52,303 bases of DNA from an uncultured Candidatus Micrarchaeota archaeon (GTDB lineage: Archaea > Micrarchaeota > Micrarchaeia > Anstonellales > Anstonellaceae). The notes under the pieces are model-generated. The model was not told the DNA's origin. It saw only the letters and a list, made by a program, of their open reading frames with translations, and made no database searches. How positions within the stretch are numbered: the first letter of the stretch is position 1; each line of letters opens with the position of its first letter. The stretch lies in contig CAIXYX010000139.1 in NCBI GenBank assembly GCA_903923795.1, positions 1-52,303 of the forward strand, in the 5' to 3' direction. Positions 1 through 52,303 of the stretch are shown one piece after another. The position numbers were made by a program, and so were the translations under genes.

Positions 1-1
1 C

Positions 2-1129
2 ATCTCCACCTACATCGCATCAGGCGCTCCCATTCATGAGACAAGCAACAAGCTCAAGGAGGAGGCAGGCCAAGCCTCGAATATCAAGAGCAAAAGCACG
101 AGGAAAAATGTCACCGATGCGCTCGAGCGCATCATCCACCATCTGAAAGTGTATGGAAATTCGGCGCCTGAATCCGGCATGGCCATATTCTGCGGCAATG
201 TGTCTGACAACCCCGCGCGCACCGACATAGAGCTTTTCACGGTTTTCACGCCCCAGCCCCTCACCATCTCGATGTACAGATGCGACTCGAGATTTTTCCT
301 CGAGCCGCTGGAGCGCATGATCGATGTCAAGGACACATATGGCATCGTGGTGATGGACGGGCGCGAATGCACGCTCGCCACCTTGAGAGGCACCAACATC
401 ACCATTTTACGTCGATTGAATTCGACGGCCCATTCGAAAATTCGTAAAGGTGGACAATCGGCCCGCCGTTTCGAGCGACTCATCGAGGAGTCAATAGAAT
501 ACTATTACAAGCGCATCGGCGAGGCCATGGACCAGTATTGGGCCAACGGCGGCACAAAGGGCGTGCTTGTCGGCGGGCCGGGGCCGGCGAAAGAGGATTT
601 TGTGAAGATGAGCCCGTTCAATTACCAGATAAAGATTCTTGGCAGCACCATCGACACAGGTTACACCGACGAGCAGGGCTGCCGCGAGGTCATGGCCAAA
701 TGCGGGGACATCATCCATGCACAGGAGGCTTTCCGCGAGAAGCAGCTCATAGACAGATTCATCAAGGAAGTTGTGTCCGGGGGCTTGGCGATTTACGGCG
801 AAGCGAATGTGCGCGCTGCGCTCGAATCAAAACAGGCCGGCACGCTGCTCATCTCCGAAGGATTGAAGTGGAAACGCTACCATGTGCGCGTGGGCGGGCA
901 GAATGGCGAGGAGAGGCACATCAATAAACGGGCCGAGGAGGACCCGCCGAAAAACACGGCGGAGGGGGAGAGCATCTCAGTTCTGTCGGTGACGGATTTG
1001 GCCGATGACCTCATCGAGCTGGCGGATTCGGCCGGCGTGAAGACGGAAATAATTTCAACTGACACGAGCGAGGGCGCGCAATTCTATCAGTCTTTTTATG
1101 GAATAGGAGCTTTCTTGAGATACAAATAG
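2..1129 (+). CDS. prf1: Peptide chain release factor aRF1 (5' end outside the window)
   Basis: The frame is open from position 2. It contains the NIKS motif (ASNIKSKS) and the GGQ motif (KIRKGGQSARRF). The ORF-track start at 149 is an internal GTG. Confidence 0.95.
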   Translation: MSTYIASGAPIHETSNKLKEEAGQASNIKSKSTRKNVTDALERIIHHLKVYGNSAPESGMAIFCGNVSDNPARTDIELFTVFTPQPLTISMYRCDSRFFLEPLERMIDVKDTYGIVVMDGRECTLATLRGTNITILRRLNSTAHSKIRKGGQSARRFERLIEESIEYYYKRIGEAMDQYWANGGTKGVLVGGPGPAKEDFVKMSPFNYQIKILGSTIDTGYTDEQGCREVMAKCGDIIHAQEAFREKQLIDRFIKEVVSGGLAIYGEANVRAALESKQAGTLLISEGLKWKRYHVRVGGQNGEERHINKRAEEDPPKNTAEGESISVLSVTDLADDLIELADSAGVKTEIISTDTSEGAQFYQSFYGIGAFLRYK

Positions 1130-1200
1130 AGACAAATATAACGAAAAACAAAAACAACAAATGAAAAAATCAGAATGCTATTTTTCTGTCACGCGATTCT

Positions 1201-1806
1201 TCAGCCACCAACAGCCCGAATCGAGCATGAGGATGCGTTCGATTTCGAGCTGATGAGCACTTCAATATAGTTCGGGTGGAAGATGTAGTCCCCGCTGCCA
1301 GCGCCCGAATGCACGTAGATGTATGGCCTGTCCCGCATCGCGTAGAGGGCGTCGGAGAACGGGACGCTCTTGTTCGAGACAGTCGGAGTGGAATTCGGGA
1401 GGCCGAACTGATACATGCTCGAGAGGCATCCGGATTCGTCGCAGAAATAGGCGAGGAGCTCCTTGTCGCTCGAATTCGCGTAGAAGGGGGAACTGATGTA
1501 ATTCACCCCGCACTGCATGATGACCTGGCGCGCGTCCGAGCTCGGCGCGCCGCGCACGTCGACGAGTATGCCGTTTTTCGAGGTGTTGTAGAGCAGTCTG
1601 GAGAATGCGGTCTGGTCCGCGCTGCCCGAACCGGCAGGGAAGAGCAGGAGGCCCAGTATTGCGGCGAGGAGCACTGCTCCGCCGATGAGCGAGGCTTTCT
1701 GCTGCAAGCTGAGGCCCGATGACGGCTTTGCACCAGAGGCAGATTTTCCGCCCGCTTTTGGCTCGGCGCTTTTTGTCTCGGACACCTTTCTCTCTTCCTT
1801 TGCCAT
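1201..1806 (-). CDS. Hypothetical membrane-anchored protein (Lys/Ser-rich tail, 1 TM, about 150-aa Cys-containing ectodomain)
   Basis: The ATG at 1806 (MAKEERK) lies 13 nt after the stop of the upstream gene. The TM segment is LIGGAVLLAAILGLLLF. The longer ORF-track 5' extension overlaps the upstream CDS. Confidence 0.6.
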   Translation of the reverse strand: MAKEERKVSETKSAEPKAGGKSASGAKPSSGLSLQQKASLIGGAVLLAAILGLLLFPAGSGSADQTAFSRLLYNTSKNGILVDVRGAPSSDARQVIMQCGVNYISSPFYANSSDKELLAYFCDESGCLSSMYQFGLPNSTPTVSNKSVPFSDALYAMRDRPYIYVHSGAGSGDYIFHPNYIEVLISSKSNASSCSIRAVGG

Positions 1807-1819
1807 AAACACACCTGTT

Positions 1820-3910
1820 TCAGTTGAGAGCGTCGCCGACATCGCAGCGCGTGTAATATGCCGCGTCGCCCCACAGGTCGGCCTGCTTCTGGTACACCAC
1901 ACTAAAGTGCGGGGCTGTGGCTGTCTTGTTGTAATGCAGCACGAAAACAGGCAAATCCACGACCTTGTCAAAGCATTGGGCGGCGGTGAGGTTGCTTGCT
2001 GTGCCGAACGTGCAGTTGCGGCCCGAGATGTAGAAGATTGTCACGGTCTTGTTCCAGTGCGCCTTCACCTGCCCCGTGATGTTCGCGGCGCAGGACGACA
2101 TGGCGGTGAGCGCGTCTGCCGGCGCGCCTGATTTGTCGAGCGCGATATATGTTGTGGAGGACGAGGCGATGACGTCGGTGAAATCGCCGAACGAGGCTGT
2201 CTGCGCGTTCTGTGTCATGACGACATAGAGGCCCACCGAGCCAAGCCCGAGGCCGAAGAGCAGCACGAATAGCATGGCTGTCCACACGCCGAGCATCGCC
2301 CTGCTTCTAAAGAGCGGCTTGAAGTAGAGCAAAAGGCCGATGAACACCACGAGGATGACGGAGGCCAGCGCGAGGTCGGAGAGCAGCAGGACTGCGGGCG
2401 GAATCAGCGGCGCCATCTGCGAGCGCGTTGCGGAGGGCATGGGCACAAGGGCTGCCGTGAGCGAGAACACCCCGTCCACGGATGTCTGGCTGAATGCGCG
2501 GCCTGCCTGCGCGATGAGATCGCCCTTCACCGGGCCTGTGCCAAGAGTGGCGGCATCATTGATGAGGGCATTGTACGCCGCCGTCAGGTTCGCATATTGC
2601 GCCGTGGTCATCGGAGGCACGAACGTCTTGTCGAGCGCGAGCCTCCGCGACACCAGCTGCCCGTACGCCGTGACGGCCGCCTTGTCCTCGGGGCGGATGC
2701 GCCACGAGGCCGCGATGAGCGCGTCGCCGGCGTGATTCTGCGCAGTCAGCGCGTCGTTGTAGGGCTTGCTGCCCGCGGCCACCGCAGGCGTGATGGTGGG
2801 GACGAGGCTCTCGATGCGGGAGTAGTCGGAATCAACGTTGTCGAAGCTGCGGGTTGCTATGCGGTTGTCCATGGCGCTCCACAGAGACAAAAATGATGAA
2901 AGCGATGCGGTGAAATTCGAGTCCTTGTTGAACGAGGCCACCACCGAGGCGTTGTCGCGCAAAGACTGGTATTTGGATTTGAATGCGCTCCATTTCGGGC
3001 CCCACACGTCGGCGAGGGCCGCGGACTTCGCGTAATTCTCGCGGCTGGCCGTGGACTGCACTATCTGCGCCGACACGGTGTCGATGGAGGGCGCGGCGGT
3101 GAAGCGGGAGGCGAAGCCGTCGGCCAACGACACGGCGGAGTCAAGAGATGAGTTGTCGAAATTGTAGGCAGGGCATATGCCCATGCAGTCGAGGGTGGGG
3201 CACTGCGTGCGGGTTGCGAACCTCAGTTTGGATTTCGAGATGTTCGTGGCTGCAGATTTGATGGCTGCGAGGTCGGATTTGAGCTGCGCGAGCTGCGCGG
3301 CGGCGTTTGAGAGGGTGATGGAATTCGATATGCTCATTGCGTCGGGAACTTTGGCCTTCAGCGTGTTTATCGAGAGCGCGTAATCGAGCAGGAAGGGCGA
3401 GATCATCTCGGGCGAGCAGCTGCCCACCTCGTACCTGGCGCAGAGCATGACGGCGGTCGTCGTGCAGGTGCCGCTCGTATTGCATGGCACGGATTTGAGG
3501 TTTGTGTAGAGCATGCAGGTGTCTTCGATGCCCATCACATAGGTTTTTTGCGCGGCGTCAATCTTGGCGTTGCGGCTGGCGTTGAACGCGAGGAGGTCGG
3601 TCCGAAACGTTGCCAAATCAGAATCAGATGGCAGGAGGGTGTGGGTGTAATGCTCGCTCAATACGGCGCTAATAGCCGTCCCGTCGCTCAATGGTATGCC
3701 GCTCGCGGTGAGTATGGACGGTATGCCGCCGATGGTGTAGAGGGTGTAATTCACGCCGCTGGACGAATACAGCGGGGTGATGACGACCGCGGAGGCCGAC
3801 TCGCCGTCGAAGAGATGGGCGCTAAGGTTGAATTCGGCCCTGCACGCGAGGGCGAACACCAGCAGGAGGATTACGGGCAGGATTGGTCGCATGACCAGAT
3901 TAGGGGCCAT
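1820..3910 (-). CDS. Hypothetical secreted/membrane glycoprotein (signal peptide, about 520-aa ectodomain, TM cluster, C-terminal Cys domain)
   Basis: Long ORF with signal peptide MRPILPVILLLVFALACRA, many N-x-S/T sequons and 3-4 TM helices near residue 540-600. The start could be 3937 (GTG), 3910 or 3892. Confidence 0.65.
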   Translation of the reverse strand: MAPNLVMRPILPVILLLVFALACRAEFNLSAHLFDGESASAVVITPLYSSSGVNYTLYTIGGIPSILTASGIPLSDGTAISAVLSEHYTHTLLPSDSDLATFRTDLLAFNASRNAKIDAAQKTYVMGIEDTCMLYTNLKSVPCNTSGTCTTTAVMLCARYEVGSCSPEMISPFLLDYALSINTLKAKVPDAMSISNSITLSNAAAQLAQLKSDLAAIKSAATNISKSKLRFATRTQCPTLDCMGICPAYNFDNSSLDSAVSLADGFASRFTAAPSIDTVSAQIVQSTASRENYAKSAALADVWGPKWSAFKSKYQSLRDNASVVASFNKDSNFTASLSSFLSLWSAMDNRIATRSFDNVDSDYSRIESLVPTITPAVAAGSKPYNDALTAQNHAGDALIAASWRIRPEDKAAVTAYGQLVSRRLALDKTFVPPMTTAQYANLTAAYNALINDAATLGTGPVKGDLIAQAGRAFSQTSVDGVFSLTAALVPMPSATRSQMAPLIPPAVLLLSDLALASVILVVFIGLLLYFKPLFRSRAMLGVWTAMLFVLLFGLGLGSVGLYVVMTQNAQTASFGDFTDVIASSSTTYIALDKSGAPADALTAMSSCAANITGQVKAHWNKTVTIFYISGRNCTFGTASNLTAAQCFDKVVDLPVFVLHYNKTATAPHFSVVYQKQADLWGDAAYYTRCDVGDALN

Positions 3911-4020
3911 CAGGATTAAAAATGATTGGCCGAACACGTCTGGAAAATTCTGATTCTATGCTTCATGATTCTGTGATTCATGTTTCATTTTCTAAAAGGA
4001 GTTTTTGAAAAAATAGAAAA

Positions 4021-4053
4021 TTAAAAGGGGGACGGGGGGCCTCGCGGCCCCCC
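4021..4053 (-). terminator. GC hairpin plus T-rich tract downstream of the S-layer gene
   Basis: An 8-bp all-G/C stem, GGGGGGCC-loop-GGCCCCCC (4034-4053), starts 20 nt after the stop at 4074. On the minus strand it is followed by CCCCCTTTTAATTTTCTATTTTTTC. Confidence 0.55.
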
Positions 4054-4073
4054 GATAGAGTTCTTCGCGCGAC

Positions 4074-6950
4074 TTACTGGGTCTTGAGCGCCGCGATGAA
4101 AGCGTTGGCCGCTGTCATCGTGTTGTCGGCTGTAAGGCCGGCTACGACGATCTTGTTGCCCACGACTTTAACCACCACGTTCTGCTGGTTGAAGTCGATG
4201 TTGGCGTCGCCCGTCTGGGCCGCCTGCGCAGTCACCGTGTTCACAGCCGAACCACCGACCGTGATCAGTGTGCCGCTCACGCCGGCCGCGTCAGAGTCCT
4301 TGATGACCATCTTCAGGTCGCCCGTGTAGGGTGTAAGGACGCTGGTCACGGCAGGGTCTGCGACCGCTGTCATGGTGCCCGCTGTTGCGGTGCATGTGGG
4401 GGCGCCGGAGCCGCTCGCGGTGCAGGAACCAACCGTCTGGTCGATTTTCTTCACCTTGAGCACTATTCCGTTGCCCACTGTGCGCGTGTCGCCTTCCTTG
4501 GCGGTCCACGTCTCGGTGTTCTCCTGCCCGACAGCCGTGCTGGCTGCCGTGAAGGTGAACTTGGCGTTGGCGATTTTCTTTGCCGACGAGATGGACACCG
4601 ACTTGAGGCTGACATCAGTCACCTTCGAGCCGCGTTCCGTGTACAACGGAAGCTCGTAGCCAGAGGACTGGGCGCGGAGCACTGAGGGCGTTACGTCTCC
4701 ACTCAGGTTAAGGGCGTTGTAGAACGCCACCGAGGTGGAGCTGTCCGTGCTCTTGAACTGCCAGTCACCAGTCGCAGCTGCGGTTGTGATGTTCTGCACG
4801 GGGATGCGGATCATTTCGAAGTGGTGCGCGGTGCTGTTCAGCTGTCCGGCATCCTCCTGTATCACGATCTCGCCGATTGCTCCCGTGATGTTGGCGCTGT
4901 ACACGCCAAGGTAGGTCGCGTTGAATGCATTGCGTCCGTCAAAGTAGAACTGCATCATGCCGAACGCGGGTGAGCTCGAAGCGTCGCCCACTGTGTCGTA
5001 TGCAATTGTACCGTTTGTCGTGGCCGAATAGCTCAACACTCCCATTCCGGCGTTCTGGCCGGGGGTCGTGGTGAAGTTGGCCACCTTGAGGTATCTGCAT
5101 CCTTGCGGCTTCCAGAATATCTGGCTCTGGGTGTTGTTGTTGGCAGCGCTCACGTTTATGAAAACGTTGGGCTGCGTCTGGGTCGCTGCGCCTCCCGTCA
5201 TGGTGAAGTTGCCCATGGGGTCGATGTAGAACTCCTTGACGCGGTCAGTGCCGAGCAGGTTCGAGGTTGCGCCACCGAACGCATTGGCGTTGCTGGAGCT
5301 GACCTTGAGGAAACTGCCCGCATATGTCGCGTTGGGGCTGCTACAGTCGGCTGTGGTGCCGATTGTGAGCTGCTCCGAGGGGTCCGAGGCGATGGTCAAT
5401 GACTCGTAGTCGTCCTTGGTGAGGTCGAGGCCGTTGTATGTGAAACGGTAGACCGGGTTCTCCTTGGGGAACACGAGTGAGTCGGTTGCCTTCATGCGGT
5501 CTTCGCCCATGTATTCCTTGACATTGTCCACATAGAGGACAATCTCACGGAGTGAGTTGGGCTGGCCGTTCGTCGAGCTGGCATCGCGGGTCTTCCACAG
5601 CAATGAGGCGTATATGTTGCCCCAGTTCTCGTCTGTGTTGCTGTATACGGTCGGGTTGTACACCGCGCCGTCCTGCAATGTTATCTCGTCGGTGTAGATC
5701 GCGATCTCGGCCCACTTGGCGGCGAGTGTGATACCACCGGCCGTCTGGTAGACGTGGATCTTGATCTTCTGGTTGTTGCCAGCATTGTAGGTCGAAGTCT
5801 CTCCGACGCTGACCTTGATGTTGTCGATCACTACGCCGTTGGAGTCGAGCACATCGAGGATGGCAGGGTGGGCGTTGCCCGAACCTTCCGCCATCGAAAT
5901 GTCTGAGAGGCGGATCTTGAGGGTTCCGGCATCGATCGTGTCGCCGATCGAGATGATCTTGTCGTCAGCCTCCTTGGCCAGCTTGATCTGTCCTCCGGCA
6001 ATGACTGGGCCGGTGGTGTTCAGCTGGTTGGCTGCGACTGTTCCGTCTGGAGGTGTCATCCCAGAGATGACCCAGTCGGCTCCCAGGAAGTTGATCTTGA
6101 GGCGGTGGCGCACCGTTGCGTCGGTGTTCGTGTCACTGCCTGCGCAGTAGGCCCACAAGCCGGACGAGTTTGTCGCCGTGCATACGGGGATACCGAAGTT
6201 GTTGCCCAAAAAGCGGATGCTGTACGCCAATGAGTTGGGGCGGGCGATGACCTGCCGATATGCGGCGCCATTGTCGTAATAGACACCGTTGGCGGGGGCA
6301 CCTGTGCCCACCCAGAATGCGATCTCCTGCGGATATGTGTTGCCGCCGGTCTTGGACTCCTTCGCATCAGCCACCTGGAAGCCGTTGAATTGGCTCGCGC
6401 CAATCATGTAGAGGTTGGCTCCGTGTGCGTTCGTTCCGTTGAATCCGGATACGCCGCGCAGGGGTGAGGGGATGTTCGAGGTTGTGTCCGATGTGCTGAC
6501 GTCGTTGGTGTAGTTGTCTGCACCAAGAGTGTTCATACGATTGCCCGGAGTCTTGTCGATCGTGTCTGTGATCAGGGTCGTGAACTGGTGGGCATTCGCC
6601 AACTGTCCCGGGACCGTGATCTCGATCGTTACTTTCTTGTCAGACACTTCACAAGAGCCTGCAGCGCTGCCTGTTCCACCGCTCACTGTGCAAGCGGGTG
6701 TTCCCGACAAGCGCACGTTGAGGTTCTGGCGGGCATAGGCCTGCTGCGCGATGGCTGACGCGATGTTCGCCGCGGCGATGCCATCCGAGACACCGGCGCC
6801 TGCGCCGACCACGATCTTCGCCACCGGCTGGCCGTTCTCTTCGACCAGTTTGGTGTTCTCATAGTACAGAGTCGCTGCCGAAACTGCCGTGGAGCCGATG
6901 AAGGCCGCCGCGATCAGTGTCGTCGCGAGTCTTGATTTCCATCCTTTCAT
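4074..6950 (-). CDS. S-layer protein (Methanococcales-type S_layer_N/S_layer_C architecture)
   Basis: Signal peptide MKGWKSRLATTLIAAAFIGSTAVSA. The N-terminal motif is NGQPVAKIVVGAGAGVSDGIAAANIASAIAQ. The C-terminal motifs are LITVGGSAVN and NKIVVAGLTADNTMTAANAFIAAL. A strong SD (GAGGTGA) lies 4 nt before the ATG, and the upstream leader is long and AT-rich. Confidence 0.75.
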   Translation of the reverse strand: MKGWKSRLATTLIAAAFIGSTAVSAATLYYENTKLVEENGQPVAKIVVGAGAGVSDGIAAANIASAIAQQAYARQNLNVRLSGTPACTVSGGTGSAAGSCEVSDKKVTIEITVPGQLANAHQFTTLITDTIDKTPGNRMNTLGADNYTNDVSTSDTTSNIPSPLRGVSGFNGTNAHGANLYMIGASQFNGFQVADAKESKTGGNTYPQEIAFWVGTGAPANGVYYDNGAAYRQVIARPNSLAYSIRFLGNNFGIPVCTATNSSGLWAYCAGSDTNTDATVRHRLKINFLGADWVISGMTPPDGTVAANQLNTTGPVIAGGQIKLAKEADDKIISIGDTIDAGTLKIRLSDISMAEGSGNAHPAILDVLDSNGVVIDNIKVSVGETSTYNAGNNQKIKIHVYQTAGGITLAAKWAEIAIYTDEITLQDGAVYNPTVYSNTDENWGNIYASLLWKTRDASSTNGQPNSLREIVLYVDNVKEYMGEDRMKATDSLVFPKENPVYRFTYNGLDLTKDDYESLTIASDPSEQLTIGTTADCSSPNATYAGSFLKVSSSNANAFGGATSNLLGTDRVKEFYIDPMGNFTMTGGAATQTQPNVFINVSAANNNTQSQIFWKPQGCRYLKVANFTTTPGQNAGMGVLSYSATTNGTIAYDTVGDASSSPAFGMMQFYFDGRNAFNATYLGVYSANITGAIGEIVIQEDAGQLNSTAHHFEMIRIPVQNITTAAATGDWQFKSTDSSTSVAFYNALNLSGDVTPSVLRAQSSGYELPLYTERGSKVTDVSLKSVSISSAKKIANAKFTFTAASTAVGQENTETWTAKEGDTRTVGNGIVLKVKKIDQTVGSCTASGSGAPTCTATAGTMTAVADPAVTSVLTPYTGDLKMVIKDSDAAGVSGTLITVGGSAVNTVTAQAAQTGDANIDFNQQNVVVKVVGNKIVVAGLTADNTMTAANAFIAALKTQ

Positions 6951-7515
6951 ATCTTCACCTCATTGTTTTTTGGGTGTTTCCGATTTTTCTGTCGCCTATT
7001 TTTCGGGGCACATTTTGGCACGAAGATCATGGCGACAGTTTCATGCCCCATATCTCGTTTGTTTTGTTCTCGTACCCCGCTCCTTGCGGACCTCGGTTAG
7101 ACGATCCGCTCATAGGAACCACTGAGAATGGAAATTCCGAATCTATTTAAACCTTGTGAATTAGTAATAACTTTTGTTTGGAAACTAAACTTATAACTTC
7201 GTCAATCCAAGTAAAAACCTTATGACAGATAACGTATTCGGGTGGTAGATAGACGTAAGATGAAAAATTTCGCGATGCAATTCTTCGAGGTGAAATTTTC
7301 ATTCTCCGAGGTGAGAATTGGCCCGGGAAGAGTTCGACGAACATTTGAACACCAAGTATAAATTTTAGTTTATAATTGAAATTTCCCTATGGAATTTTCT
7401 TTCACGACGATTCTTCGACGCTGGATATATGCATGAGCCCGCGAATGTATATAATATAGGGCATGCGGAGGCCAGATGGGTTGAGTAGGCTATAGCAGAC
7501 ATAATCGAAAATTCT

Positions 7516-7905
7516 TTACGGCACTATCGAATACTCCAGCCTGTTTCCCCTCGAATCATAGGCGACGAGCTGCGCGGGGCCGTAGGGGCGGCAGGCGATG
7601 AGATGCACGCCTCCCTCTTTCGACGCCGAGGCACGGTCGGTGCCCGACTGGCCCGCGCTGCCCGACGGGTGGGAATGAAAAGTGCCCCACGTGTCGAGGC
7701 CGGCGGGCATCATCCACGGCAGAAACATCGCCGAATTCGAATCCACCGAGAGGCCGGGGGGCACGATGAGGCGCGTGAGGAGAAGGACTGCCTCGCCGTT
7801 TTTCTCGCTCCTCTCGCCCTCGAGGAGTCCGAGGAATTCATTCGGGTCGGCCGAACGGGCGGCGGCGAGGCACGCTTCGAGGAGAGAGCGCTTGAGGAGG
7901 AGCAT
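7516..7905 (-). CDS. JAB1/MPN/JAMM-domain metalloprotease
   Basis: JAMM motif HSHPSGSAGQSGTD (H-x-H-x7-S-x2-D) with an upstream Glu (LLEGE). The 129-aa size is typical of archaeal stand-alone JAMM proteins. Confidence 0.8.
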   Translation of the reverse strand: MLLLKRSLLEACLAAARSADPNEFLGLLEGERSEKNGEAVLLLTRLIVPPGLSVDSNSAMFLPWMMPAGLDTWGTFHSHPSGSAGQSGTDRASASKEGGVHLIACRPYGPAQLVAYDSRGNRLEYSIVP

Positions 7906-8213
7906 GGATTGGATAGAAATGAAAGGGAATAAGAAACAACGCCAAGAAATATTCGGCTATGCTATTTGTCGCACAGCTTGTGCGACTTTTGCATCTGTGC
8001 GACAGCAGAACAGATATTGGTGAATGATTTCATCATATGAAAGAGAAAAAAAAGAACAATTTCATATGGCATAATAAACACCCCTGAGGCAGAATGCGCG
8101 TGTTATGACGTGAAATTCGAGGGTGAGGAAAATAGCGGGGATTGATTTCGGGACAAAAAATGATAGTTTAAAATGATTAGCAATTCTGTGATGCAAACGG
8201 ATGAGGGATAAAT

Positions 8214-8444
8214 ATGCAAACATCTCACAGAGCCCCGGAGGCCGGAACCGTCCTTGACGCCATTAGAGGCAAAGACGGCGGAATGGATGTGTTTGAGATC
8301 GCCTCGGCCTCCCATTGCGATTTGAGGGGATTGCGAGCAGTGCTTGACGGTCTGCAGGAGGATGGCCAGGTGTTCAGCGGACTCAAGAAGGAAGAAGGCG
8401 CGCCGTCGGTATTCAGGCGGCTTTATTTCGTTTCCAGCCGGTAG
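8214..8444 (+). CDS. Small hypothetical protein, possibly a winged-helix DNA-binding protein
   Basis: ATG start with GAGGGAT 5 nt upstream. The 76-aa ORF shows coding-like composition. No diagnostic motif was found. Confidence 0.4.
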   Translation: MQTSHRAPEAGTVLDAIRGKDGGMDVFEIASASHCDLRGLRAVLDGLQEDGQVFSGLKKEEGAPSVFRRLYFVSSR

Positions 8445-8501
8445 ACTCTCTCTTTGACGTAAGATTTCTCTTTCCCCAAAATGCGCGATTTTGATGAAAA
8501 C

Positions 8502-11237
8502 TCAGCGGCGCTCCCCGAATTCTCGCATGAATCTCTCGTATTCCATCGACTCACTGTCGGTGATGGACGGCCTTCTGCTTCCGACGAGCTGCATCACTTC
8601 CTCCGTCGAGAGGATTGGTTTCTCTTTGCTTATGTGCAGGCGCACGAGGCGAGTTTTCACTTCCTGCGCGACTGACACGAGGTCGGCGCCGGAGAAGCCG
8701 GGCGTCGCTTGGGCGAGGCGGCCGAAGTCGAGTTTCGGCAATAGCGGCGAGAGGGCCTTCTTCAATATCTCCTCGCGGCTCGCAGCATCTGGCGGCGGGA
8801 TATAGAGAATCTTGTCAAAACGGCCCGGGCGCAATAGCGCGGCATCCATCAGAGAGGGCTTGTTCGTGGCGCCGATGATTATGACATTCTTGAGCTCTTT
8901 GAGACCATCCATCTCCTGCAAGAGTTGAGTGAGTATAGGCGAGGAATAACCAGTGCGCGAGGGCGTCAAACTCTCGATTTCGTCGAAGAATATGAGCGCG
9001 GGCGTCTGCTCGCGCGCGCGGTTGAATGTCTCGCGCAGACTCTCTATGGCTGAATCAGAGCCGCCCTTTAGCAAATCTGCGCCGGAGAGCGAGAGGAATG
9101 TTGCGTTGAGCTGGTGAGATGCGGCGCGCACTATCATCGTCTTGCCGCAGCCGGGCGGTCCGAAGAGGAGAAGGCCGCGAATCGGTTTGAGCTGGTATTC
9201 GGCCATGAGTTCTGGGTGAAGAAGAGGAAGCTCGACTGCTTCATGCAATGCTTTTCTAACGTCGCCCAAGCCCACGACATCGTCCCATTTGACTTCGGCA
9301 AGATTAACCTCGGGCGCCTCCTCCTCCACGCGTCTTTCGAAGTCGAGGCGGAATTTCTCATATTCTGCCAAATGCGAGATGTGTGTCGAGGGCTTGAGGT
9401 ATTTTAGCACGGCCAGGAGATTTTTCTGCGAGAGCGCGATGATTTGGTTCTTCGCGGCCGCCTCGCGCGCAGTCTGCCGAATTGCCTCAGTCATGACGTT
9501 GGCCAAGTCCGCGCCGGAGTATCGCTCGGTCATGGAAGCAATCTTCTTGAAGTCGACATCGCCGCCGAGCGGCACGTCTTTGACATGCGAGCGCAATATC
9601 TGCTCGCGGCTGGCCAAGTCCGGCAGAGGCATGTAGATGACTTTGTCAAATCTTCCCGGTCGCAATATGGCGGCATCCAATTTGTTCGGCGCGTTCGTCG
9701 CGCCCATGACGATGACATGCTTTGTGCCAGTCGTCGGCACGCTATCCATCTCCAAAAGGAGCTGGTTCAGCGCAGTGTAATGGGCCGAATTCTCCTCGGA
9801 CATGGAGGAGCGGCTTCGCGCGATGGAGTCTATCTCGTCGAAGAATAGGATACAGGGCGCGTTCTTTCGCGCCGTGGCGAAAAGCTCGGCGATGTTCTTC
9901 TCGGTCTCGCCGAACCATTTCGAGGTGAGGTCAGAGCATTTCACGTAGTAGAAGCCAAGATTCATCTCTTTGGCCAGAGCTTTCATTATGAAAGTCTTGC
10001 CCGTGCCCGGAGGTCCGAAGAGGAGGATGCCGTTTGGCGGCTTGATGCCATATGTGACGGCGAGCTTCTTGTTCGAGAGCGGAGTGACGATGGCTTCGCG
10101 CAATTCGCGCTTGACGCTCTCATATCCGCCAACCTGCGCCAATGACTCCGGCCCGCCGGATGCGGTGGCGAGGTCCTCCACGCCAAGAAATCCGAATTTC
10201 TTTGTCTTCTCCTTGTGCCTCTCGATGCGCTCGCGCGCGATGTCGAGGTGGCCAGCTTCCATCAGGTAGAGAAGGATGAGCGTGAAGGCAGTGTAAATCA
10301 GCATCTCGTAGGGGAATGGAATATTGTACATAGATGCTATTGCGAAATGGGCGAGAGGGATGATGACGATGACCGCACCTGCCATGAGCTGGCGGTGCAC
10401 GCCCTTCACCACGCCGGGGATGTAACCGATGAGGAAGAGGGTGCCGGCCCACGCCAAGAGTTGAAGCAGAGCCGCATCCTCGACCAATAATTTGTAGCTG
10501 TTGTTGGCCACCTGCACGAGAGCCGGATTCACCATGTGGATTGTGTCGGCGCTGATGAGGTTGCCCATTGCGGAAATGGCCGCGGACGGCAAGGCCGCCA
10601 CATCGGGAATCGGCAGTCGGTCGCGCGCGAGCACAAGCTCTCCGCCCGAGGTGAGCGCCGGAGCGTAGATGCTGTTCGCAGGATCAAGGCTTTTGGTGAG
10701 CATGAATGCGGAATTTGGCGTGAGCCACAGAGTCGATAAGAGGAGGATGAAGAACACGGCAGGTAATGAGATGAAGATAGAGCGCTTCGAGCCGCCGTAC
10801 AATGCGCCCAGTGTGAGGCCGAACTGCACGAACCCTCCGAGGAAAATCAGCGGGAATGGGGCGAATGGCGCGCAGATGATGATTTCGAGAAATGATATCA
10901 GATACCAGTCTTTGAAAGCTTTGAAGAGCGTGAGACTGATGATTAGAGTATACAGCCAGGCAAAGATGGGCGCCTGGTACGCGATGGCGGGAAAGGCGAG
11001 AAGAACGCCCAAGATGGTGCCGACAAACGGGTGCTCGGGCAATGCATATGCAAGGATTCCGCATGCGCCGGCGAGGATGAAGGTGAGCCAGACGGGATAG
11101 AAATAGAAGAGGTTGAGGAGAAAGAGTGCACCCAGGAAAATGAGGAGGGCGGGCCATAATGCGTCGTTCTCCTGCAATGTTGCCTGCAGTGCTTTGAGCC
11201 TCGTGCCGCTTAGACTGGCCGGGGGTGCAGACGCCAT
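8502..11237 (-). CDS. Membrane-anchored double AAA+ ATPase (Cdc48/VCP-like D1+D2 fused to an N-terminal polytopic membrane domain)
   Basis: Two AAA modules: GILLFGPPGTGKT...ILFFDEID and GLLLFGPPGCGKT...LIFFDEIE. The first ~370 aa are almost entirely hydrophobic helices. The start is set at ATG 11237 because the ORF-track extension runs into tRNA-Arg. Confidence 0.85.
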   Translation of the reverse strand: MASAPPASLSGTRLKALQATLQENDALWPALLIFLGALFLLNLFYFYPVWLTFILAGACGILAYALPEHPFVGTILGVLLAFPAIAYQAPIFAWLYTLIISLTLFKAFKDWYLISFLEIIICAPFAPFPLIFLGGFVQFGLTLGALYGGSKRSIFISLPAVFFILLLSTLWLTPNSAFMLTKSLDPANSIYAPALTSGGELVLARDRLPIPDVAALPSAAISAMGNLISADTIHMVNPALVQVANNSYKLLVEDAALLQLLAWAGTLFLIGYIPGVVKGVHRQLMAGAVIVIIPLAHFAIASMYNIPFPYEMLIYTAFTLILLYLMEAGHLDIARERIERHKEKTKKFGFLGVEDLATASGGPESLAQVGGYESVKRELREAIVTPLSNKKLAVTYGIKPPNGILLFGPPGTGKTFIMKALAKEMNLGFYYVKCSDLTSKWFGETEKNIAELFATARKNAPCILFFDEIDSIARSRSSMSEENSAHYTALNQLLLEMDSVPTTGTKHVIVMGATNAPNKLDAAILRPGRFDKVIYMPLPDLASREQILRSHVKDVPLGGDVDFKKIASMTERYSGADLANVMTEAIRQTAREAAAKNQIIALSQKNLLAVLKYLKPSTHISHLAEYEKFRLDFERRVEEEAPEVNLAEVKWDDVVGLGDVRKALHEAVELPLLHPELMAEYQLKPIRGLLLFGPPGCGKTMIVRAASHQLNATFLSLSGADLLKGGSDSAIESLRETFNRAREQTPALIFFDEIESLTPSRTGYSSPILTQLLQEMDGLKELKNVIIIGATNKPSLMDAALLRPGRFDKILYIPPPDAASREEILKKALSPLLPKLDFGRLAQATPGFSGADLVSVAQEVKTRLVRLHISKEKPILSTEEVMQLVGSRRPSITDSESMEYERFMREFGERR

Positions 11238-11278
11238 AGGAGCGAAAAGGCATGTATTGTTTTTAAAACGAGAATAAC

Positions 11279-11352
11279 GGGCTCGGCAGGATTTGAACCC
11301 ACGACCTGCTGGTCCGAAGCCAGCCGCTCTATCCAAACTGAGCTACGAGCCC
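11279..11352 (-). tRNA. tRNA-Arg (anticodon TCG)
   Basis: The minus strand reads GGGCTCG TA GCTC AGTTTGGATA GAGC G GCTGG CTTCGGA CCAGC AGGTC GTGGG TTCAAAT CCTGC CGAGCCC. This gives a full cloverleaf with no encoded CCA. Confidence 0.9.
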
Positions 11353-11403
11353 GTAATATTATAATTACAGTAGCGGCGGTTTTATTCCTATAGGGGTCCG
11401 TCG

Positions 11404-12606
11404 CTATTTTTTCTGTCTCTTCTTCACCTGCGCTTTCAAATCCTGCAGCACGTTCATGTAATTTATGAACGACTCAAATGGAGATTCGTACGGCGAGAAA
11501 TAGTTGTGCACGTCCTGGTCGGAGAGGGATTTGGTGCAGCAGTAATAGAGATGGTCGGAGTTCTGCAGATGCCGCCACGTGCGCAGCAAATCAGGGTCGT
11601 TGAGTGCTTTCACCGGCGCCTCGAGGCTCGTCAATTCGCTAAAGGCCGCGCGTTGCATGTCATTGCCAAGCCACGCAGAGGTGTCGCGCTCGTTGTCGGC
11701 CCAGCTTATCACAGATGGCGCAGCCACCTCGCCCTTTGGCTCTACAGTAGTCGCGATGTCGGTCGGCGTGGCGAAAGACAAGTGATTATATTTCGAGATT
11801 TCGCCGGGCAGCTCTTTTAGAAAACTGAATATGCCGGTGTCCTCCCAGTGGTGCTCGCCGAAAGTCTCGTAATCCATGAAAAGATTCACGCAGTCCCCCT
11901 GCAAGTCAGAGAGCCATTTGGCGTATTTCGGCGCCGTGAGGGGGTATTCGTTCCAGCTTTTCTGCGAGAATCGGTAGCCTATGTCGTCCGAGAGTTTGTA
12001 ATGGCGCAAGAGTGCGCGGATGTTCGAGCAGCCCTGCACAGAATAGGCGTATGTCGGCGAGCGCCAGCCCAGCATCTGGTCAAGCCCCTCGGCCATGATG
12101 CCCTTGTATCCCATCGACTCGGCCCAATGCGCTATGTCGTTCGAGAACATGGCCTCGGTGTTTCGGAACACTGACGGCTTGGCGCAGAATGGGGCGATGG
12201 CGGCCTGGTGCAATTTCACCTGCTCGGTGAATTCGGTCTTCTCGGTGAAGAGGGATGAGAGCGAATGGTAGTAAGTCTCGGAGAGGAATTCGACGCGCCC
12301 CGTGCGTCCGAGAGCTGCAAAAGATTCCGCCACTTCGGGCATGTAGAGGCGCGCCTGCTCAAGAAATACGCCGGTGATGGAGAAGCTGACTTTCATCTCG
12401 GGATGTTTTTCCAGGAGTTCAAGCAAGAGGCGGTTGGCTGGAAGATAGCATTTGCTCGCCACTTTCGCCATGATTTGCCGATTCAGGTCGTGGTTGAAAT
12501 AGCGCTGGAACAACTCATCGCCGCCGCCCGCCGCACCGGATTCGAACACCGAGAATGGGGCGAGGCGCATCGGCTGATGGACCTGGAAATAAAAGCAGAC
12601 TTTCAT
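11404..12606 (-). CDS. Glycoside hydrolase family 57 (alpha-amylase / amylopullulanase-like)
   Basis: N-terminus VCFYFQVHQPMRL, KCYLPANRLLLELL and SFSITGVFLEQ match GH57 conserved regions. Confidence 0.85.
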   Translation of the reverse strand: MKVCFYFQVHQPMRLAPFSVFESGAAGGGDELFQRYFNHDLNRQIMAKVASKCYLPANRLLLELLEKHPEMKVSFSITGVFLEQARLYMPEVAESFAALGRTGRVEFLSETYYHSLSSLFTEKTEFTEQVKLHQAAIAPFCAKPSVFRNTEAMFSNDIAHWAESMGYKGIMAEGLDQMLGWRSPTYAYSVQGCSNIRALLRHYKLSDDIGYRFSQKSWNEYPLTAPKYAKWLSDLQGDCVNLFMDYETFGEHHWEDTGIFSFLKELPGEISKYNHLSFATPTDIATTVEPKGEVAAPSVISWADNERDTSAWLGNDMQRAAFSELTSLEAPVKALNDPDLLRTWRHLQNSDHLYYCCTKSLSDQDVHNYFSPYESPFESFINYMNVLQDLKAQVKKRQKK

Positions 12607-12618
12607 CGCTAAACCTCG

Positions 12619-13818
12619 TCAGATTTTTTTATAAGCGAGCATCGCTTCAGTATAGACATCCTCGGTCTCCTTCGCGCATTTCTCCCATGTCAGTTTCTTC
12701 AAATCGTCCGGGCCCATGCTCACCATGGTATCGCGCAATGGCGCGTAATCAAGCACAGCCAGTATCTTGCCGGCCATGCCCTGTATGTCCCAGAAATCGA
12801 CCTTGAGCGCGGACTTGACAACTTCGCCGACGCCCGAAGTCTTGGAGATTATGATGGGCGTGCCGGATGCCATGGCCTCGAGCGCAGTTATTCCGAACGG
12901 CTCGGATGTGGAGGGCATGACATAGACATCGGCCGCCGAATAGATGCGCTTCTGGTCCTCGTCGGGGAGGAAACCCAAAAAGCGCACATGCTCTGACAAG
13001 CCCAGTTCGAGGGAGAGCGAGATGAGCAACGGGAGAAGCTCGCCGCTCCCCGCCACGAAGAAGATGACATCAGACCGTTTGTCGAGCACTTTCTTCGCCG
13101 CATGCAGAAATTGCACCGGGCCCTTTTGCTCGGTGAGCCTCCCTAAGAAAAGGACAACATGCTTTCCATCAGTCTGCACGCTGAGTTTTGGTTTCGGTTC
13201 GGCGGCTTGATGAATACCGGGATATTTGCCGGCATCCACGCCGTTGTACACCACGCGTATTTTCGAGCTGTTCGCGCCCAAATGAGAAACAAGCTGGTCT
13301 CGCGTGCGCGCCGACACGGCGATGATGAGATTGGCGTCTTCTGCCGCCTGCCTCTCGATGCGCACTATGGAGTCCCAAGGCGTCGAGGTGCGGTCGAATT
13401 CTGTCGAATGAAATGTCTGCACAAGAGGCCGACGGATGAGGCTGCGCGCCTTCTCGCCCCCAGGCGCGGTGAGCCAGTCATGGCAGTGGATGACGTCATA
13501 GGGGATTTTGGCGTGCTCATCCCCGACCATTTTGGCGGCCTGCAGGTTGTACACCTCGACGGCCTTAATCAGCCCCTCGCCATAGGTGGCCAGTTTGCCT
13601 TTTTTGTTGAAAGAGAAATACGGCTGCAGGACGGATGGGGAGGTCTCGATGAGGCGGATGGATGCGTGCGGGCTCGAGAGGGTTTTTCCGCTCGACGGCA
13701 GATAGAAGTCGATTTTGTGCCCCATGTTTGCGAGGCGTTGCGTTAGCTCGAAGCAGTGGACGCCCAATCCCCCCGAGATGAATGGCGGGAATTCCCAGCC
13801 CAGCATGGCTATGCGCAT
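12619..13818 (-). CDS. Glycogen synthase-like GT-B glycosyltransferase
   Basis: MRIAMLGWEFPPFISGGLGVH N-terminus. C-terminal E-x7-E region is PSTSEPFGITALEAMASG. It lies 12 nt upstream of the GH57 gene on the same strand. Confidence 0.8.
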   Translation of the reverse strand: MRIAMLGWEFPPFISGGLGVHCFELTQRLANMGHKIDFYLPSSGKTLSSPHASIRLIETSPSVLQPYFSFNKKGKLATYGEGLIKAVEVYNLQAAKMVGDEHAKIPYDVIHCHDWLTAPGGEKARSLIRRPLVQTFHSTEFDRTSTPWDSIVRIERQAAEDANLIIAVSARTRDQLVSHLGANSSKIRVVYNGVDAGKYPGIHQAAEPKPKLSVQTDGKHVVLFLGRLTEQKGPVQFLHAAKKVLDKRSDVIFFVAGSGELLPLLISLSLELGLSEHVRFLGFLPDEDQKRIYSAADVYVMPSTSEPFGITALEAMASGTPIIISKTSGVGEVVKSALKVDFWDIQGMAGKILAVLDYAPLRDTMVSMGPDDLKKLTWEKCAKETEDVYTEAMLAYKKI

Positions 13819-13914
13819 AAATGACCCCGAACACTCCCAAAACCTGATGGAGGAGCGAATGGAGCGGGGAGTTAAAAAGATGTCTTTTTATGCCTCGGCG
13901 GAGAATAATTGGGT

Positions 13915-14727
13915 ATGGATGGAAAAATCTCACCGCCAAATACCGCGGCGCTTTTCGACGTGCACACCCACCACCCCGAAAAAACAACAATTGGCGCAAA
14001 GCATTCGTTCGTCGCGTCGGGCTTCTCGCACGAGTCGAATGAGGAAGTGATTGCTTATTCGAGGAAGACCGGCTGCCTGTTCTCTTATGGCTTGGGGCCG
14101 CAGGAGATACAACGGGAAGACAGATATCCGGACCTGGAGAAAGCGATTGGCGCAATCGAGAAGCAGGTCGAAAATGCCATGGCTGATGCCGCACTTCGAA
14201 ACAGGCTGGTTGCCATCGGCGAAGTGGGCCTCGACAAACACTGGGGCAAGACGACGGCGGAGCGCGAGCGGCAGTTTTTGGCACTTGAGAGGATGATAAC
14301 GCTCGCGGGCCGCCATTCGCTCCCGCTCATCATCCATTCACGAGACGCGGAAAGCGAATGCATCAGGCAATTGCTCGCGGCGCAGGCGTTGCACGCGTCC
14401 GGCGGGCCGCGGCCATCAGCGGTCGCACATGCGAGCGGCCTGCGCATCATCATGCACTGCTTCGGCGGCAAATTGGAGGAGGCGAAATTGGCGGCTAACG
14501 CGGGCTGGCTCATCTCCATCCCCCCGCAGGCGAATTCGGAGAGGAAAAGAATAATCAAGGCGCTGCCAATCGAATCGCTCGTTGTCGAATCCGACGCGCC
14601 ATACATCGGCAAAACGAGCGAAGACACGATGAAAAGCGCGGAGATGATTGCGCGATACAAGGAGATGGAATTGGAGGACGTGCTGAAGAAGACGGCGGAG
14701 AATGCGCGAAAGATTTTTCGATTCTAA
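13915..14727 (+). CDS. TatD-family metal-dependent hydrolase
   Basis: Motifs LFDVHTHH, IGEVGLDKHW, PLIIHSRDAE, MHCFGG and VVESDAPY. The TATA-like TCTTTTTATG sits about 27 nt before ATG 13915. Confidence 0.85.
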   Translation: MDGKISPPNTAALFDVHTHHPEKTTIGAKHSFVASGFSHESNEEVIAYSRKTGCLFSYGLGPQEIQREDRYPDLEKAIGAIEKQVENAMADAALRNRLVAIGEVGLDKHWGKTTAERERQFLALERMITLAGRHSLPLIIHSRDAESECIRQLLAAQALHASGGPRPSAVAHASGLRIIMHCFGGKLEEAKLAANAGWLISIPPQANSERKRIIKALPIESLVVESDAPYIGKTSEDTMKSAEMIARYKEMELEDVLKKTAENARKIFRF

Positions 14728-14760
14728 CGGCGGCAAGCCACAGGATGGGAAGTGAGTGAG

Positions 14761-15384
14761 ATGGGCCACCAGAAATTCAACGCGAAAAAAATCATGAATT
14801 CAGTCTGCACAAAAAGCGAGGGCATAGACGGCAAACCGTACTTTCCCCCCGGCTCGAGGGAATTTCGGGTATTGGGCGTGCTCAATGGCACCAAGGCGGA
14901 ATTCGAGCGGATGGCCGGCGTGCTCGAGAATCAGGCGCCTGCCCATTCATATCATATCAAGGTGGCCGCCAACATGCTCTGGGGCTGCGAGAAGTGGGCC
15001 TATGCTGCAGGGGTTGAGAGCCGTCATTTCACGCAAGAACTCAAATACATGGTCGAACTCGCATACAGGACGCTGTATGTCATCCACCAGACAGAAGGCA
15101 AGACTCCGGAATCGCGGGAGAAGGTGTCGATGGTCCTTATAGCATATGCCGGGAGATCCGACCACCCCGGCCTGCCGACCGCGATTATCCGTTTCTTTGC
15201 GCAGTTGGGGCAGGAGAGGGAGAAAGAAGGGGATTTGGACGGGAAGATTTGGATGGGGGAGAGAATCGCAGATGTCATGGACATTGCCGAATCGAGGCGG
15301 GAGATTGACCCCGGATGGAACGAGGTGATGAGAGAGGGTTATCGGGCGCTCGACAAGCTCGGCCTTGAGATGGAGATTGCGTGA
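14761..15384 (+). CDS. Hypothetical protein
   Basis: 207-aa ORF with ATG 14761 preceded by GGAAGTGAG. No recognisable motif. Confidence 0.55.
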   Translation: MGHQKFNAKKIMNSVCTKSEGIDGKPYFPPGSREFRVLGVLNGTKAEFERMAGVLENQAPAHSYHIKVAANMLWGCEKWAYAAGVESRHFTQELKYMVELAYRTLYVIHQTEGKTPESREKVSMVLIAYAGRSDHPGLPTAIIRFFAQLGQEREKEGDLDGKIWMGERIADVMDIAESRREIDPGWNEVMREGYRALDKLGLEMEIA

Positions 15385-15466
15385 TTTTGGGAAAAACCAT
15401 ATATACTACGAGCAGATGATTATACATTACGCGATTGAATCCGCTTAGGCGCCAAGGTTGGGTCTT

Positions 15467-16438
15467 ATGTCCATCAAGATAGACAATCTCACCAAGAAGT
15501 TCGGCCACCTCATCGCCGTAGATAATCTCTCACTCGAGATTAACAAGGGCGAGATTTTCGGCCTTCTTGGCCCGAACGGCGCGGGCAAAACAACGCTTCT
15601 CTCCATGCTCGGCGTGCTCGTGATTCCGACGAGCGGTTCAGCGACCGTTGACGGACATGACATAGTGCGCGAGCCGCTGGCCGTGCGCCGGTGCATCGGC
15701 ATGGTGTTTCAGGGCGGCTCTTTGGACAACCTCCTCACGGCGCGCGAGAACCTCGAATTGCATGCGCGCCTTTTCGGAGTGCCAAAAGAGATGCGAAAAA
15801 AACGCATCGCCGAGGCGCTCGAGCTCGTCGAGCTGACAGATAGGGCAGATGACCGCGCGGGGAATTTCTCCGGCGGCATGAAGCGGCGCCTCGAAATCGC
15901 GCGGGCCCTGCTCCATCATCCGGCAGTGCTCTATCTTGACGAGCCCACCGTAGGGCTAGACCCGCAGACGAGAGAGCATATCTGGGCGTACATAAAGAAA
16001 CTGGCAAAGGCCGAGAGCATGACCATCATACTCACAACGCATTACATGGAGGAGGCCGACCTGCTCTGCGATCGGATAGCGCTCATAGACCATGGAAAGA
16101 TAGTTGCGCTCGACACGCCCGCGGGCCTGAAGAAGCGGATGGGCGGGGATCGGGTGAAATTGAAATGCGCCAAAGCTTGCAGCACCGCAACGCTCGAGCG
16201 CCTGCGCAAACTTCCGTTCGTCAAATCAGTCTCGGCTGAAGAAGGCCATCTGACCCTTGTGGTGGAGAATGCCCCCTTGCATTTGCAGAACATATTGCAT
16301 GAGGCGGGAGCTGTCGAGGAGGTGCATGTGCTGCCCGCCTCGCTCAACGAGGTGTTCCTCCAATTCACGGGGCACGAGATAAGAAACGAGTCGGCCGAAG
16401 AGGACGACGCGCAGTCGCAGTGGTCGGCGCACCGGTAG
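15467..16438 (+). CDS. ABC transporter ATP-binding protein (ABC-2/DrrA type)
   Basis: Walker A GPNGAGKTT, signature FSGGMKRRLEIA and Walker B VLYLDEPTVGLD. Confidence 0.9.
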   Translation: MSIKIDNLTKKFGHLIAVDNLSLEINKGEIFGLLGPNGAGKTTLLSMLGVLVIPTSGSATVDGHDIVREPLAVRRCIGMVFQGGSLDNLLTARENLELHARLFGVPKEMRKKRIAEALELVELTDRADDRAGNFSGGMKRRLEIARALLHHPAVLYLDEPTVGLDPQTREHIWAYIKKLAKAESMTIILTTHYMEEADLLCDRIALIDHGKIVALDTPAGLKKRMGGDRVKLKCAKACSTATLERLRKLPFVKSVSAEEGHLTLVVENAPLHLQNILHEAGAVEEVHVLPASLNEVFLQFTGHEIRNESAEEDDAQSQWSAHR

Positions 16439-16483
16439 AAGAATGGAGATTTGGGGAAGAAGGCAATACTTAGGGGTTTGTTC

Positions 16484-17239
16484 ATGTCAGCACTCGAAGG
16501 CATTCTGGCTATTTGGCAGCGCGAATTCATAGTCTACACGCGCGAGCGGGAGCGCTCCATATCGTCCGTGGTCACGCCGCTGATTTGGCTTTTTGCGTTT
16601 GGCGCGGGCCTCGGCGCGTCAATCTCGATTTCGGGCCTGAACTACCAGCAATTCATATTCCCCGGCATAATGGCCATGAACGTGCTCTTCACGTCGATGT
16701 TCTATGGCATGTATGTGGTGTGGGACAAGAAACTGGATGTGCTAAAGGAAATCCTCATCGCGCCGCAGCCGAGGTGGGTGGCATTCACGGGAAAAGTGCT
16801 TGGCGGATTGACCATCTGCGCGGTGCAGGTCACCATACTGATGATTGTCGGCGCGCTGTTCATGAACATCCCAATCACTCCGATGTCATATTTGTTCGCC
16901 TTGTTCGGGGCTTTGCTCTTCGGCGTGGGCAGCGCATCATTGGGGCTTTTCATCGGCGCCAACCTCAACTCGCCGGATTCGTTCAGCCTTGTGATGAGCT
17001 TTGTGATGTGGCCGCTCTTCCTCACATCGGGGGCGCTCTACACCATCGACAAGCTGCCCGCTTATCTGCACGCTGTCGTGTCGGTGAACCCGATGGCGTA
17101 CGGCGTTGATTTGATGCGCGGCGCGCTCCTTGGCACATGGAATTATGGGCCGATGCTTGATGTCGGCGTGCTGCTGCTGTTTGGCGCGGTGTTCTTCTGG
17201 CTTGGCAAGTCGGCATTCGAGAAGATGAATCTGGGATGA
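16484..17239 (+). CDS. ABC-2 type transporter permease
   Basis: About 6 TM helices, directly downstream of the ATPase. ATG 16484 is preceded by TAGGGGT. Confidence 0.85.
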   Translation: MSALEGILAIWQREFIVYTRERERSISSVVTPLIWLFAFGAGLGASISISGLNYQQFIFPGIMAMNVLFTSMFYGMYVVWDKKLDVLKEILIAPQPRWVAFTGKVLGGLTICAVQVTILMIVGALFMNIPITPMSYLFALFGALLFGVGSASLGLFIGANLNSPDSFSLVMSFVMWPLFLTSGALYTIDKLPAYLHAVVSVNPMAYGVDLMRGALLGTWNYGPMLDVGVLLLFGAVFFWLGKSAFEKMNLG

Positions 17240-17317
17240 GGGACAGATAGGGCTGGCCATGGCGAACAGGACGCACGCCGGGGAAGAAATAGTTTTATAT
17301 GCCTCCGCCGTGTTGTA

Positions 17318-17805
17318 TGAGCATGACAAACTCCTTTTTTGACCGCCTGTTCGGGGCCACCCCGAAAATCGCGCATCCGTACCACCCCAACCGCAGAATC
17401 GCGCTTCTGGTAGATGGGCCCAACATTATCAGACGGGATGTGCGCATCGACTTGCTCTCCGTGCGAAAGCTTGTCGAGCAGCACGGGCAGATTAAAGTTG
17501 CCAAAGTGTTCTTGGACCAGTACGCCTCCGACAAGCTAATCGAGGCCATGGTGAATCAGGGCTATGAACCGGTGCTCACAACCGGCGATGTTGACGTGAC
17601 AATGGCGGTCGAGGCGGCGGTGCAGGCATTCAACCCGCACATCGACACCATCGCGCTCATGACGCGCGACATAGACTTTAGGCCCGTTTTGGTGAAAGCG
17701 AAAGAGCTTGGCAAGAGCACGATTGTCATCGGAACAGAACCGGGCTTTTCGGTCGGATTGAGGAACACGGCAGATATAGTGATAATCGCGCCAAGCACTA
17801 AATGA
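17318..17805 (+). CDS. NYN/LabA-like (PIN-fold) domain protein
   Basis: IALLVDGPNIIRRDV ... GDVDVTMAVEA ... IALMTRDIDFRPVL matches the archaeal NYN (TIGR00288-like) pattern. The start is uncertain (17299, 17318 or 17324). Confidence 0.7.
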
Positions 17806-17861
17806 GCGGGACAAAACCTGTTTGCGCGCCTCATTCTACAACGTCGTTGTCCTCACGGCAC

Positions 17862-17870
17862 ATTTATAAA
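17862..17870 (+). promoter_or_regulatory. TATA box candidate for the pilus-like operon
   Basis: ATTTATAAA lies about 50 nt before ATG 17919, leaving a short leader that carries a GGAGGGG SD (17907-17913). Confidence 0.4.
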
Positions 17871-17918
17871 TCTCACAAGATTAGCACGGGCCATACCCGA
17901 AAAGATGGAGGGGTTTTG

Positions 17919-18299
17919 ATGTCACGTTGGATGGTTTTCCCTATTTTGGCGCTTATCTTGGCTGTCTCGCTCACGCCCGTAGCCTTCGCGCAGGAGGTGA
18001 ACAACACCACCATCAATGCGTCCGGTGATAGCAGCAGCGTGACATACGAGACGAACCCGCTCTCTGACAAGAATGGCAAGATTTGTGTGTTCATAACAGA
18101 CTGGGTGCTGCGCGCGGTGTTCATGGTCGTGCTGCTCGTCTTCATCTGCGGCGTGGCCATCATCTCGGGCGCGGCATTCCCCGAATGGAGAAACTACGGC
18201 TCCAAGATGATCTTGGGCTCGCTCGGCGCGGTCGTGCTGTATATAATAGGCATCGCGGCGCTCAAATTCCTCATGGGCATGAGCCTGTGCGGGCTTTAG
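17919..18299 (+). CDS. Small secreted two-helix membrane protein, VirB2/TrbC/CedA1-like pilin candidate
   Basis: Signal peptide MSRWMVFPILALILAVSLTPVAFA|QE. A ~35-aa Asn/Ser/Thr-rich segment follows, then two hydrophobic helices joined by the short loop PEWRNYGSK. The ORF-track 5' extension overlaps the NYN gene. Confidence 0.6.
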   Translation: MSRWMVFPILALILAVSLTPVAFAQEVNNTTINASGDSSSVTYETNPLSDKNGKICVFITDWVLRAVFMVVLLVFICGVAIISGAAFPEWRNYGSKMILGSLGAVVLYIIGIAALKFLMGMSLCGL

Positions 18300-18311
18300 G
18301 GGGGATGGGGT

Positions 18312-18500
18312 ATGGCGGCGGCATTGGGCGGTTTGATTGACAGCCTCGACATGCTCACCAACATATTGCTTCTCATAGTGTTGGCGGTCTCGGTGGCGAT
18401 GTACGCGTACCCCGACCCGAGCGTGCGGCACAACGGGCTGGTGGCCTTTTTGGTCACTCTCCTCGCGGCCGCGCTCACCAACATCAAGATTCCGGTGTGA
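18312..18500 (+). CDS. 62-aa two-TM hairpin protein (CedA2/VirB3-like candidate)
   Basis: Two hydrophobic helices are separated by PDPSVRHNG. The gene starts 12 nt after the previous gene, and its stop overlaps the next start (GTGA). Confidence 0.5.
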   Translation: MAAALGGLIDSLDMLTNILLLIVLAVSVAMYAYPDPSVRHNGLVAFLVTLLAAALTNIKIPV

Positions 18501-21115
18501 GCATGGGCGAGGGCCCGGTCGACAGCCCCATGCTGGAAGCGAGAGAAGAAAAAAAGAAGTATTTCACCTTGTTCGGTTTTGTTTTCGCCCTCTTTATTTT
18601 CAGCCTTTTCATGATTACGCCGGCCCACGCCCTCTCCCCGGGGAAATACAGCGATTATGTCTGGGCCTCGGACTACCATCCTCCGGCCGCGCCCGCCAAT
18701 ATGAACCTCAACTGCAGCTTCTTCCTCCCCGACGATCCGGTGTGCGCGGACATAAACGCGCTCGACAACGAGAGCCGCGATGCGGTGCTGCTCGCGGCGA
18801 TAGGCAGGACAAGCCCGGAAGAATACCAGGACTGGGTGAGATATTGGAACGGCCAGCTCCCCATCAAGGATTATTACGACAATCTCTCCGCCATAAACGA
18901 GACGGCTGATGGCGCATACGGGGAGAACAATTCGCTGCGCGACATGTGGTTCCGCCTCATCGACTTCTACCCGGCGGTCTATGACCAGCGGGACGGCTAT
19001 TACTATCTCTCGGACCAGACGCTCGTATTGAGTCCGTTCCATGTCAATTTCGTGGTACCGAATTCGATGGAGGGGGATTGGTGTGCGCAGAGCTATGACA
19101 TCAAGGGCTATGATGTCGAGCTGCGAAAGAGCATCGGGAATTTCTCCACAACAGGCAGCATCCTGCCCGTCTCGCAGCTCATGGCCCCGGGCGAGAAGGC
19201 CAACCTCACCCTCACGATGTCGGCCACAGGCGCATACAGCTACAACCTCTCGGCCTCGCGAAACGCCAGCTGCGGAAATTGCACGCAGGAATGCGTGTTC
19301 AACGCCACCCGATCATCGGCAGACACGCTCACCCTGAGCCATGAATACCCAATCAAGAGATTCCCCGACACATTCGAATACAACAACACCCTCTCGGTGC
19401 CGAAAACCGGATTCGCGCAAGGCTTGGTGAGCCTGCGCCTGCCGGCCGATTTCCTGTATTACCAGTTCAGCGTGAAAGGCTACACATACACGGTGAGCCG
19501 GCATGAGCTTCAGCTGCAGAGCTATGGAGGAGTCTATCCTCTACTGCGCCTCGCCCTCATACCATCGCCATCGCAGAGCGGCACGCTGCACATAACATCG
19601 AGCAGCCAGAACGATGACAACATCACATACTGGGCTGACCTGCATTACAAGCTGCCGGTGTCCGCGCCCGACATAGGGGAGACGGACTGCGCATTCACGC
19701 TCGTCACGCCATTCGGCACGAAAACGGTTGAGAGGGCGTGCACCACGGCCCGGGCCGAGAGCTCGATAAAACTCGAGGTGCTGCGCGTGGAGAACGGCAT
19801 TGGCACGATACAGGCGTCGGTGCATGACCAGCTCGGAAACCCGCTCGAGGGCAGCGTCGTGCAGTTCACATCCGGCGGGCTCGTGCTGAACAAGACTACA
19901 GACGCGAACGGCATCGCGCTCGCCCAATTGCCGCAGGGGCAGTCCACCAGCAGTGTCGAGGGCGCAGTGGTGGATTCCGAGAATGCGTCAGGCGCCAAAG
20001 CAATCATATTTCTCGCGGGAAAGTCAGGCACCACGGGCAAGGGGGCCTCGTTCCTCTCGGCCGTCGTTGGGGCAGCCCCCATACTTTTAATTGTATTGCT
20101 TGTTAGCTCATCTATGATGTGGCTGCTGCGCAAGCGTTCCTCCGCCTGGCTTGTGTTACTCTTATGCCTCGCCCTATTGCCAGCGATGGCTTGGGGGCAG
20201 GATGCGGGGGCGAACAACACCACCCAGATAACACAGGACTCGAGCGGAGGCGTGCTCGACGTGCAGGCCACCCTCGACGCCTGCCGCGGATATGATTTCT
20301 CGAACGCGGTGCGCCATTTCGGCGAATGCGCAGAGGCTTACCAGCTCTCGAACGAGTTCTCCTCCATGCGCCGCACAGCGACAAAACTCATCGAGAACAT
20401 CGGACCGCTTGTGGTGGCCACTCCGGACATCACGGCATACAAGCAGCCCTACTCCGACATGGTGCGCATCTCCCTCGCGCTTTTTCGTGTGGCATGGGCG
20501 TTCAACTCCCTCTATCTGCTGCTCAACATATTCAACCCCAACCGCAGAAACGAGGCGCTCAAGCAATACATCTGGCTGATTGTGTTCGTCATATTCGCAT
20601 ACTTCTCATTCACCCTCATCTCCGGCGCAGTGTCGGCTGTGAACAACGTGGCGGAGTGGGTGGCGGGCAAGGATGCTGCGGCCAGCCTCACACAGGCCAC
20701 GCTGTCGGCTGAATTCGTTTCCGAGAATTACGAGATGCTCAAACTGGTGCTGCCGTTCCTCTCGGTGACATACCTTGTGCTGCTCGCGAGAAACATAACG
20801 GTCATCGCCATGATATTGTTCTTCCCCTTCTCGCTCCTCCTCTTCTTCACATCAGCCACCAAGGGTTTTGGCCGCGCCGCGCTCACGGTCACATTCGCGG
20901 CACTTGGCCTCGGAGTGGTCAATGCCATACTGCTGCTCATATACAACATACTTGTCACCACTGCTGCCGACCCCACATTGTCCGGCAGCTTCGCGGCCAC
21001 GTTCTTCTCGGCCTCGTTTATCATATTCTTCGGATTCGTGAACCTGCTGGTGCTCGCAGTCGCATTCCTCTCCGGCATCGTCTTTATTGGACAGAGCCGC
21101 GGGGCGGAAGGTTGA
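18497..21115 (+). CDS. Large envelope protein: ~500-aa ectodomain, TM hairpin, then a C-terminal polytopic domain (VirB6/TrbL/CedA-like candidate)
   Basis: 872-aa ORF with N-terminal TM FTLFGFVFALFIFSLFMI. It has a CarboxypepD_reg-like beta segment (VHDQLGNPLEGSVVQFTSGGLVLNKTTDANGIALAQL), a TM hairpin around RKRSS, and 5-6 further TMs in the last ~270 aa. Confidence 0.75.
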   Translation: MSMGEGPVDSPMLEAREEKKKYFTLFGFVFALFIFSLFMITPAHALSPGKYSDYVWASDYHPPAAPANMNLNCSFFLPDDPVCADINALDNESRDAVLLAAIGRTSPEEYQDWVRYWNGQLPIKDYYDNLSAINETADGAYGENNSLRDMWFRLIDFYPAVYDQRDGYYYLSDQTLVLSPFHVNFVVPNSMEGDWCAQSYDIKGYDVELRKSIGNFSTTGSILPVSQLMAPGEKANLTLTMSATGAYSYNLSASRNASCGNCTQECVFNATRSSADTLTLSHEYPIKRFPDTFEYNNTLSVPKTGFAQGLVSLRLPADFLYYQFSVKGYTYTVSRHELQLQSYGGVYPLLRLALIPSPSQSGTLHITSSSQNDDNITYWADLHYKLPVSAPDIGETDCAFTLVTPFGTKTVERACTTARAESSIKLEVLRVENGIGTIQASVHDQLGNPLEGSVVQFTSGGLVLNKTTDANGIALAQLPQGQSTSSVEGAVVDSENASGAKAIIFLAGKSGTTGKGASFLSAVVGAAPILLIVLLVSSSMMWLLRKRSSAWLVLLLCLALLPAMAWGQDAGANNTTQITQDSSGGVLDVQATLDACRGYDFSNAVRHFGECAEAYQLSNEFSSMRRTATKLIENIGPLVVATPDITAYKQPYSDMVRISLALFRVAWAFNSLYLLLNIFNPNRRNEALKQYIWLIVFVIFAYFSFTLISGAVSAVNNVAEWVAGKDAAASLTQATLSAEFVSENYEMLKLVLPFLSVTYLVLLARNITVIAMILFFPFSLLLFFTSATKGFGRAALTVTFAALGLGVVNAILLLIYNILVTTAADPTLSGSFAATFFSASFIIFFGFVNLLVLAVAFLSGIVFIGQSRGAEG

Positions 21116-21126
21116 GGTAATAAGCC

Positions 21127-24100
21127 ATGAGCGGATACCGCACCATCCCCACCAAGGACACGTTCGATGTCGACGAGCGACTGGGCGGCCTAATCACCGT
21201 GCGCCAGCTCGCTTTCCTCATCATCACCCTCGCCCTCACCTACCTCACCTTCGCCGTAGCTTCCCAAGTGCTCTCCGGCCCGGACGCCATCATGCCCACC
21301 GTGGGCGTGTTCTTCGTCTGCATGCTCGTGACGTTCGGGGGCGTGGACAGATGGTTCTACACGCGCCTGCGCTATTACCTGTTCTCGAACGCATCCTCGC
21401 TCGAGCGCAATCCGGCGCTTTTGCGCAACATCAGGACTGTTGAAGAGGACAAAATCGTCACGCTCGACGGCCGCGCCATGGCACTCTTACGCGTCACACC
21501 CATCAACTTCCCCCTCCTCTCCGACGAGGCCAAAGAGGGCAGGGTGGGCGCGTTCGAGATGTATCTGCGCCAATTGGTCTACCCCATCGTCCACTTGGTG
21601 CAGTCCGAGCCCATCGATGTCGAGGAATACGCCGACACTGTGCTGCGCAAGGCGAAGTCCGCGAAAGGCATGGGCATCGGGGGGGCGGAAGAGTACGCCG
21701 AGGAGCACGTGCGCTTTTTGCGCGAATTTTTGCGCTCGAACCGCTCGCGCGCCAAGAATCATTATGTCGTGCTGCAGGTGCAGGACCCCAGATACAAGGC
21801 GGGAAGATCCGGCATCGAGCCGAGCTTTGGCGACAAAATGATGCGCTCCGCGCAGGCCCTGCTCACAGAGGTGCAGCCATCCAGCCTCTTGGCGGGCGGG
21901 CCGCTGATGGTCAAGCCCAATAATTACGCCATGCTCGATTTGGCGACGGGCCGAATCCTCTTCAAAGACCCCGGGCGCATGCCCTCCACCCCGCCTGCGC
22001 GCTCGAAACAGATGGGCCGCATATTGCAGTTCGAGAGCAAGGTGGCCATGCTGCGCTGGGCGCGCACGGAGAGAAGGAACTACTACTACGGCGCAGTCGA
22101 CCCCGACATCGAATTGAAGAAGGAGTTCATGGCCATGCCCCTGCGCGAGCGCGAGATGGAATTCTCGCTCGATGAGAGGCGGCGAAATGTGCAGCTGTCG
22201 GCTGGCAAGACAAGATGGGCTTATGATGAATTGGAGAAGCACATCTCGGTGCTCACCGAAAAGCTCGAAGCAACAGGCCTGCGCGTGCGCCGCTTGCGCG
22301 GCGAGGAATTGTTCACCGGCCGGCACATGGTGATGGCACAGGCTCATTCGGTGAAAGTGAATCCTCATCATCTTGTGGTGGACAACATATACTACAAAGT
22401 GGTCTATGCCACTGGCTACCCGTATCAGGTGAATTTGGGCTGGCTCACCAACATCGTGGACGGGCGCGAAGACTATGATTTGTCGATGTACATCTACCCC
22501 GTGAGCATACCCGAGGCGCTCTCCACTTTCCGCGGGGCCATACTCAAATTGTCGACAGAGAAGAAGGCGCGCGCAGACTTCCTTGATCCGGAGACAGAAC
22601 AACATCTCGATGATGTGAAGAGCTTCTTCACGCAAATAGTTTCTGGCAAGGAGAGGTATTTCCTTGCCTCGCTCTATATCACGTGCAAGGCGACGTCGAA
22701 AAAGAGCCTCGACACAGTTGTGGAGAAGTGCAAATCTGACCTGGCCGGCGCATCCATAGATTACGGCACTGCGGACTATGACATGTCGCGTGCTGTGTAC
22801 ACCACGCGCCTAACAGGCTCGGACCTGCTGGCAAAGAAGCGCGAATTCCCGTCAAGCTCGCTCGCCGCCACATTCCCGCACATCTCGTCCTCGCTCGAGA
22901 TAGACCCAAGCGGCATATTCTTCGGATTCGACTGGATGGGCGCGCCCATAATCCTCGATTTGACAAGGCTGCCCAACCAGCACATAGCCATCACCGGTGA
23001 GTCCGGCTCGGGCAAATCATATTTCGCCAAAAGCATCATCCCCCGCTACCTGCTCAACGGGTATCGGGTGTTCGTCACAGACCCCGACGGAGAATACGCG
23101 GATTTGACGCGCCATTTCGGCGGAGTGGTCTCGACCGTCGGCCCCAAATACAACACGGCTATAAACCCCTTCGACCTCTCGGGCCGCGACATCAATGACA
23201 AGATACGCTCGCTTATGGGCTTCATGGCGATTGTGGCGGGCAGCCTCACCAAATACCAGGAAGGCCTCTTGAGCGACGCGCTGGCAGAATTATATGAGGA
23301 CAACAGAGGTAAGAGCCGCCAGATAGTGATGAGCGATTTCGCGGCTGTGCTGAACCGCCGCCTCGCGAAAACAAGAGATGACCAGACGCGCCATGATTTG
23401 CAATTCCTGCTGATTTCGATTCGCCCGTTTTTGAAAGGCAACTTGTACGGCTTTTTGGACAGGCCCACGACCGTGAAGCTCGATTCGCGCCTGCAGGTGT
23501 TCGATTTGCGCGAGTATCAGAATGACAAGACGCTGCGCGACCTCTTCAACTACATCATCTTCGACTTCATCACGCACCAGCTCACCTCGAGCCATGAGCG
23601 CAAGGCATTATTCATGGACGAGGGCTGGACCATGGTGAACTACCCCTCGACAGAGGATTATGTGCGCTATATCATCAAGGACAGCCGCAAATACAATGTG
23701 TCGTTCGTGTTCCTCACGCAGGAATTGGAGGACATGCTCCAGTCGCAGGCCGGCCGCTCGATTTTGTACAACACGGCCACGCAGTTCATATTCCACCAGA
23801 AAGAGAGCGCCATGGCGCTGATGAAGACCACGCTCAACTTGACGCCGCCGGAATACGAGAAATTGATTGCGTGCGGAAAGGGCGAAGGGCTGATGATTTC
23901 CGATAGCATCCGCCTGCTTTTCCGCGTGCGCACGAACCAGGCTGAGCACGAGCTCATCTCCACCGACCCCAATGAGAAGAGGAGGATTGAGGAGGACTTA
24001 TCGTCCGGCGCAGGCTCGGCGTCATCCGGAACGAAACGGACAGGGAGTATGGAAGTGCGCGAATCCGCGCTCATGGAGCCTGCCCCCGCCCCGCCTGTTC

Positions 24101-24426
24101 TGCCGAATCCCGACTTGGAGGCCAGCCGCGCATATGTGTCTCCGGCCCAGAGCGCGGGCGAGCAGCAGACAGAACCTGATGATGCGCCATCAGAGCCGCC
24201 CCATGTGATTTTGCCGAACGAGCCCACAGTCAAATTGGATGAGGACAACCGCATCTTCAAAAACACCGCCCCGCCACCGAAACCATACACACCAGGCATT
24301 CCGCTGGCTGTTTCCAAGGGGATGGTGAGCCCGAAAGAGGCGTTAAGACTGCTGCAGCAGGCGGACAAGAGCGGCAAGACGAGGGGAAAGAAGACGGCGG
24401 GCGGAAAGGGGAAGAAAAGGAAGTAA
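21127..24426 (+). CDS. VirB4/TrbE/CedB-family secretion ATPase with N-terminal VirB3-like TM hairpin and a disordered Pro/Lys-rich tail
   Basis: Walker A ITGESGSGKSYF, Walker B ALFMDEGW and FVFLTQELEDM. The N-terminal TM hairpin is VRQLAFLIITLALTYLTF...VGVFFVCMLVTFGGV. A GAGGT SD lies 9 nt upstream. Confidence 0.85.
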   Translation: MSGYRTIPTKDTFDVDERLGGLITVRQLAFLIITLALTYLTFAVASQVLSGPDAIMPTVGVFFVCMLVTFGGVDRWFYTRLRYYLFSNASSLERNPALLRNIRTVEEDKIVTLDGRAMALLRVTPINFPLLSDEAKEGRVGAFEMYLRQLVYPIVHLVQSEPIDVEEYADTVLRKAKSAKGMGIGGAEEYAEEHVRFLREFLRSNRSRAKNHYVVLQVQDPRYKAGRSGIEPSFGDKMMRSAQALLTEVQPSSLLAGGPLMVKPNNYAMLDLATGRILFKDPGRMPSTPPARSKQMGRILQFESKVAMLRWARTERRNYYYGAVDPDIELKKEFMAMPLREREMEFSLDERRRNVQLSAGKTRWAYDELEKHISVLTEKLEATGLRVRRLRGEELFTGRHMVMAQAHSVKVNPHHLVVDNIYYKVVYATGYPYQVNLGWLTNIVDGREDYDLSMYIYPVSIPEALSTFRGAILKLSTEKKARADFLDPETEQHLDDVKSFFTQIVSGKERYFLASLYITCKATSKKSLDTVVEKCKSDLAGASIDYGTADYDMSRAVYTTRLTGSDLLAKKREFPSSSLAATFPHISSSLEIDPSGIFFGFDWMGAPIILDLTRLPNQHIAITGESGSGKSYFAKSIIPRYLLNGYRVFVTDPDGEYADLTRHFGGVVSTVGPKYNTAINPFDLSGRDINDKIRSLMGFMAIVAGSLTKYQEGLLSDALAELYEDNRGKSRQIVMSDFAAVLNRRLAKTRDDQTRHDLQFLLISIRPFLKGNLYGFLDRPTTVKLDSRLQVFDLREYQNDKTLRDLFNYIIFDFITHQLTSSHERKALFMDEGWTMVNYPSTEDYVRYIIKDSRKYNVSFVFLTQELEDMLQSQAGRSILYNTATQFIFHQKESAMALMKTTLNLTPPEYEKLIACGKGEGLMISDSIRLLFRVRTNQAEHELISTDPNEKRRIEEDLSSGAGSASSGTKRTGSMEVRESALMEPAPAPPVLPNPDLEASRAYVSPAQSAGEQQTEPDDAPSEPPHVILPNEPTVKLDEDNRIFKNTAPPPKPYTPGIPLAVSKGMVSPKEALRLLQQADKSGKTRGKKTAGGKGKKRK

Positions 24427-24460
24427 GCATTTATTAACTAGTTCTACCACATAATATAAC

Positions 24461-25288
24461 ATGACTAAACAAATCCAGAGCGCGAAGAATTGGTTCATTG
24501 CCACTACCATAGCTCTAAGCTTAATCATCAATTCCATGCGGGCCAAAGAACCGCTCGTTGAACAGAAATTTCGGCCCGTGAGTCTCGATTCGCTAAAAAG
24601 CAAAGTTCTTATCATAGAGGAGAACGACCGTGTCTATACTGTTCGGGATGAATTGGCGAAAAGCCTCCCCGCGCTCGGCTCGATTGGCTATGGGAGAATG
24701 TATTTCGAGCTGCTCTCGCCAAAAGCGCAGAATTTGGTCGATGATTATCTCGCGTCCGGCTCCGATACAGTCCGGCCAGCGCTCAACACGGCCTTATATC
24801 TCGCGAGCCGCGAGAAAGAGGATGAGAAGAACGAGAAATCGCATTCTGCCGGCCGCCTGCTCGCAGCCGCAAAAGCCGTCCGTTGGTCTTTTCAGGGCAT
24901 TTACTTCGACACCACATCGCTCGGCGTGCCGGAGTATATCACGGTGCGTGACAGCATATATGCGCATGAGATATGGGAACAGTATGGCAAAGACTCGGTC
25001 CGCATAGTGCTGGATATCGGAGGCTTGCACGGGGCGGGCATCGAGGCGAATCTGGCCAAATTGGGAATCGAGGCCAAGCGCCTCTTCACATGGGACTATT
25101 CCTTGAGCGCCGAGCGCAGCATTGGCTGTCGGAATGCGAATTATCTCTCGCAGGCATATTTTGAGAATTATGTTGACCCGGTTGTTGACGCTAATCTCCC
25201 GCCGGGCTTGTATCAGACAGGGGATTTTGCGCATGTCAGCTATGTCTGGATAGTGCGAAGCAAAGGAAACGAGACTGGAGAAAAGTAA
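24461..25288 (+). CDS. Hypothetical protein with N-terminal TM anchor
   Basis: 275-aa ORF 34 nt after the ATPase gene. TM segment WFIATTIALSLIINS. Its 5' part is AT-richer than its neighbours. Confidence 0.55.
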   Translation: MTKQIQSAKNWFIATTIALSLIINSMRAKEPLVEQKFRPVSLDSLKSKVLIIEENDRVYTVRDELAKSLPALGSIGYGRMYFELLSPKAQNLVDDYLASGSDTVRPALNTALYLASREKEDEKNEKSHSAGRLLAAAKAVRWSFQGIYFDTTSLGVPEYITVRDSIYAHEIWEQYGKDSVRIVLDIGGLHGAGIEANLAKLGIEAKRLFTWDYSLSAERSIGCRNANYLSQAYFENYVDPVVDANLPPGLYQTGDFAHVSYVWIVRSKGNETGEK

Positions 25289-25324
25289 GAAGCGCGCATT
25301 CGGTTCTATGGCATCAAATTTTCG

Positions 25325-28204
25325 TCAGGCGATTATGATGCTCGGCTTGCCCGGCAGCGCATTGGCGGTTTTGGCCGAGAGCGCCGATGGCGCCTCTTTC
25401 TCGTGCAGAACCTCGATTTTCGCGCCCGAGAATTCGGTTGACAAGAAGCCGATTGAGTCCGTTAGCACTTCCATCTCCTCTTTTGCCTCTAATGTTTCGC
25501 CTGTGATTGCGCCGATGTTTTTGATGAGCTTGCCGGCGAGCGCGGCAACCTGCGGCTGGAGTTTTGCCAACTCGGAATCTGTTTTGGCCGCATCCATCAC
25601 GGCACGGATATTTTTGTGCTCGGCAACAAGCGCGCGAACTTTCTTTTTCCAATCAGCATGCACTATGAGTGTGATAGATTCGGGTTTGTCTTTTTTGATG
25701 AGCGCGCAGATGTGGCGGATGTCCTCCATGACATTCTGCAAATACGCCTCGCCCATCTCGAGGCGGAAGTCTATCTGTTTCTCATCGGCCTTGGGGAAAC
25801 GGGCGGACACCACAAGAGATGCATCATCAACAAACTTCTTTTTGCCCAACCTCTCCCAGAACTCCTCGGCAACATGAGGCATGATGGGCGCGGCCATGAG
25901 CGTCCATAATTCAAAGAATTCGCGCAGATTCCCAGAGTGGGCGTCGTCGTTCGGACTTCTGCGGGCATACCACTGCAAGTCGTTTATCGTGTCATAGAGC
26001 AATGCCCTTGCCAGCGGGCGCAGCTCGAAATTCTCGTATTGTGCCGGAGCATCGCGCAGGCGGGCATGCAGGCGCGAGTAGAACCAGCGCGAGATGCGGT
26101 CGCGTTTGGGGTGGCGCGCACTGGCAGATGCGTGAGATGCATGCACTGCGGATGTTTTCGTCTCTGTGGTTTTCTCAAGCAGGCTTTCGAGCGTGTTGAT
26201 TCTGTTTGCCACTCCCTCGGCGGCCGCCTGGTTGAAGTCTGAATCCGCCTCGAGTTCGGCCGAGCTGGTCACGACGAACCGTATGACATCGGTACCATAC
26301 TGCGCGATGGCTTTGCGCAAGGGCAGGATGTTGCCCATGCTTTTCGACATCTTCTTGCCCTCCATGGTTACGAAGCCGTTCGAGACTGTTTGCTTCGGCC
26401 AGTGCCTCTTCTCGAATATGGCCGTGTGGTTGAATATGAAATACGTCAGGTGGTTGTGCACCAAATCATGCGCCGAATGGCTCGAGTCGAGCGGATACCA
26501 GTAGAGGAATTCGGCGCGGGCGGCCGCCCAATCTGCCGAAGGCTTGGCATCGGCGGGCTTTTTCCCCAAAAACACGTAGTCGAAGAATTCGTTGTTTATG
26601 GAGTCTGCGCCGCTTTTTTTCTCCATCTTCTTTGCGATGTGCGCGATGGCATAGAATGCCATGTAGATGGTGGAATCCGACAGAGCCTCTATCATCTGCG
26701 TCTCGTCGAATGGGAATTTGGTGCCAAGGCCAGATGCGCGCGTGCACGCTTTCTGCCGCAGCCAGCCTATGGTATACTCATAATCTTGGCGCAGGCCCGA
26801 TGGCAATATGCGCATGCCTGCCAAAGCCTCCCGCGTCTTCTCTTTCCACGCCCCGTTGCCATAGTCAATGAACCACTGGTTGTCGACTTGTTTGACAACG
26901 CATTTCGCGCCGCAGCGGCAATATACGGGCGCATTGGCGAGGATGTGCATCAAAGTGGCCGAACCGGCATTTATCAGGTCTTCCTTTATCTTCTCTTTTG
27001 CCGCGATGCCGTTCATGCCCGCGTAGGGTGCAGCTTTCATTTTGCCCTCGTGAGCCTCGAGCTTGTACAGTTGCTTGGTGGCCTCCTCGCCCCTTTGGTC
27101 ATCCTGATTTTTCACGCCCATTTTGACGCACAGCTCGCCGGCCGGGCATGAGCCGAAGCCCGGCGTGTCGAGCACCTGAATAGGCCGAATCACGTCGAGC
27201 TTGTTCAAATCCCGCAATGCGAGCCAGTCGAATGGCGCGTGCGCGGGCACGGACATGACAAGACCGGTGCCGGTGCCGGGGTCGACGAACGAGGCGGGCA
27301 GTATGGGAATCTGGTGCTTGGTGAGAGGATGAGTGGCGGTGAGAGCGAGCAATTGGTCGGCGCTGACTTCCTTTAGTTTTGTGAGCGCGAACTGGTGCGA
27401 GAGCAGCTCGAACGACTCTTTTGTCAGGTAGAGCTTTTTCTTGTGCTTGTTTATCGTGCTCTCTGCCAGCACATAATGCGCATTTGGATTCACCCACAGA
27501 TTTGTCACGCCCGGCAATGTCTCGGGCCGGTATGTTATTGTGGGGATGAAACCCATCCCAGCAGCGAAGAGGACGGCCACCACCTCTTCCATCTCGGGGT
27601 CGACATCGCCCATCGTGTCATGCCCGCCCACCGGCTGTTTGTCGGCGGGGCACCATGGCACGGGGTGTGAGCCTTTTGTTATGAGGCCGGCTGCCTGCAA
27701 TTTGCCGAACTGCCATTGGATGAAATTGTTGAAGATGGAATCAAAGGTGTAGAATTTGCGCCGCCAGTCTATCGAATAGCCCATCTCTTTCATGCCGGCC
27801 TCGATTTCGGCCGAGAAGTAAAGGACGAGGTCGCGCGGGTTGGTGAGGGTGGAGGTTGTGCTTGGCGGGATGCCGTAAATATTCTCGAAGATGTCGAACA
27901 GTTCCTTGTCCCTCGCTTCTATCCTCTTCGCCATCGCCAGAATAGGCGTGCCGGTCACATGGAAACCCATGGGGAAAAGCACGTTTTTGCCCATGCTGCG
28001 CGAATAGCGGGCGTAAATGTCTGTCGTGGTGTAGGTGCGCGCATGCCCTATGTGCTGGGGCGAATTCGGGTAGGGGAATGCGGCGGTGAGATAGAATTTG
28101 TCTTTCGCCGCGCCGCTTTTGGGCGCTTCCCCCAGCGTCGGCTCGAACACGTGGGCATGGTCCCATGCGCCCTGCCATTTCCTCTGTTGCGCGTGAAAAT
28201 CCAT
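25325..28204 (-). CDS. leuS: Leucyl-tRNA synthetase (archaeal type)
   Basis: HIGH motif (SPQHIGHARTY) and KMSKS motif (GKKMSKSMGN). The 959-aa length fits the archaeal type. Confidence 0.95.
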   Translation of the reverse strand: MDFHAQQRKWQGAWDHAHVFEPTLGEAPKSGAAKDKFYLTAAFPYPNSPQHIGHARTYTTTDIYARYSRSMGKNVLFPMGFHVTGTPILAMAKRIEARDKELFDIFENIYGIPPSTTSTLTNPRDLVLYFSAEIEAGMKEMGYSIDWRRKFYTFDSIFNNFIQWQFGKLQAAGLITKGSHPVPWCPADKQPVGGHDTMGDVDPEMEEVVAVLFAAGMGFIPTITYRPETLPGVTNLWVNPNAHYVLAESTINKHKKKLYLTKESFELLSHQFALTKLKEVSADQLLALTATHPLTKHQIPILPASFVDPGTGTGLVMSVPAHAPFDWLALRDLNKLDVIRPIQVLDTPGFGSCPAGELCVKMGVKNQDDQRGEEATKQLYKLEAHEGKMKAAPYAGMNGIAAKEKIKEDLINAGSATLMHILANAPVYCRCGAKCVVKQVDNQWFIDYGNGAWKEKTREALAGMRILPSGLRQDYEYTIGWLRQKACTRASGLGTKFPFDETQMIEALSDSTIYMAFYAIAHIAKKMEKKSGADSINNEFFDYVFLGKKPADAKPSADWAAARAEFLYWYPLDSSHSAHDLVHNHLTYFIFNHTAIFEKRHWPKQTVSNGFVTMEGKKMSKSMGNILPLRKAIAQYGTDVIRFVVTSSAELEADSDFNQAAAEGVANRINTLESLLEKTTETKTSAVHASHASASARHPKRDRISRWFYSRLHARLRDAPAQYENFELRPLARALLYDTINDLQWYARRSPNDDAHSGNLREFFELWTLMAAPIMPHVAEEFWERLGKKKFVDDASLVVSARFPKADEKQIDFRLEMGEAYLQNVMEDIRHICALIKKDKPESITLIVHADWKKKVRALVAEHKNIRAVMDAAKTDSELAKLQPQVAALAGKLIKNIGAITGETLEAKEEMEVLTDSIGFLSTEFSGAKIEVLHEKEAPSALSAKTANALPGKPSIIIA

Positions 28205-28340
28205 GGTCTGCTAGTGGATGGCGGGATTTATTATTATGATTATCCGGCCGCGCTCCCCGAGGCGAAAAAACGATGATACCGGGCGTGAATGTGCGGCTGG
28301 AACAACATTTTAGTATGGGCAATTCGCCCACACTATAGCC

Positions 28341-28350
28341 TTTTATATTA
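28341..28350 (+). promoter_or_regulatory. TATA box candidate for the giant protease gene (leaderless)
   Basis: TTTTATATTA is centred about 24 nt before ATG 28370. Confidence 0.45.
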
Positions 28351-28369
28351 CAAAACAGACGTATATACC

Positions 28370-31300
28370 ATGTCTGTTTCCAAAGATTCGCGCTTTGGCC
28401 ATCTACGTTTAGGAATAGTCGTTTTGCTCGGCCTCCTGCTCCTCGCACCAGTCATACTCGCCGCAGATGCACCCGCTCTCGCCGCATCGAATCCAGCCGG
28501 CGCCGCATCCGGACTTGCGGGCCGGATTGCCACCCAAACACAGGCAGGCCAGAACAATTCGAGCGGCCAGAATATTTCGGGCGGATTCGATTATTATGTC
28601 ATCAGATACTCCGAGCCGCCCGGAACCGCCCAAATCACCCAAATCCAAAACGCGGGCTTCGACATCATCGGCTACTCGAGCGGATTTCGATATATCGTTC
28701 GCAAAACCGCAGACGGCTCGAAACTCATATCAGCGCCAAAAATCCCGAATGCCGCCATAGAGAGATTCGCCTCTGCAGGCCTCGCGCCGCAGCTGACGAA
28801 TTTCACTGGCAAAAAGAACATCACCATACAATTCTTTCCAAGAGAGGATACGGCCGCCCTCTCGGCGAAAGTCCGCGCGATCGCCCCATCCGCACGCCCA
28901 ATCGACGTAGGCATGACGGCCGATGGCGTGAATCCGGACCAGGTCCGCCGAATCTCGGACACAAGCGGAATACAGTATATCGACGAAAACCTCCCGCTCG
29001 AAAAATTCGACAACCGCACCACGCAGATATTGGGCGCGAACCAGGTATGGGACAACCTCGGCTACACCGGAGCGGGAGTAGTGGTGGCGGTGGAGGACAC
29101 CGGCCTTGACACAGGAAACCTGTCCACCATCCACCAAGACCTGCGCGGGCGCGTGATAAATCTCACTGGGTATTGCAGCACAAATCTCAACGGCAGGGAC
29201 TATGAGGGCCATGGCACGCACGTGGCAGGCATAGCGGTTGGCAATGGCACGCTGAATCTCACAAACAAGGGCACTTCACCTGGGTCGCAACTGGTTTTTC
29301 AGGCACTCGGCTGCGCGCCGGGCGGAGGCGGGAGCACATCTACCGGCACGATAAGTCTTTTTAGATTAGCCAGTGGATTTGGCGCGCAGGTGCACACGAA
29401 TTCGTTTGGCAGCATTGTCGTCGGAAATCCGTATTACGGCACCACGGCCTCAAGCGTTGATGCGTACACCCGCAACGAGAACCCGAACATAACAATATTC
29501 TACGCCGCGGGCAACAGCGGACCTGACGCATTGTCAGTCACTCTCTCAAGCGTGGGGAAAAATATTGTGTCGGTCGGCAATGTGTATGGATACGGCGTGC
29601 CGTATTATCTCGATAACACTTCCAGCCACGGACCAGCCACAGACGGCAGGATCAAACCGGACTTGGTGGCTCCCGGAGACGGGATCTGGTCTACTTGCGT
29701 CGGCGGAGGATATTGCATGATGAGCGGGACTTCGATGGCCTCGCCCGCAGCCGCAGGTTCGGCTGCGCTGGTATATGATTATTTGGCGAGAAATCGGAGC
29801 TATTCAAGACCGAGCTCGGCGCTTGTGCGCTCGATCCTCATCGCAGGGGCAGAGCGGATCGGAACCCCGATCTACGGACCGATCCCGAACAACATAGTCG
29901 GGTTTGGCATGATCAATCTCACACGCTCGCTGGCGATCATGCGCGGATATCAGATGGATTACTCTGACTCGCAGTATCCGCTTGAGACCGGGCAGAGCGC
30001 AGCATTCTCATACACAGTCAACAATTCCAATATCCCGCTGCGTGTGGCCCTCGTCTGGACCGATCCGGCATGCACCGACGTGTACGGCACGTGCAATTCC
30101 ACGGCGCTCATAAATGATCTGGACCTCAAAGTGATAGGCCCGGATGGAAGCTGGCTGCTTGGAAACAACCAGACAGCGAATTCGACCACTGCAGATAGGA
30201 GAAATGTCATCGAGATGGCCGACATAGACTACCCGGCGCTTGGGACATACACAGTCAACGTGAGCGCGTATTCGGTCCCGTCCGGCAACCAGACATTCGC
30301 CCTGGCAGTCATTCGCGGAACTGGCCCGGGAGATTATGATAACGCAAACCGGACGATAATCCCGACATTTGACAATAGCCTGATCACGAACTTGACGTCC
30401 ACATCATTCGTCATGAACTGGTGGACCATCAATGTCGTATCGAACAGCTCGGTCAAATACAGGGCCATGCTGGTCAACCGCACGACTGGATATGTCTGCG
30501 CATTTACTGATTATCTTTATGCGACAAATTCGAGCATGGTGGGCATACACACCATACCCGTGACATCGCTCTCTCCGAACACTCTATACTATGTCACGAT
30601 AAAATCATGCTCTGCCTCCGGAGGCTGCAATGAGAGCACGCTGACACGTGACGGCCAGACGCTGGTTCTCACCACACAGGCGATTTCGGCCCCGTCAAAC
30701 AGCAATATCGCCTCGAGCCAGATAACTTATCAGAGCGCGCAGATAGGCTGGAATACCAACATCTCGGCGAACGCATCTGTCAAATACAAGGCGTCAGGAG
30801 ACGCGTCGTGGAGCTATGCAACAGATTCAGGCATGGCGAGCGCACACAACATCTCGCTTACGTCCCTCTTGGGCAGCACGACATACATATACACAGTCAA
30901 ATCATGCGTCGAGGGCGGCATGGCCAACACCTGCGGCTCGAATCCGCTCTGCACCGAGAGCGCGGAATCGAGTTTCACCACGCCCCCCGCGCCGGTCATC
31001 TACCCGAACCTCTCCTCCGTCTCGGCGAGCCAGATAACTTATCAGAGCGCGCAGGTGAATTGGGCGAGCGATGCGGCGGCGAACTCAACAGTCAAATACA
31101 AGCCATTAGCGGGCTCGGATTGGCTCTATGCTTACAATTCGAGCCTTGCGCTCGCGCACACAATGCAACTCTCCTCGCTTGCGGCAAACACCACATACTC
31201 ATACACGGTGAAATCATGCACAACATCTGGCGGATGCAATGAAAGTGATGAGCAGAATTTCACAACATCCCCACCGCCACCGCCAGTCCTCTCGCTCATC

Positions 31301-34300
31301 AGTGCAAACCAGATAACGAACCAGAGCGCGCAGATAAGCTGGCTGAGCGACCTCGCCGCCGATAGCACAGTCAAATTCAGGCCATCCGACAGCTCCACCT
31401 GGGCATATGCCACAGATGCAAGCATATCGACTGGCCATGCGCTCGCGCTCACCTCACTCTCCCCAAGCACACTCTATATCTATACCGTCAAATCATGCAC
31501 TGCTCTTGGCGGCTGCACAGAGAGTAGTGAGCAGAATTTCACAACATCACAGAATTATCCCGCGCTCTCTGCCATCTCGGCCGGCAGCATAACGGCGAAT
31601 TCGGCCAATGTGACATGGAATACGGATATGCGGGCCAATGGCACGCTCAAATACCGCGCATCATCAGACTCGTCATGGTCATATCTCTATGATTCGGACA
31701 TGACATCTGCGCACAACATCACCCTCTCGTCTCTTTCCGCCAGCACGCTCTATATATACACAGTAAAATCATGCTCCGAGTCCGGCGGGTGCACCGAGAG
31801 CGGCGAATTAAATTTCACCACGCTGGCCATCTATCCGAACCTCTCAGGCATCATGGTGTGGGGCATAACCCAGAATTCATCGAACATCTCATGGAACACC
31901 GACGCTTTGGCAAACAGCACGGTGAAATACAAGGCATTAGGCGCGTCGAATTGGGCATATGCCACCAACTCGAGCATGGTGAACGCGCACAACATCACCC
32001 TCTCCTCGCTCTCTGCGAGCACGGCATACACGTACACCGTCAGATCATGCACAGAGTCAGGCGGATGCACGGAGAGCGGCGAATTAAATTTCACGACCTC
32101 GGCGCCTCCAGCCGTATATCCGGTCCTCTCGTCGATATACGTAAGCCAGATAACGTATCAGAGCGCGCAGGTGAATTGGGCCAGCGATGTCACTGCCAAT
32201 AGCACTGTGAAATACAAACCTGCCGGCAGCCAGAATTGGCTCTATATGTATGCTTCTAGCTTCTCGACTTCGCATAATCTGACTCTCTCATCTCTTTTTG
32301 CCAGCACGCTCTACATATACACGGTGAAATCATGCACATCATCTGCGAATTGTAATGAGAGCGGTGAATTCAATTTCACCACAGGGGCCGCCCCGATCAT
32401 CCCGGTTATCTCCGCCATCTCGATAAGCCAGATAACGAACCAGAGCGCGCAGGTGAATTGGGCCAGCGATGTGGCGGCGAATAGCACACTCAAATACCGC
32501 CAGAGCCAAGACTTGGATTGGGCATACTCGGCCAACTCGAGCATGTCAACCGCGCACAATATCTCACTCGCCTCCCTCTCGGCCAACACCACGTATATCT
32601 ACACGGTAAAATCCTGCTCATCGAGCGGAGGCTGCAGTGAGAGCGTGGAGGCGAACTTCACCACGCTTGCCACATACCCGATTATCTCCAGCATCACCGT
32701 TTCGAGTATCACCTCGAACTCATCGGTGATAGCCTGGAACACAGACTTCGCGTCCAATAGCACGGTCAAGTTCAAGGCATCTGGCGCAGGCGCGTGGACT
32801 TATCTCTCGAACTCAAGCTACTCGCTCGCGCACAGCATCTCTCTCGCAGCTCTAGCACCGAACACGCTCTACATATACACAGTGAAGTCTTGCACAGCAT
32901 CAGGCGGCTGCACAGAGAGCGGGGAGGCGAACTTCACCACTTCGCTCACATATCCGATGATCTCCAATATAGTCATCACGAATACCACGTCTAATTCATC
33001 CACCATATTGTGGAGCACAGATATGCTCTCGAATGGCACAATCAAATTCAGGATAGATGGAAGCGGTTCGTGGTCATATACCTCGAATTCCAGCATAACG
33101 CTTGCACACAACATAACCCTCACGCCCCTCATGGACAGCACCACCTACAGATTCACCATCAGATCCTGCTCAGCATCAGGCGGCTGCAGCGAAAGCGTAG
33201 AGTATGGATTCACAACATTATCACCGCCCATCATCTCTCCGATCCTATCGAACATATCGGCGAGCCAGATAACGAACCAGAGCGCACAGGTGAATTGGAA
33301 TACAGATACGACTGCCAATGGCACGCTCAAGTACAGACAGAGCCAAGACTCGAATTGGGTGAGCGTGACGAACTCGAGCGGGTCATTGCAGCACAGCTTC
33401 GGCATCTCTTCGCTCTCGGCCAACACCACGTATATCTACACCGTCAGATCATGCACACAATCAGGTGGCTGCAATGAAAGCAGTGAGGCGAACTTCACCA
33501 CGCTTGCCACATACCCGATTATCTCCAGCATCACCGTCTCGAGTATCACCTCGAACTCATCGATAATAAATTGGAATACAGACTTCGTGTCGAATAGCAC
33601 AGTCAAATTCAAGGCATCTGGCGCCGGCGCGTGGACTTACCTCTCGAACTCAAGCTACTCGCTCGCGCACAGCATCTCTCTCGCATCCATCTCAGCCAAC
33701 ACGTTCTACATATACACAGTGAAGTCTTGCACAGCATCAGGCGGCTGCACGGAGAGCGGGGAGGCGAACTTCACCACCCAGTCGATCTATCCTGCGCTCT
33801 CGAACATCGCCGCGCTCGGCATCACGACAAATTCATCGATAGTGTCATGGAACACCGACATAATATCGAACTCGTCGGTGAGATACAAGGCGTCTGGGGC
33901 GTCATCATGGAGTTATGTTTCAGATGCCAGCCCAGCATTCTCGCACAGCATCGGCCTCACCCAATTGACCCCGAGCACCACGTATATTTACACAGTAGAG
34001 TCGTGCACGGCCTCCGGAGGATGCAATGAGAGTATCGAGCTCAACTTCACCACAGCGACTCCTATCGCCTACCCGAACCTCACCGCCATTTGGGCAGGCA
34101 ATATAACTTACCAAAGCGCGCAGATCAATTGGTTGAGCGATGTAGCAGCGAACGCATCCGTGAAATACAGGCAGGCCATGGACCCGAACTGGTTCTATTC
34201 ATACAACTCAAGCCTCGCACTTTCGCACAACATCTCACTCGCGTCGCTTATGGCCAACACCACATATCTCTACACAGTGAAATCCTGCTCGGCCAGCGGA

Positions 34301-36835
34301 GGCTGCACGGAGAGCGGCCAATTCAACTTCACGACCTTGCCGCTGCCTATAATTTACCCAATTCTGTCGAACATAACAGTGAACCCGATAACTGATTCGG
34401 GCGCGCAGGTGAATTGGAACACTGACAAGCAATCAAACGGCAGCGTCAGATACAGGCTGAGCAGTGACTTTACATGGACATATCTTCCTGACCCGAACAT
34501 GCTGGTTGCGCATAGATTCTCGATCCCCGCATTGACGGCCAGTTCGACATATATCTACACCGTGAAATCCTGCGTGCCGATGGGAGGATGCAACGAGAGC
34601 AACGAACTCAACTTCACCACATTGGCCACCCCGCCACCCGCCCCGGTGATTTCGAACCTGCAGACACTCAATATCACGAATCAGAGCGCGCAGGTGAAAT
34701 GGTCCACCAGCCCGCAGGCCAACGCATCAGTCAAATACAAATCATCTTCAGACACGAATTGGTCATACGTCTCGAGCGGCGGATTCTACTATTCACGCAC
34801 AATACAACTGTCCTCTCTCGTGTCAAACACGACATATTTCTACACAGTCAAATCGTGCACTGCGGCAGGCGGATGCACTGAGAGCAACCAGTACAACTTC
34901 ACCACGCTGGCCACTCAGATAGTCTATCCTTCCCTCTCCGCCATCTCCTCGAGCCAGATAACGTATCAGAGCGCGCAGGCGAATTGGTTAAGCGACGTGG
35001 CAGCGAACGGCACAGTTAGGTACAAACCAGCCTCGAGTTCTGATTGGCTCTATGCATACAACTCGAGCCTCGCGCTCGCACACAACTTGTCTCTTGTGTC
35101 CCTCTCGGCAAACACATTATACACATACGCGGTCGAATCATGCACCCCGTCCGGCGGCTGCGCCCTGAGCTCTCAATACAATTTCACCACGCTCGCCGCG
35201 CCAGTCATCTACCCCAACATCTCTGGCGTAACTACAAGCCAGATAACAAACCAGAGCGCGCAGGTGGATTGGTACACCGACGCCTCATCGAATAGCACCG
35301 TAAAATACAGGCAAAGCGGCGGATTGTCATGGGAATATGCATCAGATAACGGCAATACGGCCTCGCACAGTATCCCGCTCGCCTCCCTGACGGCTGATTC
35401 TGATTACATATACACAGTCAAATCATGCACACCGTCGGGCGGATGCAACGAGAGCGCGGAATACGACTTCACCACGCGTGCCACTCCCACTCAGAACGTC
35501 ATCCTAATAGGCGTGCAGACCGGCGTGATAACCAACAACAGCGCACATATTTCCTGGAAGACGAATATAGAATCTGACAGCACAGTCAGATTCAAGGCAA
35601 CCGGCAGCACGGGATCTGAGTATATCACGAATTCGAGCCAGATACTGACCCATGACATCCTGCTCTCGTCCCTCACGCCGGCCACGAATTACACATATAC
35701 CGTGAGATCATGCACTTTGGGCGGGATATGCAATGAAAGCCCGGCATTCGCATTCACCACTAGCTCGCAGCCGAGTGCCCCGGCAATCCGCGCGATATAC
35801 GCAGACCAGATCACCAACCAGAGCGCGCAGATAATTTGGATAACAAACAATTTCACGAATGCGACAGTGAAATACCGCGCGGCCTCGGGCTCGGATTGGC
35901 TCTACGCATCCAACTCCAACCTATTATGGCTGCACAACATCTCGCTATCATCACTCTCAAGCGGCACGAATTACATCTACACCGTGAGATCCTGCAGCCT
36001 GCAGGGAGCCTGCGCCGAGAGTTCTGAGAACAGCTTCATGACCAACTATTCGGTTGCCATCTCCCCTCTCCTCTCAAGCAGCACGGCCAGCAATATAACA
36101 AACCAGAGCGCGCAGATAAGTTGGAACACCGACACGCCATCCAATAGCACGGTCAAATACAGGCCTAGGGCCAGCAGCGCAGATTGGTCATACGCTGGAG
36201 ATGCCACTCAAACAGCTGCGCACTTAGTCCTCATCTCCTCGCTGTCGGCCAATGCGACCTATGCGTACACTATCAGATCATGCACGCCATCTGGAGGCTG
36301 CAATGAAAGCGCAGAGAATAATTTCACCACGCTGGCCAATTATCCCGGCCTCGGCTCGTTTGTGATAAGCACCATGCCTGCCGGAGCTCTTGTGCAGGTG
36401 AGGAATAACATATCGACAACGTGGTTATACTCCGGCACCTCCCCGTTATATGCCCAAAACGTGCCGACCGGGCATTACATGGCATATATGACAGATGACG
36501 GCTATAGATCATTTGTGTCTTATTTTGACATCTATTCCGACCAACAGACGAACGTCAGCGTGCCGCTCACGCCTCTGCCGGTCTATGACCAATCCGTCAA
36601 CGGCTCTATCGTGGTCTATGCAGAACCCGAAGGGGCACTGATTAGGATGAGAAGCAGGAATGTCTCGGCGGGCTGGCTCTACTCGGGAAGCTCCCCGATG
36701 AACATGAGCAGCATCCTGCCCGGGGATTATGTTGTGTTCGCATCAAAAGAGCATTATCCGACGAAGACTGTTTTCGCGCACGTGACTGCGGGGCAAGCCA
36801 CAGTGCTCAACATCACGCTGGTGAAATTGAATTGA
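28370..36835 (+). CDS. Giant secreted S8 subtilisin-like serine protease with P/PPC-like domain, about 21 FN3-like repeats and two C-terminal PEGA domains
   Basis: Signal peptide MSVSKDSRFGHLRLGIVVLLGLLLLAPVILAADA. The catalytic triad motifs are VAVEDTGLD, HGTHVAGIA and SGTSMASPAAAG. The repeats follow, then AEPEGALIRM-type PEGA modules. There is no C-terminal TM or sorting signal. Confidence 0.9.
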   Translation: MSVSKDSRFGHLRLGIVVLLGLLLLAPVILAADAPALAASNPAGAASGLAGRIATQTQAGQNNSSGQNISGGFDYYVIRYSEPPGTAQITQIQNAGFDIIGYSSGFRYIVRKTADGSKLISAPKIPNAAIERFASAGLAPQLTNFTGKKNITIQFFPREDTAALSAKVRAIAPSARPIDVGMTADGVNPDQVRRISDTSGIQYIDENLPLEKFDNRTTQILGANQVWDNLGYTGAGVVVAVEDTGLDTGNLSTIHQDLRGRVINLTGYCSTNLNGRDYEGHGTHVAGIAVGNGTLNLTNKGTSPGSQLVFQALGCAPGGGGSTSTGTISLFRLASGFGAQVHTNSFGSIVVGNPYYGTTASSVDAYTRNENPNITIFYAAGNSGPDALSVTLSSVGKNIVSVGNVYGYGVPYYLDNTSSHGPATDGRIKPDLVAPGDGIWSTCVGGGYCMMSGTSMASPAAAGSAALVYDYLARNRSYSRPSSALVRSILIAGAERIGTPIYGPIPNNIVGFGMINLTRSLAIMRGYQMDYSDSQYPLETGQSAAFSYTVNNSNIPLRVALVWTDPACTDVYGTCNSTALINDLDLKVIGPDGSWLLGNNQTANSTTADRRNVIEMADIDYPALGTYTVNVSAYSVPSGNQTFALAVIRGTGPGDYDNANRTIIPTFDNSLITNLTSTSFVMNWWTINVVSNSSVKYRAMLVNRTTGYVCAFTDYLYATNSSMVGIHTIPVTSLSPNTLYYVTIKSCSASGGCNESTLTRDGQTLVLTTQAISAPSNSNIASSQITYQSAQIGWNTNISANASVKYKASGDASWSYATDSGMASAHNISLTSLLGSTTYIYTVKSCVEGGMANTCGSNPLCTESAESSFTTPPAPVIYPNLSSVSASQITYQSAQVNWASDAAANSTVKYKPLAGSDWLYAYNSSLALAHTMQLSSLAANTTYSYTVKSCTTSGGCNESDEQNFTTSPPPPPVLSLISANQITNQSAQISWLSDLAADSTVKFRPSDSSTWAYATDASISTGHALALTSLSPSTLYIYTVKSCTALGGCTESSEQNFTTSQNYPALSAISAGSITANSANVTWNTDMRANGTLKYRASSDSSWSYLYDSDMTSAHNITLSSLSASTLYIYTVKSCSESGGCTESGELNFTTLAIYPNLSGIMVWGITQNSSNISWNTDALANSTVKYKALGASNWAYATNSSMVNAHNITLSSLSASTAYTYTVRSCTESGGCTESGELNFTTSAPPAVYPVLSSIYVSQITYQSAQVNWASDVTANSTVKYKPAGSQNWLYMYASSFSTSHNLTLSSLFASTLYIYTVKSCTSSANCNESGEFNFTTGAAPIIPVISAISISQITNQSAQVNWASDVAANSTLKYRQSQDLDWAYSANSSMSTAHNISLASLSANTTYIYTVKSCSSSGGCSESVEANFTTLATYPIISSITVSSITSNSSVIAWNTDFASNSTVKFKASGAGAWTYLSNSSYSLAHSISLAALAPNTLYIYTVKSCTASGGCTESGEANFTTSLTYPMISNIVITNTTSNSSTILWSTDMLSNGTIKFRIDGSGSWSYTSNSSITLAHNITLTPLMDSTTYRFTIRSCSASGGCSESVEYGFTTLSPPIISPILSNISASQITNQSAQVNWNTDTTANGTLKYRQSQDSNWVSVTNSSGSLQHSFGISSLSANTTYIYTVRSCTQSGGCNESSEANFTTLATYPIISSITVSSITSNSSIINWNTDFVSNSTVKFKASGAGAWTYLSNSSYSLAHSISLASISANTFYIYTVKSCTASGGCTESGEANFTTQSIYPALSNIAALGITTNSSIVSWNTDIISNSSVRYKASGASSWSYVSDASPAFSHSIGLTQLTPSTTYIYTVESCTASGGCNESIELNFTTATPIAYPNLTAIWAGNITYQSAQINWLSDVAANASVKYRQAMDPNWFYSYNSSLALSHNISLASLMANTTYLYTVKSCSASGGCTESGQFNFTTLPLPIIYPILSNITVNPITDSGAQVNWNTDKQSNGSVRYRLSSDFTWTYLPDPNMLVAHRFSIPALTASSTYIYTVKSCVPMGGCNESNELNFTTLATPPPAPVISNLQTLNITNQSAQVKWSTSPQANASVKYKSSSDTNWSYVSSGGFYYSRTIQLSSLVSNTTYFYTVKSCTAAGGCTESNQYNFTTLATQIVYPSLSAISSSQITYQSAQANWLSDVAANGTVRYKPASSSDWLYAYNSSLALAHNLSLVSLSANTLYTYAVESCTPSGGCALSSQYNFTTLAAPVIYPNISGVTTSQITNQSAQVDWYTDASSNSTVKYRQSGGLSWEYASDNGNTASHSIPLASLTADSDYIYTVKSCTPSGGCNESAEYDFTTRATPTQNVILIGVQTGVITNNSAHISWKTNIESDSTVRFKATGSTGSEYITNSSQILTHDILLSSLTPATNYTYTVRSCTLGGICNESPAFAFTTSSQPSAPAIRAIYADQITNQSAQIIWITNNFTNATVKYRAASGSDWLYASNSNLLWLHNISLSSLSSGTNYIYTVRSCSLQGACAESSENSFMTNYSVAISPLLSSSTASNITNQSAQISWNTDTPSNSTVKYRPRASSADWSYAGDATQTAAHLVLISSLSANATYAYTIRSCTPSGGCNESAENNFTTLANYPGLGSFVISTMPAGALVQVRNNISTTWLYSGTSPLYAQNVPTGHYMAYMTDDGYRSFVSYFDIYSDQQTNVSVPLTPLPVYDQSVNGSIVVYAEPEGALIRMRSRNVSAGWLYSGSSPMNMSSILPGDYVVFASKEHYPTKTVFAHVTAGQATVLNITLVKLN
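30371..36332 (+). repeat. About 21 tandem coding repeats of ~92-97 codons (FN3-like, consensus ..ITNQSAQVNW.TD..ANSTVKYR......W.Y...S....HNISLSSLSANTTYIYTVKSCT.SGGC.ES.E.NFTT)
   Basis: Counted from the recurring NFTT-type repeat ends in the translated ORF. The period is about 285 bp. Confidence 0.9.
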
Positions 36836-36852
36836 AAAAGAGAATCTGACTC

Positions 36853-37041
36853 TTAGCGCTTCTTTTTCGGCGCAGGCTCGCCCTTCAAAAAGCGGTCGGC
36901 CCGCTCAATCTCCTCTTTCGGCTGGCCGGATGCGCGGGATATGAGCCCGAGCGCGTCCGACATCAGCCACTGGCCGAAATTGGAGATATGAAGATAGAAA
37001 AAAGAGAAAAACGAAAAAAGGAAACCGGGTTTTTTGCCCAT
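36853..37041 (-). CDS. Small hypothetical membrane protein downstream of tfb
   Basis: ATG 37041 is preceded by TAGGTGA and lies 23 nt after the tfb stop. It has a hydrophobic Phe/Ser-rich N-terminus and a charged C-terminus. Its 5' part is a pyrimidine tract, so the call is uncertain. Confidence 0.4.
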   Translation of the reverse strand: MGKKPGFLFSFFSFFYLHISNFGQWLMSDALGLISRASGQPKEEIERADRFLKGEPAPKKKR

Positions 37042-37064
37042 CGCACTCACCTAAAACTCGCGTT

Positions 37065-37994
37065 TTAGAGCGCCACTTTCAAGCCCAGCTCTTTCTTCAG
37101 CTCTCTGTAGCGGTTGCGAATCGTCACTTCGGTCACTCCCGCGACATCGGCCACTTCCTTTTGCGTGCGTCTCTCGCCGTTCATGGCCGAGGCGATATAG
37201 ACTGCCGCAGCCGCGACACCGGTCGGGCCTCTTCCGGAAATGAGCCCTTTGGTGATGGCTTTCTTCAGAAGCTGTATGGCCTTCTCCTGCACCTGCCCGG
37301 ACAGTTTGAGGGCTGCGGTGAATTTTGGCACATACTGCGAGGGGTCGGTGAGCGGGACATCCAAGTCCAGCTCGCGGCGCACGAAGCGGTAAGCCCGGCC
37401 GATCTCCTTTTTCTCGATTCCCGAAACGCGGGAGATTTCGTCGAGAGTGCGGGGGATGCCGTGCAGTCTGCACGTGGCATAAATGACGGCCGACACGACA
37501 GACTCGATCAGCCTTCCTCTTATCAGTTCGGCCTTGATGCACTTTCTGTACAAGAGGGCGGCTGATTCACGGAGCGACTCGGGCAGGCCCAAATAGGATG
37601 CTATTCGATCGAGCTCCGAAAGTGCTATGGCCAAGTTTCGCTCCATGCTCGTGGCGATGGAGGCTCTTTTGTGCCATTTGCGCATGCGGTAAAGCTGGGC
37701 CTGTTTTTTCGGAGAGATTTTCGCGCCGCGGATGTCGCGGTTGTACTGGTCAATCTCGGTCACAAGTCCCTTGTTGGGGCGCATGAATTTGATTGGTGCG
37801 CCGCCGCGTGCGCGCTTCTCGCGCTGCTCGGAGTCAAACGCGCGCCACTCGGGGCGGTGGTCCTCGATGTTCTCGGCCACGATGAGCCCGCAATTTGTGC
37901 AGACCACTTCTCCCTTCTCGTAGTCTCTTGTGAGTTTGGCGTTGCCGCATTCGGGGCATTTCTCGATGGGGTTTCGGCTCTTGTCAACGACCAT
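37065..37994 (-). CDS. tfb: Transcription initiation factor IIB (TFB)
   Basis: N-terminal Zn ribbon CPECGN...CTNCG followed by two cyclin-fold repeats. 309 aa. Confidence 0.95.
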   Translation of the reverse strand: MVVDKSRNPIEKCPECGNAKLTRDYEKGEVVCTNCGLIVAENIEDHRPEWRAFDSEQREKRARGGAPIKFMRPNKGLVTEIDQYNRDIRGAKISPKKQAQLYRMRKWHKRASIATSMERNLAIALSELDRIASYLGLPESLRESAALLYRKCIKAELIRGRLIESVVSAVIYATCRLHGIPRTLDEISRVSGIEKKEIGRAYRFVRRELDLDVPLTDPSQYVPKFTAALKLSGQVQEKAIQLLKKAITKGLISGRGPTGVAAAAVYIASAMNGERRTQKEVADVAGVTEVTIRNRYRELKKELGLKVAL

Positions 37995-38234
37995 GGTATC
38001 AACCTCGATTAACGTCCAAGCTAAGGAGCTTTGGGCCCTTAAGCAGGGGGTTATTTTTAAAAATGGGTGAAAAGATAAGCGCCTACCTTATATATAAACT
38101 TTTCGCTCAGCCCGCCTCGTCGTGGAATCGTCGGGCGGCTATTTATGCCGTCGAGAAGAAGTTTGGGCCAGCATTTATAAACTCACCGACGTTGTGGACG
38201 GTGGGCCGAACTCTTTAGAAATGGTAAAATGAAT

Positions 38235-38466
38235 TGCCATGGGGGAGATTTGAACTCCCGGCTTCCAGATTTCCCAAGAAATGCCTTTGTTCGTCATCAA
38301 TCGCGCGCAGAGGCGCGATCTCCGCACTCATATAATCGCAAATACCCCGGAAAGCAGGGAGTTTCCTCCTCATTTCTTTTCTTTTCCGAGGTTTTCTTTT
38401 CTTTCCGCAGAAAGAAAAGAAAAGCTCTATGAGTCTGGCACTCTAGCCAAGCTGAGTTACCATGGC
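38235..38466 (-). tRNA. tRNA-Met/Ile2 (anticodon CAT) with a 157-nt intron at 37/38
   Basis: The 5' exon is GCCATGG TA ACTC AGCTTGGCTA GAGT G CCAGA CTCATA (38466-38428). The 3' exon is A TCTGG AAGCC GGGAG TTCAAAT CTCCC CCATGGC A (38270-38235). The G1-C72 pair and the anticodon stem argue for an elongator rather than an initiator. Confidence 0.75.
38371..38424 (+). repeat. Y1-Y2-loop-R polypyrimidine/polypurine module, copy A (inside the tRNA-Met intron, antisense to it)
   Basis: Y1 is CATTTCTTTTCTTTTCC. Y2 is TTTTCTTTTCTTTC, the loop is CGCA, and R is GAAAGAAAAGAAAA. Confidence 0.8.
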
Positions 38467-38503
38467 AAATTTTTCGCTTGGCTATTTTATTGTCGCGACA
38501 AAG

Positions 38504-38512
38504 CATATAAAA
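38504..38512. promoter_or_regulatory. AT-rich TATA element shared by the divergent tRNA-Met and RNase P RNA genes
   Basis: CATATAAAA (TTTTATATG on the minus strand) is centred ~27 nt before RNase P RNA position 38535 and ~42 nt before the tRNA 5' end at 38466. Confidence 0.45.
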
Positions 38513-38534
38513 GGCCCGTCTGGGCAATATTAGC

Positions 38535-38789
38535 GGAATGGCCGGCGGCCGCCCACGGGGTCCTCCCGAGGAAGTTCTGCCCACGGCGCAAATATCTGGC
38601 GGGCGCAAAAGCCCGTATCTCGGAACAGAAACGATACGACGAGCAGCTCGCTATCAGATGACCCTGAATGGGGATGGAGAGGCTCATCGATGAAACGGCC
38701 GAGATCCACCAGATGGCCGTGCAAGGCGCTTTACGCGCCGCTCAGTCGAATGCGGTTAGAACCAAAGGCAGACTATGGCCGGCCGTTCC
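38535..38789 (+). ncRNA. rnpB: RNase P RNA (small, ~255 nt)
   Basis: A 12-bp terminal helix pairs GGAAUGGCCGGC with GCCGGCCGUUCC. A CR-I-like GAGGAAGUUCUGCC pairs with the 3' GGCAGACU (P4). ACAGAAA and UAGAACC elements and several GC hairpins are present, and there is no credible ORF. Confidence 0.65.
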
Positions 38790-38800
38790 TCATAATCTTC

Positions 38801-38838
38801 ATCTGGCGAAGCCAGATGCTCTTCTCCTTTTCTTTCCC
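38801..38838 (+). terminator. Hairpin plus T/C-rich tract after RNase P RNA
   Basis: ATCTGGC-GAA-GCCAGAT (38801-38817) is followed by CTTCTCCTTTTCTTTCCC. Confidence 0.45.
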
Positions 38839-38868
38839 AGGGGTTTCTTTTCGCGGAGCGAAAAGAAA
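38821..38868 (+). repeat. Y1-Y2-loop-R module, copy B (3' of RNase P RNA)
   Basis: Y1 is CTTCTCCTTTTCTTTCCC. Y2 is TTTCTTTTCGC, the loop is GGA, and R is GCGAAAAGAAA. Confidence 0.8.
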
Positions 38869-39091
38869 GGCCTTGTTACACTTCTTTATATCTTTTTTCA
38901 GGTAATATTTCTTCATGCGTTACGGCTTGGAACCAGATATTTTCCCGCTTTCCACGTCTAATCGCAAGAATAGGAACTTCTTCTGTTTTGCCAGCTGAAT
39001 TCACGGTCCAATAGCTGGCAAACGAATTGGGCCGCCGCAAAAAATTTCGAAGAAAAGAAATATCAAACAAACTCATCCGAGGTGCAGTTCT

Positions 39092-39598
39092 ATGGTCATC
39101 AATAAACAAAATATTGGCGAAACGAAAACCAATTCCGGAATAAAGGGAGAAATTTCGAATAATCCCGCATTGAATTTCTCCAATAAAGCTGTCGAATCCA
39201 CCCAATCGAGAAATCTCTCGAAGGTTTCCCCGTCTGCCGCGGCCGGGGAATTGCGGACTGTCCGCGAAAATCTCACTGCCCAAAACCTGGAGCCGGCAAT
39301 TCAGACTCTAAAAGGGCTGGTGCAGGCATACAAAACAAACGAGGTGCCCAATGCCCTGCTCAACGGCTCAGTAGGCATCGAGGTGAGGGCTCTGGCCAAA
39401 ATCCTGCCGTCCGCCATAAATTCGATGGAACAATGGCTCGCCTCCCTCTCGCCCCTTGGCATGACCGATGACCCCAATTGGCATTTTGACGAGGGCGCAC
39501 GGCTTGGTGATTTGCGCGAGATGCAGAAATCAGTAGATGAACTGAGCAGAGCCATCGACGCAAAGCAGAAGAATAATTCCGCCATTAGCAGATGCTGA
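39092..39598 (+). CDS. Hypothetical protein
   Basis: 168-aa ORF whose ATG is preceded by GAGGTG at 8 nt. AT-richer than the window average. No motif recognised. Confidence 0.5.
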   Translation: MVINKQNIGETKTNSGIKGEISNNPALNFSNKAVESTQSRNLSKVSPSAAAGELRTVRENLTAQNLEPAIQTLKGLVQAYKTNEVPNALLNGSVGIEVRALAKILPSAINSMEQWLASLSPLGMTDDPNWHFDEGARLGDLREMQKSVDELSRAIDAKQKNNSAISRC

Positions 39599-39952
39599 GC
39601 AGTCCTTTGTTTTTCGTTTATTTTCCATTGCGTGTTTTTGTCCATCCTCGTCGCCCGGCCTGTTACACGGCTTTAAATATCCCATCCGCGCAGTTTATTC
39701 TGTCCACCCCCAACGGCCCTATAACTGGGTTTGGGCGCGATGGGCAGGAGGAGAGTGTTATGGCAACGGGTAATCGGTCTGCAATGGCAACCGAGAGTCG
39801 CACATCAGTGTCGCTAAGTGGCACGTCAATGCGCACCATGCCCAAAGGCTATCATCCCTCCATCTGTTTCTGTGATTGGCGATCGGTCCAGTAGTTGGCA
39901 ACGACCTGGGACCCCTGAAACAAACCGGCCCGATGGAACCCCGCAAACCAGA

Positions 39953-40114
39953 ATGGGCGCCGCGGGCCGCAAGTCATTGGACAGGCTGACTGAACAACAA
40001 ATATTGCAGGTGTATTGGTCAGAGCCGCTCTCGTTGCGCGAGATTGCAAAAAGATTCTCGGTGTCGCACATGAGCGTGTGGCGGCTGGTCAGCACCTCGG
40101 CCCGGCCGGTCTGA
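39953..40114 (+). CDS. Small helix-turn-helix protein (possibly a transposase/resolvase-type HTH remnant)
   Basis: LSLREIAKRFSVSHMSVWRLV is a classic HTH. The 53-aa ORF is followed directly by a T-rich tract (ATTTTATTTTTCTTTCTTTTC). Confidence 0.4.
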   Translation: MGAAGRKSLDRLTEQQILQVYWSEPLSLREIAKRFSVSHMSVWRLVSTSARPV

Positions 40115-40192
40115 TATTTTATTTTTCTTTCTTTTCATTTCATGGCCCGGCAGGCAATTGCCTTTAAAATATAGGCTTGCATAGGAAGAACT

Positions 40193-40366
40193 ATGAGCGA
40201 CAAAACAACGATTTCGACCCCGCAGTCGCAGGCCGGCATATTCGGCGTGTCGGCAGGCACCAACATGATGGGCTGGAAGTTTTCCCCCCGCGTGGTCGTG
40301 GCATTCGCGATACTCGTGGTGCTGGTCATCAAGGTGCTGGACTACGTGGTTTACACGAGAAAATAG
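40193..40366 (+). CDS. Sec61 beta / archaeal SecG-like translocon subunit (57 aa, below the ORF-track cutoff)
   Basis: MSDKTTISTPQSQAGIFGVSAGTNMMGWKFSPRVVVAFAILVVLVIKVLDYVVYTRK has a tail-anchored topology and the ..AG.......G.K..P..V pattern. TATA TTTAAAATAT is centred 25 nt before the ATG. Confidence 0.5.
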   Translation: MSDKTTISTPQSQAGIFGVSAGTNMMGWKFSPRVVVAFAILVVLVIKVLDYVVYTRK

Positions 40367-40426
40367 AGGGAACTGCTTTCGTTTATTCAAACAGAAAAAT
40401 AATTAAAACAAGAAAAGAATTTCTTC

Positions 40427-40651
40427 TTAGAAGCGGACACTTGAGCCGGAAGCCCGGCCTGTCAAATGCCCGAGTTTGCCAGTCTCGGCGATAGAAGTGT
40501 TTGATTCCTCAATCTTCTTGTGGTAATCGTCACCGCATGCCCTGCAATAAGTGTGCGTGAATCCGTCCCTGTCGAGGACCTGCACCCGCTCCTTGTAGCT
40601 ATTGATGTCTGTTTTGCATTTTTCGCATTCAAGACTTACCATGCCCATCAC
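40427..40651 (-). CDS. Small zinc-ribbon protein
   Basis: CEKC...CRAC four-Cys arrangement in a 74-aa ORF. Confidence 0.45.
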   Translation of the reverse strand: MMGMVSLECEKCKTDINSYKERVQVLDRDGFTHTYCRACGDDYHKKIEESNTSIAETGKLGHLTGRASGSSVRF

Positions 40652-40738
40652 CGCCTGTATTGACTTCTCGCCGCTTGCATAAATGAGGTGAAATTAAAAA
40701 AACCAATAGATGTCTGATCGCTAAAACCCCCAAAGGCG

Positions 40739-41035
40739 CTATTTCGCATCGTCTTTGGCTACGAATTTGACCAGCACGAATACTACGGCGGCCACGATGA
40801 TGAAATCGATTAGCGCGCCGACGAAATCGCCGACCAGGAATTTGAATGGACCGAGCTGCAAGACAGCCGACCGCCAGTCGCCCGCCGGAGTGATCACTGC
40901 GATGATGGGCATGATCAGGTCAGCTACGATGGCAGTGACCAATTTGGTGGCCGCGAGGCCGATTATGACTGCCACAGCCAAACCCACAACTTTGTGTTTG
41001 TTCAAAAAACCGACGAACTCGTCCAAAAAGCCCAT
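40739..41035 (-). CDS. mscL: Large-conductance mechanosensitive channel MscL
   Basis: MGFLDEFVGFLNKHKVVGLAVAVIIGLA...LIMPII...FVGALIDFIIVAAVVFVLVK. The start is set at ATG 41035 because the ORF-track extension overlaps radA. Confidence 0.85.
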   Translation of the reverse strand: MGFLDEFVGFLNKHKVVGLAVAVIIGLAATKLVTAIVADLIMPIIAVITPAGDWRSAVLQLGPFKFLVGDFVGALIDFIIVAAVVFVLVKFVAKDDAK

Positions 41036-41109
41036 ACAACCACCCAAGGAGAGAAAGATGAGAGAAAATAAAAAAGAATGTGCAGGGGCCAAGCCTGCTC
41101 GCAGAGTGC

Positions 41110-42132
41110 CTAATCCATCACGCCTTTTGGCGTCACCTTGAACACGCACTCGCCTTCAGGCATTGACGGCGAATCCACCAATCGTGCGCTGCGCTTCTCC
41201 TCCTTGCCTTTGCGCAAGTACAGCCGGTATGTGGCGGCGTGCGCCAGCACATGCCCGCCAATCGGCACTGTGGGGTCTCCGAACATTATGTCGGGCCGAT
41301 CCATCACCTGATTAGTTATGTAGATGGCGAGGTTGTACTGGTCTGCGAGTCTTTGTAGCGCGTGCACGTGCTTGTTGAGCTTCTGCTGCCTCTCGCCCAA
41401 TGCGCCCCTTCCGACATAATCCGAGCGGAAGTGGCTTGTCATCGAATCCACGACGATGAGCTTGACGGGGTGGGCCCGGATCATTTCGTCAGCCTTGTCC
41501 ACCAGAATCATCTGGTGGTCGGAGTTGATGGCCTTTGCCACGTGGATTTTTTTGAGCACTTTTTCGGCATCCATTCCCGAAGCCTCGGCCAATTGCACGA
41601 TGCGCTCGGGCCTAAACGTGCTTTCGGTGTCGATGAACAGGACTTCGGAATCCTCGCCCATGCCCCCCTCATGCGCCGGTTTTTGCACGTTCACCGCCAG
41701 CTGGAAGCCCACTTGGGATTTTCCGCTGCTGAATTTCCCGTAGCATTCCGTAATCGCCATCGTCTCCACGCCGCCGCCGATGAGGTTGTCGAGCTCCTTG
41801 GAGCCTGTGGATATGCGCGAGACGAGCTTGCGCCGCTCGAGAATCACGTCTGCTGTATCATACCCCATCTCGAGCGCATCTCTTGCCGCCGAAATGGTCT
41901 TTTTCGCCGTTTCCACTCCTATCTCGGCTATCTCGTCCAATTCGTGGGGGGATGCTGCCGCAATCTTCTCGAAATCGACATAGCCTGCCCTTCTCAGCTT
42001 CTCGGCCGTCACGTCACCTACTCCCGGCAGGTCCTCGAGCACTTTCGCCTTCTTGGTGGGCTTCTCCTCTTTCTCTGTCTTCTCCACCATCTCCATCACC
42101 ATTTCTGCATCTTTCTTCGCCATGTGAATCAC
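41110..42132 (-). CDS. radA: DNA repair and recombination protein RadA
   Basis: N-terminal HhH motif ([20 protein letters not shown]), Walker [10 protein letters not shown], and the hallmark LVVDS and YITNQV segments. Confidence 0.95.
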
Positions 42133-42198
42133 CCTTGAAACATATTAGACTATCTCTTTGGTTGCATTTCGCGTCATGCATACTGCATCATCGCATCT

Positions 42199-42489
42199 CT
42201 ATTGCTGCAACTTCTGGTTAGGGAACACCAGCAACCTCAGCTTGCCGATTTTAAGGGTGTAGAACTCCTTGCCCGTTTTCTGGCTGACATTGTGCCAGAG
42301 CGCGCCGACATCCTTGAAAATCGTCTTTCCTTCGGTCAGGTTGTATTCGGGCTGAACGACACGAAAATCGGGTTGTCGCGGAACCGCAGGGGGGCTCTGC
42401 CCCCCTTCAGTTTGACGTTCTTCCGGATTCCCCCCGACGGCGAAAATCTCATCCGGCATTTCGCCCGAGCCGGCGTCCTCTTGTTCCAT
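42199..42489 (-). CDS. Hypothetical protein
   Basis: 96-aa ORF with an acidic/Pro-rich N-half and a beta-rich C-half (VGALWHNVSQKTGKEFYTLKIGKLRLLVFPN). No firm family assignment. Confidence 0.45.
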   Translation of the reverse strand: MEQEDAGSGEMPDEIFAVGGNPEERQTEGGQSPPAVPRQPDFRVVQPEYNLTEGKTIFKDVGALWHNVSQKTGKEFYTLKIGKLRLLVFPNQKLQQ

Positions 42490-42623
42490 TTTTCCACTTC
42501 CACCAAATTTCGTGGGCGAAATTCAGTGATAGACGTTAGAACCGAAGTCCCCTTTTAAAGCGCGGAAGGGGTAGGTTTCCGGTGGTCTTCCGGTGGCTTT
42601 TTACGACGATAGAATCAGAATAA

Positions 42624-43181
42624 TTATTTCTTCCCGCCCGTCTCTCCTTTGAATTTCGCCTTCACCAATTCGTGGTTCGCCCTCAAAAACTCCTCGGCGG
42701 ATGACAGCATCCTCTTCGCATTCTCAAAAGTGACCATGTGGATTCCGCGCGAATACGGCACCCAGCGCGCCCCCTTGTGCTCGTGCGAGATGCGCACCTC
42801 GTATTCGTCTGTTCTCGCGAGCATGAATGTCACTAATTTCGAGCGCAATCCATGGCCGGCTCTTGCGCCGAATTCGTACTCGTACTCGTATTTGAAGCCG
42901 GGCAGCACGTCAGCGCGTGTTATTCCTGTCTCCTCGGTCAATTCCCGTCTTGCCGTCTCCTCTTCCTCTTCATTCTTCTCGACATGGCCTTTTGGGAAAT
43001 CCCAGTGCCCCGCCTTGTAGTGCATGAGCAGATAGTAGCGCTTCTCACCTAATTGACGAAAGAGTACGAATCCGCAGGAATGCTCCTGCTCGCGGGCATG
43101 CTCGGTCATACGAATACAACCCATCGGCGCTATATAAAATGCGGCGTCGGCCCGGCTTTTTGGTTTGGCGAAAAAAATCAT
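42624..43181 (-). CDS. NUDIX hydrolase
   Basis: Nudix box GHWDFPKGHVEKNEEEEETARRELTEETG. The true start may be the internal ATG at 43109. Confidence 0.85.
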   Translation of the reverse strand: MIFFAKPKSRADAAFYIAPMGCIRMTEHAREQEHSCGFVLFRQLGEKRYYLLMHYKAGHWDFPKGHVEKNEEEEETARRELTEETGITRADVLPGFKYEYEYEFGARAGHGLRSKLVTFMLARTDEYEVRISHEHKGARWVPYSRGIHMVTFENAKRMLSSAEEFLRANHELVKAKFKGETGGKK

Positions 43182-43188
43182 TTTCGGT

Positions 43189-43653
43189 TCACGTGAACGA
43201 GCATGAGCCCGCGATGGGTTTGGCGCCTATCTCGCGCTGGCTTGGCAAATCGAACGAGTCGTATTCGAACGTGAGATTGTAGATGAATGAATCATATTGC
43301 CCGACCACGCAGGGCGGTAAGCCCGGGATGCTCACGGATTTGTCGCCTCCCGGCCTCCAGCTCCAGCCCGCGCCCAGGTTTGCCGTCACATTTCCCACAA
43401 TCACTTTGCGCATGATAAGCTGCTCGGTGAACCTATTGACCACGCGCAGATAGAGGGTGTCGTTGATTTGCGTCCATTCCATGACGCCGAACGGGCGTAT
43501 GGGGCCGCCCCAATAGCTTTTCGACTCTGATTCGGCCGCGGCGTTGCCGGTGTTGAAAATCCCGCCCAGAAGCACGACGCCGATGAGGACTACCACCAGC
43601 ACTACGGCTAAGAGGATGAGGTATTCTGCTGCAGCCTGGCCACGGGTGGACAT
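43189..43653 (-). CDS. Archaeal type IV pilin-like protein (class III signal peptide)
   Basis: MSTRGQAAAEYLILLAVVLVVVLIGVVLL gives an RGQ|A-type prepilin peptidase site plus a hydrophobic helix. The start is set at ATG 43653. Confidence 0.7.
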   Translation of the reverse strand: MSTRGQAAAEYLILLAVVLVVVLIGVVLLGGIFNTGNAAAESESKSYWGGPIRPFGVMEWTQINDTLYLRVVNRFTEQLIMRKVIVGNVTANLGAGWSWRPGGDKSVSIPGLPPCVVGQYDSFIYNLTFEYDSFDLPSQREIGAKPIAGSCSFT

Positions 43654-43774
43654 CGATTCTATCGAGAAGCCGTTATTTATATAGGTTATCGGGCTCCGCC
43701 CCATCGAGGAGAATGCCGAGCCTCCAAGCGGTTTTGGGCATCGGCTATAAATGCATTGTTGTCGACATCAATGC

Positions 43775-45166
43775 ATGTCGCTTTTCGGCACCTCCGGCAT
43801 CCGGGATTTATGCCCAAGGAACGTGAGTCCCGCGCTCGCGCGCTCGTTGGGCGAGCTTTTGGGCGAGCAGTCAAAACCATGGCTGAATATCAGTGCGGAG
43901 CAGGCAGACGGGCCAGTGGTTGTCGGCTTTGACGGCCGCCGTTCCGGTTTCGCCCTCAAATCCGCCGTAATCGCGGGCGCGGCAGGCGCGGGCGCGCAGG
44001 TGGATGACTTGGGCCTCTGCGCCACGCCGACGCTCGCATTGCGGGCGAAAATGCGCAGAGCTTGGGGCATCATGGTGACAGCCTCGCACAACCCGCCCGA
44101 ATACAACGGGCTCAAGGTGTTTTGGCGCGGGCAGGAGACGCCGGGCGCATGGGAGCATAGGATAGAGGAAGCCCTCGAGGCGCGGCAGGCGGGCTTGACA
44201 AGACCGCACCACCATGCGTGGTCCTCGGCAGGCTCGATCAACACGGTCGGAGAAAAAGCCGCCGCCGCTCATTTGAAGCTCTTGCTCAAATCGGTCGACG
44301 CAAAACTCATCAAAAAAAGAAAACCCCGCGTGGTGGTTGACTGCGCCAATGCGGCCGGCTGTGCCCTCATGCCGATGGCGCTCGAGGCTGCGGGATGCCG
44401 AGTCGAGGTGCTCAATGGAGTGGCGGGCGAGCCCTATGGCAGGATAATAGAGCCGAAAAAAGAGACTCTGGGCGCGCTTGGCAGGGCGGTGCGCCGTCTC
44501 CATGCTGATTTGGGCATAGCGCACGACGGAGACGCCGACAGGGCAATAGTTGTCGATGAGAAAGGCAAGATGATTGGCCTCGACACCCAGCTCGCGTTAG
44601 TGACAAAAGATGCCCTCGAGCATACGAAACAAAAATCTCCTCTTGTCATCTCCACTGTCGAATCCTCGCTCTCATTGCGCGAAGTGGTCTCATCGCACGG
44701 CGGCAGGCTCTCCATCACGCCTGTCGGCAGCAGGAATGTGGCCGCGCATTTGCGGGCTGATGGCGCCGTGTTCGGCGGCGAGCCGTGCGGGGAATATGTT
44801 TTCACTCATGGAGTGGGCGTGCCGGATGGGTTGATGGCAGGCCTCTTCTTTGTCGAATTATTCTGCCGCAGCGGCAAATTGTCAAAACAGGCGAAAGAGA
44901 TTCCCGCTTATCCGATTCATCGGCAGAAAATCGCATGTTCGAATTCGCACAAGAAAGATGCAATGACGCGCATCGCGGCAGACTGGCCTTTCTTCAAACC
45001 ATCGCATGTCGATGGCCTTCGCACTGATTTGCCAGATGGTTGGGTGCTGGTGAGGCCATCTGGCACAGAGCCATACATGCGCCTCACCGCAGAGGCAACG
45101 ACAAAAAAAGAGCTGGAAAAAATTGTCGGCGTGGTTGGGCGGATTGTGGAGAGGGCGTGCAGTTGA
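43775..45166 (+). CDS. Phosphoglucosamine/phosphomannomutase-family phosphohexomutase
   Basis: N-terminus FGTSGIRD, active-site loop VTASHNPPEYNGLK, metal loop AHDGDADR and C-terminal motif RPSGTEP. A TATA (GCTATAAAT) lies ~27 nt before the ATG. Confidence 0.9.
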   Translation: MSLFGTSGIRDLCPRNVSPALARSLGELLGEQSKPWLNISAEQADGPVVVGFDGRRSGFALKSAVIAGAAGAGAQVDDLGLCATPTLALRAKMRRAWGIMVTASHNPPEYNGLKVFWRGQETPGAWEHRIEEALEARQAGLTRPHHHAWSSAGSINTVGEKAAAAHLKLLLKSVDAKLIKKRKPRVVVDCANAAGCALMPMALEAAGCRVEVLNGVAGEPYGRIIEPKKETLGALGRAVRRLHADLGIAHDGDADRAIVVDEKGKMIGLDTQLALVTKDALEHTKQKSPLVISTVESSLSLREVVSSHGGRLSITPVGSRNVAAHLRADGAVFGGEPCGEYVFTHGVGVPDGLMAGLFFVELFCRSGKLSKQAKEIPAYPIHRQKIACSNSHKKDAMTRIAADWPFFKPSHVDGLRTDLPDGWVLVRPSGTEPYMRLTAEATTKKELEKIVGVVGRIVERACS

Positions 45167-45179
45167 GTGGAAACTCACT

Positions 45180-46130
45180 CTATTTCTTGCCGAACTTCTT
45201 CTTCAGATTTCTCAGCATGTCATCCGCCATCTTGTCCAAATCGTACTGGTGCTTCCAATTCCAGTCCGCTCTCGCCGACTTGTCCTCGATGCTCTGCGGC
45301 CACGAATCGGCGATTTTTTGCCGGTGGTCGGGTTTGTAGGTGCAGGAGAAGCCCGGCACTTTTTTCTTGACTACGGCAGCAAGCTCTTCGGCTGAAAAAG
45401 AGATGGCTGCGAAATTGTAAGCAGTATTCACCTTGATCTTCTCTATTGGCGCTTCCATAAGCTCTATTGTGCCCCTAATGGCGTCCGGCATATACATCAT
45501 GGGCAGCACGGTTTTCGGGCCCACGAAATTCTCATAAGAGCCTTTTTGCACGGCGTCATAGAAGATGGCCACCGCGTAATCAGTCGTGCCGCCGCCGGGC
45601 GGAGTCTTCCATGAGACAAGACCGGGATAGCGCACCGAGCGCACATCAACGCCCCACCTCAACTTGTAGTATTGGCAGAGCAATTCACCCGCCACTTTCG
45701 TCACGCCGTACATGGTGGTCGGCTCGAGGCTGGTGTATTGCGGCGTGTTGACTCTTGGAGTGGTGGGGCCGAATGCCGCTATTGAGGAGGGCCAGAAAAT
45801 CTGCAATTTGTGAGCCTTGGCCAATTCAAGCACATGGCGCAATGAATCCATGTTCAGGCGCCAGCACAAATCAGGGTCTTTCTCGCCGGTGGCGGAGAGG
45901 AGGGCGGCAAGATGGAAGACGGTGTCGATTTGGTATTTTTTTATTAGAGCCTCGATGGATGTTTTGCTTGTGGCATCGCCCAATTCCCACGGCCCGCCTT
46001 TTTTCTGCTCCTCGGACGGCTCGCGTAAATCCATTCCGATTACGTTGTCCTGGCCATATTTTGTGCGCAGAGCGGCGATTAATTCAGAGCCGATTTGGCC
46101 ATTTGCGCCGATGATAAGGATTTTTTTCAT
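45180..46130 (-). CDS. NAD-dependent epimerase/dehydratase-family SDR (L-threonine 3-dehydrogenase-like)
   Basis: Rossmann motif ILIIGANGQIGSEL and catalytic YGVTKVAGE (YxxxK). Confidence 0.8.
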   Translation of the reverse strand: MKKILIIGANGQIGSELIAALRTKYGQDNVIGMDLREPSEEQKKGGPWELGDATSKTSIEALIKKYQIDTVFHLAALLSATGEKDPDLCWRLNMDSLRHVLELAKAHKLQIFWPSSIAAFGPTTPRVNTPQYTSLEPTTMYGVTKVAGELLCQYYKLRWGVDVRSVRYPGLVSWKTPPGGGTTDYAVAIFYDAVQKGSYENFVGPKTVLPMMYMPDAIRGTIELMEAPIEKIKVNTAYNFAAISFSAEELAAVVKKKVPGFSCTYKPDHRQKIADSWPQSIEDKSARADWNWKHQYDLDKMADDMLRNLKKKFGKK

Positions 46131-46241
46131 GATGACACCTCGGTTGAAGGATTTGAACTATCAGTTTGAGCGGGGCGAGATTTTTATGGAGGCACGTTCG
46201 ATGATTGACGGAAAAAATAGAATGCGGATTTTGCTCATCAC

Positions 46242-46943
46242 TCAGATTTTCGACGCAGATGCCATGAAGTCGATGAGCAGCTCCTCGAAAAGCGGGCATC
46301 TCCCGCTGCACTCGGTCAGGCCGCTGAAGCGCGCTGTCAGGTCGGCATTGCCATAGGCTTTTACCAGCGAGTCGAGTTTCGCGACAGCTTTCGCGGCCGC
46401 GGTTTCATCCCCGGCGGCTCGCGCGTCATACCAATAGGTTGCCTCAATCACCATGGCATGTCCTGCCAAGCGGGGGTCTCTCGCCGCCAATTCTCCGGCC
46501 GCCTGTATATAGACACGATTATCACAGCCTGAATTGGCGCAGGAGAGCACGGGCGCCCATGTCATGCGGGACGCTTCGTTGTCGCCGGTTGTCAATTTGG
46601 CGCGGATGCCATCGGTCTGAATCGACAGGTCGGCATATGTGCCGTTCTTGGCAGTCTGGCGTAAGGTAAAGAGGGCGGTGAGATAATCGTCAGTTTCGCC
46701 GGATGATGCGCTCATCATGCCGAAGCCCAAAGCTTTGGCGTTCGAGAAATCCATGCGCATGTGCCCATTCGCGCCCGTTCCCGCTCCGGCGCCAATCAGG
46801 CCGATGCTCTCGAGGTAATAGGAGAGGAGCCAGAGGCTGAATAGGGCCCATATGGCAAGGAAAAGGACGAGCGCGAGGCGTTGCCAGCTGAACTTGAAGC
46901 TTTGGGGCTTTCCCCAACCCTTTCCGGCGTCATTGGCTCGCAT
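46242..46943 (-). CDS. Hypothetical membrane-anchored protein
   Basis: 233-aa ORF with one N-terminal TM (LALVLFLAIWALFSLWLLSYYL). No motif recognised. Confidence 0.5.
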   Translation of the reverse strand: MRANDAGKGWGKPQSFKFSWQRLALVLFLAIWALFSLWLLSYYLESIGLIGAGAGTGANGHMRMDFSNAKALGFGMMSASSGETDDYLTALFTLRQTAKNGTYADLSIQTDGIRAKLTTGDNEASRMTWAPVLSCANSGCDNRVYIQAAGELAARDPRLAGHAMVIEATYWYDARAAGDETAAAKAVAKLDSLVKAYGNADLTARFSGLTECSGRCPLFEELLIDFMASASKI

Positions 46944-47010
46944 AGAGGTACGACGGACTAACGGTTTTTAACAGTTGCGAACTTGGCGCACAAAAAGAAA
47001 ACAAGCGGCT

Positions 47011-47023
47011 AGCCCCCGACGAG
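47011..47023 (-). pseudogene. Orphan tRNA 3'-end fragment (CTCGT CGGGGGC T)
   Basis: The 13 nt are identical to the T-stem 3' strand plus acceptor 3' strand of the half-tRNA at 47101-47135. Module copy C directly precedes it. Confidence 0.6.
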
Positions 47024-47026
47024 CCC

Positions 47027-47070
47027 TTTTCTTTCTCCGAAAGAAAAGTGCTTCACCCCAAAAGAAAGAG
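47027..47070 (-). repeat. Y1-Y2-loop-R module, copy C
   Basis: The minus strand reads CTCTTTCTTTT GGGGTGAAGCAC TTTTCTTTC GGA GAAAGAAAA, then GGGCTC. A CCGGCC-GAA-GGCCGG hairpin (47076-47090) precedes it on that strand. Confidence 0.8.
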
Positions 47071-47100
47071 ATTTGCCGGCCTTCGGCCGGAATTTGATTT

Positions 47101-47135
47101 AGCCCCCGACGAGGATTGAACTCGTGACCTCGTGC
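47101..47135 (-). pseudogene. tRNA-Thr-like 3' half (positions 39-73) with no 5' half in the window
   Basis: GCACG AGGTC ACGAG TTCAATC CTCGT CGGGGGC T. It has the same anticodon-stem strand, variable loop and acceptor strand as the intact tRNA-Thr, but a different T-stem. Confidence 0.65.
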
Positions 47136-47141
47136 GAGCCC

Positions 47142-47190
47142 TTTTTCTTTTCGCGGAAAAGAAAAAGTGCTTCAGCCCAAAAAGAAAAGG
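47142..47190 (-). repeat. Y1-Y2-loop-R module, copy D
   Basis: The minus strand reads CCTTTTCTTTTT GGGCTGAAGCAC TTTTTCTTTTC CGC GAAAAGAAAAA, then GGGCTC, which abuts the tRNA 3' half. Confidence 0.8.
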
Positions 47191-47195
47191 CAATT

Positions 47196-47267
47196 AGCCC
47201 CCGATGGGGATTGAACCCATGACCTCGTGCTTACCATGCACGCGCTCTACCGCTGAGCTACAGGGGC
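47196..47267 (-). tRNA. tRNA-Thr (anticodon GGT)
   Basis: GCCCCTG TA GCTC AGCGGTA GAGC G CGTGC ATGGTAA GCACG AGGTC ATGGG TTCAATC CCCAT CGGGGGC T. This gives a full cloverleaf with no intron. Confidence 0.9.
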
Positions 47268-47308
47268 AAAAAAGTAATCTAAGTAGTCAACATAAGAAAT
47301 AATAAAGG

Positions 47309-48307
47309 CTATTGAACGGCCCGTCTGTCAATAATATCTTCCGCATCCGCTCCCGTGCCAATCAATCCGACTTTTACGCCCACCTTCTTCTCGATTTCGG
47401 CAACGAAAGCCTTGGCGTCCGCATCAAGCTCGTCGAATTTCCTCTTCTTGGCGCATTTGGGGAATTTGACATCCAATTTCGTCACGGCGAGGTAATTGGC
47501 CGAATTTATCATGGCGGCGGTTTTGATTTCGTCCCAGACAAGATTCGGATTCGTGCGCCGAGGCCGGCCTGTGACAGTGCCATATTCCTGCATGCCGATT
47601 TTCTTTGCCTCCTCCTCGCTCAATTCGCCGGGCATCGGGCCCGAGCCGACTCGAGTGGTGTATGCCTTGATGACCATAATAACGTCTTTCACCTTGCGCG
47701 GGCCCAAGCCCACTTCGGCGCAAATAGTCGAGGCGCTCACATCCTTGCTTGTCACAAATGGATAAGTGCCGTACAAGTTGGAGAGCATGAAACCCTGGCT
47801 GCCCTCGACAAGAACATTTTTGGTGGAATTCACAAGCTCTGGCACGTCACCCAAATATTTTTTGAGGCGAGGCTCTGATTCGACTGTGGTGGCCGTTCTC
47901 GAAGCCCGTGCGGCCTGCGTGGGGCCCATACCAGTTTTGGTTGTGCCGATTTTTTTCGAATTCTCCGATGCCGCGTCAAGGTCTTTCATTTCTTGTGTGA
48001 TGAGAGTGGCGCGCCTGTCGATGATGCACCGATTTCCCAATTCGAAATTCGCGACCTCTTTGAGAAACACGTCGGCGTCAATCAATACGCCTGCGCCTAT
48101 GGCGAGCTTCGCCTCCTTCTCCACCAAACCGGACGGCACGAGGCGTATCGAGTATTTCTTTCCCTTGTACTCGACGCTGTGCCCCGCATTAGGCCCGCCG
48201 CCGCCGCGCGCAATCACTTCGGGTTTGTCATGCAGCGCGAGGTAGGAGATTATCTTGCCCTTGCCCTCGTCCCCATACTGGCCTCCGACGACTACGGTGA
48301 CGCTCAT
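47309..48307 (-). CDS. purA: Adenylosuccinate synthetase (short archaeal form)
   Basis: P-loop GGQYGDEGKGKI, GGGPNAGH and TTKTGMGP motifs. 332 aa. Confidence 0.95.
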   Translation of the reverse strand: MSVTVVVGGQYGDEGKGKIISYLALHDKPEVIARGGGGPNAGHSVEYKGKKYSIRLVPSGLVEKEAKLAIGAGVLIDADVFLKEVANFELGNRCIIDRRATLITQEMKDLDAASENSKKIGTTKTGMGPTQAARASRTATTVESEPRLKKYLGDVPELVNSTKNVLVEGSQGFMLSNLYGTYPFVTSKDVSASTICAEVGLGPRKVKDVIMVIKAYTTRVGSGPMPGELSEEEAKKIGMQEYGTVTGRPRRTNPNLVWDEIKTAAMINSANYLAVTKLDVKFPKCAKKRKFDELDADAKAFVAEIEKKVGVKVGLIGTGADAEDIIDRRAVQ

Positions 48308-48346
48308 AGAATCACAACCTAAGAAATAGATGGTGCGGCAGAGCTA

Positions 48347-49351
48347 TTATACTTTCACTTTTGCACAGAGGCGCAAGGCCAGCCCGATGGCGTCCTCCAG
48401 CCTCTCTCCCCGCGGCCCGCTCGCCCCCGCCGCGCCTGGATGCCCTCCGCCCATGCCGCCCAAAGCCCGGCCGGTCTCGCGCATGATGGCAGGTAGGTCC
48501 ATCTCATCTGCCAGACTCGCCCGAACGCGGGCCGAGATGCGCGCGCCCTTTTTGTCTGATGTGCCCGCCACCGCAACGTCGGCCCCGGCGGAGATGAGCG
48601 CGTCGGCCACGTGGGATTCGTGCGACGAGACTATGGCAGATGCGAGCAGCCGCTCTCCCTGCAGTTTCCATGTGCATTGGCGCAAGCCCTCGAGCACGGC
48701 CGCCCGGCATGTCGCGTTGTTCGGATGGCGCAATTCATTGAGCAGTTGCTCGTAAGACTGCGATGAGAGGGGAATGAGGCGGGAAAGTGCGGCGAACGTA
48801 TTCGCGTCCGCGCGCATCAAATGAGCGGAATCCGAGAGGATGCCCAAAATCAGCCAGCGGGCCTGTTCGGAAGAAGGATGGATGATGAGGTCGGCGACTA
48901 ATTCGCAGGCCGACGAGGATTCTGGCTCCACCCACTCGGTTTTCGCCCTCACCGAAGCTCTCGAGACGGAATGGTGGTCGATGAGGATGAATGGCCGGCA
49001 GGCTGCCGCTCTGCCACCGAATTGGGGCAAAATTGACGGGTCATTGGCATCGAGCAGGATTATTTTCGCATCTGGGAATTTTGCGCGGGCAGTCTCGAAC
49101 GAAATGAATTTCTTCATCTCCCAACTCATGAGCCGCCTGCTCTCCGAATTTGTCCTGTCGGCTGGGGCGATGACGGCTTTCGGTCCAAGTTCTGCGGCGA
49201 GAGCGAGGGCCGAGGCCACCGCATCCGTGTCGCCTAAGGAATGGAAAGTGATTATGACGGGCTTGTTGCGAAGTTTCTCCAGCGCGGCCATCATTTGTTT
49301 TGGGGCCGAATAAGCCGGTTTTGCCCTCTGCGCCACCCTTTTCTTGCCCAT
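48347..49351 (-). CDS. DHH/DHHA1-family phosphoesterase (NrnA/RecJ-like)
   Basis: Motifs HSLGDTDAVAS, LLDAND, LIDHH and GGGHPGAAG. Confidence 0.9.
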   Translation of the reverse strand: MGKKRVAQRAKPAYSAPKQMMAALEKLRNKPVIITFHSLGDTDAVASALALAAELGPKAVIAPADRTNSESRRLMSWEMKKFISFETARAKFPDAKIILLDANDPSILPQFGGRAAACRPFILIDHHSVSRASVRAKTEWVEPESSSACELVADLIIHPSSEQARWLILGILSDSAHLMRADANTFAALSRLIPLSSQSYEQLLNELRHPNNATCRAAVLEGLRQCTWKLQGERLLASAIVSSHESHVADALISAGADVAVAGTSDKKGARISARVRASLADEMDLPAIMRETGRALGGMGGGHPGAAGASGPRGERLEDAIGLALRLCAKVKV

Positions 49352-49429
49352 GCTTTACGCCTTCGGTTGAATAGAATATAAAACCGGTGGAAGTGAGGAA
49401 TAAGCCGAATTAAGAAAAAGGATTCCGGT

Positions 49430-49804
49430 TTATCCGGCTTCATCGGCGGCCGCATTCTGCGAAGCGGCCAATGCCTTCTCCAAATAGGCGCGCAATTCCT
49501 CGGAGCGGGCGCGCAGCTTCTCCTCCTGCTTGCCCAATGAGCCGTTTCTGACCTCGAACGTCTCGAGCTTCTCGGCCATCTCCTTCTTCGCGGCCGCCAC
49601 GCTTGTCTCGATGAGAAGATTGCCTATGGCGCGAAAGACCTTGCCGGATGCCGTCTTGAGCTCCTCCGTCGCCATGTTCATCTCCTCTATCTGCATCTGC
49701 ACCTGCTGGCGCTGCATGCTCACCATCTGCAGTTGCCTTTGCAGGTTCTGGAATTCGTCGACTTGCGACTGGAGCTTCTTGGGGTCACGGACAGGTTCTG
49801 CCAT
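49430..49804 (-). CDS. pfdB: Prefoldin beta subunit
   Basis: Coiled-coil / beta-hairpin / coiled-coil layout (QNLQRQLQMVSMQRQQVQMQIEE...VFRAIGNLLIE...). The start is set at ATG 49804. Confidence 0.85.
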   Translation of the reverse strand: MAEPVRDPKKLQSQVDEFQNLQRQLQMVSMQRQQVQMQIEEMNMATEELKTASGKVFRAIGNLLIETSVAAAKKEMAEKLETFEVRNGSLGKQEEKLRARSEELRAYLEKALAASQNAAADEAG

Positions 49805-49888
49805 TTTGTTCACCTTTGAAAAACGATGATTATCCATCTCATGCGGAGAATATAAACCCGGCGGGAAAGCAAAGTCTATTTTGAAAGC

Positions 49889-50104
49889 TCATACTTTCTC
49901 GAGTGTTTGCATCAGGGCCGCGAGCCTTTTGGCCGTGTATTCGGCCACCTTCTTTTTTTGGGGGGAAAGAGCGGGGAGAATGACATTGACGATGCTGCCC
50001 TTCGCGCCGGCTTTCACTCCTCTTTTGGTGATTGCCTCGAGTTGGGTGCGAAAGACCGGGATGGCGGCCTTTGCTGCGCACTGAGAGGCAAATTCGAATT
50101 CCAT
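49889..50104 (-). CDS. Pcc1-like KEOPS subunit (tentative)
   Basis: 71-aa ORF abutting the Brix gene stop and lying upstream of prefoldin beta, which is the conserved archaeal gene order. The sequence resemblance (EFEFASQ..AKAA...) is weak. Confidence 0.45.
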   Translation of the reverse strand: MEFEFASQCAAKAAIPVFRTQLEAITKRGVKAGAKGSIVNVILPALSPQKKKVAEYTAKRLAALMQTLEKV

Positions 50105-50653
50105 CTATTCCACCCACTCGCATTGCATTTCGAGCAAAATCTCTTTGTCGAATTTTATTTCGAGAGCCGGCGTTTCCAAAAGTTTGCCCTTGCTCTTGGA
50201 TTTCGGCTTCACTAACTCCAATTTCAATTCGGCCGGCTCGTCCATGAATTCGGCGAGCGGATGGTTGTCGAGGCCCAGGAAAGAGCAAAACGCCTTCGCC
50301 TCGCCGAGCGCGGAATAGATGTATGGGTCTTCGCCGAGTTCGGAGCGGATTTTGGCGCGGTTGAGTTTTATTTTTTTTACCATCAGCCGCTGTTCGCTCC
50401 AGGCCCAACGAATTGCGCCATCCTCGCCCGTCTCCAGATGGCGGGAGCGCAATGAGAAGCAGTGATTCTCGCCGTCGTCGCATACCATCATCACCACAAG
50501 CGTTTTCTCCCCTTTACGCGCAGCAAGGATTTCCAGCCTCGAGAGGCTCCGCTCGCCGCGGGGGATGAATTCCGCGCCGGGCAGGGCATCTGCCAGAGCG
50601 CGGGCACTCTTCTTTAATTCAACAGGCGAATTCTTCGAGGTGGTGAGCCACAT
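50105..50653 (-). CDS. Brix-domain (Imp4-like) ribosome biogenesis protein
   Basis: MWLTTSKNSPVELKKSARALADALPGAEFIPRGERSL matches the archaeal Brix N-terminus. The ORF-track 5' extension is rejected. Confidence 0.75.
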   Translation of the reverse strand: MWLTTSKNSPVELKKSARALADALPGAEFIPRGERSLSRLEILAARKGEKTLVVMMVCDDGENHCFSLRSRHLETGEDGAIRWAWSEQRLMVKKIKLNRAKIRSELGEDPYIYSALGEAKAFCSFLGLDNHPLAEFMDEPAELKLELVKPKSKSKGKLLETPALEIKFDKEILLEMQCEWVE

Positions 50654-50894
50654 GGGCAATAGAAGGAAGGCGGGAGATAAAAGGCATATGGCCAGCACAT
50701 ATTTAACCTCCATCTGCAATATAATATAGATGAGCGCGACGCGCATTCGGACCAGCCCGAAGATATTGACCAAACTCCTTATTCCGTCAGCCATATTCTC
50801 CTCATTCTTCCTGCTTGGCTCGGAGAACACATATTCTTCGCCCGGCTCGCCACGAGCCGTTTCCATTTATAAGAATTCGCCACATGAATGCGCC

Positions 50895-52142
50895 ATGACT
50901 ACTTCGAAAGTGAAAACAATTGAAGAGCAGCTAGGCATAAACCACGGAATAGTTCCATCCAAAAGAAATAATCTGGCATATAAACCAGTGAAAAACGAGA
51001 CTGAGAAAAAAGTCGTGCCGATAAAGACGAAGAATTTCGCCGAGCTCGTCTATTCGCTCCCGCTATACAAAGAGCTTACAGTGGCATTCGAAAAATATTA
51101 TGGCCAAAACATGGACATGCCGAAAGTCAAGAATTTTCTTTCATGGTTAAAAGAGAATGAAAACGAGCTCAAGGCCGGGATAATAAATGATGTAGAGAAC
51201 GGACGGATATATTTCAAGATGAAGGAAGGGGATGAGACCCAGTATATGCTTCATCTACTCGGTTTTGTGATAGGCGGCAGATACACGGCAGATCATTTCA
51301 GGCCGAAAGAGATGAAAAAAACGAGTCTGGTATATCCAAAGATGTTCAATGACGAGACGGGAACAATATCATACAACCCGAATGACCATTCTATAGATCT
51401 TAGCCAGCGGCTAGTTGCCGAGAGCGAACCGTGCGGCAATCTCTCAGATGGCATACGGCATTTCATAAAAGCATTCAACCTCGGAATCCACGAGCACGCA
51501 CACGCCCTGAATAACATGTATACCAGACCAAAAAATAGAGGGGACGAACCGATCCTGTCTCTTTCGGAGATTTCTGCGTATTACGCCCAGACAGAGCTGG
51601 GGTTGCCGCTTAAATCAGACGAGATAATCAATGCAGGTTATGCGAATCGCGATCCCCTGCACACATTGAACGAGATCATATCTGAACGGCTCGAGGTATA
51701 CTCGAAAAACGGCGAAAAACCAAAAAACACGGATGAGAGCATCAGGAACTGGATGGAGTATGAGTACCTAGATTTCTTCGTCGGTCCGTGGATAAAAAAA
51801 TCTTGTGGAGAAAAATTCAATATCCTTGATTACCCGCATAAGGACCAGGGCCTAAGCCTTGGGGAATTATTCATAATTGTCAATCTCCAAAAACCGCTCA
51901 ATATGAGCAAGCTCTTGCGAGACATGGGCATTGCTGAAGACGGGGCAGTCGGCAAGAATGTGGCGGGGGCCATTCGAGAACTATTAAAAATCCGCAGAGA
52001 GAAGGGGGACAACGTATTCACTAGACAGGAGTTCCTAAATTCCATGAGAAACGCCCTGACAAAACAATTCAAATGTGATCCGGCATCCGAGAGCATACCG
52101 GACGATTATGTTCTTCTCGATACACGAAAAAGAGGTGGTTAG
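50895..52142 (+). CDS. Hypothetical protein with HExxH zinc-metallopeptidase motif
   Basis: FNLGIHEHAHALNN carries HEHAH, with Glu candidates 19-25 residues downstream. TATA ATTTATAAG lies ~26 nt before ATG 50895. The gene is clearly AT-richer than the rest of the window. Confidence 0.6.
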   Translation: MTTSKVKTIEEQLGINHGIVPSKRNNLAYKPVKNETEKKVVPIKTKNFAELVYSLPLYKELTVAFEKYYGQNMDMPKVKNFLSWLKENENELKAGIINDVENGRIYFKMKEGDETQYMLHLLGFVIGGRYTADHFRPKEMKKTSLVYPKMFNDETGTISYNPNDHSIDLSQRLVAESEPCGNLSDGIRHFIKAFNLGIHEHAHALNNMYTRPKNRGDEPILSLSEISAYYAQTELGLPLKSDEIINAGYANRDPLHTLNEIISERLEVYSKNGEKPKNTDESIRNWMEYEYLDFFVGPWIKKSCGEKFNILDYPHKDQGLSLGELFIIVNLQKPLNMSKLLRDMGIAEDGAVGKNVAGAIRELLKIRREKGDNVFTRQEFLNSMRNALTKQFKCDPASESIPDDYVLLDTRKRGG

Positions 52143-52303
52143 ATGTTCGTAATGCAAACATACAAACAACAAGGGCAGAATCAGACCGAAGCGCAGAAAC
52201 AAAGAGCAATGGGCGTGTAAATCTTCATGGTGCGGATTCGGCCTAACGAAAAAAGCTGAGCCACCGCCGACTCGCGACGTGAACCGCGATAGCGGAACTG
52301 ACA

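Follow-up and report, generated by a model that had tools for sequence, protein, structure and literature searches.

Four genes in the 52,303-nt stretch of archaeal DNA analysed here (the window) probably make up a lineage-specific, chromosomally fixed, domesticated minimal T4SS, taken from the mating-pore module of integrated elements and kept for the cell's own use. On this reading, a tiny DPANN archaeon keeps the stripped-down DNA-transfer machinery of mobile elements as a vertically inherited part of its chromosome. We found no published description of the operon in the literature.

According to the initial annotation, the apparatus was of a minimal conjugation type, chromosomal and owned by the host, and this proposal is supported by the VirB4 class of the ATPase, the hairpin modelled for the first protein, and the housekeeping character of the loci. 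Its euryarchaeal-type setting has to be corrected. All hits bearing on lineage are Micrarchaeota or Anstonellaceae (DPANN), so the organism is a DPANN micrarchaeon, probably of the Anstonellales.

Layout of the operon and its four proteins

The genes g1 to g4 (17919..24426, forward strand, as are all features below) are tightly packed downstream of a TATA box and a Shine-Dalgarno (SD)-like element. The TATA-like box TTTATAAA (17863..17870), read from the sequence, belongs to the predicted operon promoter; each of the seven orthologous loci examined has a box of the form TTTATA[AT]A or TTTAAATA at 43–59 nt upstream of g1. Five nt separate the SD-like GGAGGGG (17907..17913) from the g1 start codon, ATG, and G-rich counterparts occur at the matching position in the same seven loci. 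The ORFs encode 126 aa (g1), 62 aa (g2), 872 aa counted from a GTG (g3), and 1099 aa (g4); g1 and g2 are 12 nt apart, g2 and g3 overlap by 4 nt (GTGA), and 11 nt separate g3 from g4. Please note that the public annotation starts g3 at ATG 18503 (870 aa, P0021), which gives a 2-nt gap and no 4-nt overlap. The packing, promoter elements, and junctions described initially are thus all present, with the g3 overlap depending on the GTG start. Given the conserved TATA box and the tight spacing, a single promoter would be expected to drive all four genes as one transcript.

The first gene, g1 (17919..18299), is predicted to encode a VirB2/TrbC-type pilin. Hydropathy indicates a signal peptide (residues 1–24, predicted cleavage between AFA and QE) and then two hydrophobic helices. 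The conserved helix-loop-helix spans residues 54–120, with N-glycosylation sequons in the variable linker, and the 22-member alignment (A3) has invariant P88, W90, R91, and G94 as well as C56 and C124, which bracket the hairpin. AF2 places helices at 54–86, 88–93, and 95–120 (mean pLDDT 66.7), that is, the helical hairpin that had been anticipated. Pfam, PDB sequence, and Foldseek searches gave no direct match. The pilin assignment is based on this architecture, on one profile-profile match to a 68-sequence archaeal TrbC/T4SS_pilin profile (HHalign 84.3%, E 7e-6, 75 columns), and on position, g1 being first like the PF04956 TrbC gene of the Ca. Burarchaeum cluster (see below). The two-helix architecture is observed; by analogy with TedC and VirB2, the protein would be exported by Sec, cleaved at the predicted site, and held in the membrane as a hairpin.

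By hydropathy, g2 (18312..18500) is a membrane hairpin of two helices that lacks a signal peptide. It is kept in all eight clade loci, at 56–71% identity over the whole protein (A4) and 58–82% in local tblastn segments, and its loop AYP[DE]PSVRHNG is conserved. It has no significant sequence link to pilins, VirB3, Pfam, or the PDB, and no homologue was detected beyond the clade. Its earlier designation as VirB3 is probably wrong, as the VirB3 equivalent is fused to g4. In loci L010 and L014, the second pilin paralogue (PF18895) stands where g2 does here. More probably, g2 is an accessory hairpin or another small pilin-like one, with a possible role in assembly or as a minor pilin.

Hydropathy of g3 reveals an N-terminal TM, a TM pair at 514–568, and about five C-terminal TMs. 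The N-terminal half (18497..20086) consists of a signal/anchor helix, a large beta-rich Ig-like extracellular domain, and a TM anchor, and holds 15 of the 18 NxS/T sequons. Pfam reports Big_1 here at 3e-6, AF2 places strands at 145–504 (pLDDT ~80–94), and the top Foldseek matches are Ig-repeat adhesins. The same half aligns with a separate 545-aa Burarchaeum gene (HHalign 99.6%, E 5e-24), and wherever the ectodomain part was detected in an outgroup locus, it formed an ORF of its own.

The C-terminal half (20087..21115) is a VirB6/CedA-like polytopic channel domain of about five TMs. It starts with a TM that was once a signal peptide, followed by a Cys-containing loop, and aligns with ~300-aa outgroup proteins (HHalign 93–95%, E 2e-8). 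Foldseek matches it to chain 8rtd_L of the R388 T4SS (prob 1.00, E 3e-3, TM 0.36, 286 columns), taken to be TrwI/VirB6 from chain length and from the composition of the entry, which contains that protein and not VirB9. There was no Pfam TrbL/VirB6 match, and the structural comparison suggests a remote VirB6 relationship. The first hairpin of the domain is pilin-like: the N-terminal part of the VirB6-like family matches the pilin family (96.4%, E 1e-9), with which residues 645–713 of g3 itself align in the same register (10.8%). Such pilin-like N-termini have been published for CedA/CedA1 and VirB6/VirB2 (PMC9905601). On these comparisons g3 arose by gene fusion and joins a glycosylated, Ig-like ectodomain protein (the 545-aa counterpart) to a VirB6-like one (a 317-aa counterpart). 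The initial reading of g3 as VirB6 thus holds, remotely, for the C-terminal half and not for the whole protein.

The last gene, g4, begins with a PrgI/VirB3-like TM hairpin (21127..21396; TMs at 19–74) fused to VirB4. PrgI is matched at E 0.004 in g4 itself and in 11 of 15 lineage members (best E 3e-8), and P0065 carries a precomputed PrgI match; judged by these hits, the fused N-terminus is the VirB3 equivalent. The VirB4/TraC-type body (21397..23961) combines a TraC-like N-domain with a P-loop ATPase that has Walker A GESGSGKS (624), Walker B LFMDEGW (828), and FLTQE. Pfam gives P-loop_TraG at 89.8 bits (cutoff 25.8), with DUF87 and AAA_10, and NCBIfam gives VirB4 CD1110 (1e-62), Mbov_0397 (7e-61), TraC (5e-43), and VirB4_CagE (3e-30). 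The PDB search returned VirB4 4AG5 (2.7e-32) and TrwK (4e-5). A HerA/FtsK assignment was rejected, as HerA scored 2e-5 against 1e-62 for VirB4 CD1110 and neither HerA nor FtsK appeared in the PDB search; the VirB4 class claimed at the outset is confirmed. The best bacterial plasmid matches are in Actinobacteria, Firmicutes, and Spiroplasma.

A low-complexity C-terminal extension of ~154 aa and 14% Pro (23962..24426) completes g4. This tail is found in 15 of 15 clade members, has no Pfam domain, and carries a conserved LPLA(V/L)(S/T)HGLV..KEAL.LL-type motif and a Lys/Arg-rich end.

Chromosomal setting and relatives in mobile elements

Across the window, the scanned ORFs of at least 130 aa include no integrase, relaxase, or T4CP. 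No att-like direct repeats were found bracketing the operon, and GC is flat (0.55–0.61 in the operon vs 0.53–0.63 elsewhere). The window's housekeeping content comprises pelota/eRF1-like, S-layer, Cdc48, LeuRS, TFB, RadA, and AdSS genes, RNase P RNA, and two tRNAs. Giant surface proteins are encoded downstream of the operon, in the window and in loci L003 and L006.

Gene order and housekeeping neighbourhood are shared by seven further species. Eight clade loci were examined, and genomes were scanned with highly specific peptide patterns, so these counts are not a measure of Micrarchaeota-wide prevalence. All eight loci have g1, g2, and the fused g3, and all ORFs are intact; an integrase, resolvase, or Cdc6-like gene is present in none of the eight, and no relaxase or T4CP occurs near the operon or in the seven orthologous loci. 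The identity of g4 across species (57–79%) is comparable to that of housekeeping neighbours, and its divergence tracks that of the flanking genes (GT4 rho 0.94, GH57 0.90, TatD 0.83). The clade is tight, at 55% identity or more, after which scores drop from >1100 bits to 515 bits or fewer. The absence of mobile-element genes, the housekeeping neighbours, and the composition matching the surroundings, all claimed from one locus, were borne out in the window, and the neighbourhood census extended the first two to the seven orthologous loci, where housekeeping neighbours only were seen.

The nearest outgroup, Ca. Burarchaeum, has a cluster of TrbC, T4SS_pilin, a 545-aa gene, a 317-aa gene, and VirB4, adjoining integrase, methyltransferase, Cdc6, and R-M genes. 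Many related metagenome contigs carry this unfused version, often beside integrases, resolvases, Cdc6-like genes, and methyltransferases. Ca. Burarchaeum australiense and the archaeal contigs (L010-L016, L018-L097) are homologous to the operon, with pilin(s), ectodomain, VirB6-like protein, and VirB3-VirB4 fusion in the same order. They differ in keeping the ectodomain and VirB6-like genes separate, in their neighbours (commonly integrase, resolvase, Cdc6-like, methyltransferase, and R-M genes), and in an extra ~160-aa C-terminal VirB4 domain with a PD-(D/E)xK-like D...ExETG motif. As ExETG is found in 22 of 24 outgroup VirB4s vs none of seven in the clade, the nuclease-like domain appears to have been lost in the clade and replaced by the proline-rich tail.

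The ancestor of g1–g4 was apparently a Micrarchaeota integrated-element T4SS of the MPF-FATA type, and its source elements seem still to circulate in related DPANN archaea. A polarity from mobile to fixed is plausible, and some outgroup copies may also be immobile, with a recombinase within 7 kb in only 12 of 41 long outgroup loci. The operon itself might instead be the mating-pore part of an ICE that still moves or has decayed recently, with integrase and replication genes outside the regions examined. Archaeal conjugative elements often have no recognisable relaxase and the nearest relatives have integrase, resolvase, Cdc6, and methyltransferase genes around them, but this reading is very improbable and largely refuted: the whole 52-kb window is housekeeping, the neighbourhood is kept in seven other species with identity tracking the flanks, att repeats are absent and GC is flat, ORFs are intact in all loci, and no clade member was found on viral contigs.

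Here, care is needed with one argument. The missing relaxase and T4CP had been taken as a sign of host ownership; their absence is real, but it is not diagnostic alone because no recognisable relaxase or T4CP was found in the mobile relatives either. The decisive evidence is conserved synteny together with the lack of recombinase and replication genes.

Known systems and the likely role of the operon

The bacterial MPF-FATA systems of Firmicutes, Actinobacteria, and Tenericutes (CTn2 CD1110, pCF10 PrgJ/PrgI/PrgH) supply the best curated-model matches of g4 (CD1110, Mbov_0397) and a PrgI-like VirB3, and are likewise monoderm-type without VirB7/9/10. However, g4 shares at most 27% identity with them and scores below the equivalog cutoffs, and they lack VirB2-type pilins but have T4CP, relaxase, and cell-wall hydrolases.

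Ced (Sulfolobales/Desulfurococcales; CedA, CedA1, CedA2, CedB; van Wolferen 2016, Beltran 2023) is also host-owned and built of four proteins: two small two-TM proteins, a polytopic channel with a pilin-like N-terminus, and a VirB4-like ATPase. Unlike g1 with its signal peptide, CedA1 is not processed; in Ced, DNA import is a demonstrated function, and for g1–g4 it is a predicted one. Ted (Thermoproteales; TedC pilin, TedA VirB6-like, TedB VirB4-like; Beltran et al. 2023, PMC9905601) is, like g1–g4, a chromosomal, host-owned, minimal T4SS derivative without relaxase or T4CP; its pilin forms a two-helix hairpin and carries a cleavable signal peptide, and the other parts are a VirB4-class ATPase and a polytopic protein resembling VirB6. 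No sequence relationship to g1–g4 was detected beyond the VirB4 class. Unlike Ted, the system described here is one contiguous DPANN operon of apparent MPF-FATA-type origin, with VirB3 fused to VirB4, VirB6 fused to a large Ig-like ectodomain, and no linked HerA, Rad50, or ParA. The Ced/Ted likeness first proposed therefore holds for the analogous minimal composition and fails for orthology, g4 scoring 46.8 bits on the CedB model (cutoff 700) vs 212 bits on VirB4 CD1110.

A third parallel is the chromosomal T4SS of Patescibacteria/CPR, which is relaxase-less, MPF-FATA-derived, equipped with VirB2-like pilins, and essential in S. epibionticum for epibiotic growth (PMC12102498). Again the lineage is one of ultrasmall cells, co-option away from conjugation is inferred, and an MPF-FATA-related VirB4 is accompanied by PrgI/VirB3 and VirB6. 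The CPR system is bacterial and phylum-wide, whereas g1–g4 are archaeal and their clade looks narrow; CPR systems have TrsD and often pilin arrays, and VirB3-VirB4 fusions, present here, are not found in them. The operon is functionally analogous to these systems and to Ced/Ted, and orthologous to neither archaeal one. We regard it as independently domesticated because of the shared housekeeping synteny, the co-divergence, the lack of recombinase, and the unfused relatives beside mobile genes.

Following the R388, Ced, and Ted paradigms, g4 would be anchored through its VirB3-like hairpin, dock on the VirB6-like domain of g3, and extract g1, and perhaps g2, into a conjugative-type pilus or short conduit. 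The sequon-rich ectodomain could form a stalk or adhesin reaching through the S-layer to another cell. The substrate would most likely be DNA, moved between cells for the cell's benefit as in Ced/Ted-like import and not for self-transfer of an element, because recombinase and replication genes are gone, a disordered basic tail stands in for the nuclease-like domain, and the cluster co-diverges with the genome. Substrate and direction, including DNA uptake, are our inference.

Alternatively, the cell could be an episymbiont that the apparatus docks onto a host archaeon. Effectors, or macromolecules taken from the host (nucleic acids, lipids, proteins), would then be moved through a conduit between the two cells. 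In favour of this, the genome is that of a DPANN archaeon, the Patescibacteria system offers a precedent, nanohaloarchaeal giant surface proteins with VirB4/TraG domains have been proposed to act on hosts (PMC10266531), and both the adhesin-like fusion in g3 and the giant surface proteins downstream would fit. We nevertheless consider such a conduit rather unlikely. No gene linked to the operon resembles an effector, and scavenging is less compelling because the clade apparently lies in or near Anstonellales, for which near-complete biosynthesis of nucleotides, amino acids, and lipid precursors and a lower reliance on hosts have been reported (PMC12892359; PMC8561730). It should be remembered that this idea overlaps mechanistically with a domesticated T4SS, and only partner and cargo differ.

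Finally, the VirB4 motor might simply build a g1 (possibly g2) pilus and expose the g3 ectodomain so that cells can attach or form biofilms, with no substrate moved. The lack of a T4CP, relaxase, or nuclease partner, the loss of the nuclease-like VirB4 domain, and the sequon-rich Ig-like ectodomain would agree with this, but we think it improbable: the domesticated relatives Ced and Ted translocate DNA (PMC9905601). Moreover, the VirB6-like channel domain and the intact VirB4 catalytic motifs are kept under strong constraint. Type IV pili already serve archaeal adhesion, and the window encodes a class III signal-peptide protein at 43189–43704.

Operon layout and chromosomal setting

Four tightly packed genes of the window, g1 to g4, form a conserved, intact and chromosomally fixed set whose products are, in order, VirB2-like, a small hairpin, a fusion of an Ig ectodomain with a VirB6-like part, and a VirB3-VirB4 fusion. 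All lie on the + strand, at 17919-18299 (g1, 126 aa), 18312-18500 (g2, 62 aa), 18497-21115 (g3, 872 aa, from a GTG) and 21127-24426 (g4, 1099 aa). Their junctions are, in order, a 12-nt gap, a GTGA overlap and an 11-nt gap; the overlap becomes a 2-nt gap if g3 starts at the ATG at 18503 used in the public annotation, which gives 870 aa. Upstream of g1 are a TATA-like box (TTTATAAA, 17863-17870, +) and an SD-like GGAGGGG (17907-17913, +), and all seven orthologous loci inspected carry a TATA-like box 43-59 nt 5' of g1 together with a G-rich SD-like element. These ORFs and junctions are as the initial annotation described them, and its TM layout and Walker motifs for the four proteins agree with hydropathy and a motif check. 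In current databases, the genes are labeled only as “DUF87,” “Ig-like domain-containing,” or hypothetical.

Its gene content marks the window as ordinary archaeal chromosome, with genes for pelota/eRF1-like, S-layer, Cdc48, GH57, GT4, TatD, ABC exporter and NYN proteins, as well as LeuRS, TFB, RadA, NUDIX, PGM and adenylosuccinate synthetase, two tRNAs, and RNase P RNA. The last of these is of the archaeal type (38536-38788, +; Rfam RF00373, 97 bits) and lies where, at about 38-41 kb, GC is lower and ORFs are few. The longest Cdc48 ORF (8502-11336, −, with a TTG start) overlaps a tRNA-Arg gene (11277-11353, −), and the true start must therefore be further downstream. Directly 3' of g4 is a 275-aa ORF (24461-25288, +) with its own AT-rich TATA-like stretch upstream; it has no match in Pfam or NCBIfam and no counterpart at the orthologous loci, and is probably outside the conserved system.

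Homologues of g4 at 55-100% identity come from MAGs only, and those that are named belong to Ca. Micrarchaeota, Micrarchaeia or Anstonellaceae, together with one partial Marsarchaeota record that is probably mis-binned. One of these MAGs, LFW-29 (locus L004), is assigned to Ca. Anstonellaceae by Vazquez-Campos et al. (PMC8561730). Because of these names and this placement, we conclude that the host is a DPANN archaeon of the Micrarchaeota and reject a euryarchaeal host.

Predicted components of the machine

The ATPase g4 carries an N-terminal TM hairpin, a Walker A motif (GESGSGKS) at residue 624 and a Walker B motif (LFMDEGW) at 828. In Pfam, it matches P-loop_TraG (89.8 bits, cutoff 25.8), DUF87 (69.1, cutoff 23.2) and AAA_10 (46.5, cutoff 27.5), with the FtsK_SpoIIIE match limited to 42 residues around the P-loop (25.5 bits). 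The NCBIfam ranking is led by VirB4 CD1110 (1.4e-62), Mbov_0397 VirB4 (7e-61), TraC (4.6e-43) and VirB4_CagE (3.3e-30), and CedB (2e-12), CedD, HerA (1.6e-5) and VirD4-like (2e-3) models follow at a distance. When the g4 family profile was compared with the PDB, it recovered the VirB4 C-terminal ATPase domain (4AG5, E 2.7e-32) and TrwK (4e-5), and no HerA or FtsK structure passed. We therefore reject a HerA or FtsK identity and assign g4 from its profile matches to the VirB4/TraC class of T4SS ATPases, nearer VirB4 than HerA, FtsK or VirD4.

This assignment is to a class and not to a named family. The two leading equivalogs score 212 bits against a cutoff of 325 (CD1110) and 206 against 590 (Mbov_0397), so that g4 appears related to them without being a member. 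The proposed likeness to Ced/Ted holds in part: the VirB4 class and the host-owned gene set stand, but membership in CedB does not (NF041017, 46.8 bits against a cutoff of 700; CedD, 43.7 against 600). Among bacterial plasmids, the top matches, at no more than 27% identity, are from Actinobacteria, Firmicutes and Spiroplasma, which are hosts of MPF-FATA systems.

The search for VirB3/PrgI, that is, a two-TM protein or domain anchoring VirB4 and matching PF12666 or PF05101, was judged at the level of the lineage. The N-terminus of g4 itself matches PrgI at E 0.004 (18 bits, under the 27-bit cutoff), and the same match is found at the N-terminus of 11 of 15 VirB4s of the g4 lineage, at best with E 3.1e-8. 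As PrgI recurs across the lineage, we conclude that VirB3 is fused to VirB4 in g4. The g2 protein, originally cast as the VirB3 component, has no match to VirB3/PrgI and is probably not VirB3. This small protein is a two-helix hairpin with 56-71% identity over its whole length across the clade (the window and seven orthologous loci). It has no detectable sequence relative in Pfam, in the PDB, or in HHalign comparisons with pilins and VirB3. Some outgroup loci, that is, those of more distant relatives, have a second pilin paralogue at the same position (15 of 53 loci with pilin matches). Candidate roles for g2 are a minor pilin, a CedA2-like partner or an assembly factor.

For g1, the evidence is of a different kind. 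The protein begins with a signal peptide (residues 1-24, ending AFA|Q) and a variable linker rich in N-glycosylation sequons, followed by a highly conserved helix-loop-helix (helices 54-86 and 95-120, loop AFPEWRNYGSK). The hairpin foreseen for it was recovered in the structure model. Direct searches were unrewarding: g1 and g2 had no T4SS family match in Pfam or NCBIfam (for g1, one of 22 members reached E 0.19 against PF04956 or PF18895), the g1 alignment had no PDB match by sequence profile, and the g1 monomer model gave nothing significant in Foldseek; that model included the signal peptide and disordered linker, and hairpins are too simple for the method. HHalign comparisons of g1 with g2 and with g3, and of g1 and g2 with single Burarchaeum pilins, were likewise not significant. 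Neither the pilin nor the VirB6-like families found anything in single R388 TrwL, TrwM and TrwI sequences (HHalign; components taken from plasmid NC_028464), a test that is powerless because the Pfam-positive outgroup pilins fail it too.

What proved informative was an archaeal TrbC/T4SS_pilin profile built of 68 sequences from outgroup loci and seeded with Pfam-positive proteins. Against it, the g1 family aligned over the whole mature hairpin (HHalign 84.3%, E 7e-6), and other TM hairpins used as negative controls, g2 and the g4 N-terminus, gave 2.5%; with a 7-sequence profile, the value for g1 had been only 42%. Cysteines C56 and C124, at the ends of the hairpin, are invariant, and the “IC ... 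CG[LW]” signature of g1 also occurs in the Pfam-positive TrbC-type pilins of Burarchaeum and of outgroup locus L014. With moderate confidence, we predict that g1 is a divergent VirB2/TrbC-type pilin. Bacterial VirB2/TrbC undergo head-to-tail cyclisation, and a C56-C124 disulfide staple could be the functional analogue of that linkage.

The third protein, g3, is on profile comparison a fusion of an ectodomain gene and a VirB6-like gene. Its residues 47-528 align with a 545-aa Burarchaeum protein (HHalign 99.6%, E 5e-24) and residues 584-839 with a 317-aa protein of the same locus (93-95%, E 2e-8). The two halves form one ORF at all eight clade loci, and wherever both were detected in outgroup loci they are separate, adjoining ORFs. 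Hydropathy gives an N-terminal TM, a TM pair at 514-568 and a C-terminal group of about five TMs. The TM pair marks the junction: its first helix is the former C-terminal anchor of the ectodomain protein and its second the former signal peptide of the VirB6-like protein, and the short basic loop (LRKRSS) between them preserves the topology.

In the AF2 model of g3 (mean pLDDT 66.7), residues 145-504 form a beta-rich, Ig-like ectodomain predicted with confidence, and residues 587-866 a helical membrane domain, the latter with a polytopic set of helices at 606-866; the gene sits directly upstream of g4. Foldseek led from the ectodomain to Ig-repeat adhesins and, with the g3 model, to chain 8rtd_L of the R388 T4SS stalk/inner-membrane complex (prob 1.00, E 3.2e-3, TM(target) 0.36, 286 columns). 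This entry holds TrwI/VirB6 (342 aa) and not VirB9, and the other small R388 components are each shorter than 268 residues; by length and composition, the chain is most probably VirB6. Sequence searches were less generous. The sole Pfam/NCBIfam match of g3 is Big_1, with none to TrbL; the g3 alignment found no match in the PDB; and the comparison of the VirB6-like family with the single TrwI sequence is a low-power test. The orthologue of the VirB6-like half at outgroup locus L012 has a precomputed “faint” TrbL_3 match. Profile comparison also aligns the VirB6-like family, in its N-terminal part, with the cognate pilins (96.4%, E 1e-9), outgroup VirB6-like members have a Pfam T4SS_pilin match at their N-terminus (E 1.8e-5 and 3e-3), and g3 alone gives 10.8% in the same register. 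At the level of families, the VirB6-like N-terminus is thus homologous to the cognate pilin; such homology has been reported for CedA/CedA1 and VirB6/VirB2 by Beltran et al. (PMC9905601).

Chromosomal fixation and mobile relatives

A genome scan with very specific peptide patterns recovered nine species. The order g1-g2-g3-g4 is kept in seven species besides that of the window (L002-L008, by tblastn), where the cluster neighborhood is again TatD / NYN / GT4 / GH57 / Cdc48 / ABC with only local rearrangements. The genes 3' of g4 differ between loci (SerRS, PrsW, large beta-helix or LamG surface proteins, and unknowns), and at the orthologous loci none is of a mobile-element type. Across loci, g4 and its housekeeping flanks diverge from the window copies in step (Spearman of identities 0.94 for GT4, 0.90 for GH57 and 0.83 for TatD, in a small sample of n=5-6). 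GC is flat across the operon and its surroundings, no att-like repeats bracketing it were found, the eight clade loci have neither recombinase nor Cdc6 genes, and viral contigs yielded no clade member. A remnant of an ICE or a conjugative plasmid would be expected to look otherwise, and with its location constant, we reject that reading; the claim of a host-owned operon free of mobile-element genes is upheld.

The nearest relatives are of another sort. In an exhaustive profile search, the clade is tight at more than 1100 bits, followed by a drop to at most 515 bits, and a Ca. Burarchaeum australiense protein is among the next relatives. Its locus (L010) runs from a tyrosine integrase to an N6/N4 methyltransferase, a TrbC protein (PF04956, 106 aa), a T4SS_pilin protein (PF18895, 72 aa), the 545-aa and 317-aa proteins, VirB4, an Orc/Cdc6-like ATPase and R-M genes. 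Five of six other outgroup loci share its core, with a pilin and VirB4 accompanied by a polytopic protein of at least about 300 aa, and five of six have serine resolvase, tyrosine integrase, Cdc6-like, TrmB, Bro-N or Abi genes nearby. A metagenome scan (alignment A7) added 80 loci. Among the 41 outgroup loci of at least 14 kb on which counts were made, 34 have a pilin, 36 a VirB6-like protein, 12 a recombinase, 13 a Cdc6-like gene and 16 a methyltransferase. At L016 (1-13300), the one of the six that departs from the core, a protein exceeding 2400 aa, a 660-aa Ig/invasin-domain protein and an 813-aa protein with a pilin-like N-terminus precede VirB4, a layout that resembles the nanohaloarchaeal giant surface protein beside VirB4.

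No recognisable T4CP or relaxase was found in the outgroup loci either, and the absence of these genes from the window is therefore no marker of domestication. Domestication is marked instead by a chromosomal position that stays the same and by missing genes for recombination and replication. So defined, g1-g4 appear to be a domesticated system of the Ced/Ted kind: a VirB2-like, VirB6-like and VirB4-like set that sits on the chromosome, is inherited vertically and lacks element genes.

A further difference lies at the C-terminus of VirB4. Outgroup VirB4s have an additional domain of about 160 aa with an invariant H...D...E-x-E-T-G, as in the last ~160 aa of the Burarchaeum VirB4 (L010, 8001-11156) and likewise in proteins P0058-P0076. 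Of 24 outgroup VirB4s (ORFs in L010-L097), 22 have the ExETG motif, and none of the seven from the clade does. In the clade, the domain gives way to a low-complexity tail (about 120-165 aa) that has a short conserved motif and, at its end, basic residues. We had considered the polybasic end as diagnostic of the clade (5/7), but withdrew it, as it also occurs in 9 of 24 outgroups. The outgroup domain has no Pfam match, and its best PDB match is the Cas4 nuclease 4r5q, on the catalytic motif and at E 0.15 only; at the level of motifs, it is suggestive of PD-(D/E)xK nucleases. It could provide a DNA-processing function to relaxase-less archaeal conjugative elements. If it does process DNA for export, its loss in the clade would, speculatively, fit a switch to import or to other cargo.

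Possible functions and significance

By analogy, we infer that the system assembles a pilus or conduit and translocates DNA between cells, with Ced/Ted as the model (PMC9905601). A host-interaction conduit is the chief rival, on the pattern of the relaxase-less T4SS that is essential in Patescibacteria (PMC12102498). Anstonellales are described as capable in metabolism, less reliant on hosts and shaped by HGT (PMC12892359), which favors DNA exchange over nutrient scavenging without being decisive.

A broader proposal, which we think unlikely, is that a mating pore was captured and turned into a host-owned conduit independently in Micrarchaeota and Patescibacteria, archaea and bacteria that are both ultrasmall, and that the Micrarchaeota channel imports DNA or macromolecules from partners. 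The fusion of VirB6 and Ig ectodomain would then be a built-in, S-layer-spanning adhesin-stalk, and the replacement of the VirB4 nuclease domain by a basic tail would mark the switch from export to import. If true, this would give a mechanistic basis for the extensive gene gain by HGT that is reported in Anstonellales and a first candidate molecular identity for the “bridges” between DPANN archaea and their hosts.

Our literature search on VirB4, type IV secretion or Ced in DPANN/Micrarchaeota, and on Anstonella/Burarchaeum, found no description of g1-g4. The nearest precedents in print are giant proteins of nanohaloarchaea that contain VirB4/TraG domains (PMC10266531) and the T4SS of CPR bacteria. 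What seems distinctive here, from the comparisons made, is the VirB6-ectodomain fusion, the VirB3-VirB4 fusion, the loss of a nuclease-like domain and the visibility of the mobile ancestor type. Since that type can still be observed, the steps of domestication would be directly readable: recombinase/Cdc6 loss, ectodomain-VirB6 fusion, and loss of the nuclease-like VirB4 domain.

To our knowledge, Ced and Ted, both in thermophilic Thermoproteota, are the only archaeal host-owned T4SS derivatives described. The g1-g4 system would be a third, independent one, in DPANN, and would parallel, on the archaeal side, the T4SS that Patescibacteria carry on the chromosome and need for growth. It offers a testable candidate for how metabolically expanding Micrarchaeota gain foreign DNA or contact partner cells.

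Several genomes have giant surface proteins a few kb 3' of the operon. In the window, this is a 2848-aa subtilase (28289-36835, +) with at least 12 FN3/PurAcPhosph_N repeats and a PEGA domain; L003 (14674-18210, −) and L006 (10311-15977, −) have beta-helix/NosD/LamG proteins of 1178 and 1888 aa. These may be adhesins, and their linkage to the T4SS could be coincidental. Finally, the ORF at 43189-43704 (−) of the window gives a 171-aa protein whose signal peptide is of class III (type IV pilin-like), and type IV filament components are therefore also present in this genome; Sulfolobales with Ced likewise have type IV filaments, the Ups pili.

Follow-up and report, generated by a model that had tools for sequence, protein, structure and literature searches.

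The closest match to how the protein described here may work is, by analogy, the STABLE protease of Staphylothermus marinus, a subtilisin-family enzyme bound to the 70-nm tetrabrachion stalk of the S-layer, for which a role in peptide supply has been proposed (PMC5744192). Tetrabrachion is a separate stalk protein that forms a four-helix coiled coil and is itself the S-layer, and STABLE is bound to it non-covalently at mid-height, whereas in the present protein the FN3 stalk is covalently continuous with a protease at its N-terminal end, and the association with an S-layer is putative. This archaeal precedent was overlooked in an earlier reading of the DNA (hereafter, the sequence-only reading). 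Surface S8 domains mounted on FN3 or spacer domains, as here, are also found in PrtP, ScpA and SpyCEP (Gram-positive cell-envelope proteinases and C5a peptidase), and such proteinases are among the PDB sequence matches of our catalytic domain; the lactococcal ones feed an amino-acid auxotroph. These enzymes differ from our protein by a PA-domain insert, an LPXTG sortase anchor and only 3-4 FN3 domains: we found no PA domain (Pfam), LPXTG motif or C-terminal transmembrane (TM) segment in the present protein, and its catalytic domain is colinear with KP-43. KP-43 from Bacillus sp. KSM-KP43 (1wmd) and SubHal (5fax) both share the catalytic domain and the beta-barrel with our protein, and a long N-terminal prepro region as well; however, KP-43 is bacterial and unglycosylated, has no FN3 or PEGA tail, and stops after the barrel (434-aa mature form), where the present protein continues for 2,170 residues more.

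The SPEARE proteins of Nanohaloarchaeota are giant, Sec-exported surface proteins of a DPANN symbiont with a reduced genome; they have Ig/FN3-like arrays, and a serine-protease region was originally claimed for them (PMC6642349). That protease domain has since been disputed, and their cytoplasmic domain, initially interpreted as a restriction enzyme, was later assigned to the VirB4/TraG ATPases (PMC10266531). They possess laminin-G domains and a C-terminal TM segment with a cytoplasmic domain, none of which is present in our protein, but the latter has a complete and unambiguous S8 domain. Membership in SPEARE was rejected given the lack of laminin-G, C-terminal TM and type III restriction or VirB4/TraG cytoplasmic domains in Pfam and hydropathy analyses. 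Finally, bacterial proteins of ~1,700-2,100 aa (Verrucomicrobiota and others) combine a KP-43-like S8 domain with several FN3 (Pur_ac_phosph_N) domains, as here, but their proteases are only 27-36% identical to ours, their FN3 domains are far fewer and they lack PEGA; in the eight top-scoring matches of this kind, the FG-loop Cys clamp is absent and sequons are few. The parts of our protein are known domains, and it is their stretched architecture that is unusual.

The window is a stretch of 52,303 nucleotides (contig CAIXYX010000139.1) from a Micrarchaeota (DPANN) archaeon, a placement that the sequence-only reading had overlooked. The gene measures 8.5 kb; DPANN genomes typically comprise 0.5-1.5 Mb. 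The frame is open from 28289 to 36835 on the forward strand, with a plausible start at the ATG at 28370 (Table 1), and this single ORF confirms the earlier description of an N-terminal subtilase followed by an FN3-like stalk and two PEGA domains. The encoded precursor (2,821 aa, 299 kDa, pI 5.6) contains only 9.8% charged residues, and an identical protein, P0001, is present in public collections. The TATA-like TTTTATATT about 25 nt from the ATG fits a leaderless archaeal mRNA, and general archaeal promoter architecture makes it a putative promoter element.

Table 1. Coordinates of the giant subtilase gene, its parts and an upstream neighbor
Feature	Residues	Position in window	Strand	Basis or remark
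VirB4-like ATPase gene		21127..24426		separate gene
TATA-box-like TTTTATATT		28341..28349	+	read in sequence, ~25 nt 5' of ATG
Gene, complete: 2,821 codons + TGA	1-2821	28370..36835	+	ORF reading
Predicted Sec-type signal peptide or TM helix	1-31	28370..28462	+	hydropathy, AF2
Low-complexity A/G/S/N/Q linker	32-70	28463..28579	+	pLDDT, alignment
Pro-region	71-215	28580..29014	+	AF2, Foldseek, conserved in micrarchaeal relatives
S8 subtilase catalytic domain	216-530	29015..29959	+	Pfam PF00082, PDB match, Foldseek
Catalytic Asp	D243	29096-29098	+	motif VEDTG
Catalytic His	H281	29210-29212	+	motif GHGTHVAG
Oxyanion Asn	N382	29513-29515	+	motif AAGNSG
Catalytic Ser	S455	29732-29734	+	motif SGTSMASP
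KP-43-type C-terminal beta-barrel/jelly-roll (LVWTDP...NDLDLKV)	531-650	29960..30319	+	KP-43/SubHal alignment
21 FN3 repeats	670-2654	30377..36331	+	Pfam, segmentation, AF2, Foldseek
PEGA domain 1	2655-2740	36332..36589	+	PF08308, 24.3 bits scanned alone
PEGA domain 2	2741-2821	36590..36832	+	PF08308, 27.3 bits

The catalytic domain is a canonical member of peptidase family S8: Pfam Peptidase_S8 (PF00082) matches residues 234-513 with an E value of 2.9e-34 and 119 bits (cut-off 21.8), and the D-H-S order, the canonical motifs and the oxyanion Asn are all present, in agreement with the D/H/S triad reported earlier, which is intact. An end-to-end alignment pairs residues 220-648 with residues 7-433 of 5fax and 1wmd (38% identity, E ~1e-67), and the Foldseek comparison with 1wmd gives a TM score of 0.90 and an rmsd of 2.0 Å; the catalytic domain is fused to the barrel over the whole of mature KP-43, which is the architecture of the KP-43 subfamily. 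The KP-43 type of the protease had not been noticed previously. The domain that follows the protease had been described as P/PPC-like; a beta domain is indeed there, but the end-to-end alignment identifies it as the KP-43 C-terminal beta-barrel. In the relatives of this protein the barrels show weak PPC matches. Cysteine pairs are located at 269/315 and 443/449 in the catalytic domain and at 568/575 in the barrel.

Upstream of the protease, the first 31 residues comprise a basic n-region, an 18-residue hydrophobic core and the candidate cleavage sites ILA|AD and ALA|AS. A Kyte-Doolittle scan places the only TM-like segment of the protein here, at residues ~7-40 (the maximum value elsewhere is 1.45), and AF2 models residues 10-29 as a helix, so that the signal peptide of the earlier description is recovered as an N-terminal Sec-type signal or TM helix. 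The linker that follows has no counterpart in the relatives: in an alignment with P0291, P0292, P0294 and P0295 it stands out as an insertion, and its pLDDT below 50 (residues 30-70) indicates disorder. The pro-region, which has no Pfam match over residues 71-215, is modeled by AF2 as two I9-like beta-alpha-beta-beta-alpha-beta subdomains (residues 75-133 and 149-206) and a flexible, low-confidence junction at 212-216, just ahead of the catalytic domain; this tandem pro-domain had also been overlooked. Foldseek aligned 396-566 columns with the unprocessed pro-subtilisins 3afg (ProN-Tk-SP), 3whi (pro-subtilisin E) and 2e1p (pro-Tk-subtilisin). Peptidases of the KP-43 subfamily have an N-terminal propeptide that is self-cleaved on activation (PMC11982257), and, by analogy with this family behavior and given the organization of the pro-region, the first ~215 residues are probably removed.

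The barrel is followed by the stalk. The sequence-only reading had counted about 21 repeats of 92-97 aa, each with the motif CxxxGGCxES, and had proposed mapping the domains with Pfam and checking the FN3-like fold with AlphaFold. The count is exactly 21, with a wider size range of 92-102 aa (DNA period of 276-312 nt, short Pro-rich linkers), and the repeats fall into two subtypes, A of 95 aa and B of 92 aa; a Cys pair spaced C-x5-C is present in 21/21 repeats, but the exact C...GGC.ES motif occurs in only 16/21. Pfam mapping recovered the S8 and PEGA domains together with at least 18 Pur_ac_phosph_N/fn3 stretches, as well as FN3_DSCAM matches, and no domain of another kind. An AF2 model of a di-repeat reached a pLDDT of 95 with 6-7 strands per unit, and the top 50 Foldseek matches of this model were all tandem FN3 with a probability of 1.0. 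W24 and Y69, the Trp of strand B and the Tyr corner of strand F that are typical of FN3, are invariant across repeats, and cysteines are strictly paired per domain with the exception of R1/R2 (3+3), where R2 carries an additional Cys inside a 9-aa insertion. In the AF2 model, C78 lies at the end of strand F and C84 at the start of the next strand, so the pair brackets the F-G hairpin and may form a disulfide across it. Within the repeat, conservation peaks in the FG loop, which is not diversified, and this suggests that the array is a spacer rather than a binding array. At ~3.5-4 nm per unit, the 21 units would form a rod of ~70-85 nm, and for such an array the earlier proposal, a stalk with a length of tens of nm, is reasonable. 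Four further giant surface proteins, all with a C-terminal anchor, contain the Cys-clamped, sequon-rich FN3 unit; one is encoded by a Woesearchaeota (DPANN) MAG, and these adhesin-like proteins additionally bear Big_9, cadherin-like, PKD or Laminin_G_3 domains.

The repeats are 30-65% identical at the protein level and 60-78% at the DNA level, except for R9/R12 (91.7%), and the longest exact repeat within the gene is 50-59 nt, none reaching 60 nt. TRF detected no array in the gene because the copies are too diverged; the repeats were instead delimited by a repeat search and protein-level segmentation. A second contig, from another assembly in ENA, carries the gene at an unchanged 2,821 aa, differing by a single substitution. 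These three observations (diverged copies, no 60-nt exact repeat and the same length in a second assembly) indicate that the array is genuine rather than an assembly artefact.

The protein is also rich in N-x-S/T sequons: it contains 128, compared with 54±6 in shuffled sequences and only 49 occurrences of the reversed motif. Their density of 4.5 per 100 aa contrasts with 0-0.9 in the cytoplasmic neighbors and 1.6-2.1 in other secreted ORFs. In the repeats, sequons recur at positions ~17/18, 31, 49, 57, 66, 83 and 89, and the hot columns are kept in up to 19/21 copies; the mean per repeat is 4.8 (range 2-7), so that the richness described earlier is real and the figure of about six per typical repeat was a slight overstatement. 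As counted, the enrichment is strong, follows defined repeat positions and, among the compared ORFs, is confined to this protein. It has been reported that Micrarchaeota have an N-glycosylated S-layer protein and express N-glycosylation genes (bioRxiv 10.1101/2021.04.28.441871). A candidate S-layer gene is located on the same contig, and no AglB gene was found among its scanned ORFs of at least 150 aa. The sequon pattern suggests that our protein is N-glycosylated.

Both C-terminal PEGA domains announced by the sequence-only reading exceed the gathering cut-off of PF08308 (20.8 bits) when each module is scanned singly. The chain ends in ...ATVLNITLVKLN (...NITLVKLN), and a hydropathy scan and motif reading of the whole protein found, as had been stated, no C-terminal TM segment or sorting signal (PGF-CTERM/archaeosortase), and no lipobox either; the signal region has no Cys. 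A search for homologues of the PEGA pair returned a single 136-aa fragment (92% identity), the pair is absent from the other ORFs of the contig and from 80 related Micrarchaeota loci, and a PDB sequence search with it gave nothing meaningful. In the literature, where PEGA is annotated only as 'S-layer-like', we found no case of it as a proven anchor or binder. Since the N-terminus is probably lost with the propeptide and there is no other anchor, the PEGA pair is the only candidate attachment module, and the S-layer anchoring through it that the sequence-only reading had proposed is a candidate kept by elimination only.

The protein is one of an uncharacterised family of micrarchaeal subtilases whose tails are interchangeable. 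The closest relatives were found with residues 1-660 as the query; the whole-protein query missed them, its candidate list being filled by long, FN3-rich bacterial proteins. The metagenome proteins P0291 to P0295 have the pro-region, protease, barrel and conserved Cys pairs in common with our protein but carry one PEGA-like domain or none, instead of two clear ones. The complete gene of P0291 encodes 985 aa that are 42% identical and colinear through R1-R3, with three Cys-clamped FN3 domains and a C-terminal domain whose resemblance to PEGA is weak (E 6e-4 in a pairwise comparison and no match in Pfam). P0293 has one FN3, against 21 in our protein; the tails are a beta-helix in P0292, Big_13 in P0294 and weak Ig-like matches in P0295. 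The signal peptides of the relatives are short and ordinary, and are followed by no linker. Given that P0291 has only three FN3 and one weakly PEGA-like domain, the present gene appears to be the stalk-expanded version. This family with 1, 3 and 21 repeats had been overlooked in the sequence-only reading. A profile scan of metagenome contigs with the family alignment yielded, among the matches listed, only relatives of at most 35% identity, and the contig of P0291 was absent from them.

At the level of the locus, phmmer and hmmsearch found no matches to the S8 domain, pro-region, PEGA pair or Cys-FN3 profile in the ORFs of 80 TFB-anchored Micrarchaeota loci. The TFB synteny is conserved in the closest relatives only, and the nearest species-level relative has a toxin-antitoxin-like pair in place of the giant gene, whose absence there marks the region as variable. 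Some 4 kb upstream of the giant gene lie genes for a VirB4-like ATPase and an Ig-like surface protein; a functional linkage to the ATPase was considered, but the two genes are not co-located in the contigs of two relatives, and their proximity here stands as an observation only.

Our preferred reading, to which we assign a probability of about 0.6, is that the gene product is a zymogen, the precursor of an extracellular, autoprocessed and N-glycosylated endopeptidase of the KP-43 type, carried on a rod of ~70-85 nm, with PEGA as the candidate attachment module. The precursor would be exported by Sec through its N-terminal signal, the tandem I9-like pro-domains would assist folding, and the first ~215 residues would be removed autocatalytically, releasing a mature chain of ~277 kDa composed of the catalytic domain, barrel, 21 FN3 and 2 PEGA. 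The FN3 array would act as a passive, stiff spacer, each unit with a disulfide across the F-G hairpin at the inter-repeat junction and ~5 N-glycans at conserved positions; with these staples and glycans, the rod should resist its own enzyme and other proteases. The PEGA pair would bind non-covalently, its partner being either the glycosylated S-layer of the producing cell or a target surface. Broad-specificity proteolysis away from the cell, on host or environmental proteins, could supply peptides to an auxotrophic symbiont or attack surfaces made of protein, a host S-layer for example, and the number of FN3 units (1 and 3 in relatives, 21 here) may be the family's tuning knob.

A different reading, which we hold to be improbable but well worth weighing, is that of a free, fully secreted exo-protease whose FN3 rod and PEGA tip form a targeting or retention tail for particles, biofilm matrix or the glycans of other cells. 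FN3 and CBM tails target bacterial exo-hydrolases, and our protein has no anchor of a known type; hundreds of bacterial S8 proteins have FN3 (Pur_ac_phosph_N) tails with no obvious anchors, PEGA is related to the CarboxypepD_reg beta-sandwiches, and a PEGA-domain protein is present in the supernatant secretome of Thermococcus. However, a heavily glycosylated public good of 277 kDa would be costly for a cell with a genome of ~1 Mb, and a 21-unit spacer with conserved loops brings no obvious gain to a diffusing enzyme, although neither point is decisive.

It is rather unlikely, in our view, that the protein is a host-adhesion or attack device of a DPANN episymbiont, in which the rod with PEGA, or the protease, would recognize the host and the protease would open its S-layer for contact or cytoplasmic bridging; local opening of the host S-layer was originally proposed for the SPEARE proteins. 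The source organism is a Micrarchaeota archaeon, giant DPANN surface proteins are thought to mediate host interaction (PMC6642349; PMC10266531), the same FN3 units occur in the adhesin-like proteins that include the one from Woesearchaeota, and both the variability of the locus and the two upstream genes would suit such a device. Nevertheless, FN3 and PEGA apart, no adhesion domain is recognizable, the loops of the repeats are conserved and undiversified, and the VirB4 neighbor is unlinked to the relatives' genes. A general exo-protease would better explain why some family members (P0293, P0291) have very short tails. The S-layer-to-S-layer gap in one DPANN-host pair is 11-16 nm; a rod of 70-85 nm far exceeds it, being several times as long, and a role right at the contact site is thus not obvious.

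A reversed topology, in which an uncleaved signal anchor and a retained propeptide would hold the protease at the membrane under the S-layer while the FN3 rod pointed outward with PEGA at its far end, appears quite unlikely. The length of the hydrophobic core, the helix predicted at 10-29 and the 40-residue disordered linker as a possible tether are compatible with it, as is a similar ambiguity between signal peptide and TM segment in a micrarchaeal S-layer protein (bioRxiv 10.1101/2021.04.28.441871); but small residues occupy -1/-3 after the core (ILA|A, ALA|A), the relatives have ordinary signal peptides, and propeptide autoprocessing in subtilases, including the KP-43 subfamily, would sever an N-terminal anchor (PMC11982257). 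That the gene is a mis-assembled, collapsed or expanded array, or else a pseudogene that yields nothing functional, is very improbable and was rejected on the second contig and the repeat divergence: although the DNA comes from a metagenome assembled from short reads, the gene consists largely of tandem repeats and the contig of the second-nearest relative stops ~150 bp beyond TFB, leaving the corresponding region unassembled there, the frame is open over 8.5 kb, every repeat retains the fold-defining residues and both Cys, and R9/R12 differ by 9 synonymous versus 8 non-synonymous codons, which fits purifying selection.

Returning to the zymogen on a rod, a more specific and doubtful version would make the protein a single-chain equivalent of the tetrabrachion-STABLE complex, built by a DPANN episymbiont: a disulfide-stapled, glycan-shielded FN3 'fishing rod' of ~80 nm with the subtilase at its tip and its tandem PEGA foot in the cell's own S-layer, digesting host or neighbor envelopes or exoproteins before or without tight contact, its reach set by the number of FN3 units (1, 3, 21). 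If this were true, PEGA would be a genuine S-layer-docking module, and the protein is a concrete test case for the putative docking of PEGA domains to archaeal S-layers. DPANN archaea have tiny genomes and are reliant on other cells, and how they locate hosts, attach to them and exploit them turns chiefly on the question of their surface molecules; to our knowledge, discussion of giant surface proteins in DPANN has so far been confined to SPEARE. With its complete and unambiguous protease, the present protein is a clean candidate with which extracellular proteolysis in DPANN archaea can be tested. Because the family provides stalks of 1, 3 and 21 FN3 units, it could be used to probe whether reach matters, and the FN3 unit, Cys-clamped and rich in sequons, may be a general brick of long, protease-resistant extracellular rods.

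The giant gene is real, and the anatomy read from the sequence alone, a subtilase on a stalk of FN3-like repeats ending in two PEGA domains, is correct; our study partly supports the interpretation built upon it. The in-frame ATG at 28370 (see the table) is likely the start of a leaderless archaeal mRNA, since a TATA-like element, TTTTATATT, lies about 25 nt upstream of it, and the product carries an export signal of the classic type, MSVSKDSRFGHLRLGIVVLLGLLLLAPVILA, at its N-terminus. This product has 2,821 aa (299 kDa), with S, T and N making up 34% of its residues. Charged residues (D, E, K and R) amount to 9.8%, compared with 24-31% in the cytoplasmic neighbours and 14-15% in the contig's other secreted proteins. 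The low charge may go with a surface coated by glycans or with life at low pH, or it may be no more than a consequence of the richness in S, T and N. In the Pfam mapping, Peptidase_S8 covers residues 234-513, FN3-type domains (with Pur_ac_phosph_N as the best model) match in 18 stretches or more, and PEGA is found as well; both C-terminal modules exceed the PEGA gathering score when each is scanned singly.

Positions of the features discussed (nucleotides of the window unless given as residues of the giant protein)
Feature	Position	Strand	Basis or description
Very long ORF	28289..36835	+	ORF listing of the window
In-frame ATG, likely giant gene start	28370	+	export signal opens the product
Signal helix	residues 10-29		AF2 model
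Disordered stretch	residues 30-70		AF2 model and alignment; insertion absent from relatives
Two predicted pro-region subdomains	residues 75-133 and 149-206		AF2 model; beta-alpha-beta-beta-alpha-beta
Low-confidence junction before catalytic domain	residues 212-216		AF2 model
C710, third Cys of R1	30497-30499
C855, third Cys of R2	30932-30934
Repeat R9	32666-32941
Repeat R12	33503-33778
Secreted ORF adjoining S-layer candidate	1820..3937	-	705 aa; sequons 14 vs 5.7 expected
Candidate S-layer protein	4074..6950	-	958 aa, secreted; S_layer_C (Pfam), S_layer_MJ (NCBIfam, below cut-off)
Cdc48-like double AAA ATPase	8502..11336	-	944-aa ORF
tRNA-Arg	11277..11353	-	overlaps 5' end of the ATPase ORF
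Sugar-metabolism genes	11404..13818	-
Sugar-metabolism genes	43751..46130
Three co-oriented genes	18497..25288	+	about 4 kb 5' of the giant gene
171-aa protein	43189..43704	-	class III (type IV pilin-like) signal peptide

Sequence and predicted structure both identify the head as a subtilase of the KP-43 type. The alignment of residues 220-648 with the S8 subtilases KP-43 and SubHal runs from end to end (E ~1e-67, 38% identity), and when residues 1-660 are modelled with AF2 (pLDDT 85.5), the model fits KP-43 with a TM score of 0.90 and an rmsd of 2.0 Å; therefore, the beta domain that had been called P/PPC-like is the KP-43 C-terminal beta-barrel. The proposed S8 catalytic domain has its triad intact, with D243, H281 and S455, together with the oxyanion N382, in canonical motifs. 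Because Foldseek alignments reach into the propeptides of the unprocessed subtilases 3afg, 3whi and 2e1p, and propeptide self-cleavage activates enzymes of the KP-43 subfamily (PMC11982257), we infer a zymogen that would lose its first ~215 residues.

The stalk consists of exactly 21 repeats, as had been estimated, with lengths of 92-102 aa instead of 92-97; a C-x5-C pair is present in all of them, while the longer C...GGC.ES pattern ascribed to each occurs in 16 of 21. No repeat has lost the fold-defining W, its Y-corner or either Cys, a further sign that the array is genuine. The expected FN3-like fold is borne out by the AF2 model of the R8-R9 di-repeat (all beta, pLDDT 95), built from an alignment of 19 consecutive repeat pairs (R2-R3 to R20-R21); each of the model's 50 best Foldseek matches in the PDB is a tandem FN3 pair, with probability 1.0. 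In this model, the first Cys lies at the end of strand F and the second at the start of the next strand, so the pair brackets the F-G hairpin; by general FN3 topology, this hairpin would lie at the N-terminal pole of each unit and adjoin the short Pro-rich linker. Conservation across the repeat alignment peaks in the FG loop, which shows no diversification, and this speaks for a spacer with a structural role and against an array of 21 binding sites. If each FN3 unit spans ~3.5-4 nm, the 21 units would add up to a rod of roughly 70-85 nm. Sequons are enriched as claimed (128, versus 54±6 in composition-preserving shuffles and 49 for the reversed motif), with a mean of 4.8 per repeat that is slightly lower than the six or so suggested; their density per 100 aa is 4.5, compared with 0-0.9 in cytoplasmic neighbours and 1.6-2.1 in the contig's other secreted ORFs, and they recur at position 31 in 19 of 21 repeats, at 89 (NFT) in 15 and at 49 in 11.

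Several local features of the array were also observed. R1 and R2 each have a third Cys, C710 within an insertion of the R1 C-C' loop and C855 within one of the R2 FG loop, and both insertions are missing in the micrarchaeal relative P0291. Since these two loops are opposed across the R1-R2 junction in the FN3 topology, an inter-repeat disulfide that locks the stalk base to the protease-proximal repeat is possible. R9 and R12 are 91.7% identical as DNA (9 synonymous and 8 non-synonymous codon differences) amid flanking repeats just 47-64% identical as protein, a pattern suggesting that one unit was recently duplicated or overwritten by gene conversion. Two repeat subtypes, A (95 aa, IT[YN]QSAQ) and B (92 aa, ITxNSS), follow the order AAABBAABBABBAAAAABAA from R2 to R21.

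In the reading that we favour, with a probability of about 60%, the product is an endopeptidase that is exported, carries N-glycans and activates itself; it would sit on a stiff FN3 rod that resists proteolysis and has the tandem PEGA module at its far end. Examination of the whole product bears out the reported lack of a TM or C-terminal sorting signal: its single hydrophobic segment is N-terminal, and neither another TM nor a lipobox nor a PGF-CTERM-type signal is present. Since the propeptide would depart together with the N-terminus and none of these signals is available, the PEGA pair at the far rod end would be the only candidate attachment module, binding either the producer's own S-layer, as the sequence-only reading held, or a target surface. 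The PEGA-pair homologue search and the literature yielded no evidence for PEGA as an anchor, and we put its binding to the own S-layer at about one in three. The readings overlap in part: a free exo-enzyme with a targeting tail, which is rather unlikely, and a host-attack or adhesion device, a slightly less probable option, differ from the favoured one only in what the C-terminal end binds and which substrate is cut. A reversed topology, in which the N-terminal signal is the anchor and the propeptide would stay on, we consider improbable. Finally, an assembly artefact can be dismissed with near certainty, as the copies have diverged (30-65% identity as protein, 60-78% as DNA, with only R9/R12 above this DNA range), the gene has no exact repeat of at least 60 nt and no array seen by TRF, and the product of a second public contig, which measures 30 kb, shares the synteny and comes from another ENA assembly, is likewise 2,821 aa long and differs by one substitution.

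Relatives of the protein were found with residues 1-660 as the query, having been missed with the whole protein. The complete 985-aa gene product P0291 is 42% identical and colinear with the giant protein from the pro-region through R3, and its single last domain weakly resembles both PEGA modules. P0293 carries a single FN3 with the Cys clamp, P0294 carries Big_13 domains, and the tail of P0292, which is labelled Micrarchaeia, is a beta-helix. The giant protein therefore belongs to an uncharacterised family of micrarchaeal KP-43-like proteases whose tails are modular, and it is a member with an expanded stalk. When a profile built from the 21 repeats was run against 1.84 billion representative proteins, 21,445 matched; among the best 150 of these, the FG C-x5-C clamp and a high sequon density occur together in four only (P0159, P0215, P0267 and P0270; 2,090-5,012 aa), with the signature Y-x-Y...C-x5-C...NFTT. 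All except P0267 have a C-terminal TM and a basic tail. Pfam identified Big_9, cadherin-like and PKD domains in one, Laminin_G_3 in another and FN3-type domains only in a third; the fourth, from a Woesearchaeota MAG (USN45373.1), has 304 sequons. Judging from these matches, the Cys-clamped, sequon-rich FN3 unit is found again in four further giant surface proteins, of which at least one comes from a DPANN archaeon.

The neighbouring genes are archaeal housekeeping genes (LeuRS, TFB, RadA, eRF1 and a Cdc48-like AAA ATPase, whose true start is further downstream because its ORF overlaps tRNA-Arg). The TFB shares at least 90% identity with its counterparts in Candidatus Micrarchaeia/Anstonellaceae MAGs, and 72 of the 80 best TFB-anchored GTDB loci are named Micrarchaeota, Micrarchaeia, Micrarchaeales, Anstonellaceae or Anstonellales, the other 8 being labelled Iainarchaeum, Woesearchaeota, Bilamarchaeum or simply archaeon; by these markers, the source is a DPANN archaeon. 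Near TFB, genes for S8, Cys-FN3 or PEGA are absent from all 80 loci, and the nearest species-level relative (L001, TFB 98% identical) has a small RelE-like/CopG-like toxin-antitoxin pair just past TFB (10556..11089) in place of the giant gene, so the giant gene lies in a variable region. In the second-nearest relative, the contig stops ~150 bp past TFB, leaving the corresponding region unassembled there.

Other surface-related genes are present in the contig. The 958-aa protein is, through its S-layer model matches, a candidate partner for the PEGA pair, and these matches agree with the glycosylated S-layer and expressed N-glycosylation genes published for Micrarchaeota (bioRxiv 10.1101/2021.04.28.441871); the adjoining 705-aa ORF has no family match. 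The scattered sugar-metabolism genes (GH57, a GT4 glycosyltransferase, phosphogluco/phosphomannomutase and an NAD-dependent sugar epimerase/dehydratase) suggest that the source lineage may supply at least some glycan precursors; a cultivated Micrarchaeum has been reported as unable to make its own activated sugars (bioRxiv 10.1101/2021.04.28.441871). The 171-aa protein is possibly a pilin or an archaellin-like surface filament subunit. Of the three co-oriented genes, the first encodes a secreted protein of 872 aa that contains an Ig-like domain (Big_1). The product of the second has 1,099 aa, a TM at its N-terminus and a VirB4-like ATPase domain (NCBIfam conju_CD1110, E 1e-62; PDB 4ag5, E 3.5e-25), and the third is a 275-aa ORF with a hydrophobic N-terminus. 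The giant SPEARE proteins of nanohaloarchaea have been re-interpreted as Ig-rich ectodomains fused to a VirB4/TraG ATPase (PMC10266531), and the trio could be a split analogue of these or else a system for DNA transfer or secretion; beside the relatives' protease genes in contigs L081 and L082, the trio is absent.

The giant protein itself is not a SPEARE protein, as it lacks laminin-G, a C-terminal TM and a cytoplasmic domain, and the protease assignment of SPEARE proteins is itself disputed (PMC6642349, PMC10266531). The protein may work like the STABLE protease, which is bound to the 70-nm tetrabrachion stalk of Staphylothermus marinus (PMC5744192); the Gram-positive cell-envelope proteinases are a second possible analogue. 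Both have another kind of stalk or anchor. A similar overall arrangement is seen in bacterial S8+FN3 proteins; their heads are just 27-36% identical, the clamp is absent in all eight top-scoring matches inspected, and the top-scoring matches have no PEGA and far shorter FN3 arrays. All domains of the giant protein are already known and a protease on a stalk has precedents; as far as we found, no earlier description exists of a DPANN protein whose 21-unit, Cys-clamped, sequon-dense stalk ends in PEGA. Without being a categorical surprise, the giant protein is a good candidate, and one that can be tested, for work on the surface biology of DPANN archaea.

Follow-up and report, generated by a model that had tools for sequence, protein, structure and literature searches.

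Since 2000, intrastrand triplex repeats have been on record without an accepted function, and A/T-rich ones have largely been dismissed as chance. The PIT or ITxF motifs of classes IV and II carry three consecutive homopurine or homopyrimidine tracts per strand, in the order Hoogsteen-pyrimidine-purine or, on the complement, pyrimidine-purine-reverse Hoogsteen (Hoyne & Maher 2000; Holder et al. 2015, PMC4666352). For the E. coli BoxC/TMECO repeat, CCCTCNCCC N3-6 GGGNGAGGG N3 GGGNGAGGG, triplex formation by single-stranded DNA has been proven in vitro, the class is associated with local instability, and the TMECO triplex went undetected in duplex DNA or in vivo (PMC4666352). The purine motif is reported to be unable to form a triplex in RNA (PMC4666352), and G-rich intrastrand triplex repeats have been described in archaea (PMC8044849). 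Here we analyzed a 52,303-base window of a Micrarchaeota chromosome whose four hairpin modules, A to D, we read on balance as A/T-rich intrastrand-triplex repeats, i.e., as copies of a duplicative, deletion-prone DPANN module that would fold mainly in single-stranded DNA. The architecture, as read from sequence, is that of a known class (PIT/BoxC elements, ITxF classes IV and II), a membership that the first-pass annotation of this DNA had not recognized. We did not find a description of the A/T-rich variant in the literature.

Each copy consists of a homopyrimidine tract (Y1), a spacer, a second homopyrimidine tract (Y2), a loop and a homopurine tract (R; Table 1). An exhaustive scan of all 52,303 bases for perfect Y/R hairpins (arm of at least 8, loop of 3-8) returned exactly four, A to D, with the positions and sequences that the first-pass annotation had reported. 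By comparison, 300 dinucleotide-preserving shuffles of the window held a mean of 0.03 hairpin-orientations against 8 observed, and a mirror tract stood beside the hairpin in all four window copies and in 0 of the 300 shuffles; as for PIT/ITxF elements, the arrangement is commoner than in scrambled sequence. All four copies follow the PIT/ITxF tract order and, where that class calls for a triplet register of 8 or more positions and tolerates a single mismatch, keep it exactly over 14 (A), 11 (B), 9 (C) and 11 nt (D). Y1 is the parallel complement of R in every copy (38411-38424 in A, 14 nt; 38860-38870, GAAAAGAAAGG, in B; GAAAGAAAA in C; GAAAAGAAAAA in D), with mirror against direct matches of 11 and 7 nt in B, 9 and 7 nt in C, and 11 and 9 nt in D. 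In all four, Y1 is also Y2 in reverse, so the two tracts and the short spacer between them make up the homopyrimidine mirror repeat that H-DNA requires; this speaks to sequence potential only. Hairpin loops measure 3-4 nt, and the Y1-Y2 spacer has a length of 5 nt (A), 6 nt (B) or 11 nt (C and D), with a span of 5-12 nt across modules. The spacers of C and D, although sterically long enough, exceed both published loop limits (1-6 nt for ITxF, 0-10 nt for Hoyne), so copies of this kind would be overlooked by both searches. In the minimum-free-energy folds of ViennaRNA, which models secondary structure only, Y1 is unpaired; the RNA fold of copy A reaches -21.3 kcal/mol (z = -4.6). A closing stem around Y1 (CCTC/GAGG in A) was rejected as a general component, since it occurs in some archaeal copies and in no bacterial ones and would also be sterically incompatible with a full triplex.

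Table 1. Features of the four modules and of the RNA genes around them in the 52,303-base window
Feature	Position	Strand	Evidence
tRNA with ~157-nt intron at 37/38, copy A inside intron, antisense	38234-38467	-	aragorn -i
Copy A Y1 (third-strand tract) TTTCTTTTCTTTTC	38373-38386	+	sequence
Copy A hairpin, lower stem GAG/CTC with G.G mismatch	38388-38427	+	perfect 14-bp stem, scan
Copy A spacer CGAGG; Y2; loop CGCA; R GAAAGAAAAGAAAAG	Y2 38392-38405; loop 38406-38409; R 38410-38424	+	
Archaeal RNase P RNA	38536-38788	+	Rfam RF00373, 97.2 bits, E = 6e-26
GC hairpin CATCTGGC-GAA-GCCAGATG, 5' of copy B	38800-38818	+	sequence + fold
Copy B Y1 (third-strand tract) CTTTTCTTTCC	38827-38837	+	sequence
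Copy B hairpin, lower stem GGGG..GGCC with G.G mismatches	38840-38873	+	scan + fold
Copy B Y2; loop GGA; R (GC)GAAAAGAAAGG	Y2 38844-38854; R 38858-38870	+	
Third tRNA-Thr 3'-end fragment GTCGGGGGCTA, directly 3' of copy C	47010-47020	-	sequence
Copy C spacer GGGGTGAAGCA; Y2; loop GGA; R; flank GGCTC	47021-47059 (Y2 47048-47039; R 47035-47026)	-	
Copy C Y1 (third-strand tract) CTTTCTTTT	47068-47060	-	sequence
GC hairpin CCGGCC-GAA-GGCCGG, 5' of copy C	47090-47076	-	sequence + fold
Partial tRNA-Thr 3' half (positions 39-73), directly 3' of copy D	47099-47135	-	repeat family D12, 89% identity
Copy D spacer GGGCTGAAGCA; Y2; loop CGC; R; flank GGCTC	47136-47178 (Y2 47167-47156; R 47152-47141)	-	
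Copy D Y1 (third-strand tract) CTTTTCTTTTT	47189-47179	-	sequence
tRNA-Thr (GGU), intact, intronless	47196-47267	-	aragorn + Rfam

The mirror register is general and not confined to the copies in the window. A metagenome pattern search that accepted either a mirror or a direct third tract gave 114 hairpin orientations (93 mirror, 3 direct, 18 ties), and by sequence family, clustered with low-complexity tract words masked, 36 mirror, 2 direct and 3 ties (p = 5e-9). Hairpins at those loci that the pattern had not picked, other tract patterns included, split into 25 mirror, 2 direct and 9 ties, and hairpin-only scans of viral contigs gave 11 mirror against 4 direct for third tracts of at least 8 nt. 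Irregular mirror matches of 12-16 nt occur (16 nt in L084 and L125), and on the phage contig L132 two copies read TTTTCTTT/TTTCTTTTC/GAAAAGAAA and TTTCTTTT/TTTTCTTTC/GAAAGAAAA, all three tracts having swapped jointly. The covariation in parallel Y•R-Y triplex register that had been proposed for A to D therefore holds well beyond them. C and D do share a spacer and a GGGCTC flank, as first noted, and belong to a subfamily in which the spacer GGGGTGAAGCAC and this flank stay constant while the run patterns are 3-4, 4-5, 3-5 or 2-3-3; both also occur with differing tract patterns in L312, L306, L283 and L359. The GC hairpins with GAA triloops that had been placed 5' of B and C are likewise present. 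An origin of GGGGTGAAGCAC in the tRNA-Thr anticodon loop was rejected, the spacer occurring at other tRNA genes as well (L306, L312, L359). Because the tract pattern varies by copy with all three tracts in register, the three-stranded register itself appears to be under selection, and the tracts of A to D carry, at the level of sequence, the hallmark of an intrastrand (paperclip) triplex. A rival explanation is that only the hairpin matters, with Y2/R serving as a splice-site helix or a bidirectional T-tract terminator and Y1 being an oligo-T/C terminator that resembles R by chance. In its favor, most introns (starting GAGC, GAGCCC or GGGC) have the hairpin immediately next to their 5' splice site, the 3' flanks of relatives are rich in pyrimidine, and the mirror and direct matches of copy A are nearly equal (14 and 12 nt). 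An archaeal oligo-T terminator calls for some 5 or more T immediately past the gene; the T runs in Y1 reach T5 in D and only T3-T4 in A, B and C. Chance, however, would yield mirror and direct tracts equally often, and the register counts, the long irregular matches and the joint swap in L132 already contradict this explanation, which we regard as scarcely credible.

Related archaeal copies lie mostly in tRNA introns, at three positions (37/38, T-loop and D-loop), and the others in a 23S rRNA insertion, tRNA-tRNA spacers and tRNA flanks. The stable-RNA contexts claimed for the window are confirmed: copy A sits in a tRNA intron, copy B starts 39 nt past the 3' end of the RNase P RNA, and Y1 of copy D lies 7 nt past the 3' end of tRNA-Thr, with C and D next to tRNA-Thr fragments. 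The intron around copy A is a putative archaeal BHB intron at tRNA position 37/38 (aragorn -i); its host tRNA is missed by default aragorn and by Rfam, and its anticodon is CAU by manual reading of the exons, where aragorn calls another. Removal of the intron restored a canonical tRNA for L046, L293, L328, L284 and L366. The modules hide intron-containing tRNAs from default tRNA finders. Searches of the window and 26 related loci with Rfam, in gathering and E-value modes, placed no family on any module, and the open reading frames adjoining copy B had no Pfam match.

Orientation relative to transcription bears on the molecule in which folding would occur. The RNA-sense strand reads Y-loop-R-spacer-R, i.e., the purine motif of class II, in every archaeal intron, spacer and rRNA-insertion homolog examined, and copy A is antisense to its own tRNA. 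Because introns and spacers show only the orientation incapable of an RNA triplex, we infer that the fold forms mainly in single-stranded DNA. The uniformity among introns could stem from one spreading intron family or from independent selection, so the count of about 18 against 3 orientations does not represent independent events. Among bacterial and phage relatives, which occupy ordinary intergenic DNA, both orientations occur (three loci, hand-checked). The pair at the base of the stem is non-canonical, G.T, G.G or A.G on the class IV strand and A.C, C.C or C.T on the complement, which favors folding of the class IV strand. In introns that strand is the template strand, which is not obviously single-stranded more often. 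GC skew was uninformative as to a switch in replication direction between B and C, which are oppositely oriented.

An RNA triple helix would make different use of the same tracts: transcribed Y1-Y2-R would cap or terminate the RNase P RNA and tRNA-Thr trailers in the manner of the MALAT1/PAN ENE. In support, B, C and D point the same way as these genes and lie a short way 3' of them, the strand read in this model has non-canonical closing pairs (G.U, G.G, G.A), and exosome genes are present in the genome (an RNase PH pair). Two U-rich tracts, then an A-rich one and then tRNA-like sequence also recall MALAT1, in which a tRNA-like structure comes shortly after the A-rich tract (cf. review PMC13541005). 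The pyrimidine motif is, moreover, the RNA-competent one (PMC4666352). Against this, the transcript carries the purine-motif strand in copy A and in all the intron, spacer and rRNA-insertion homologs, neither the Rfam ENE nor another family matches, and two relatives (L001 and L002) keep the RNase P RNA and tRNA-Met without the hairpins. In addition, tRNA trailers are discarded, and the tRNA fragments after C and D have no 5' acceptor strand, so that RNase P cleavage is unexpected; together with the wrong orientation in most homologs, this led us to reject a MALAT1-like triplex coupled to an RNase P site. Overall, we consider an RNA triple helix unlikely.

Comparison with close relatives indicates that the modules are dispensable. 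In L001, the closest relative, whose TFB is 98% identical, the genes for tRNA-Met and RNase P are likewise present, but both comparable hairpins are missing and Y1-like remnants are left, and at the orthologous sites of L002 the hairpins are absent and the tRNA has none. Given the antisense homologs and the two hairpins missing from L001, the suggestion that the modules protect 3' ends, act as terminators or signal processing for RNase P RNA or tRNA-Thr is poorly supported; of the roles first proposed, that of a small mobile module with RNA genes as its targets fits best. The same dispensability weighs against a DNA element serving the host, in which H-DNA or an intrastrand triplex at highly transcribed RNA genes would tune supercoiling, RNA polymerase passage or replication-transcription encounters. 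Such a role would suit the textbook homopyrimidine mirror repeat formed by Y1-spacer-Y2, the uniform orientation of intron copies relative to transcription, and the apparent clustering of the archaeal copies found in or near tRNA, rRNA and RNase P genes. H-DNA, however, requires two tracts and leaves the third, same-strand tract unexplained, the bacterial and phage relatives are intergenic in both orientations, and E. coli PIT elements showed no promoter, terminator or polymerase effect in vivo (PMC4666352). We therefore find a host-serving role doubtful and take the element to be, probably, selfish or duplicative.

The surroundings of C and D add to this picture. The intact tRNA-Thr gene is accompanied by repeats of its 3' end that flank C and D (11 and 36 nt), and the fragment after D carries compensatory T-stem changes relative to the intact gene. 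These fragments look like an att-like array with C and D as inserts, and the repeats seem to resemble att sites rather than target-site duplications. A comparable array with other inserts is found in L004, where a fragment with an identical CTCGT T-stem follows tRNA-Thr. No transposase or integrase was linked to the modules; unlike a MITE or transposon-derived repeat, the copies differ in tracts and spacers and showed no terminal inverted repeats. As a counterpoint to duplication, copies within one genome diverge more than is usual for recent transposon copies.

In the mechanism that we propose for an intrastrand-triplex repeat, the described strand would supply a Hoogsteen tract, a pyrimidine tract and a purine tract (ITxF class IV; T•A-T and C+•G-C triplets) and the complementary strand a pyrimidine, a purine and a reverse-Hoogsteen purine tract (class II; A•A-T and G•G-C). 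When replication, transcription or element transfer exposes the strand as single-stranded DNA, Y2 and R would pair as a hairpin and Y1, turned back by the spacer, would lie in the major groove in parallel with R and give 9-14 consecutive triplets, with a non-Watson-Crick pair (G.G or A.G) marking the bottom of the triplex. Triplets of the C+•G-C type require cytosine protonation, which is a counterpoint to the triplex reading. DNA rather than RNA would be the relevant form; a triplex within a precursor RNA would be selected against, and a U•A-U / C+•G-C RNA triplex would be open only to B, C and D, and to them only in trailers made by read-through. The module would be separate from the RNase P RNA and the tRNAs and belong to a family of non-coding DPANN modules, whose habitat would be those sites that a compact genome can tolerate, i.e., BHB-type tRNA introns, a 23S rRNA insertion, spacers, flanks and att-like arrays. 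A bolder version holds that the three-stranded fold is the functional core of an unrecognized mobile or self-propagating class, comprising DPANN BHB introns and mini-cassettes with cousins in gut Clostridia and phages, in which the paperclip helix of 9-14 triplets, formed in single-stranded DNA or in antisense or trailer RNA, would be needed for spread or persistence; we hold this to be improbable. Should the helix form in RNA, it would be the earliest case of long U•A-U / C+•G-C triple helices from archaea, and the ENE would have a counterpart among prokaryotes.

The same design turns up in many places, from archaeal introns in tRNAs and rRNA to bacteria and phages, and this recurrence marks it as a real, selected structure of a known kind. 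Through its association with introns at several sites of archaeal tRNAs and rRNA, it offers a handle on the spread of BHB introns, and the modules flag rearrangement-prone sites in DPANN genomes.

Among known systems, the ENE/MALAT1 elements share with the modules an A-rich strand clamped by two U-rich strands through U•A-U and C+•G-C triplets. In an ENE, however, a 3' tail is captured by the U-rich internal loop of a stem, whereas here there is no internal-loop architecture and a 5' tract would fold onto a simple hairpin; unlike the ENE, moreover, the family lacks an Rfam match and most of its members, copy A and the intron homologs among them, are transcribed in the orientation incapable of an RNA triplex. 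H-DNA needs a duplex mirror repeat alone, and the modules add to it a same-strand inverted copy, R, which points to single-strand folding. The Methanomicrobiaceae repeats are likewise archaeal and non-coding and may combine a hairpin with a third strand, but they are G/C-rich, with an antiparallel G-rich third strand and a competing G-quadruplex, and lie intergenically in another phylum, whereas the modules here are intron-borne (PMC8044849). With PIT/ITxF elements, in addition to the order of tracts, the modules share a multi-copy, intergenic or non-coding distribution, a presence that varies, with small deletions between close strains, and the lack of an assigned function. They differ in being A/T-rich with isolated C/G where PIT/ITxF elements are G/C-rich, in residing in archaeal tRNA and rRNA introns, spacers and tRNA 3'-fragment arrays, contexts unmentioned in PMC4666352, and in drawing their support from three-way covariation rather than biophysics. 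Like BoxC/TMECO, they have a paperclip topology with one strand of class II, are dispersed and are linked to local rearrangement. BoxC, a purine motif of G•G-C triplets that is restricted to proteobacteria, shares no sequence similarity with them, and its consensus does not describe tracts that are T/A-rich with single C/G. Unlike the one fixed tract sequence of BoxC, the tract pattern here changes from copy to copy with the register kept, which provides evolutionary evidence for selection on the three-stranded register.

The window comes from the chromosome of a Micrarchaeota (DPANN) archaeon. Its TFB gene retrieved 80 Micrarchaeota loci at 68-98% identity when used as a query, and housekeeping genes are encoded nearby: RadA, MscL, a Nudix hydrolase, a phosphoglucosamine-mutase-type enzyme, an epimerase and PurA. 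Four modules (copies A to D), each made of an upstream tract (Y1), a spacer and a hairpin with a pyrimidine arm (Y2) and a purine arm (R), lie exactly where the first-pass annotation had placed them and with the sequences it gave. An exhaustive scan of all 52,303 bases for perfect homopyrimidine/homopurine hairpins (arm of at least 8, loop of 3-8) returned four, which are these copies; 300 dinucleotide-preserving shuffles gave a mean of 0.03 hairpin-orientations against 8 observed, and no mirror third tract arose in any of them. Run lengths in Y1 are the same as in R read in the same direction, and as in Y2 reversed (A 3-4-4, B 4-3, C 3-4, D 4-5), with exact parallel-complement matches between Y1 and R of 14, 11, 9 and 11 nt, respectively. 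In the predicted secondary structure, the Y2/R hairpin stands above a G.G or A.G mismatch and a 3-bp GC stem, and Y1 is unpaired.

Table. Modules, neighbouring features and sites of archaeal-type homologs
Feature	Locus	Position	Strand	Source or remark
Module copy A	window	38371-38424	+
Module copy B	window	38821-38868	+
Module copy C	window	47027-47070	-
Module copy D	window	47142-47190	-
TFB gene	window	37065-37994
ORF of 2848 aa	window	28289-36835	+
tRNA with ~157-nt intron	window	38234-38467	-	aragorn, introns allowed
tRNA-Met intron, 3' part	window	~38272-38330	-	kept in L001 8830-8880 and L002 ~9530-9570
Archaeal RNase P RNA	window	38536-38788	+	Rfam
TATA-box-like ATATAAAG with A-rich upstream element	window	38884-38892	-	~20 nt from copy B edge
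Stretch of lower GC, 1.8 kb	window	38870-40700		copy B to MscL gene
tRNA-Thr fragment array	window	47010-47135	-	36-nt and 11-nt repeats
tRNA-Thr(GGU)	window	47196-47267	-	Rfam
Similar array after tRNA-Thr	L004	17640-17790
tRNA intron 37/38	L318			Arg-CCU; module nearly identical to copy A
tRNA intron 37/38	L306, L340, L359, L353			Phe (L306), Ser (L359), Gly (L353)
T-loop or T-arm intron	L046, L293, L328, L366			Gly-UCC (L293)
D-loop intron	L284			Lys
tRNA-tRNA spacer	L312
tRNA 3' flank	L278
23S rRNA hairpin-loop insertion, 156 nt, two modules	L290	~159-314	- (rRNA sense)	model position ~1224; an intron or an expansion segment

The intron-containing tRNA went undetected by default aragorn and by Rfam, E-value mode included; its anticodon is CAU by manual reading, which differs from the aragorn -i call (Ser-cga). 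The conserved 3' part of this tRNA-Met intron holds a box-C-like TGATGA, ends in ..ATCTGG at the splice junction and may be a candidate intron-encoded C/D-box guide. The TATA-like element beyond copy B is similar to the RNase P promoter (ATATAAAA at ~38505) and could act as a promoter for transcripts that enter copy B in antisense to RNase P RNA. ORFs of the adjoining stretch of lower GC had no Pfam match.

As T-rich low-complexity DNA may match by accident, direct repeats, in which the third tract equals Y2, were taken as an internal control; by chance they are expected as often as mirror repeats, in which the third tract is the mirror image of Y2. Scans of viral contigs for the hairpin alone, with the third tract disregarded, gave 282 unique hairpin orientations, most of which had no such tract; where third tracts of at least 8 nt occurred, 11 were mirror and 4 direct, and irregular mirror matches reached 16 nt in two contigs (L084, pattern 4-4-1-3, and L125) and 12 nt in another (L135). 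In metagenomes, we searched for the hairpin TTTTCTTTC/GAAAGAAAA beside either AAAAGAAA (mirror) or AAAGAAAA (direct), which returned at least 120 loci. Among the matches listed, 93/114 orientations were mirror, 3/114 direct and 18/114 ties; grouped into families by similarity of spacer, loop and flank, these matches comprised 36 mirror, 2 direct and 3 tied families (sign test p = 5e-9). Y/R hairpins in the listed loci that the pattern had not selected, including other tract types (CTCTTTTCCTTT/AGAAAAGGAAA, CTTTCTCTT/GAAAGAGAA), divided into 25 mirror, 2 direct and 9 ties.

The tracts also change in concert between homologs. In the cleanest case, a phage-like contig (L132), two homologous copies of a repeat, 2 kb from each other, differ in all three tracts together, one reading TTTTCTTT-G-GTAC-TTTCTTTTC-loop-GAAAAGAAA-GTAC and the other TTTCTTTT-G-GTAC-TTTTCTTTC-loop-GAAAGAAAA-GTAC; both are intergenic (3769-3815 and 5770-5816, +) and preceded by the palindrome GTGAAACCATGGGTTTCAC. 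Members of the C/D-type subfamily have the spacer GGGGTGAAGCAC and the flank GGGCTC in common and differ in run pattern (3-4 and 4-5 in the window, 3-5 in L306, 2-3-3 in L312). The module is non-coding and multi-copy, and its three tracts are kept in triplex register, a reading that the mirror excess and the concerted tract swaps strongly support at the sequence level. We know of no replication mechanism that makes mirror repeats, and to our knowledge mirror symmetry is absent from every rotationally symmetric protein site. Third-strand pairing in the major groove would be the sole constraint known to us to predict this register, and we found no fitting alternative.

Modules occur in introns, spacers, flanks and att-like arrays, and are gained or lost between close relatives. 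Removing the module-containing segment restores a canonical tRNA in all five T-arm, T-loop and D-loop cases. Read as Hoogsteen-Y-R, the window modules fall into class IV, and the complementary strand into class II (Y-R-reverse Hoogsteen); in every archaeal-type homolog site of the Table the RNA-sense strand is class II, a rule that copy A obeys, and since the hairpin begins directly at the 5' splice site in most introns, these start with GAGC, GAGCCC or GGGC. Only for B, C and D, all outside mature RNAs, does the sense strand of the adjacent RNA gene carry the class IV order. C and D are inserted among tRNA-Thr 3'-end fragments, two partial copies that follow the gene itself, of which the 36-nt one carries compensatory T-stem changes common to the window and L004, where the array has the same CTCGT-type fragment and other hairpin inserts. 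The arrangement resembles an att-type recombination site, with the look of a small cassette array or of scars left at att sites.

In L001, the closest relative (TFB 98%), the tRNA-Met/RNase P block is retained at 82-93% identity without the Y2-loop-R hairpin of either A or B, and short Y1-like remnants are left in the intron (TCTT-GGGG-CTC) and after RNase P (CTTTCTCCCAAG); both modules are wholly absent from a second relative, L002. They are therefore unstable and dispensable for tRNA-Met and RNase P RNA, and the suggestion that they serve neighbouring stable RNAs is unsupported. Micrarchaeota loci around TFB (1.15 Mb) contain only two similar modules (L043, L046). With respect to TFB, the tRNA-Met/RNase P block of L001 (8799-9313) runs opposite to that of the window (38226-38793) and of L002.

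Bacterial and phage relatives show both gene-relative orientations: two (L280, L313) are class II in sense, and the class IV module of L125 lies 30 nt upstream of a ribosome-binding site. In L280 the module, whose tract stands on a conserved G.T pair, ends a ~190-nt structured intergenic repeat (560-760 and 2570-2765, +) without an Rfam match, which has ~28 similar loci in human-gut metagenome contigs (GC ~0.6), apparently Clostridia, for example in a ybeY-era gap; these genomes also carry the CTTTCTCTT/GAAAGAGAA variant. In another family, CCTTGAT-TTTCTTTTG-CCTTCTTTTCTTTC-ATCAAGG-AAAGAAAAGAAGG (L257, L292, L345, L252, L260, L329, L339, L232), the hairpin loop is complementary to 7 nt ahead of the third tract, which may combine a pseudoknot with the triplex.

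We propose that the single strand would fold as a paperclip triplex. In RNA, pyrimidine-motif intrastrand triplexes are reported to be able to form and purine-motif ones not (PMC4666352). As intron and spacer transcripts carry only the purine-motif strand, the selected fold is more likely one of DNA, arising in intermediates of replication, transcription or transfer. Two readings of the uniform orientation are possible: a U*A-U triplex of great stability may be selected against in a precursor that needs splicing, or a single intron family may have spread and passed its orientation on. Two observations point the other way: on the class IV strand the tract stands above a non-canonical pair (G.T, G.G or A.G), which favours folding of that strand, and bacterial and phage relatives show both orientations. 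An RNA triple helix may therefore form in trailers made by read-through of the RNase P RNA and tRNA-Thr genes, though it is not the family's general explanation. Comparison across the family gives good evidence that intrastrand triplex register is under selection, and links this to the spread of archaeal introns.

The architecture belongs to an already described class, the potential intrastrand triplex (PIT) elements or intrastrand triplex motifs, of which Holder et al. 2015 (PMC4666352) defined four classes. There, an isolated DNA strand of the E. coli BoxC/TMECO repeat folds into a triplex, which is not detected in duplex DNA or in vivo; the repeat is linked with local deletions and rearrangements between strains; an earlier study, as cited there, reports no promoter or terminator activity. 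That paper does not mention tRNA or introns, Rfam holds no family matching the modules, and at 11 nt the spacers of C and D are longer than the loops allowed in published intrastrand triplex searches. Methanogens carry G-rich intrastrand triplex repeats (PMC8044849); an A/T-rich, intron-borne family was not found described in the literature. The class itself is known, and its A/T-rich, intron-associated archaeal variant is new.

Follow-up and report, generated by a model that had tools for sequence, protein, structure and literature searches.

When an intact tRNA gene is followed by pieces of a second one, it must be asked whether the pieces still work, were left behind by foreign DNA, or were copied locally. 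Here, we address this question for a tRNA-Thr(GGU) locus of an uncultured Candidatus Micrarchaeota archaeon, in which the gene is trailed by two 3' fragments ("orphans"), each fused to a hairpin module. The locus lies on contig C139, which we call the window (52,303 nt). It belongs to a 1.24-Mb metagenome-assembled genome (MAG) that is 88% complete with 3.3% contamination. An earlier sequence-only reading had proposed the three explanations that are weighed below. See Table 1 for the parts of the locus.

Table 1. Parts of the tRNA-Thr(GGU) locus and its neighbors, in minus-strand reading order
Feature	Position in window	Strand	Remarks
Short-form adenylosuccinate synthetase-like (purA-like) gene, upstream neighbor	47309..48307	(-)	Synteny anchor
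tRNA-Thr(GGU), intact	47196..47267	(-)	ARAGORN; Rfam tRNA 67.5 bits
AATTG spacer, tRNA 3' end to module D	47191..47195	(-)	
Module D, 55 nt, GGGCTC at end	47136..47190	(-)	Fold -15.4 kcal/mol
Orphan 1, 35 nt, tRNA-Thr(GGU) positions 39-73, ACGAG/CTCGT T stem	47101..47135	(-)	
A/T-rich spacer, 30 nt, including GAA-loop hairpin	47071..47100	(-)	
GAA-loop hairpin CCGGCCGAAGGCCGG = CCGGCC-GAA-GGCCGG	47076-47090	(-)	Fold -10.8 kcal/mol, z -2.2
Module C, 50 nt, GGGCTC at end	47021..47070	(-)	
Orphan 2, GTCGGGGGCT, tRNA positions 64-73	47011..47020	(-)	
Conserved membrane-protein gene, native downstream neighbor	46242..46943	(-)	Without Pfam hit

The layout given by the sequence-only reading was borne out: intact tRNA-Thr(GGU), AATTG, module D, the 35-mer, GAA hairpin, module C, and short fragment. 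Alignment likewise confirmed that the 35-nt half begins at tRNA position 39 and is preceded by GGGCTC. Module D is built of a pyrimidine tract, GGGCTGAAGCAC, and a 12-bp Y/R hairpin ending in GGGCTC, and it holds T5 runs, making it terminator-like. The first AA of AATTG recurs after orphan 1, so the repeat unit is positions 39-73 plus AA. The repeats at the locus, 39-73 (+AA) and 64-73 (+A), share one orientation and end at the tRNA 3' end. Between them lie 60 and 80 non-coding nt, and these gaps contain neither an integrase gene, whole or partitioned, nor any other gene. The surroundings are those of related genomes, as the adenylosuccinate synthetase-like neighbor is also found in G001 and G003-G006, and the intergenic flank on the side of the membrane-protein gene can be aligned by eye with that of G003.

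Orphan 1 equals the intact gene at 31 of 35 positions, a match with a chance probability of ~4e-15 per position by arithmetic estimate. All of the differences fall in the T stem, as had been stated before. The four changes are two double compensatory ones: from the intact gene to orphan 1, pair 50-64 goes from T:A to C:G and pair 52-62 from G:C to A:T, giving T stems of ATGGG/CCCAT and ACGAG/CTCGT, respectively. Orphan 2 had been described as the last 13 nt of the same half. Its tRNA origin stands, with 10-11 nt unambiguously tRNA, but its first CTC is the constant end of the module, since that CTC end is present in all module C copies. The proposed 27-nt deletion relating the short fragment to the long one did not hold up, as 25 nt separate the two CTCG repeats. 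Two origins would fit orphan 2: an 11-nt repeat, or a 39-73 copy from which those 25 nt have been lost.

We searched relatives with a pattern permitting both T-stem types, which returned 15 species-level Micrarchaeota genomes. All 15 species have the ACGAG/CTCGT type, in an intact tRNA-Thr(GGU) whose 3' half is identical to orphan 1 (35/35). Three congeners (G001, G003, and G005) carry an intact gene with exactly the orphan 1 sequence beside the same purA-like gene, and two more (G004 and G006) show a single acceptor-position difference, CGAGGGCT for CGGGGGCT. The ATGGG/CCCAT arm, by comparison, is present in 6 of 176 genomes of the order (≤1 mismatch) and in none of the six congeners. It is native to tRNA-Thr(GGU) next to purA in the sister genus G011 (34/35) and sits in tRNA-Thr(CGU) in G010. 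On metagenome contig L048, the order is purA 3' end, tRNA-Thr, and tyrosine integrase (PF00589, 2.3e-20); this tRNA-Thr is identical to the intact gene studied here over 72/72 positions, and the integrase is directly adjacent. Positions 1-49 of the intact gene are identical to those of the congeners and its 5' flank is orthologous, as is the flank beyond orphan 2 (G001, G003, and G005 compared).

At the level of sequence, these comparisons show that orphan 1 keeps the ancestral, phylum-wide Micrarchaeota allele and that the T arm of the intact gene was imported from a sister-genus lineage. By the same alignments, the native locus holds a foreign T arm, with its native end displaced 60 nt downstream. 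The suggestion that the orphan derives from another Thr isoacceptor or a foreign attP is thus inverted: the orphan is of native type and the intact gene has the foreign T stem. Divergence in situ is very unlikely, as it would predict the opposite of what is seen: the copy free of constraint is unchanged, and it is the constrained one in which two pairs have been swapped with compensation. A search of viral contigs for a free viral or plasmid donor of the ATGGG-type fragment gave no match. In two congeners (L002 and L003, from G003 and G005), tRNA-Thr(GGU) has the opposite orientation with respect to purA and the membrane-protein gene, and no orphans are left; this flip may be an inversion between oppositely oriented repeats.

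We interpret the two fragments as nested att-like scars of miniature hairpin cassettes, that is, as non-functional relics, with a probability of roughly 0.7. The intact tRNA stands at one border of the repeats, the reconstituted gene has the incoming allele, and the displaced copy has the host allele. Nested att scars were one of three options offered by the sequence-only reading and are the best supported of them. The polarity of the locus is unusually clean, with an ancestral dead copy and a live gene that carries an imported T arm, which argues for recombination with foreign DNA and not for drift. Allele polarity, native flanks, nesting, and the use of this tRNA by integrases together favor an att-type recombination. 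Two small non-coding hairpin cassettes would have recombined successively into the 3' part of tRNA-Thr(GGU), the first comprising the spacer, hairpin, and module C, and the later one AATTG and module D. Each time, a complete tRNA would have remained on the upstream side of the cassette while the older 3' end was shifted downstream, as at the attL/attR borders of integrative elements. For the later event, we infer att-type recombination of the chromosomal gene with a donor in which tRNA-Thr positions 39-73 of the ATGGG/CCCAT type were joined to module D, with the crossover within the shared GCACGAGGTCA. Oligo-T runs act as terminators in archaea, and the T5 run of module D is predicted to stop the tRNA transcript, probably leaving both orphans silent behind this T-rich module.

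Integrase-bearing elements occupy the same tRNA in relatives. A tyrosine integrase lies directly behind tRNA-Thr(GGU) in L023 (1.6e-21), L029, L032, and L048. Two elements at this gene are complete, an 11.7-kb element in G176 (L029/L050) with a 16-nt repeat, TCCTCGTCGGGGGCTT, and a 6.4-kb element in G177 (L032/L051) with a 17-nt repeat, AATCCTCGTCGGGGGCT, and an integrase at 5.2e-21. The full-size elements and the mini-inserts described below have a common repeat core. Integrases prefer anticodon-loop, T-loop, and 3'-end sublocations of tRNA genes. The orphan starts (38/39, 48-54, and 58-62) would coincide with the preferred sublocations.

Several observations weaken a simple integrase story. 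The repeats enclose no gene, circles of ~95-160 bp are poor recombinase substrates, and no resemblance to the modules is seen in the arms of the full-size elements. A cassette with a fixed attP is difficult to reconcile with identical modules at different tRNAs, each beside a repeat of the local gene. Targets as diverse as 5' gene ends and a C/D-like sRNA gene would have to be served by two tyrosine recombinases, the only ones in this genome, on C144 (beside tRNA-Leu) and C1. No module is present at the visible junction of either recombinase, and the contig ends before attR. Of the integrase regions in relatives, those of G005 and G008 and one of the two in G006 have no tRNA nearby; in the second one of G006 (L038), the integrase has tRNA-Glu(CUC) just upstream. 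The enzyme involved may have carried out either integrase-type recombination or target-duplicating insertion, and the orphans are relics either way.

The modules belong to a family that recurs throughout this genome. Module C is 100% identical (50/50) to a copy behind tRNA-Leu(CAG) on contig C118, and module D has a 98% identical copy on C82 beside a 5' tRNA fragment. At the GGGCT(C) end, each of the six module C copies borders tRNA-derived DNA: three face the 3' terminus of an intact tRNA, tail to tail, one meets a 5' exon at the start of an intron, and two meet orphans. The five other module C copies have a CTGGCGC-NNN-GCGCCAG hairpin upstream, analogous to the GAA-loop hairpin, so that a hairpin of this kind is the regular upstream partner of module C. 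In reversed orientation, the family starts many canonical tRNA introns (A37/GAGCC..., with the slash marking the junction). Modules C and D contain an internal hairpin, but their ends form no inverted repeats, and repeat lengths within the family vary (11, 23, 37, and 56 nt). These features do not fit a transposase-type MITE, which has terminal inverted repeats and a short target duplication of fixed length.

Duplicated gene pieces accompany the modules at several other loci. tRNA-Arg(UCU) (C118:20930-21290) has a 16-nt 5' orphan with module upstream and, downstream, a 133-nt double module with inverted ends and a perfect 23-nt repeat, TTCAAATCTCACCGGGCCCGAAC. At tRNA-Leu(CAG), a 26-nt tRNA piece (56 nt including flank) is repeated around the module C copy. 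An orphan of the same orientation flanks tRNA-Asn (anticodon GUU by eye; miscalled by ARAGORN), and a foreign-type fragment flanks the tRNA-Thr(UGU) of this genome. Contig C82 carries a 5' piece. The arrangement extends beyond tRNAs: a C/D-box-like sRNA gene (CGATGATGA ... CTGAGC; C65:10800-11020 and C8:1-260) has its promoter and 5' end doubled around a hairpin module, with the junction 5' orphan/GAGCCC..., and several positions distinguish the two copies.

Relatives show the same architecture. A module joined to position 39 is also found in tRNA-Thr(CGU) of G002 and tRNA-Thr(UGU) of G003. Behind the G003 gene (L067, C23:4600-5100) stands a perfect 112-nt tandem, in which positions 39-73, spacer, and a module ending in AAGCTC occur twice; upstream of the gene is a 5' orphan (positions 1-11) with module. 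The G002 gene (L068, C45:3450-3900) has a 3' orphan half with a chimeric T stem, 5' ATGGG and 3' CTCGT, as would fit a crossover inside the T loop between the two types of T arm. At tRNA-Thr(GGU) of G006, the intron bears a module, and the gene is accompanied by one 5' orphan and two 3' orphans, one of the latter of CCCAT type; a module D-like module lies reversed within this intron, and G006 carries a 51-nt module at both Thr(GGU) and Thr(UGU). In L053, an intact ATGGG-type tRNA-Thr(CGU) is followed by three nested orphans. The combination of an intact tRNA-Thr with an orphan of the other T-stem type is therefore not limited to this locus, as it occurs in L053, L054, G002, and G006. Smaller inserts were also seen. 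Five species (L021, L022, L026, L028, and L033) have ~65-nt two-hairpin inserts with 12-15-nt repeats of the tRNA-Thr 3' end. In MAG CAYWFJ01, tRNA-Thr(GGU) exists in a filled (L022) and an empty (L027) form, differing by a 65-nt insert and a 14-nt repeat, CCTCGTCGGGGGCT. Finally, L054 (G178:C2:22000-22500) has a two-hairpin mini-insert within the anticodon arm of tRNA-Thr(UGU) with a 13-nt repeat, TTGCCTTGTAAGC, which by its sequence would be in effect an intron flanked by a duplication.

A functional reading takes the 35-mer as a split or alternative 3' exon that would be connected, in trans or in cis, with a 5' half, giving a second tRNA-Thr. Orphan 1 does begin at position 39 with its T arm and acceptor strand intact, and pairing of a module with a reverse-complement copy is possible in principle. 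Furthermore, tRNA-Thr(CGU) was not found in this 88%-complete assembly, though it is present in three congeners (G002, G005, and G006). However, an intact tRNA-Thr(GGU) with the same anticodon stands 60 nt upstream of orphan 1, and the anticodon-stem strand of the orphan, GCACG, is that of the GGU gene, where the CGU and UGU genes seen have ACAGG. Since it carries the GGU-specific strand, orphan 1 cannot be a CGU half. A search of the whole 88%-complete assembly for a matching 5' half, as had been proposed, recovered Thr-type 5' halves or anticodon-stem partners only in the two intact Thr genes, GGU in the window and UGU on C129. The sole reverse-complement module D (C82) lies behind a 13-nt 5' piece of an unrelated tRNA. 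By eye, no TATA-like box is present in the 60 nt upstream of either orphan, where the sequence is module, whereas, of the 26 tRNA genes examined in this genome, nearly all carry a CTTTAWAT-like box ~28-45 nt upstream. Real introns at tRNA-Thr(GGU) in G006 and G011 end in ...CCATAA/AGCACG, pairing with the anticodon loop ATGG and supplying A38. Orphan 1, preceded by GGGCTC, has ...AAGGGCTC/GCACG, with neither the CCAT nor the A38 of this bulge-helix-bulge arrangement. The remaining orphans start in the T loop or consist of the acceptor strand alone and cannot be exons. The split-tRNA reading is rejected on these grounds, and an exon of any kind is very improbable. We also discarded two related ideas. 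An old 3' exon of an intron-containing ancestor would need the missing A38 and CCAT pairing segment, and a processing signal for RNase P of the minihelix type, like the MALAT1 3' end, has weak GGCUC-GGGCU pairing and does not extend to the other orphans, which have no T stem.

A serious rival to att-type recombination is a target-duplicating mini-insertion, in which mobile modules enter stable-RNA genes at loops or stem junctions and copy the stretch up to the gene end. Both repeat copies would then be host-derived at first, and the foreign T arm would have come independently, for instance through short-patch conversion or when an integrase element integrated and was excised again. Such an insertion would account for identical modules beside repeats of different local genes (Leu and Thr here; Thr(GGU) and Thr(UGU) in G006), for the identity of most repeat pairs (Arg 23/23, Leu 55/56, and L022 14/14), and for repeats at 5' ends, in the C/D-like sRNA gene, and inside an anticodon arm. 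The spread of orphan boundaries (38/39, 48/49, 53/54, and 59-62; 5' side 11-17 and 33) and the empty/filled polymorphism (L027/L022) fit it as well. It is burdened by the second, independent event needed for the allele swap here and in L053, G002, and G006, and by repeats of 11 to 56 nt, which match no known transposase. The one IS200/IS605 TnpA gene (C118) was rejected as a mobilizer, as no matching ends were found and the family is not known to make target duplications. Overall, we consider this rival unlikely, if well worth keeping in mind. Local tandem duplication followed by drift, without foreign DNA, has precedent in the perfect tandem of G003, and CTCG microhomology accounts for the short fragment. 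Here, though, it would have to leave the unconstrained copy with zero changes and give the constrained copy two double compensatory ones, producing an allele identical to one native in another genus. The spacers of the two units are unrelated, and modules C and D have clearly diverged, with several substitutions and five single-base gaps. The tandem duplication that the sequence-only reading had also put forward is thus not a recent event at this locus, and we give the duplication-and-drift account hardly any credence. The least probable account is an assembly chimera, in which the contig joins reads of two Micrarchaeota populations inside the tRNA. The MAG is fragmented, with its measured contamination, and other tRNA loci are split into alternative contigs (C43/C87 and C105/C106), yet two template switches would be needed within ~150 nt of a 52-kb contig with both flanks native, and the same architecture is found in independent assemblies. 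What survives of the initial interpretation is the att scars; the split tRNA, the tandem duplication as a recent event, and the derivation of the orphan from another isoacceptor or a foreign attP do not.

Full-text literature searches turned up no earlier account of such cassettes in Micrarchaeota, and several known systems offer partial parallels to the att-like scars. CIMEs of Streptococcus ICEs are att-flanked remnants, kilobases long, derived from ICEs by deletion. Like CIMEs, the cassettes are non-autonomous DNA with att repeats at a tRNA or gene end and accumulate in tandem with other elements; unlike them, they are ~50-130 nt, structured, and not visibly derived from full-size elements. 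In Thermoproteales, Fujishima and colleagues reportedly described in 2010 transposed bulge-helix-bulge introns, near-identical short non-coding sequences shared among tRNA genes of a single genome. Many canonical introns similarly begin with a module here, but the copies at this locus lie outside the mature tRNA, with duplicated gene ends and without a splice motif. Archaeal integrative elements duplicate attL/attR in tRNA genes, as with SSV1 in tRNA-Arg and pNOB8-type plasmids (PMC3293823). As in those elements, an intact tRNA is reconstituted at one border, successive events are nested, the reconstituted gene inherits differences of the incoming site, and integrase elements use the same tRNA in relatives. 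The differences are that no integrase gene is present here, that the "element" is a 60-80-nt non-coding hairpin cassette, and that members of the cassette family are also found at 5' gene ends and as the 5' part of tRNA introns. Among published models, the closest is the integration-driven tRNA disruption proposed for the heterogeneous tRNA-Thr(GGU) locus of Caldiarchaeum subterraneum (Sugahara et al. 2012, PMC3293823). The two cases share the tRNA species, an orphan fragment beside an intact gene, population-level heterogeneity, and a proposed link of mobile-element integration, intron gain, and tRNA fragmentation. In Caldiarchaeum, the 5' orphan is 1.8 kb away with a recombinase gene in between, whereas here the 3' orphans are 60-80 nt apart with no gene, and the contrast of ancestral and imported alleles is clear only here.

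How archaeal tRNA genes become interrupted, fragmented, and split is a long-standing question, and the models rest on few loci, such as tRNA-Thr of Caldiarchaeum. A 2026 preprint on Asgard tRNA introns still leaves the route of intron arrival open. The present locus ties recombination to a repeat family that starts many tRNA introns in the same genome. Tentatively, and with more doubt than confidence, we suggest that Micrarchaeota harbor a family of mobile, triple-helix-capable non-coding hairpin cassettes that would enter stable-RNA genes at loops, spare the gene by copying or bringing its end, and, when inside the gene, become bulge-helix-bulge introns. If so, the locus would be a snapshot of a route to archaeal tRNA introns, orphan halves, and eventually split genes. 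Should the cassettes be mobile themselves, they would represent a novel kind of non-autonomous element and supply tRNA introns and halves directly; if they are no more than eroded att scars, this would be an ordinary but instructive integration hot spot.

The module family also appears at other stable-RNA genes. In the window, the archaeal RNase P RNA is followed by a hairpin of the GAA-loop type and a module of the same family (38788-38870), and no duplicated end of this gene lies behind it despite the module. Rfam reported only 31 tRNA hits for the whole assembly, and many tRNAs with long or non-canonical introns were missed or misnamed by ARAGORN. Two tRNA-Met(CAU) paralogues (window 38234-38467 and C31:329-540) share long introns (157 and 136 nt), each with a module at its start and with a conserved, C/D-box-like TGATGA...CTGGA stretch. 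Two alleles of one tRNA gene with a T-loop intron, apparently Ile(UAU) by eye, are found at C43:6125-6270 and C87:1-260. One has a 30-nt intron and the other an intron of ~110 nt that starts with a module, and the assembly broke at this point.
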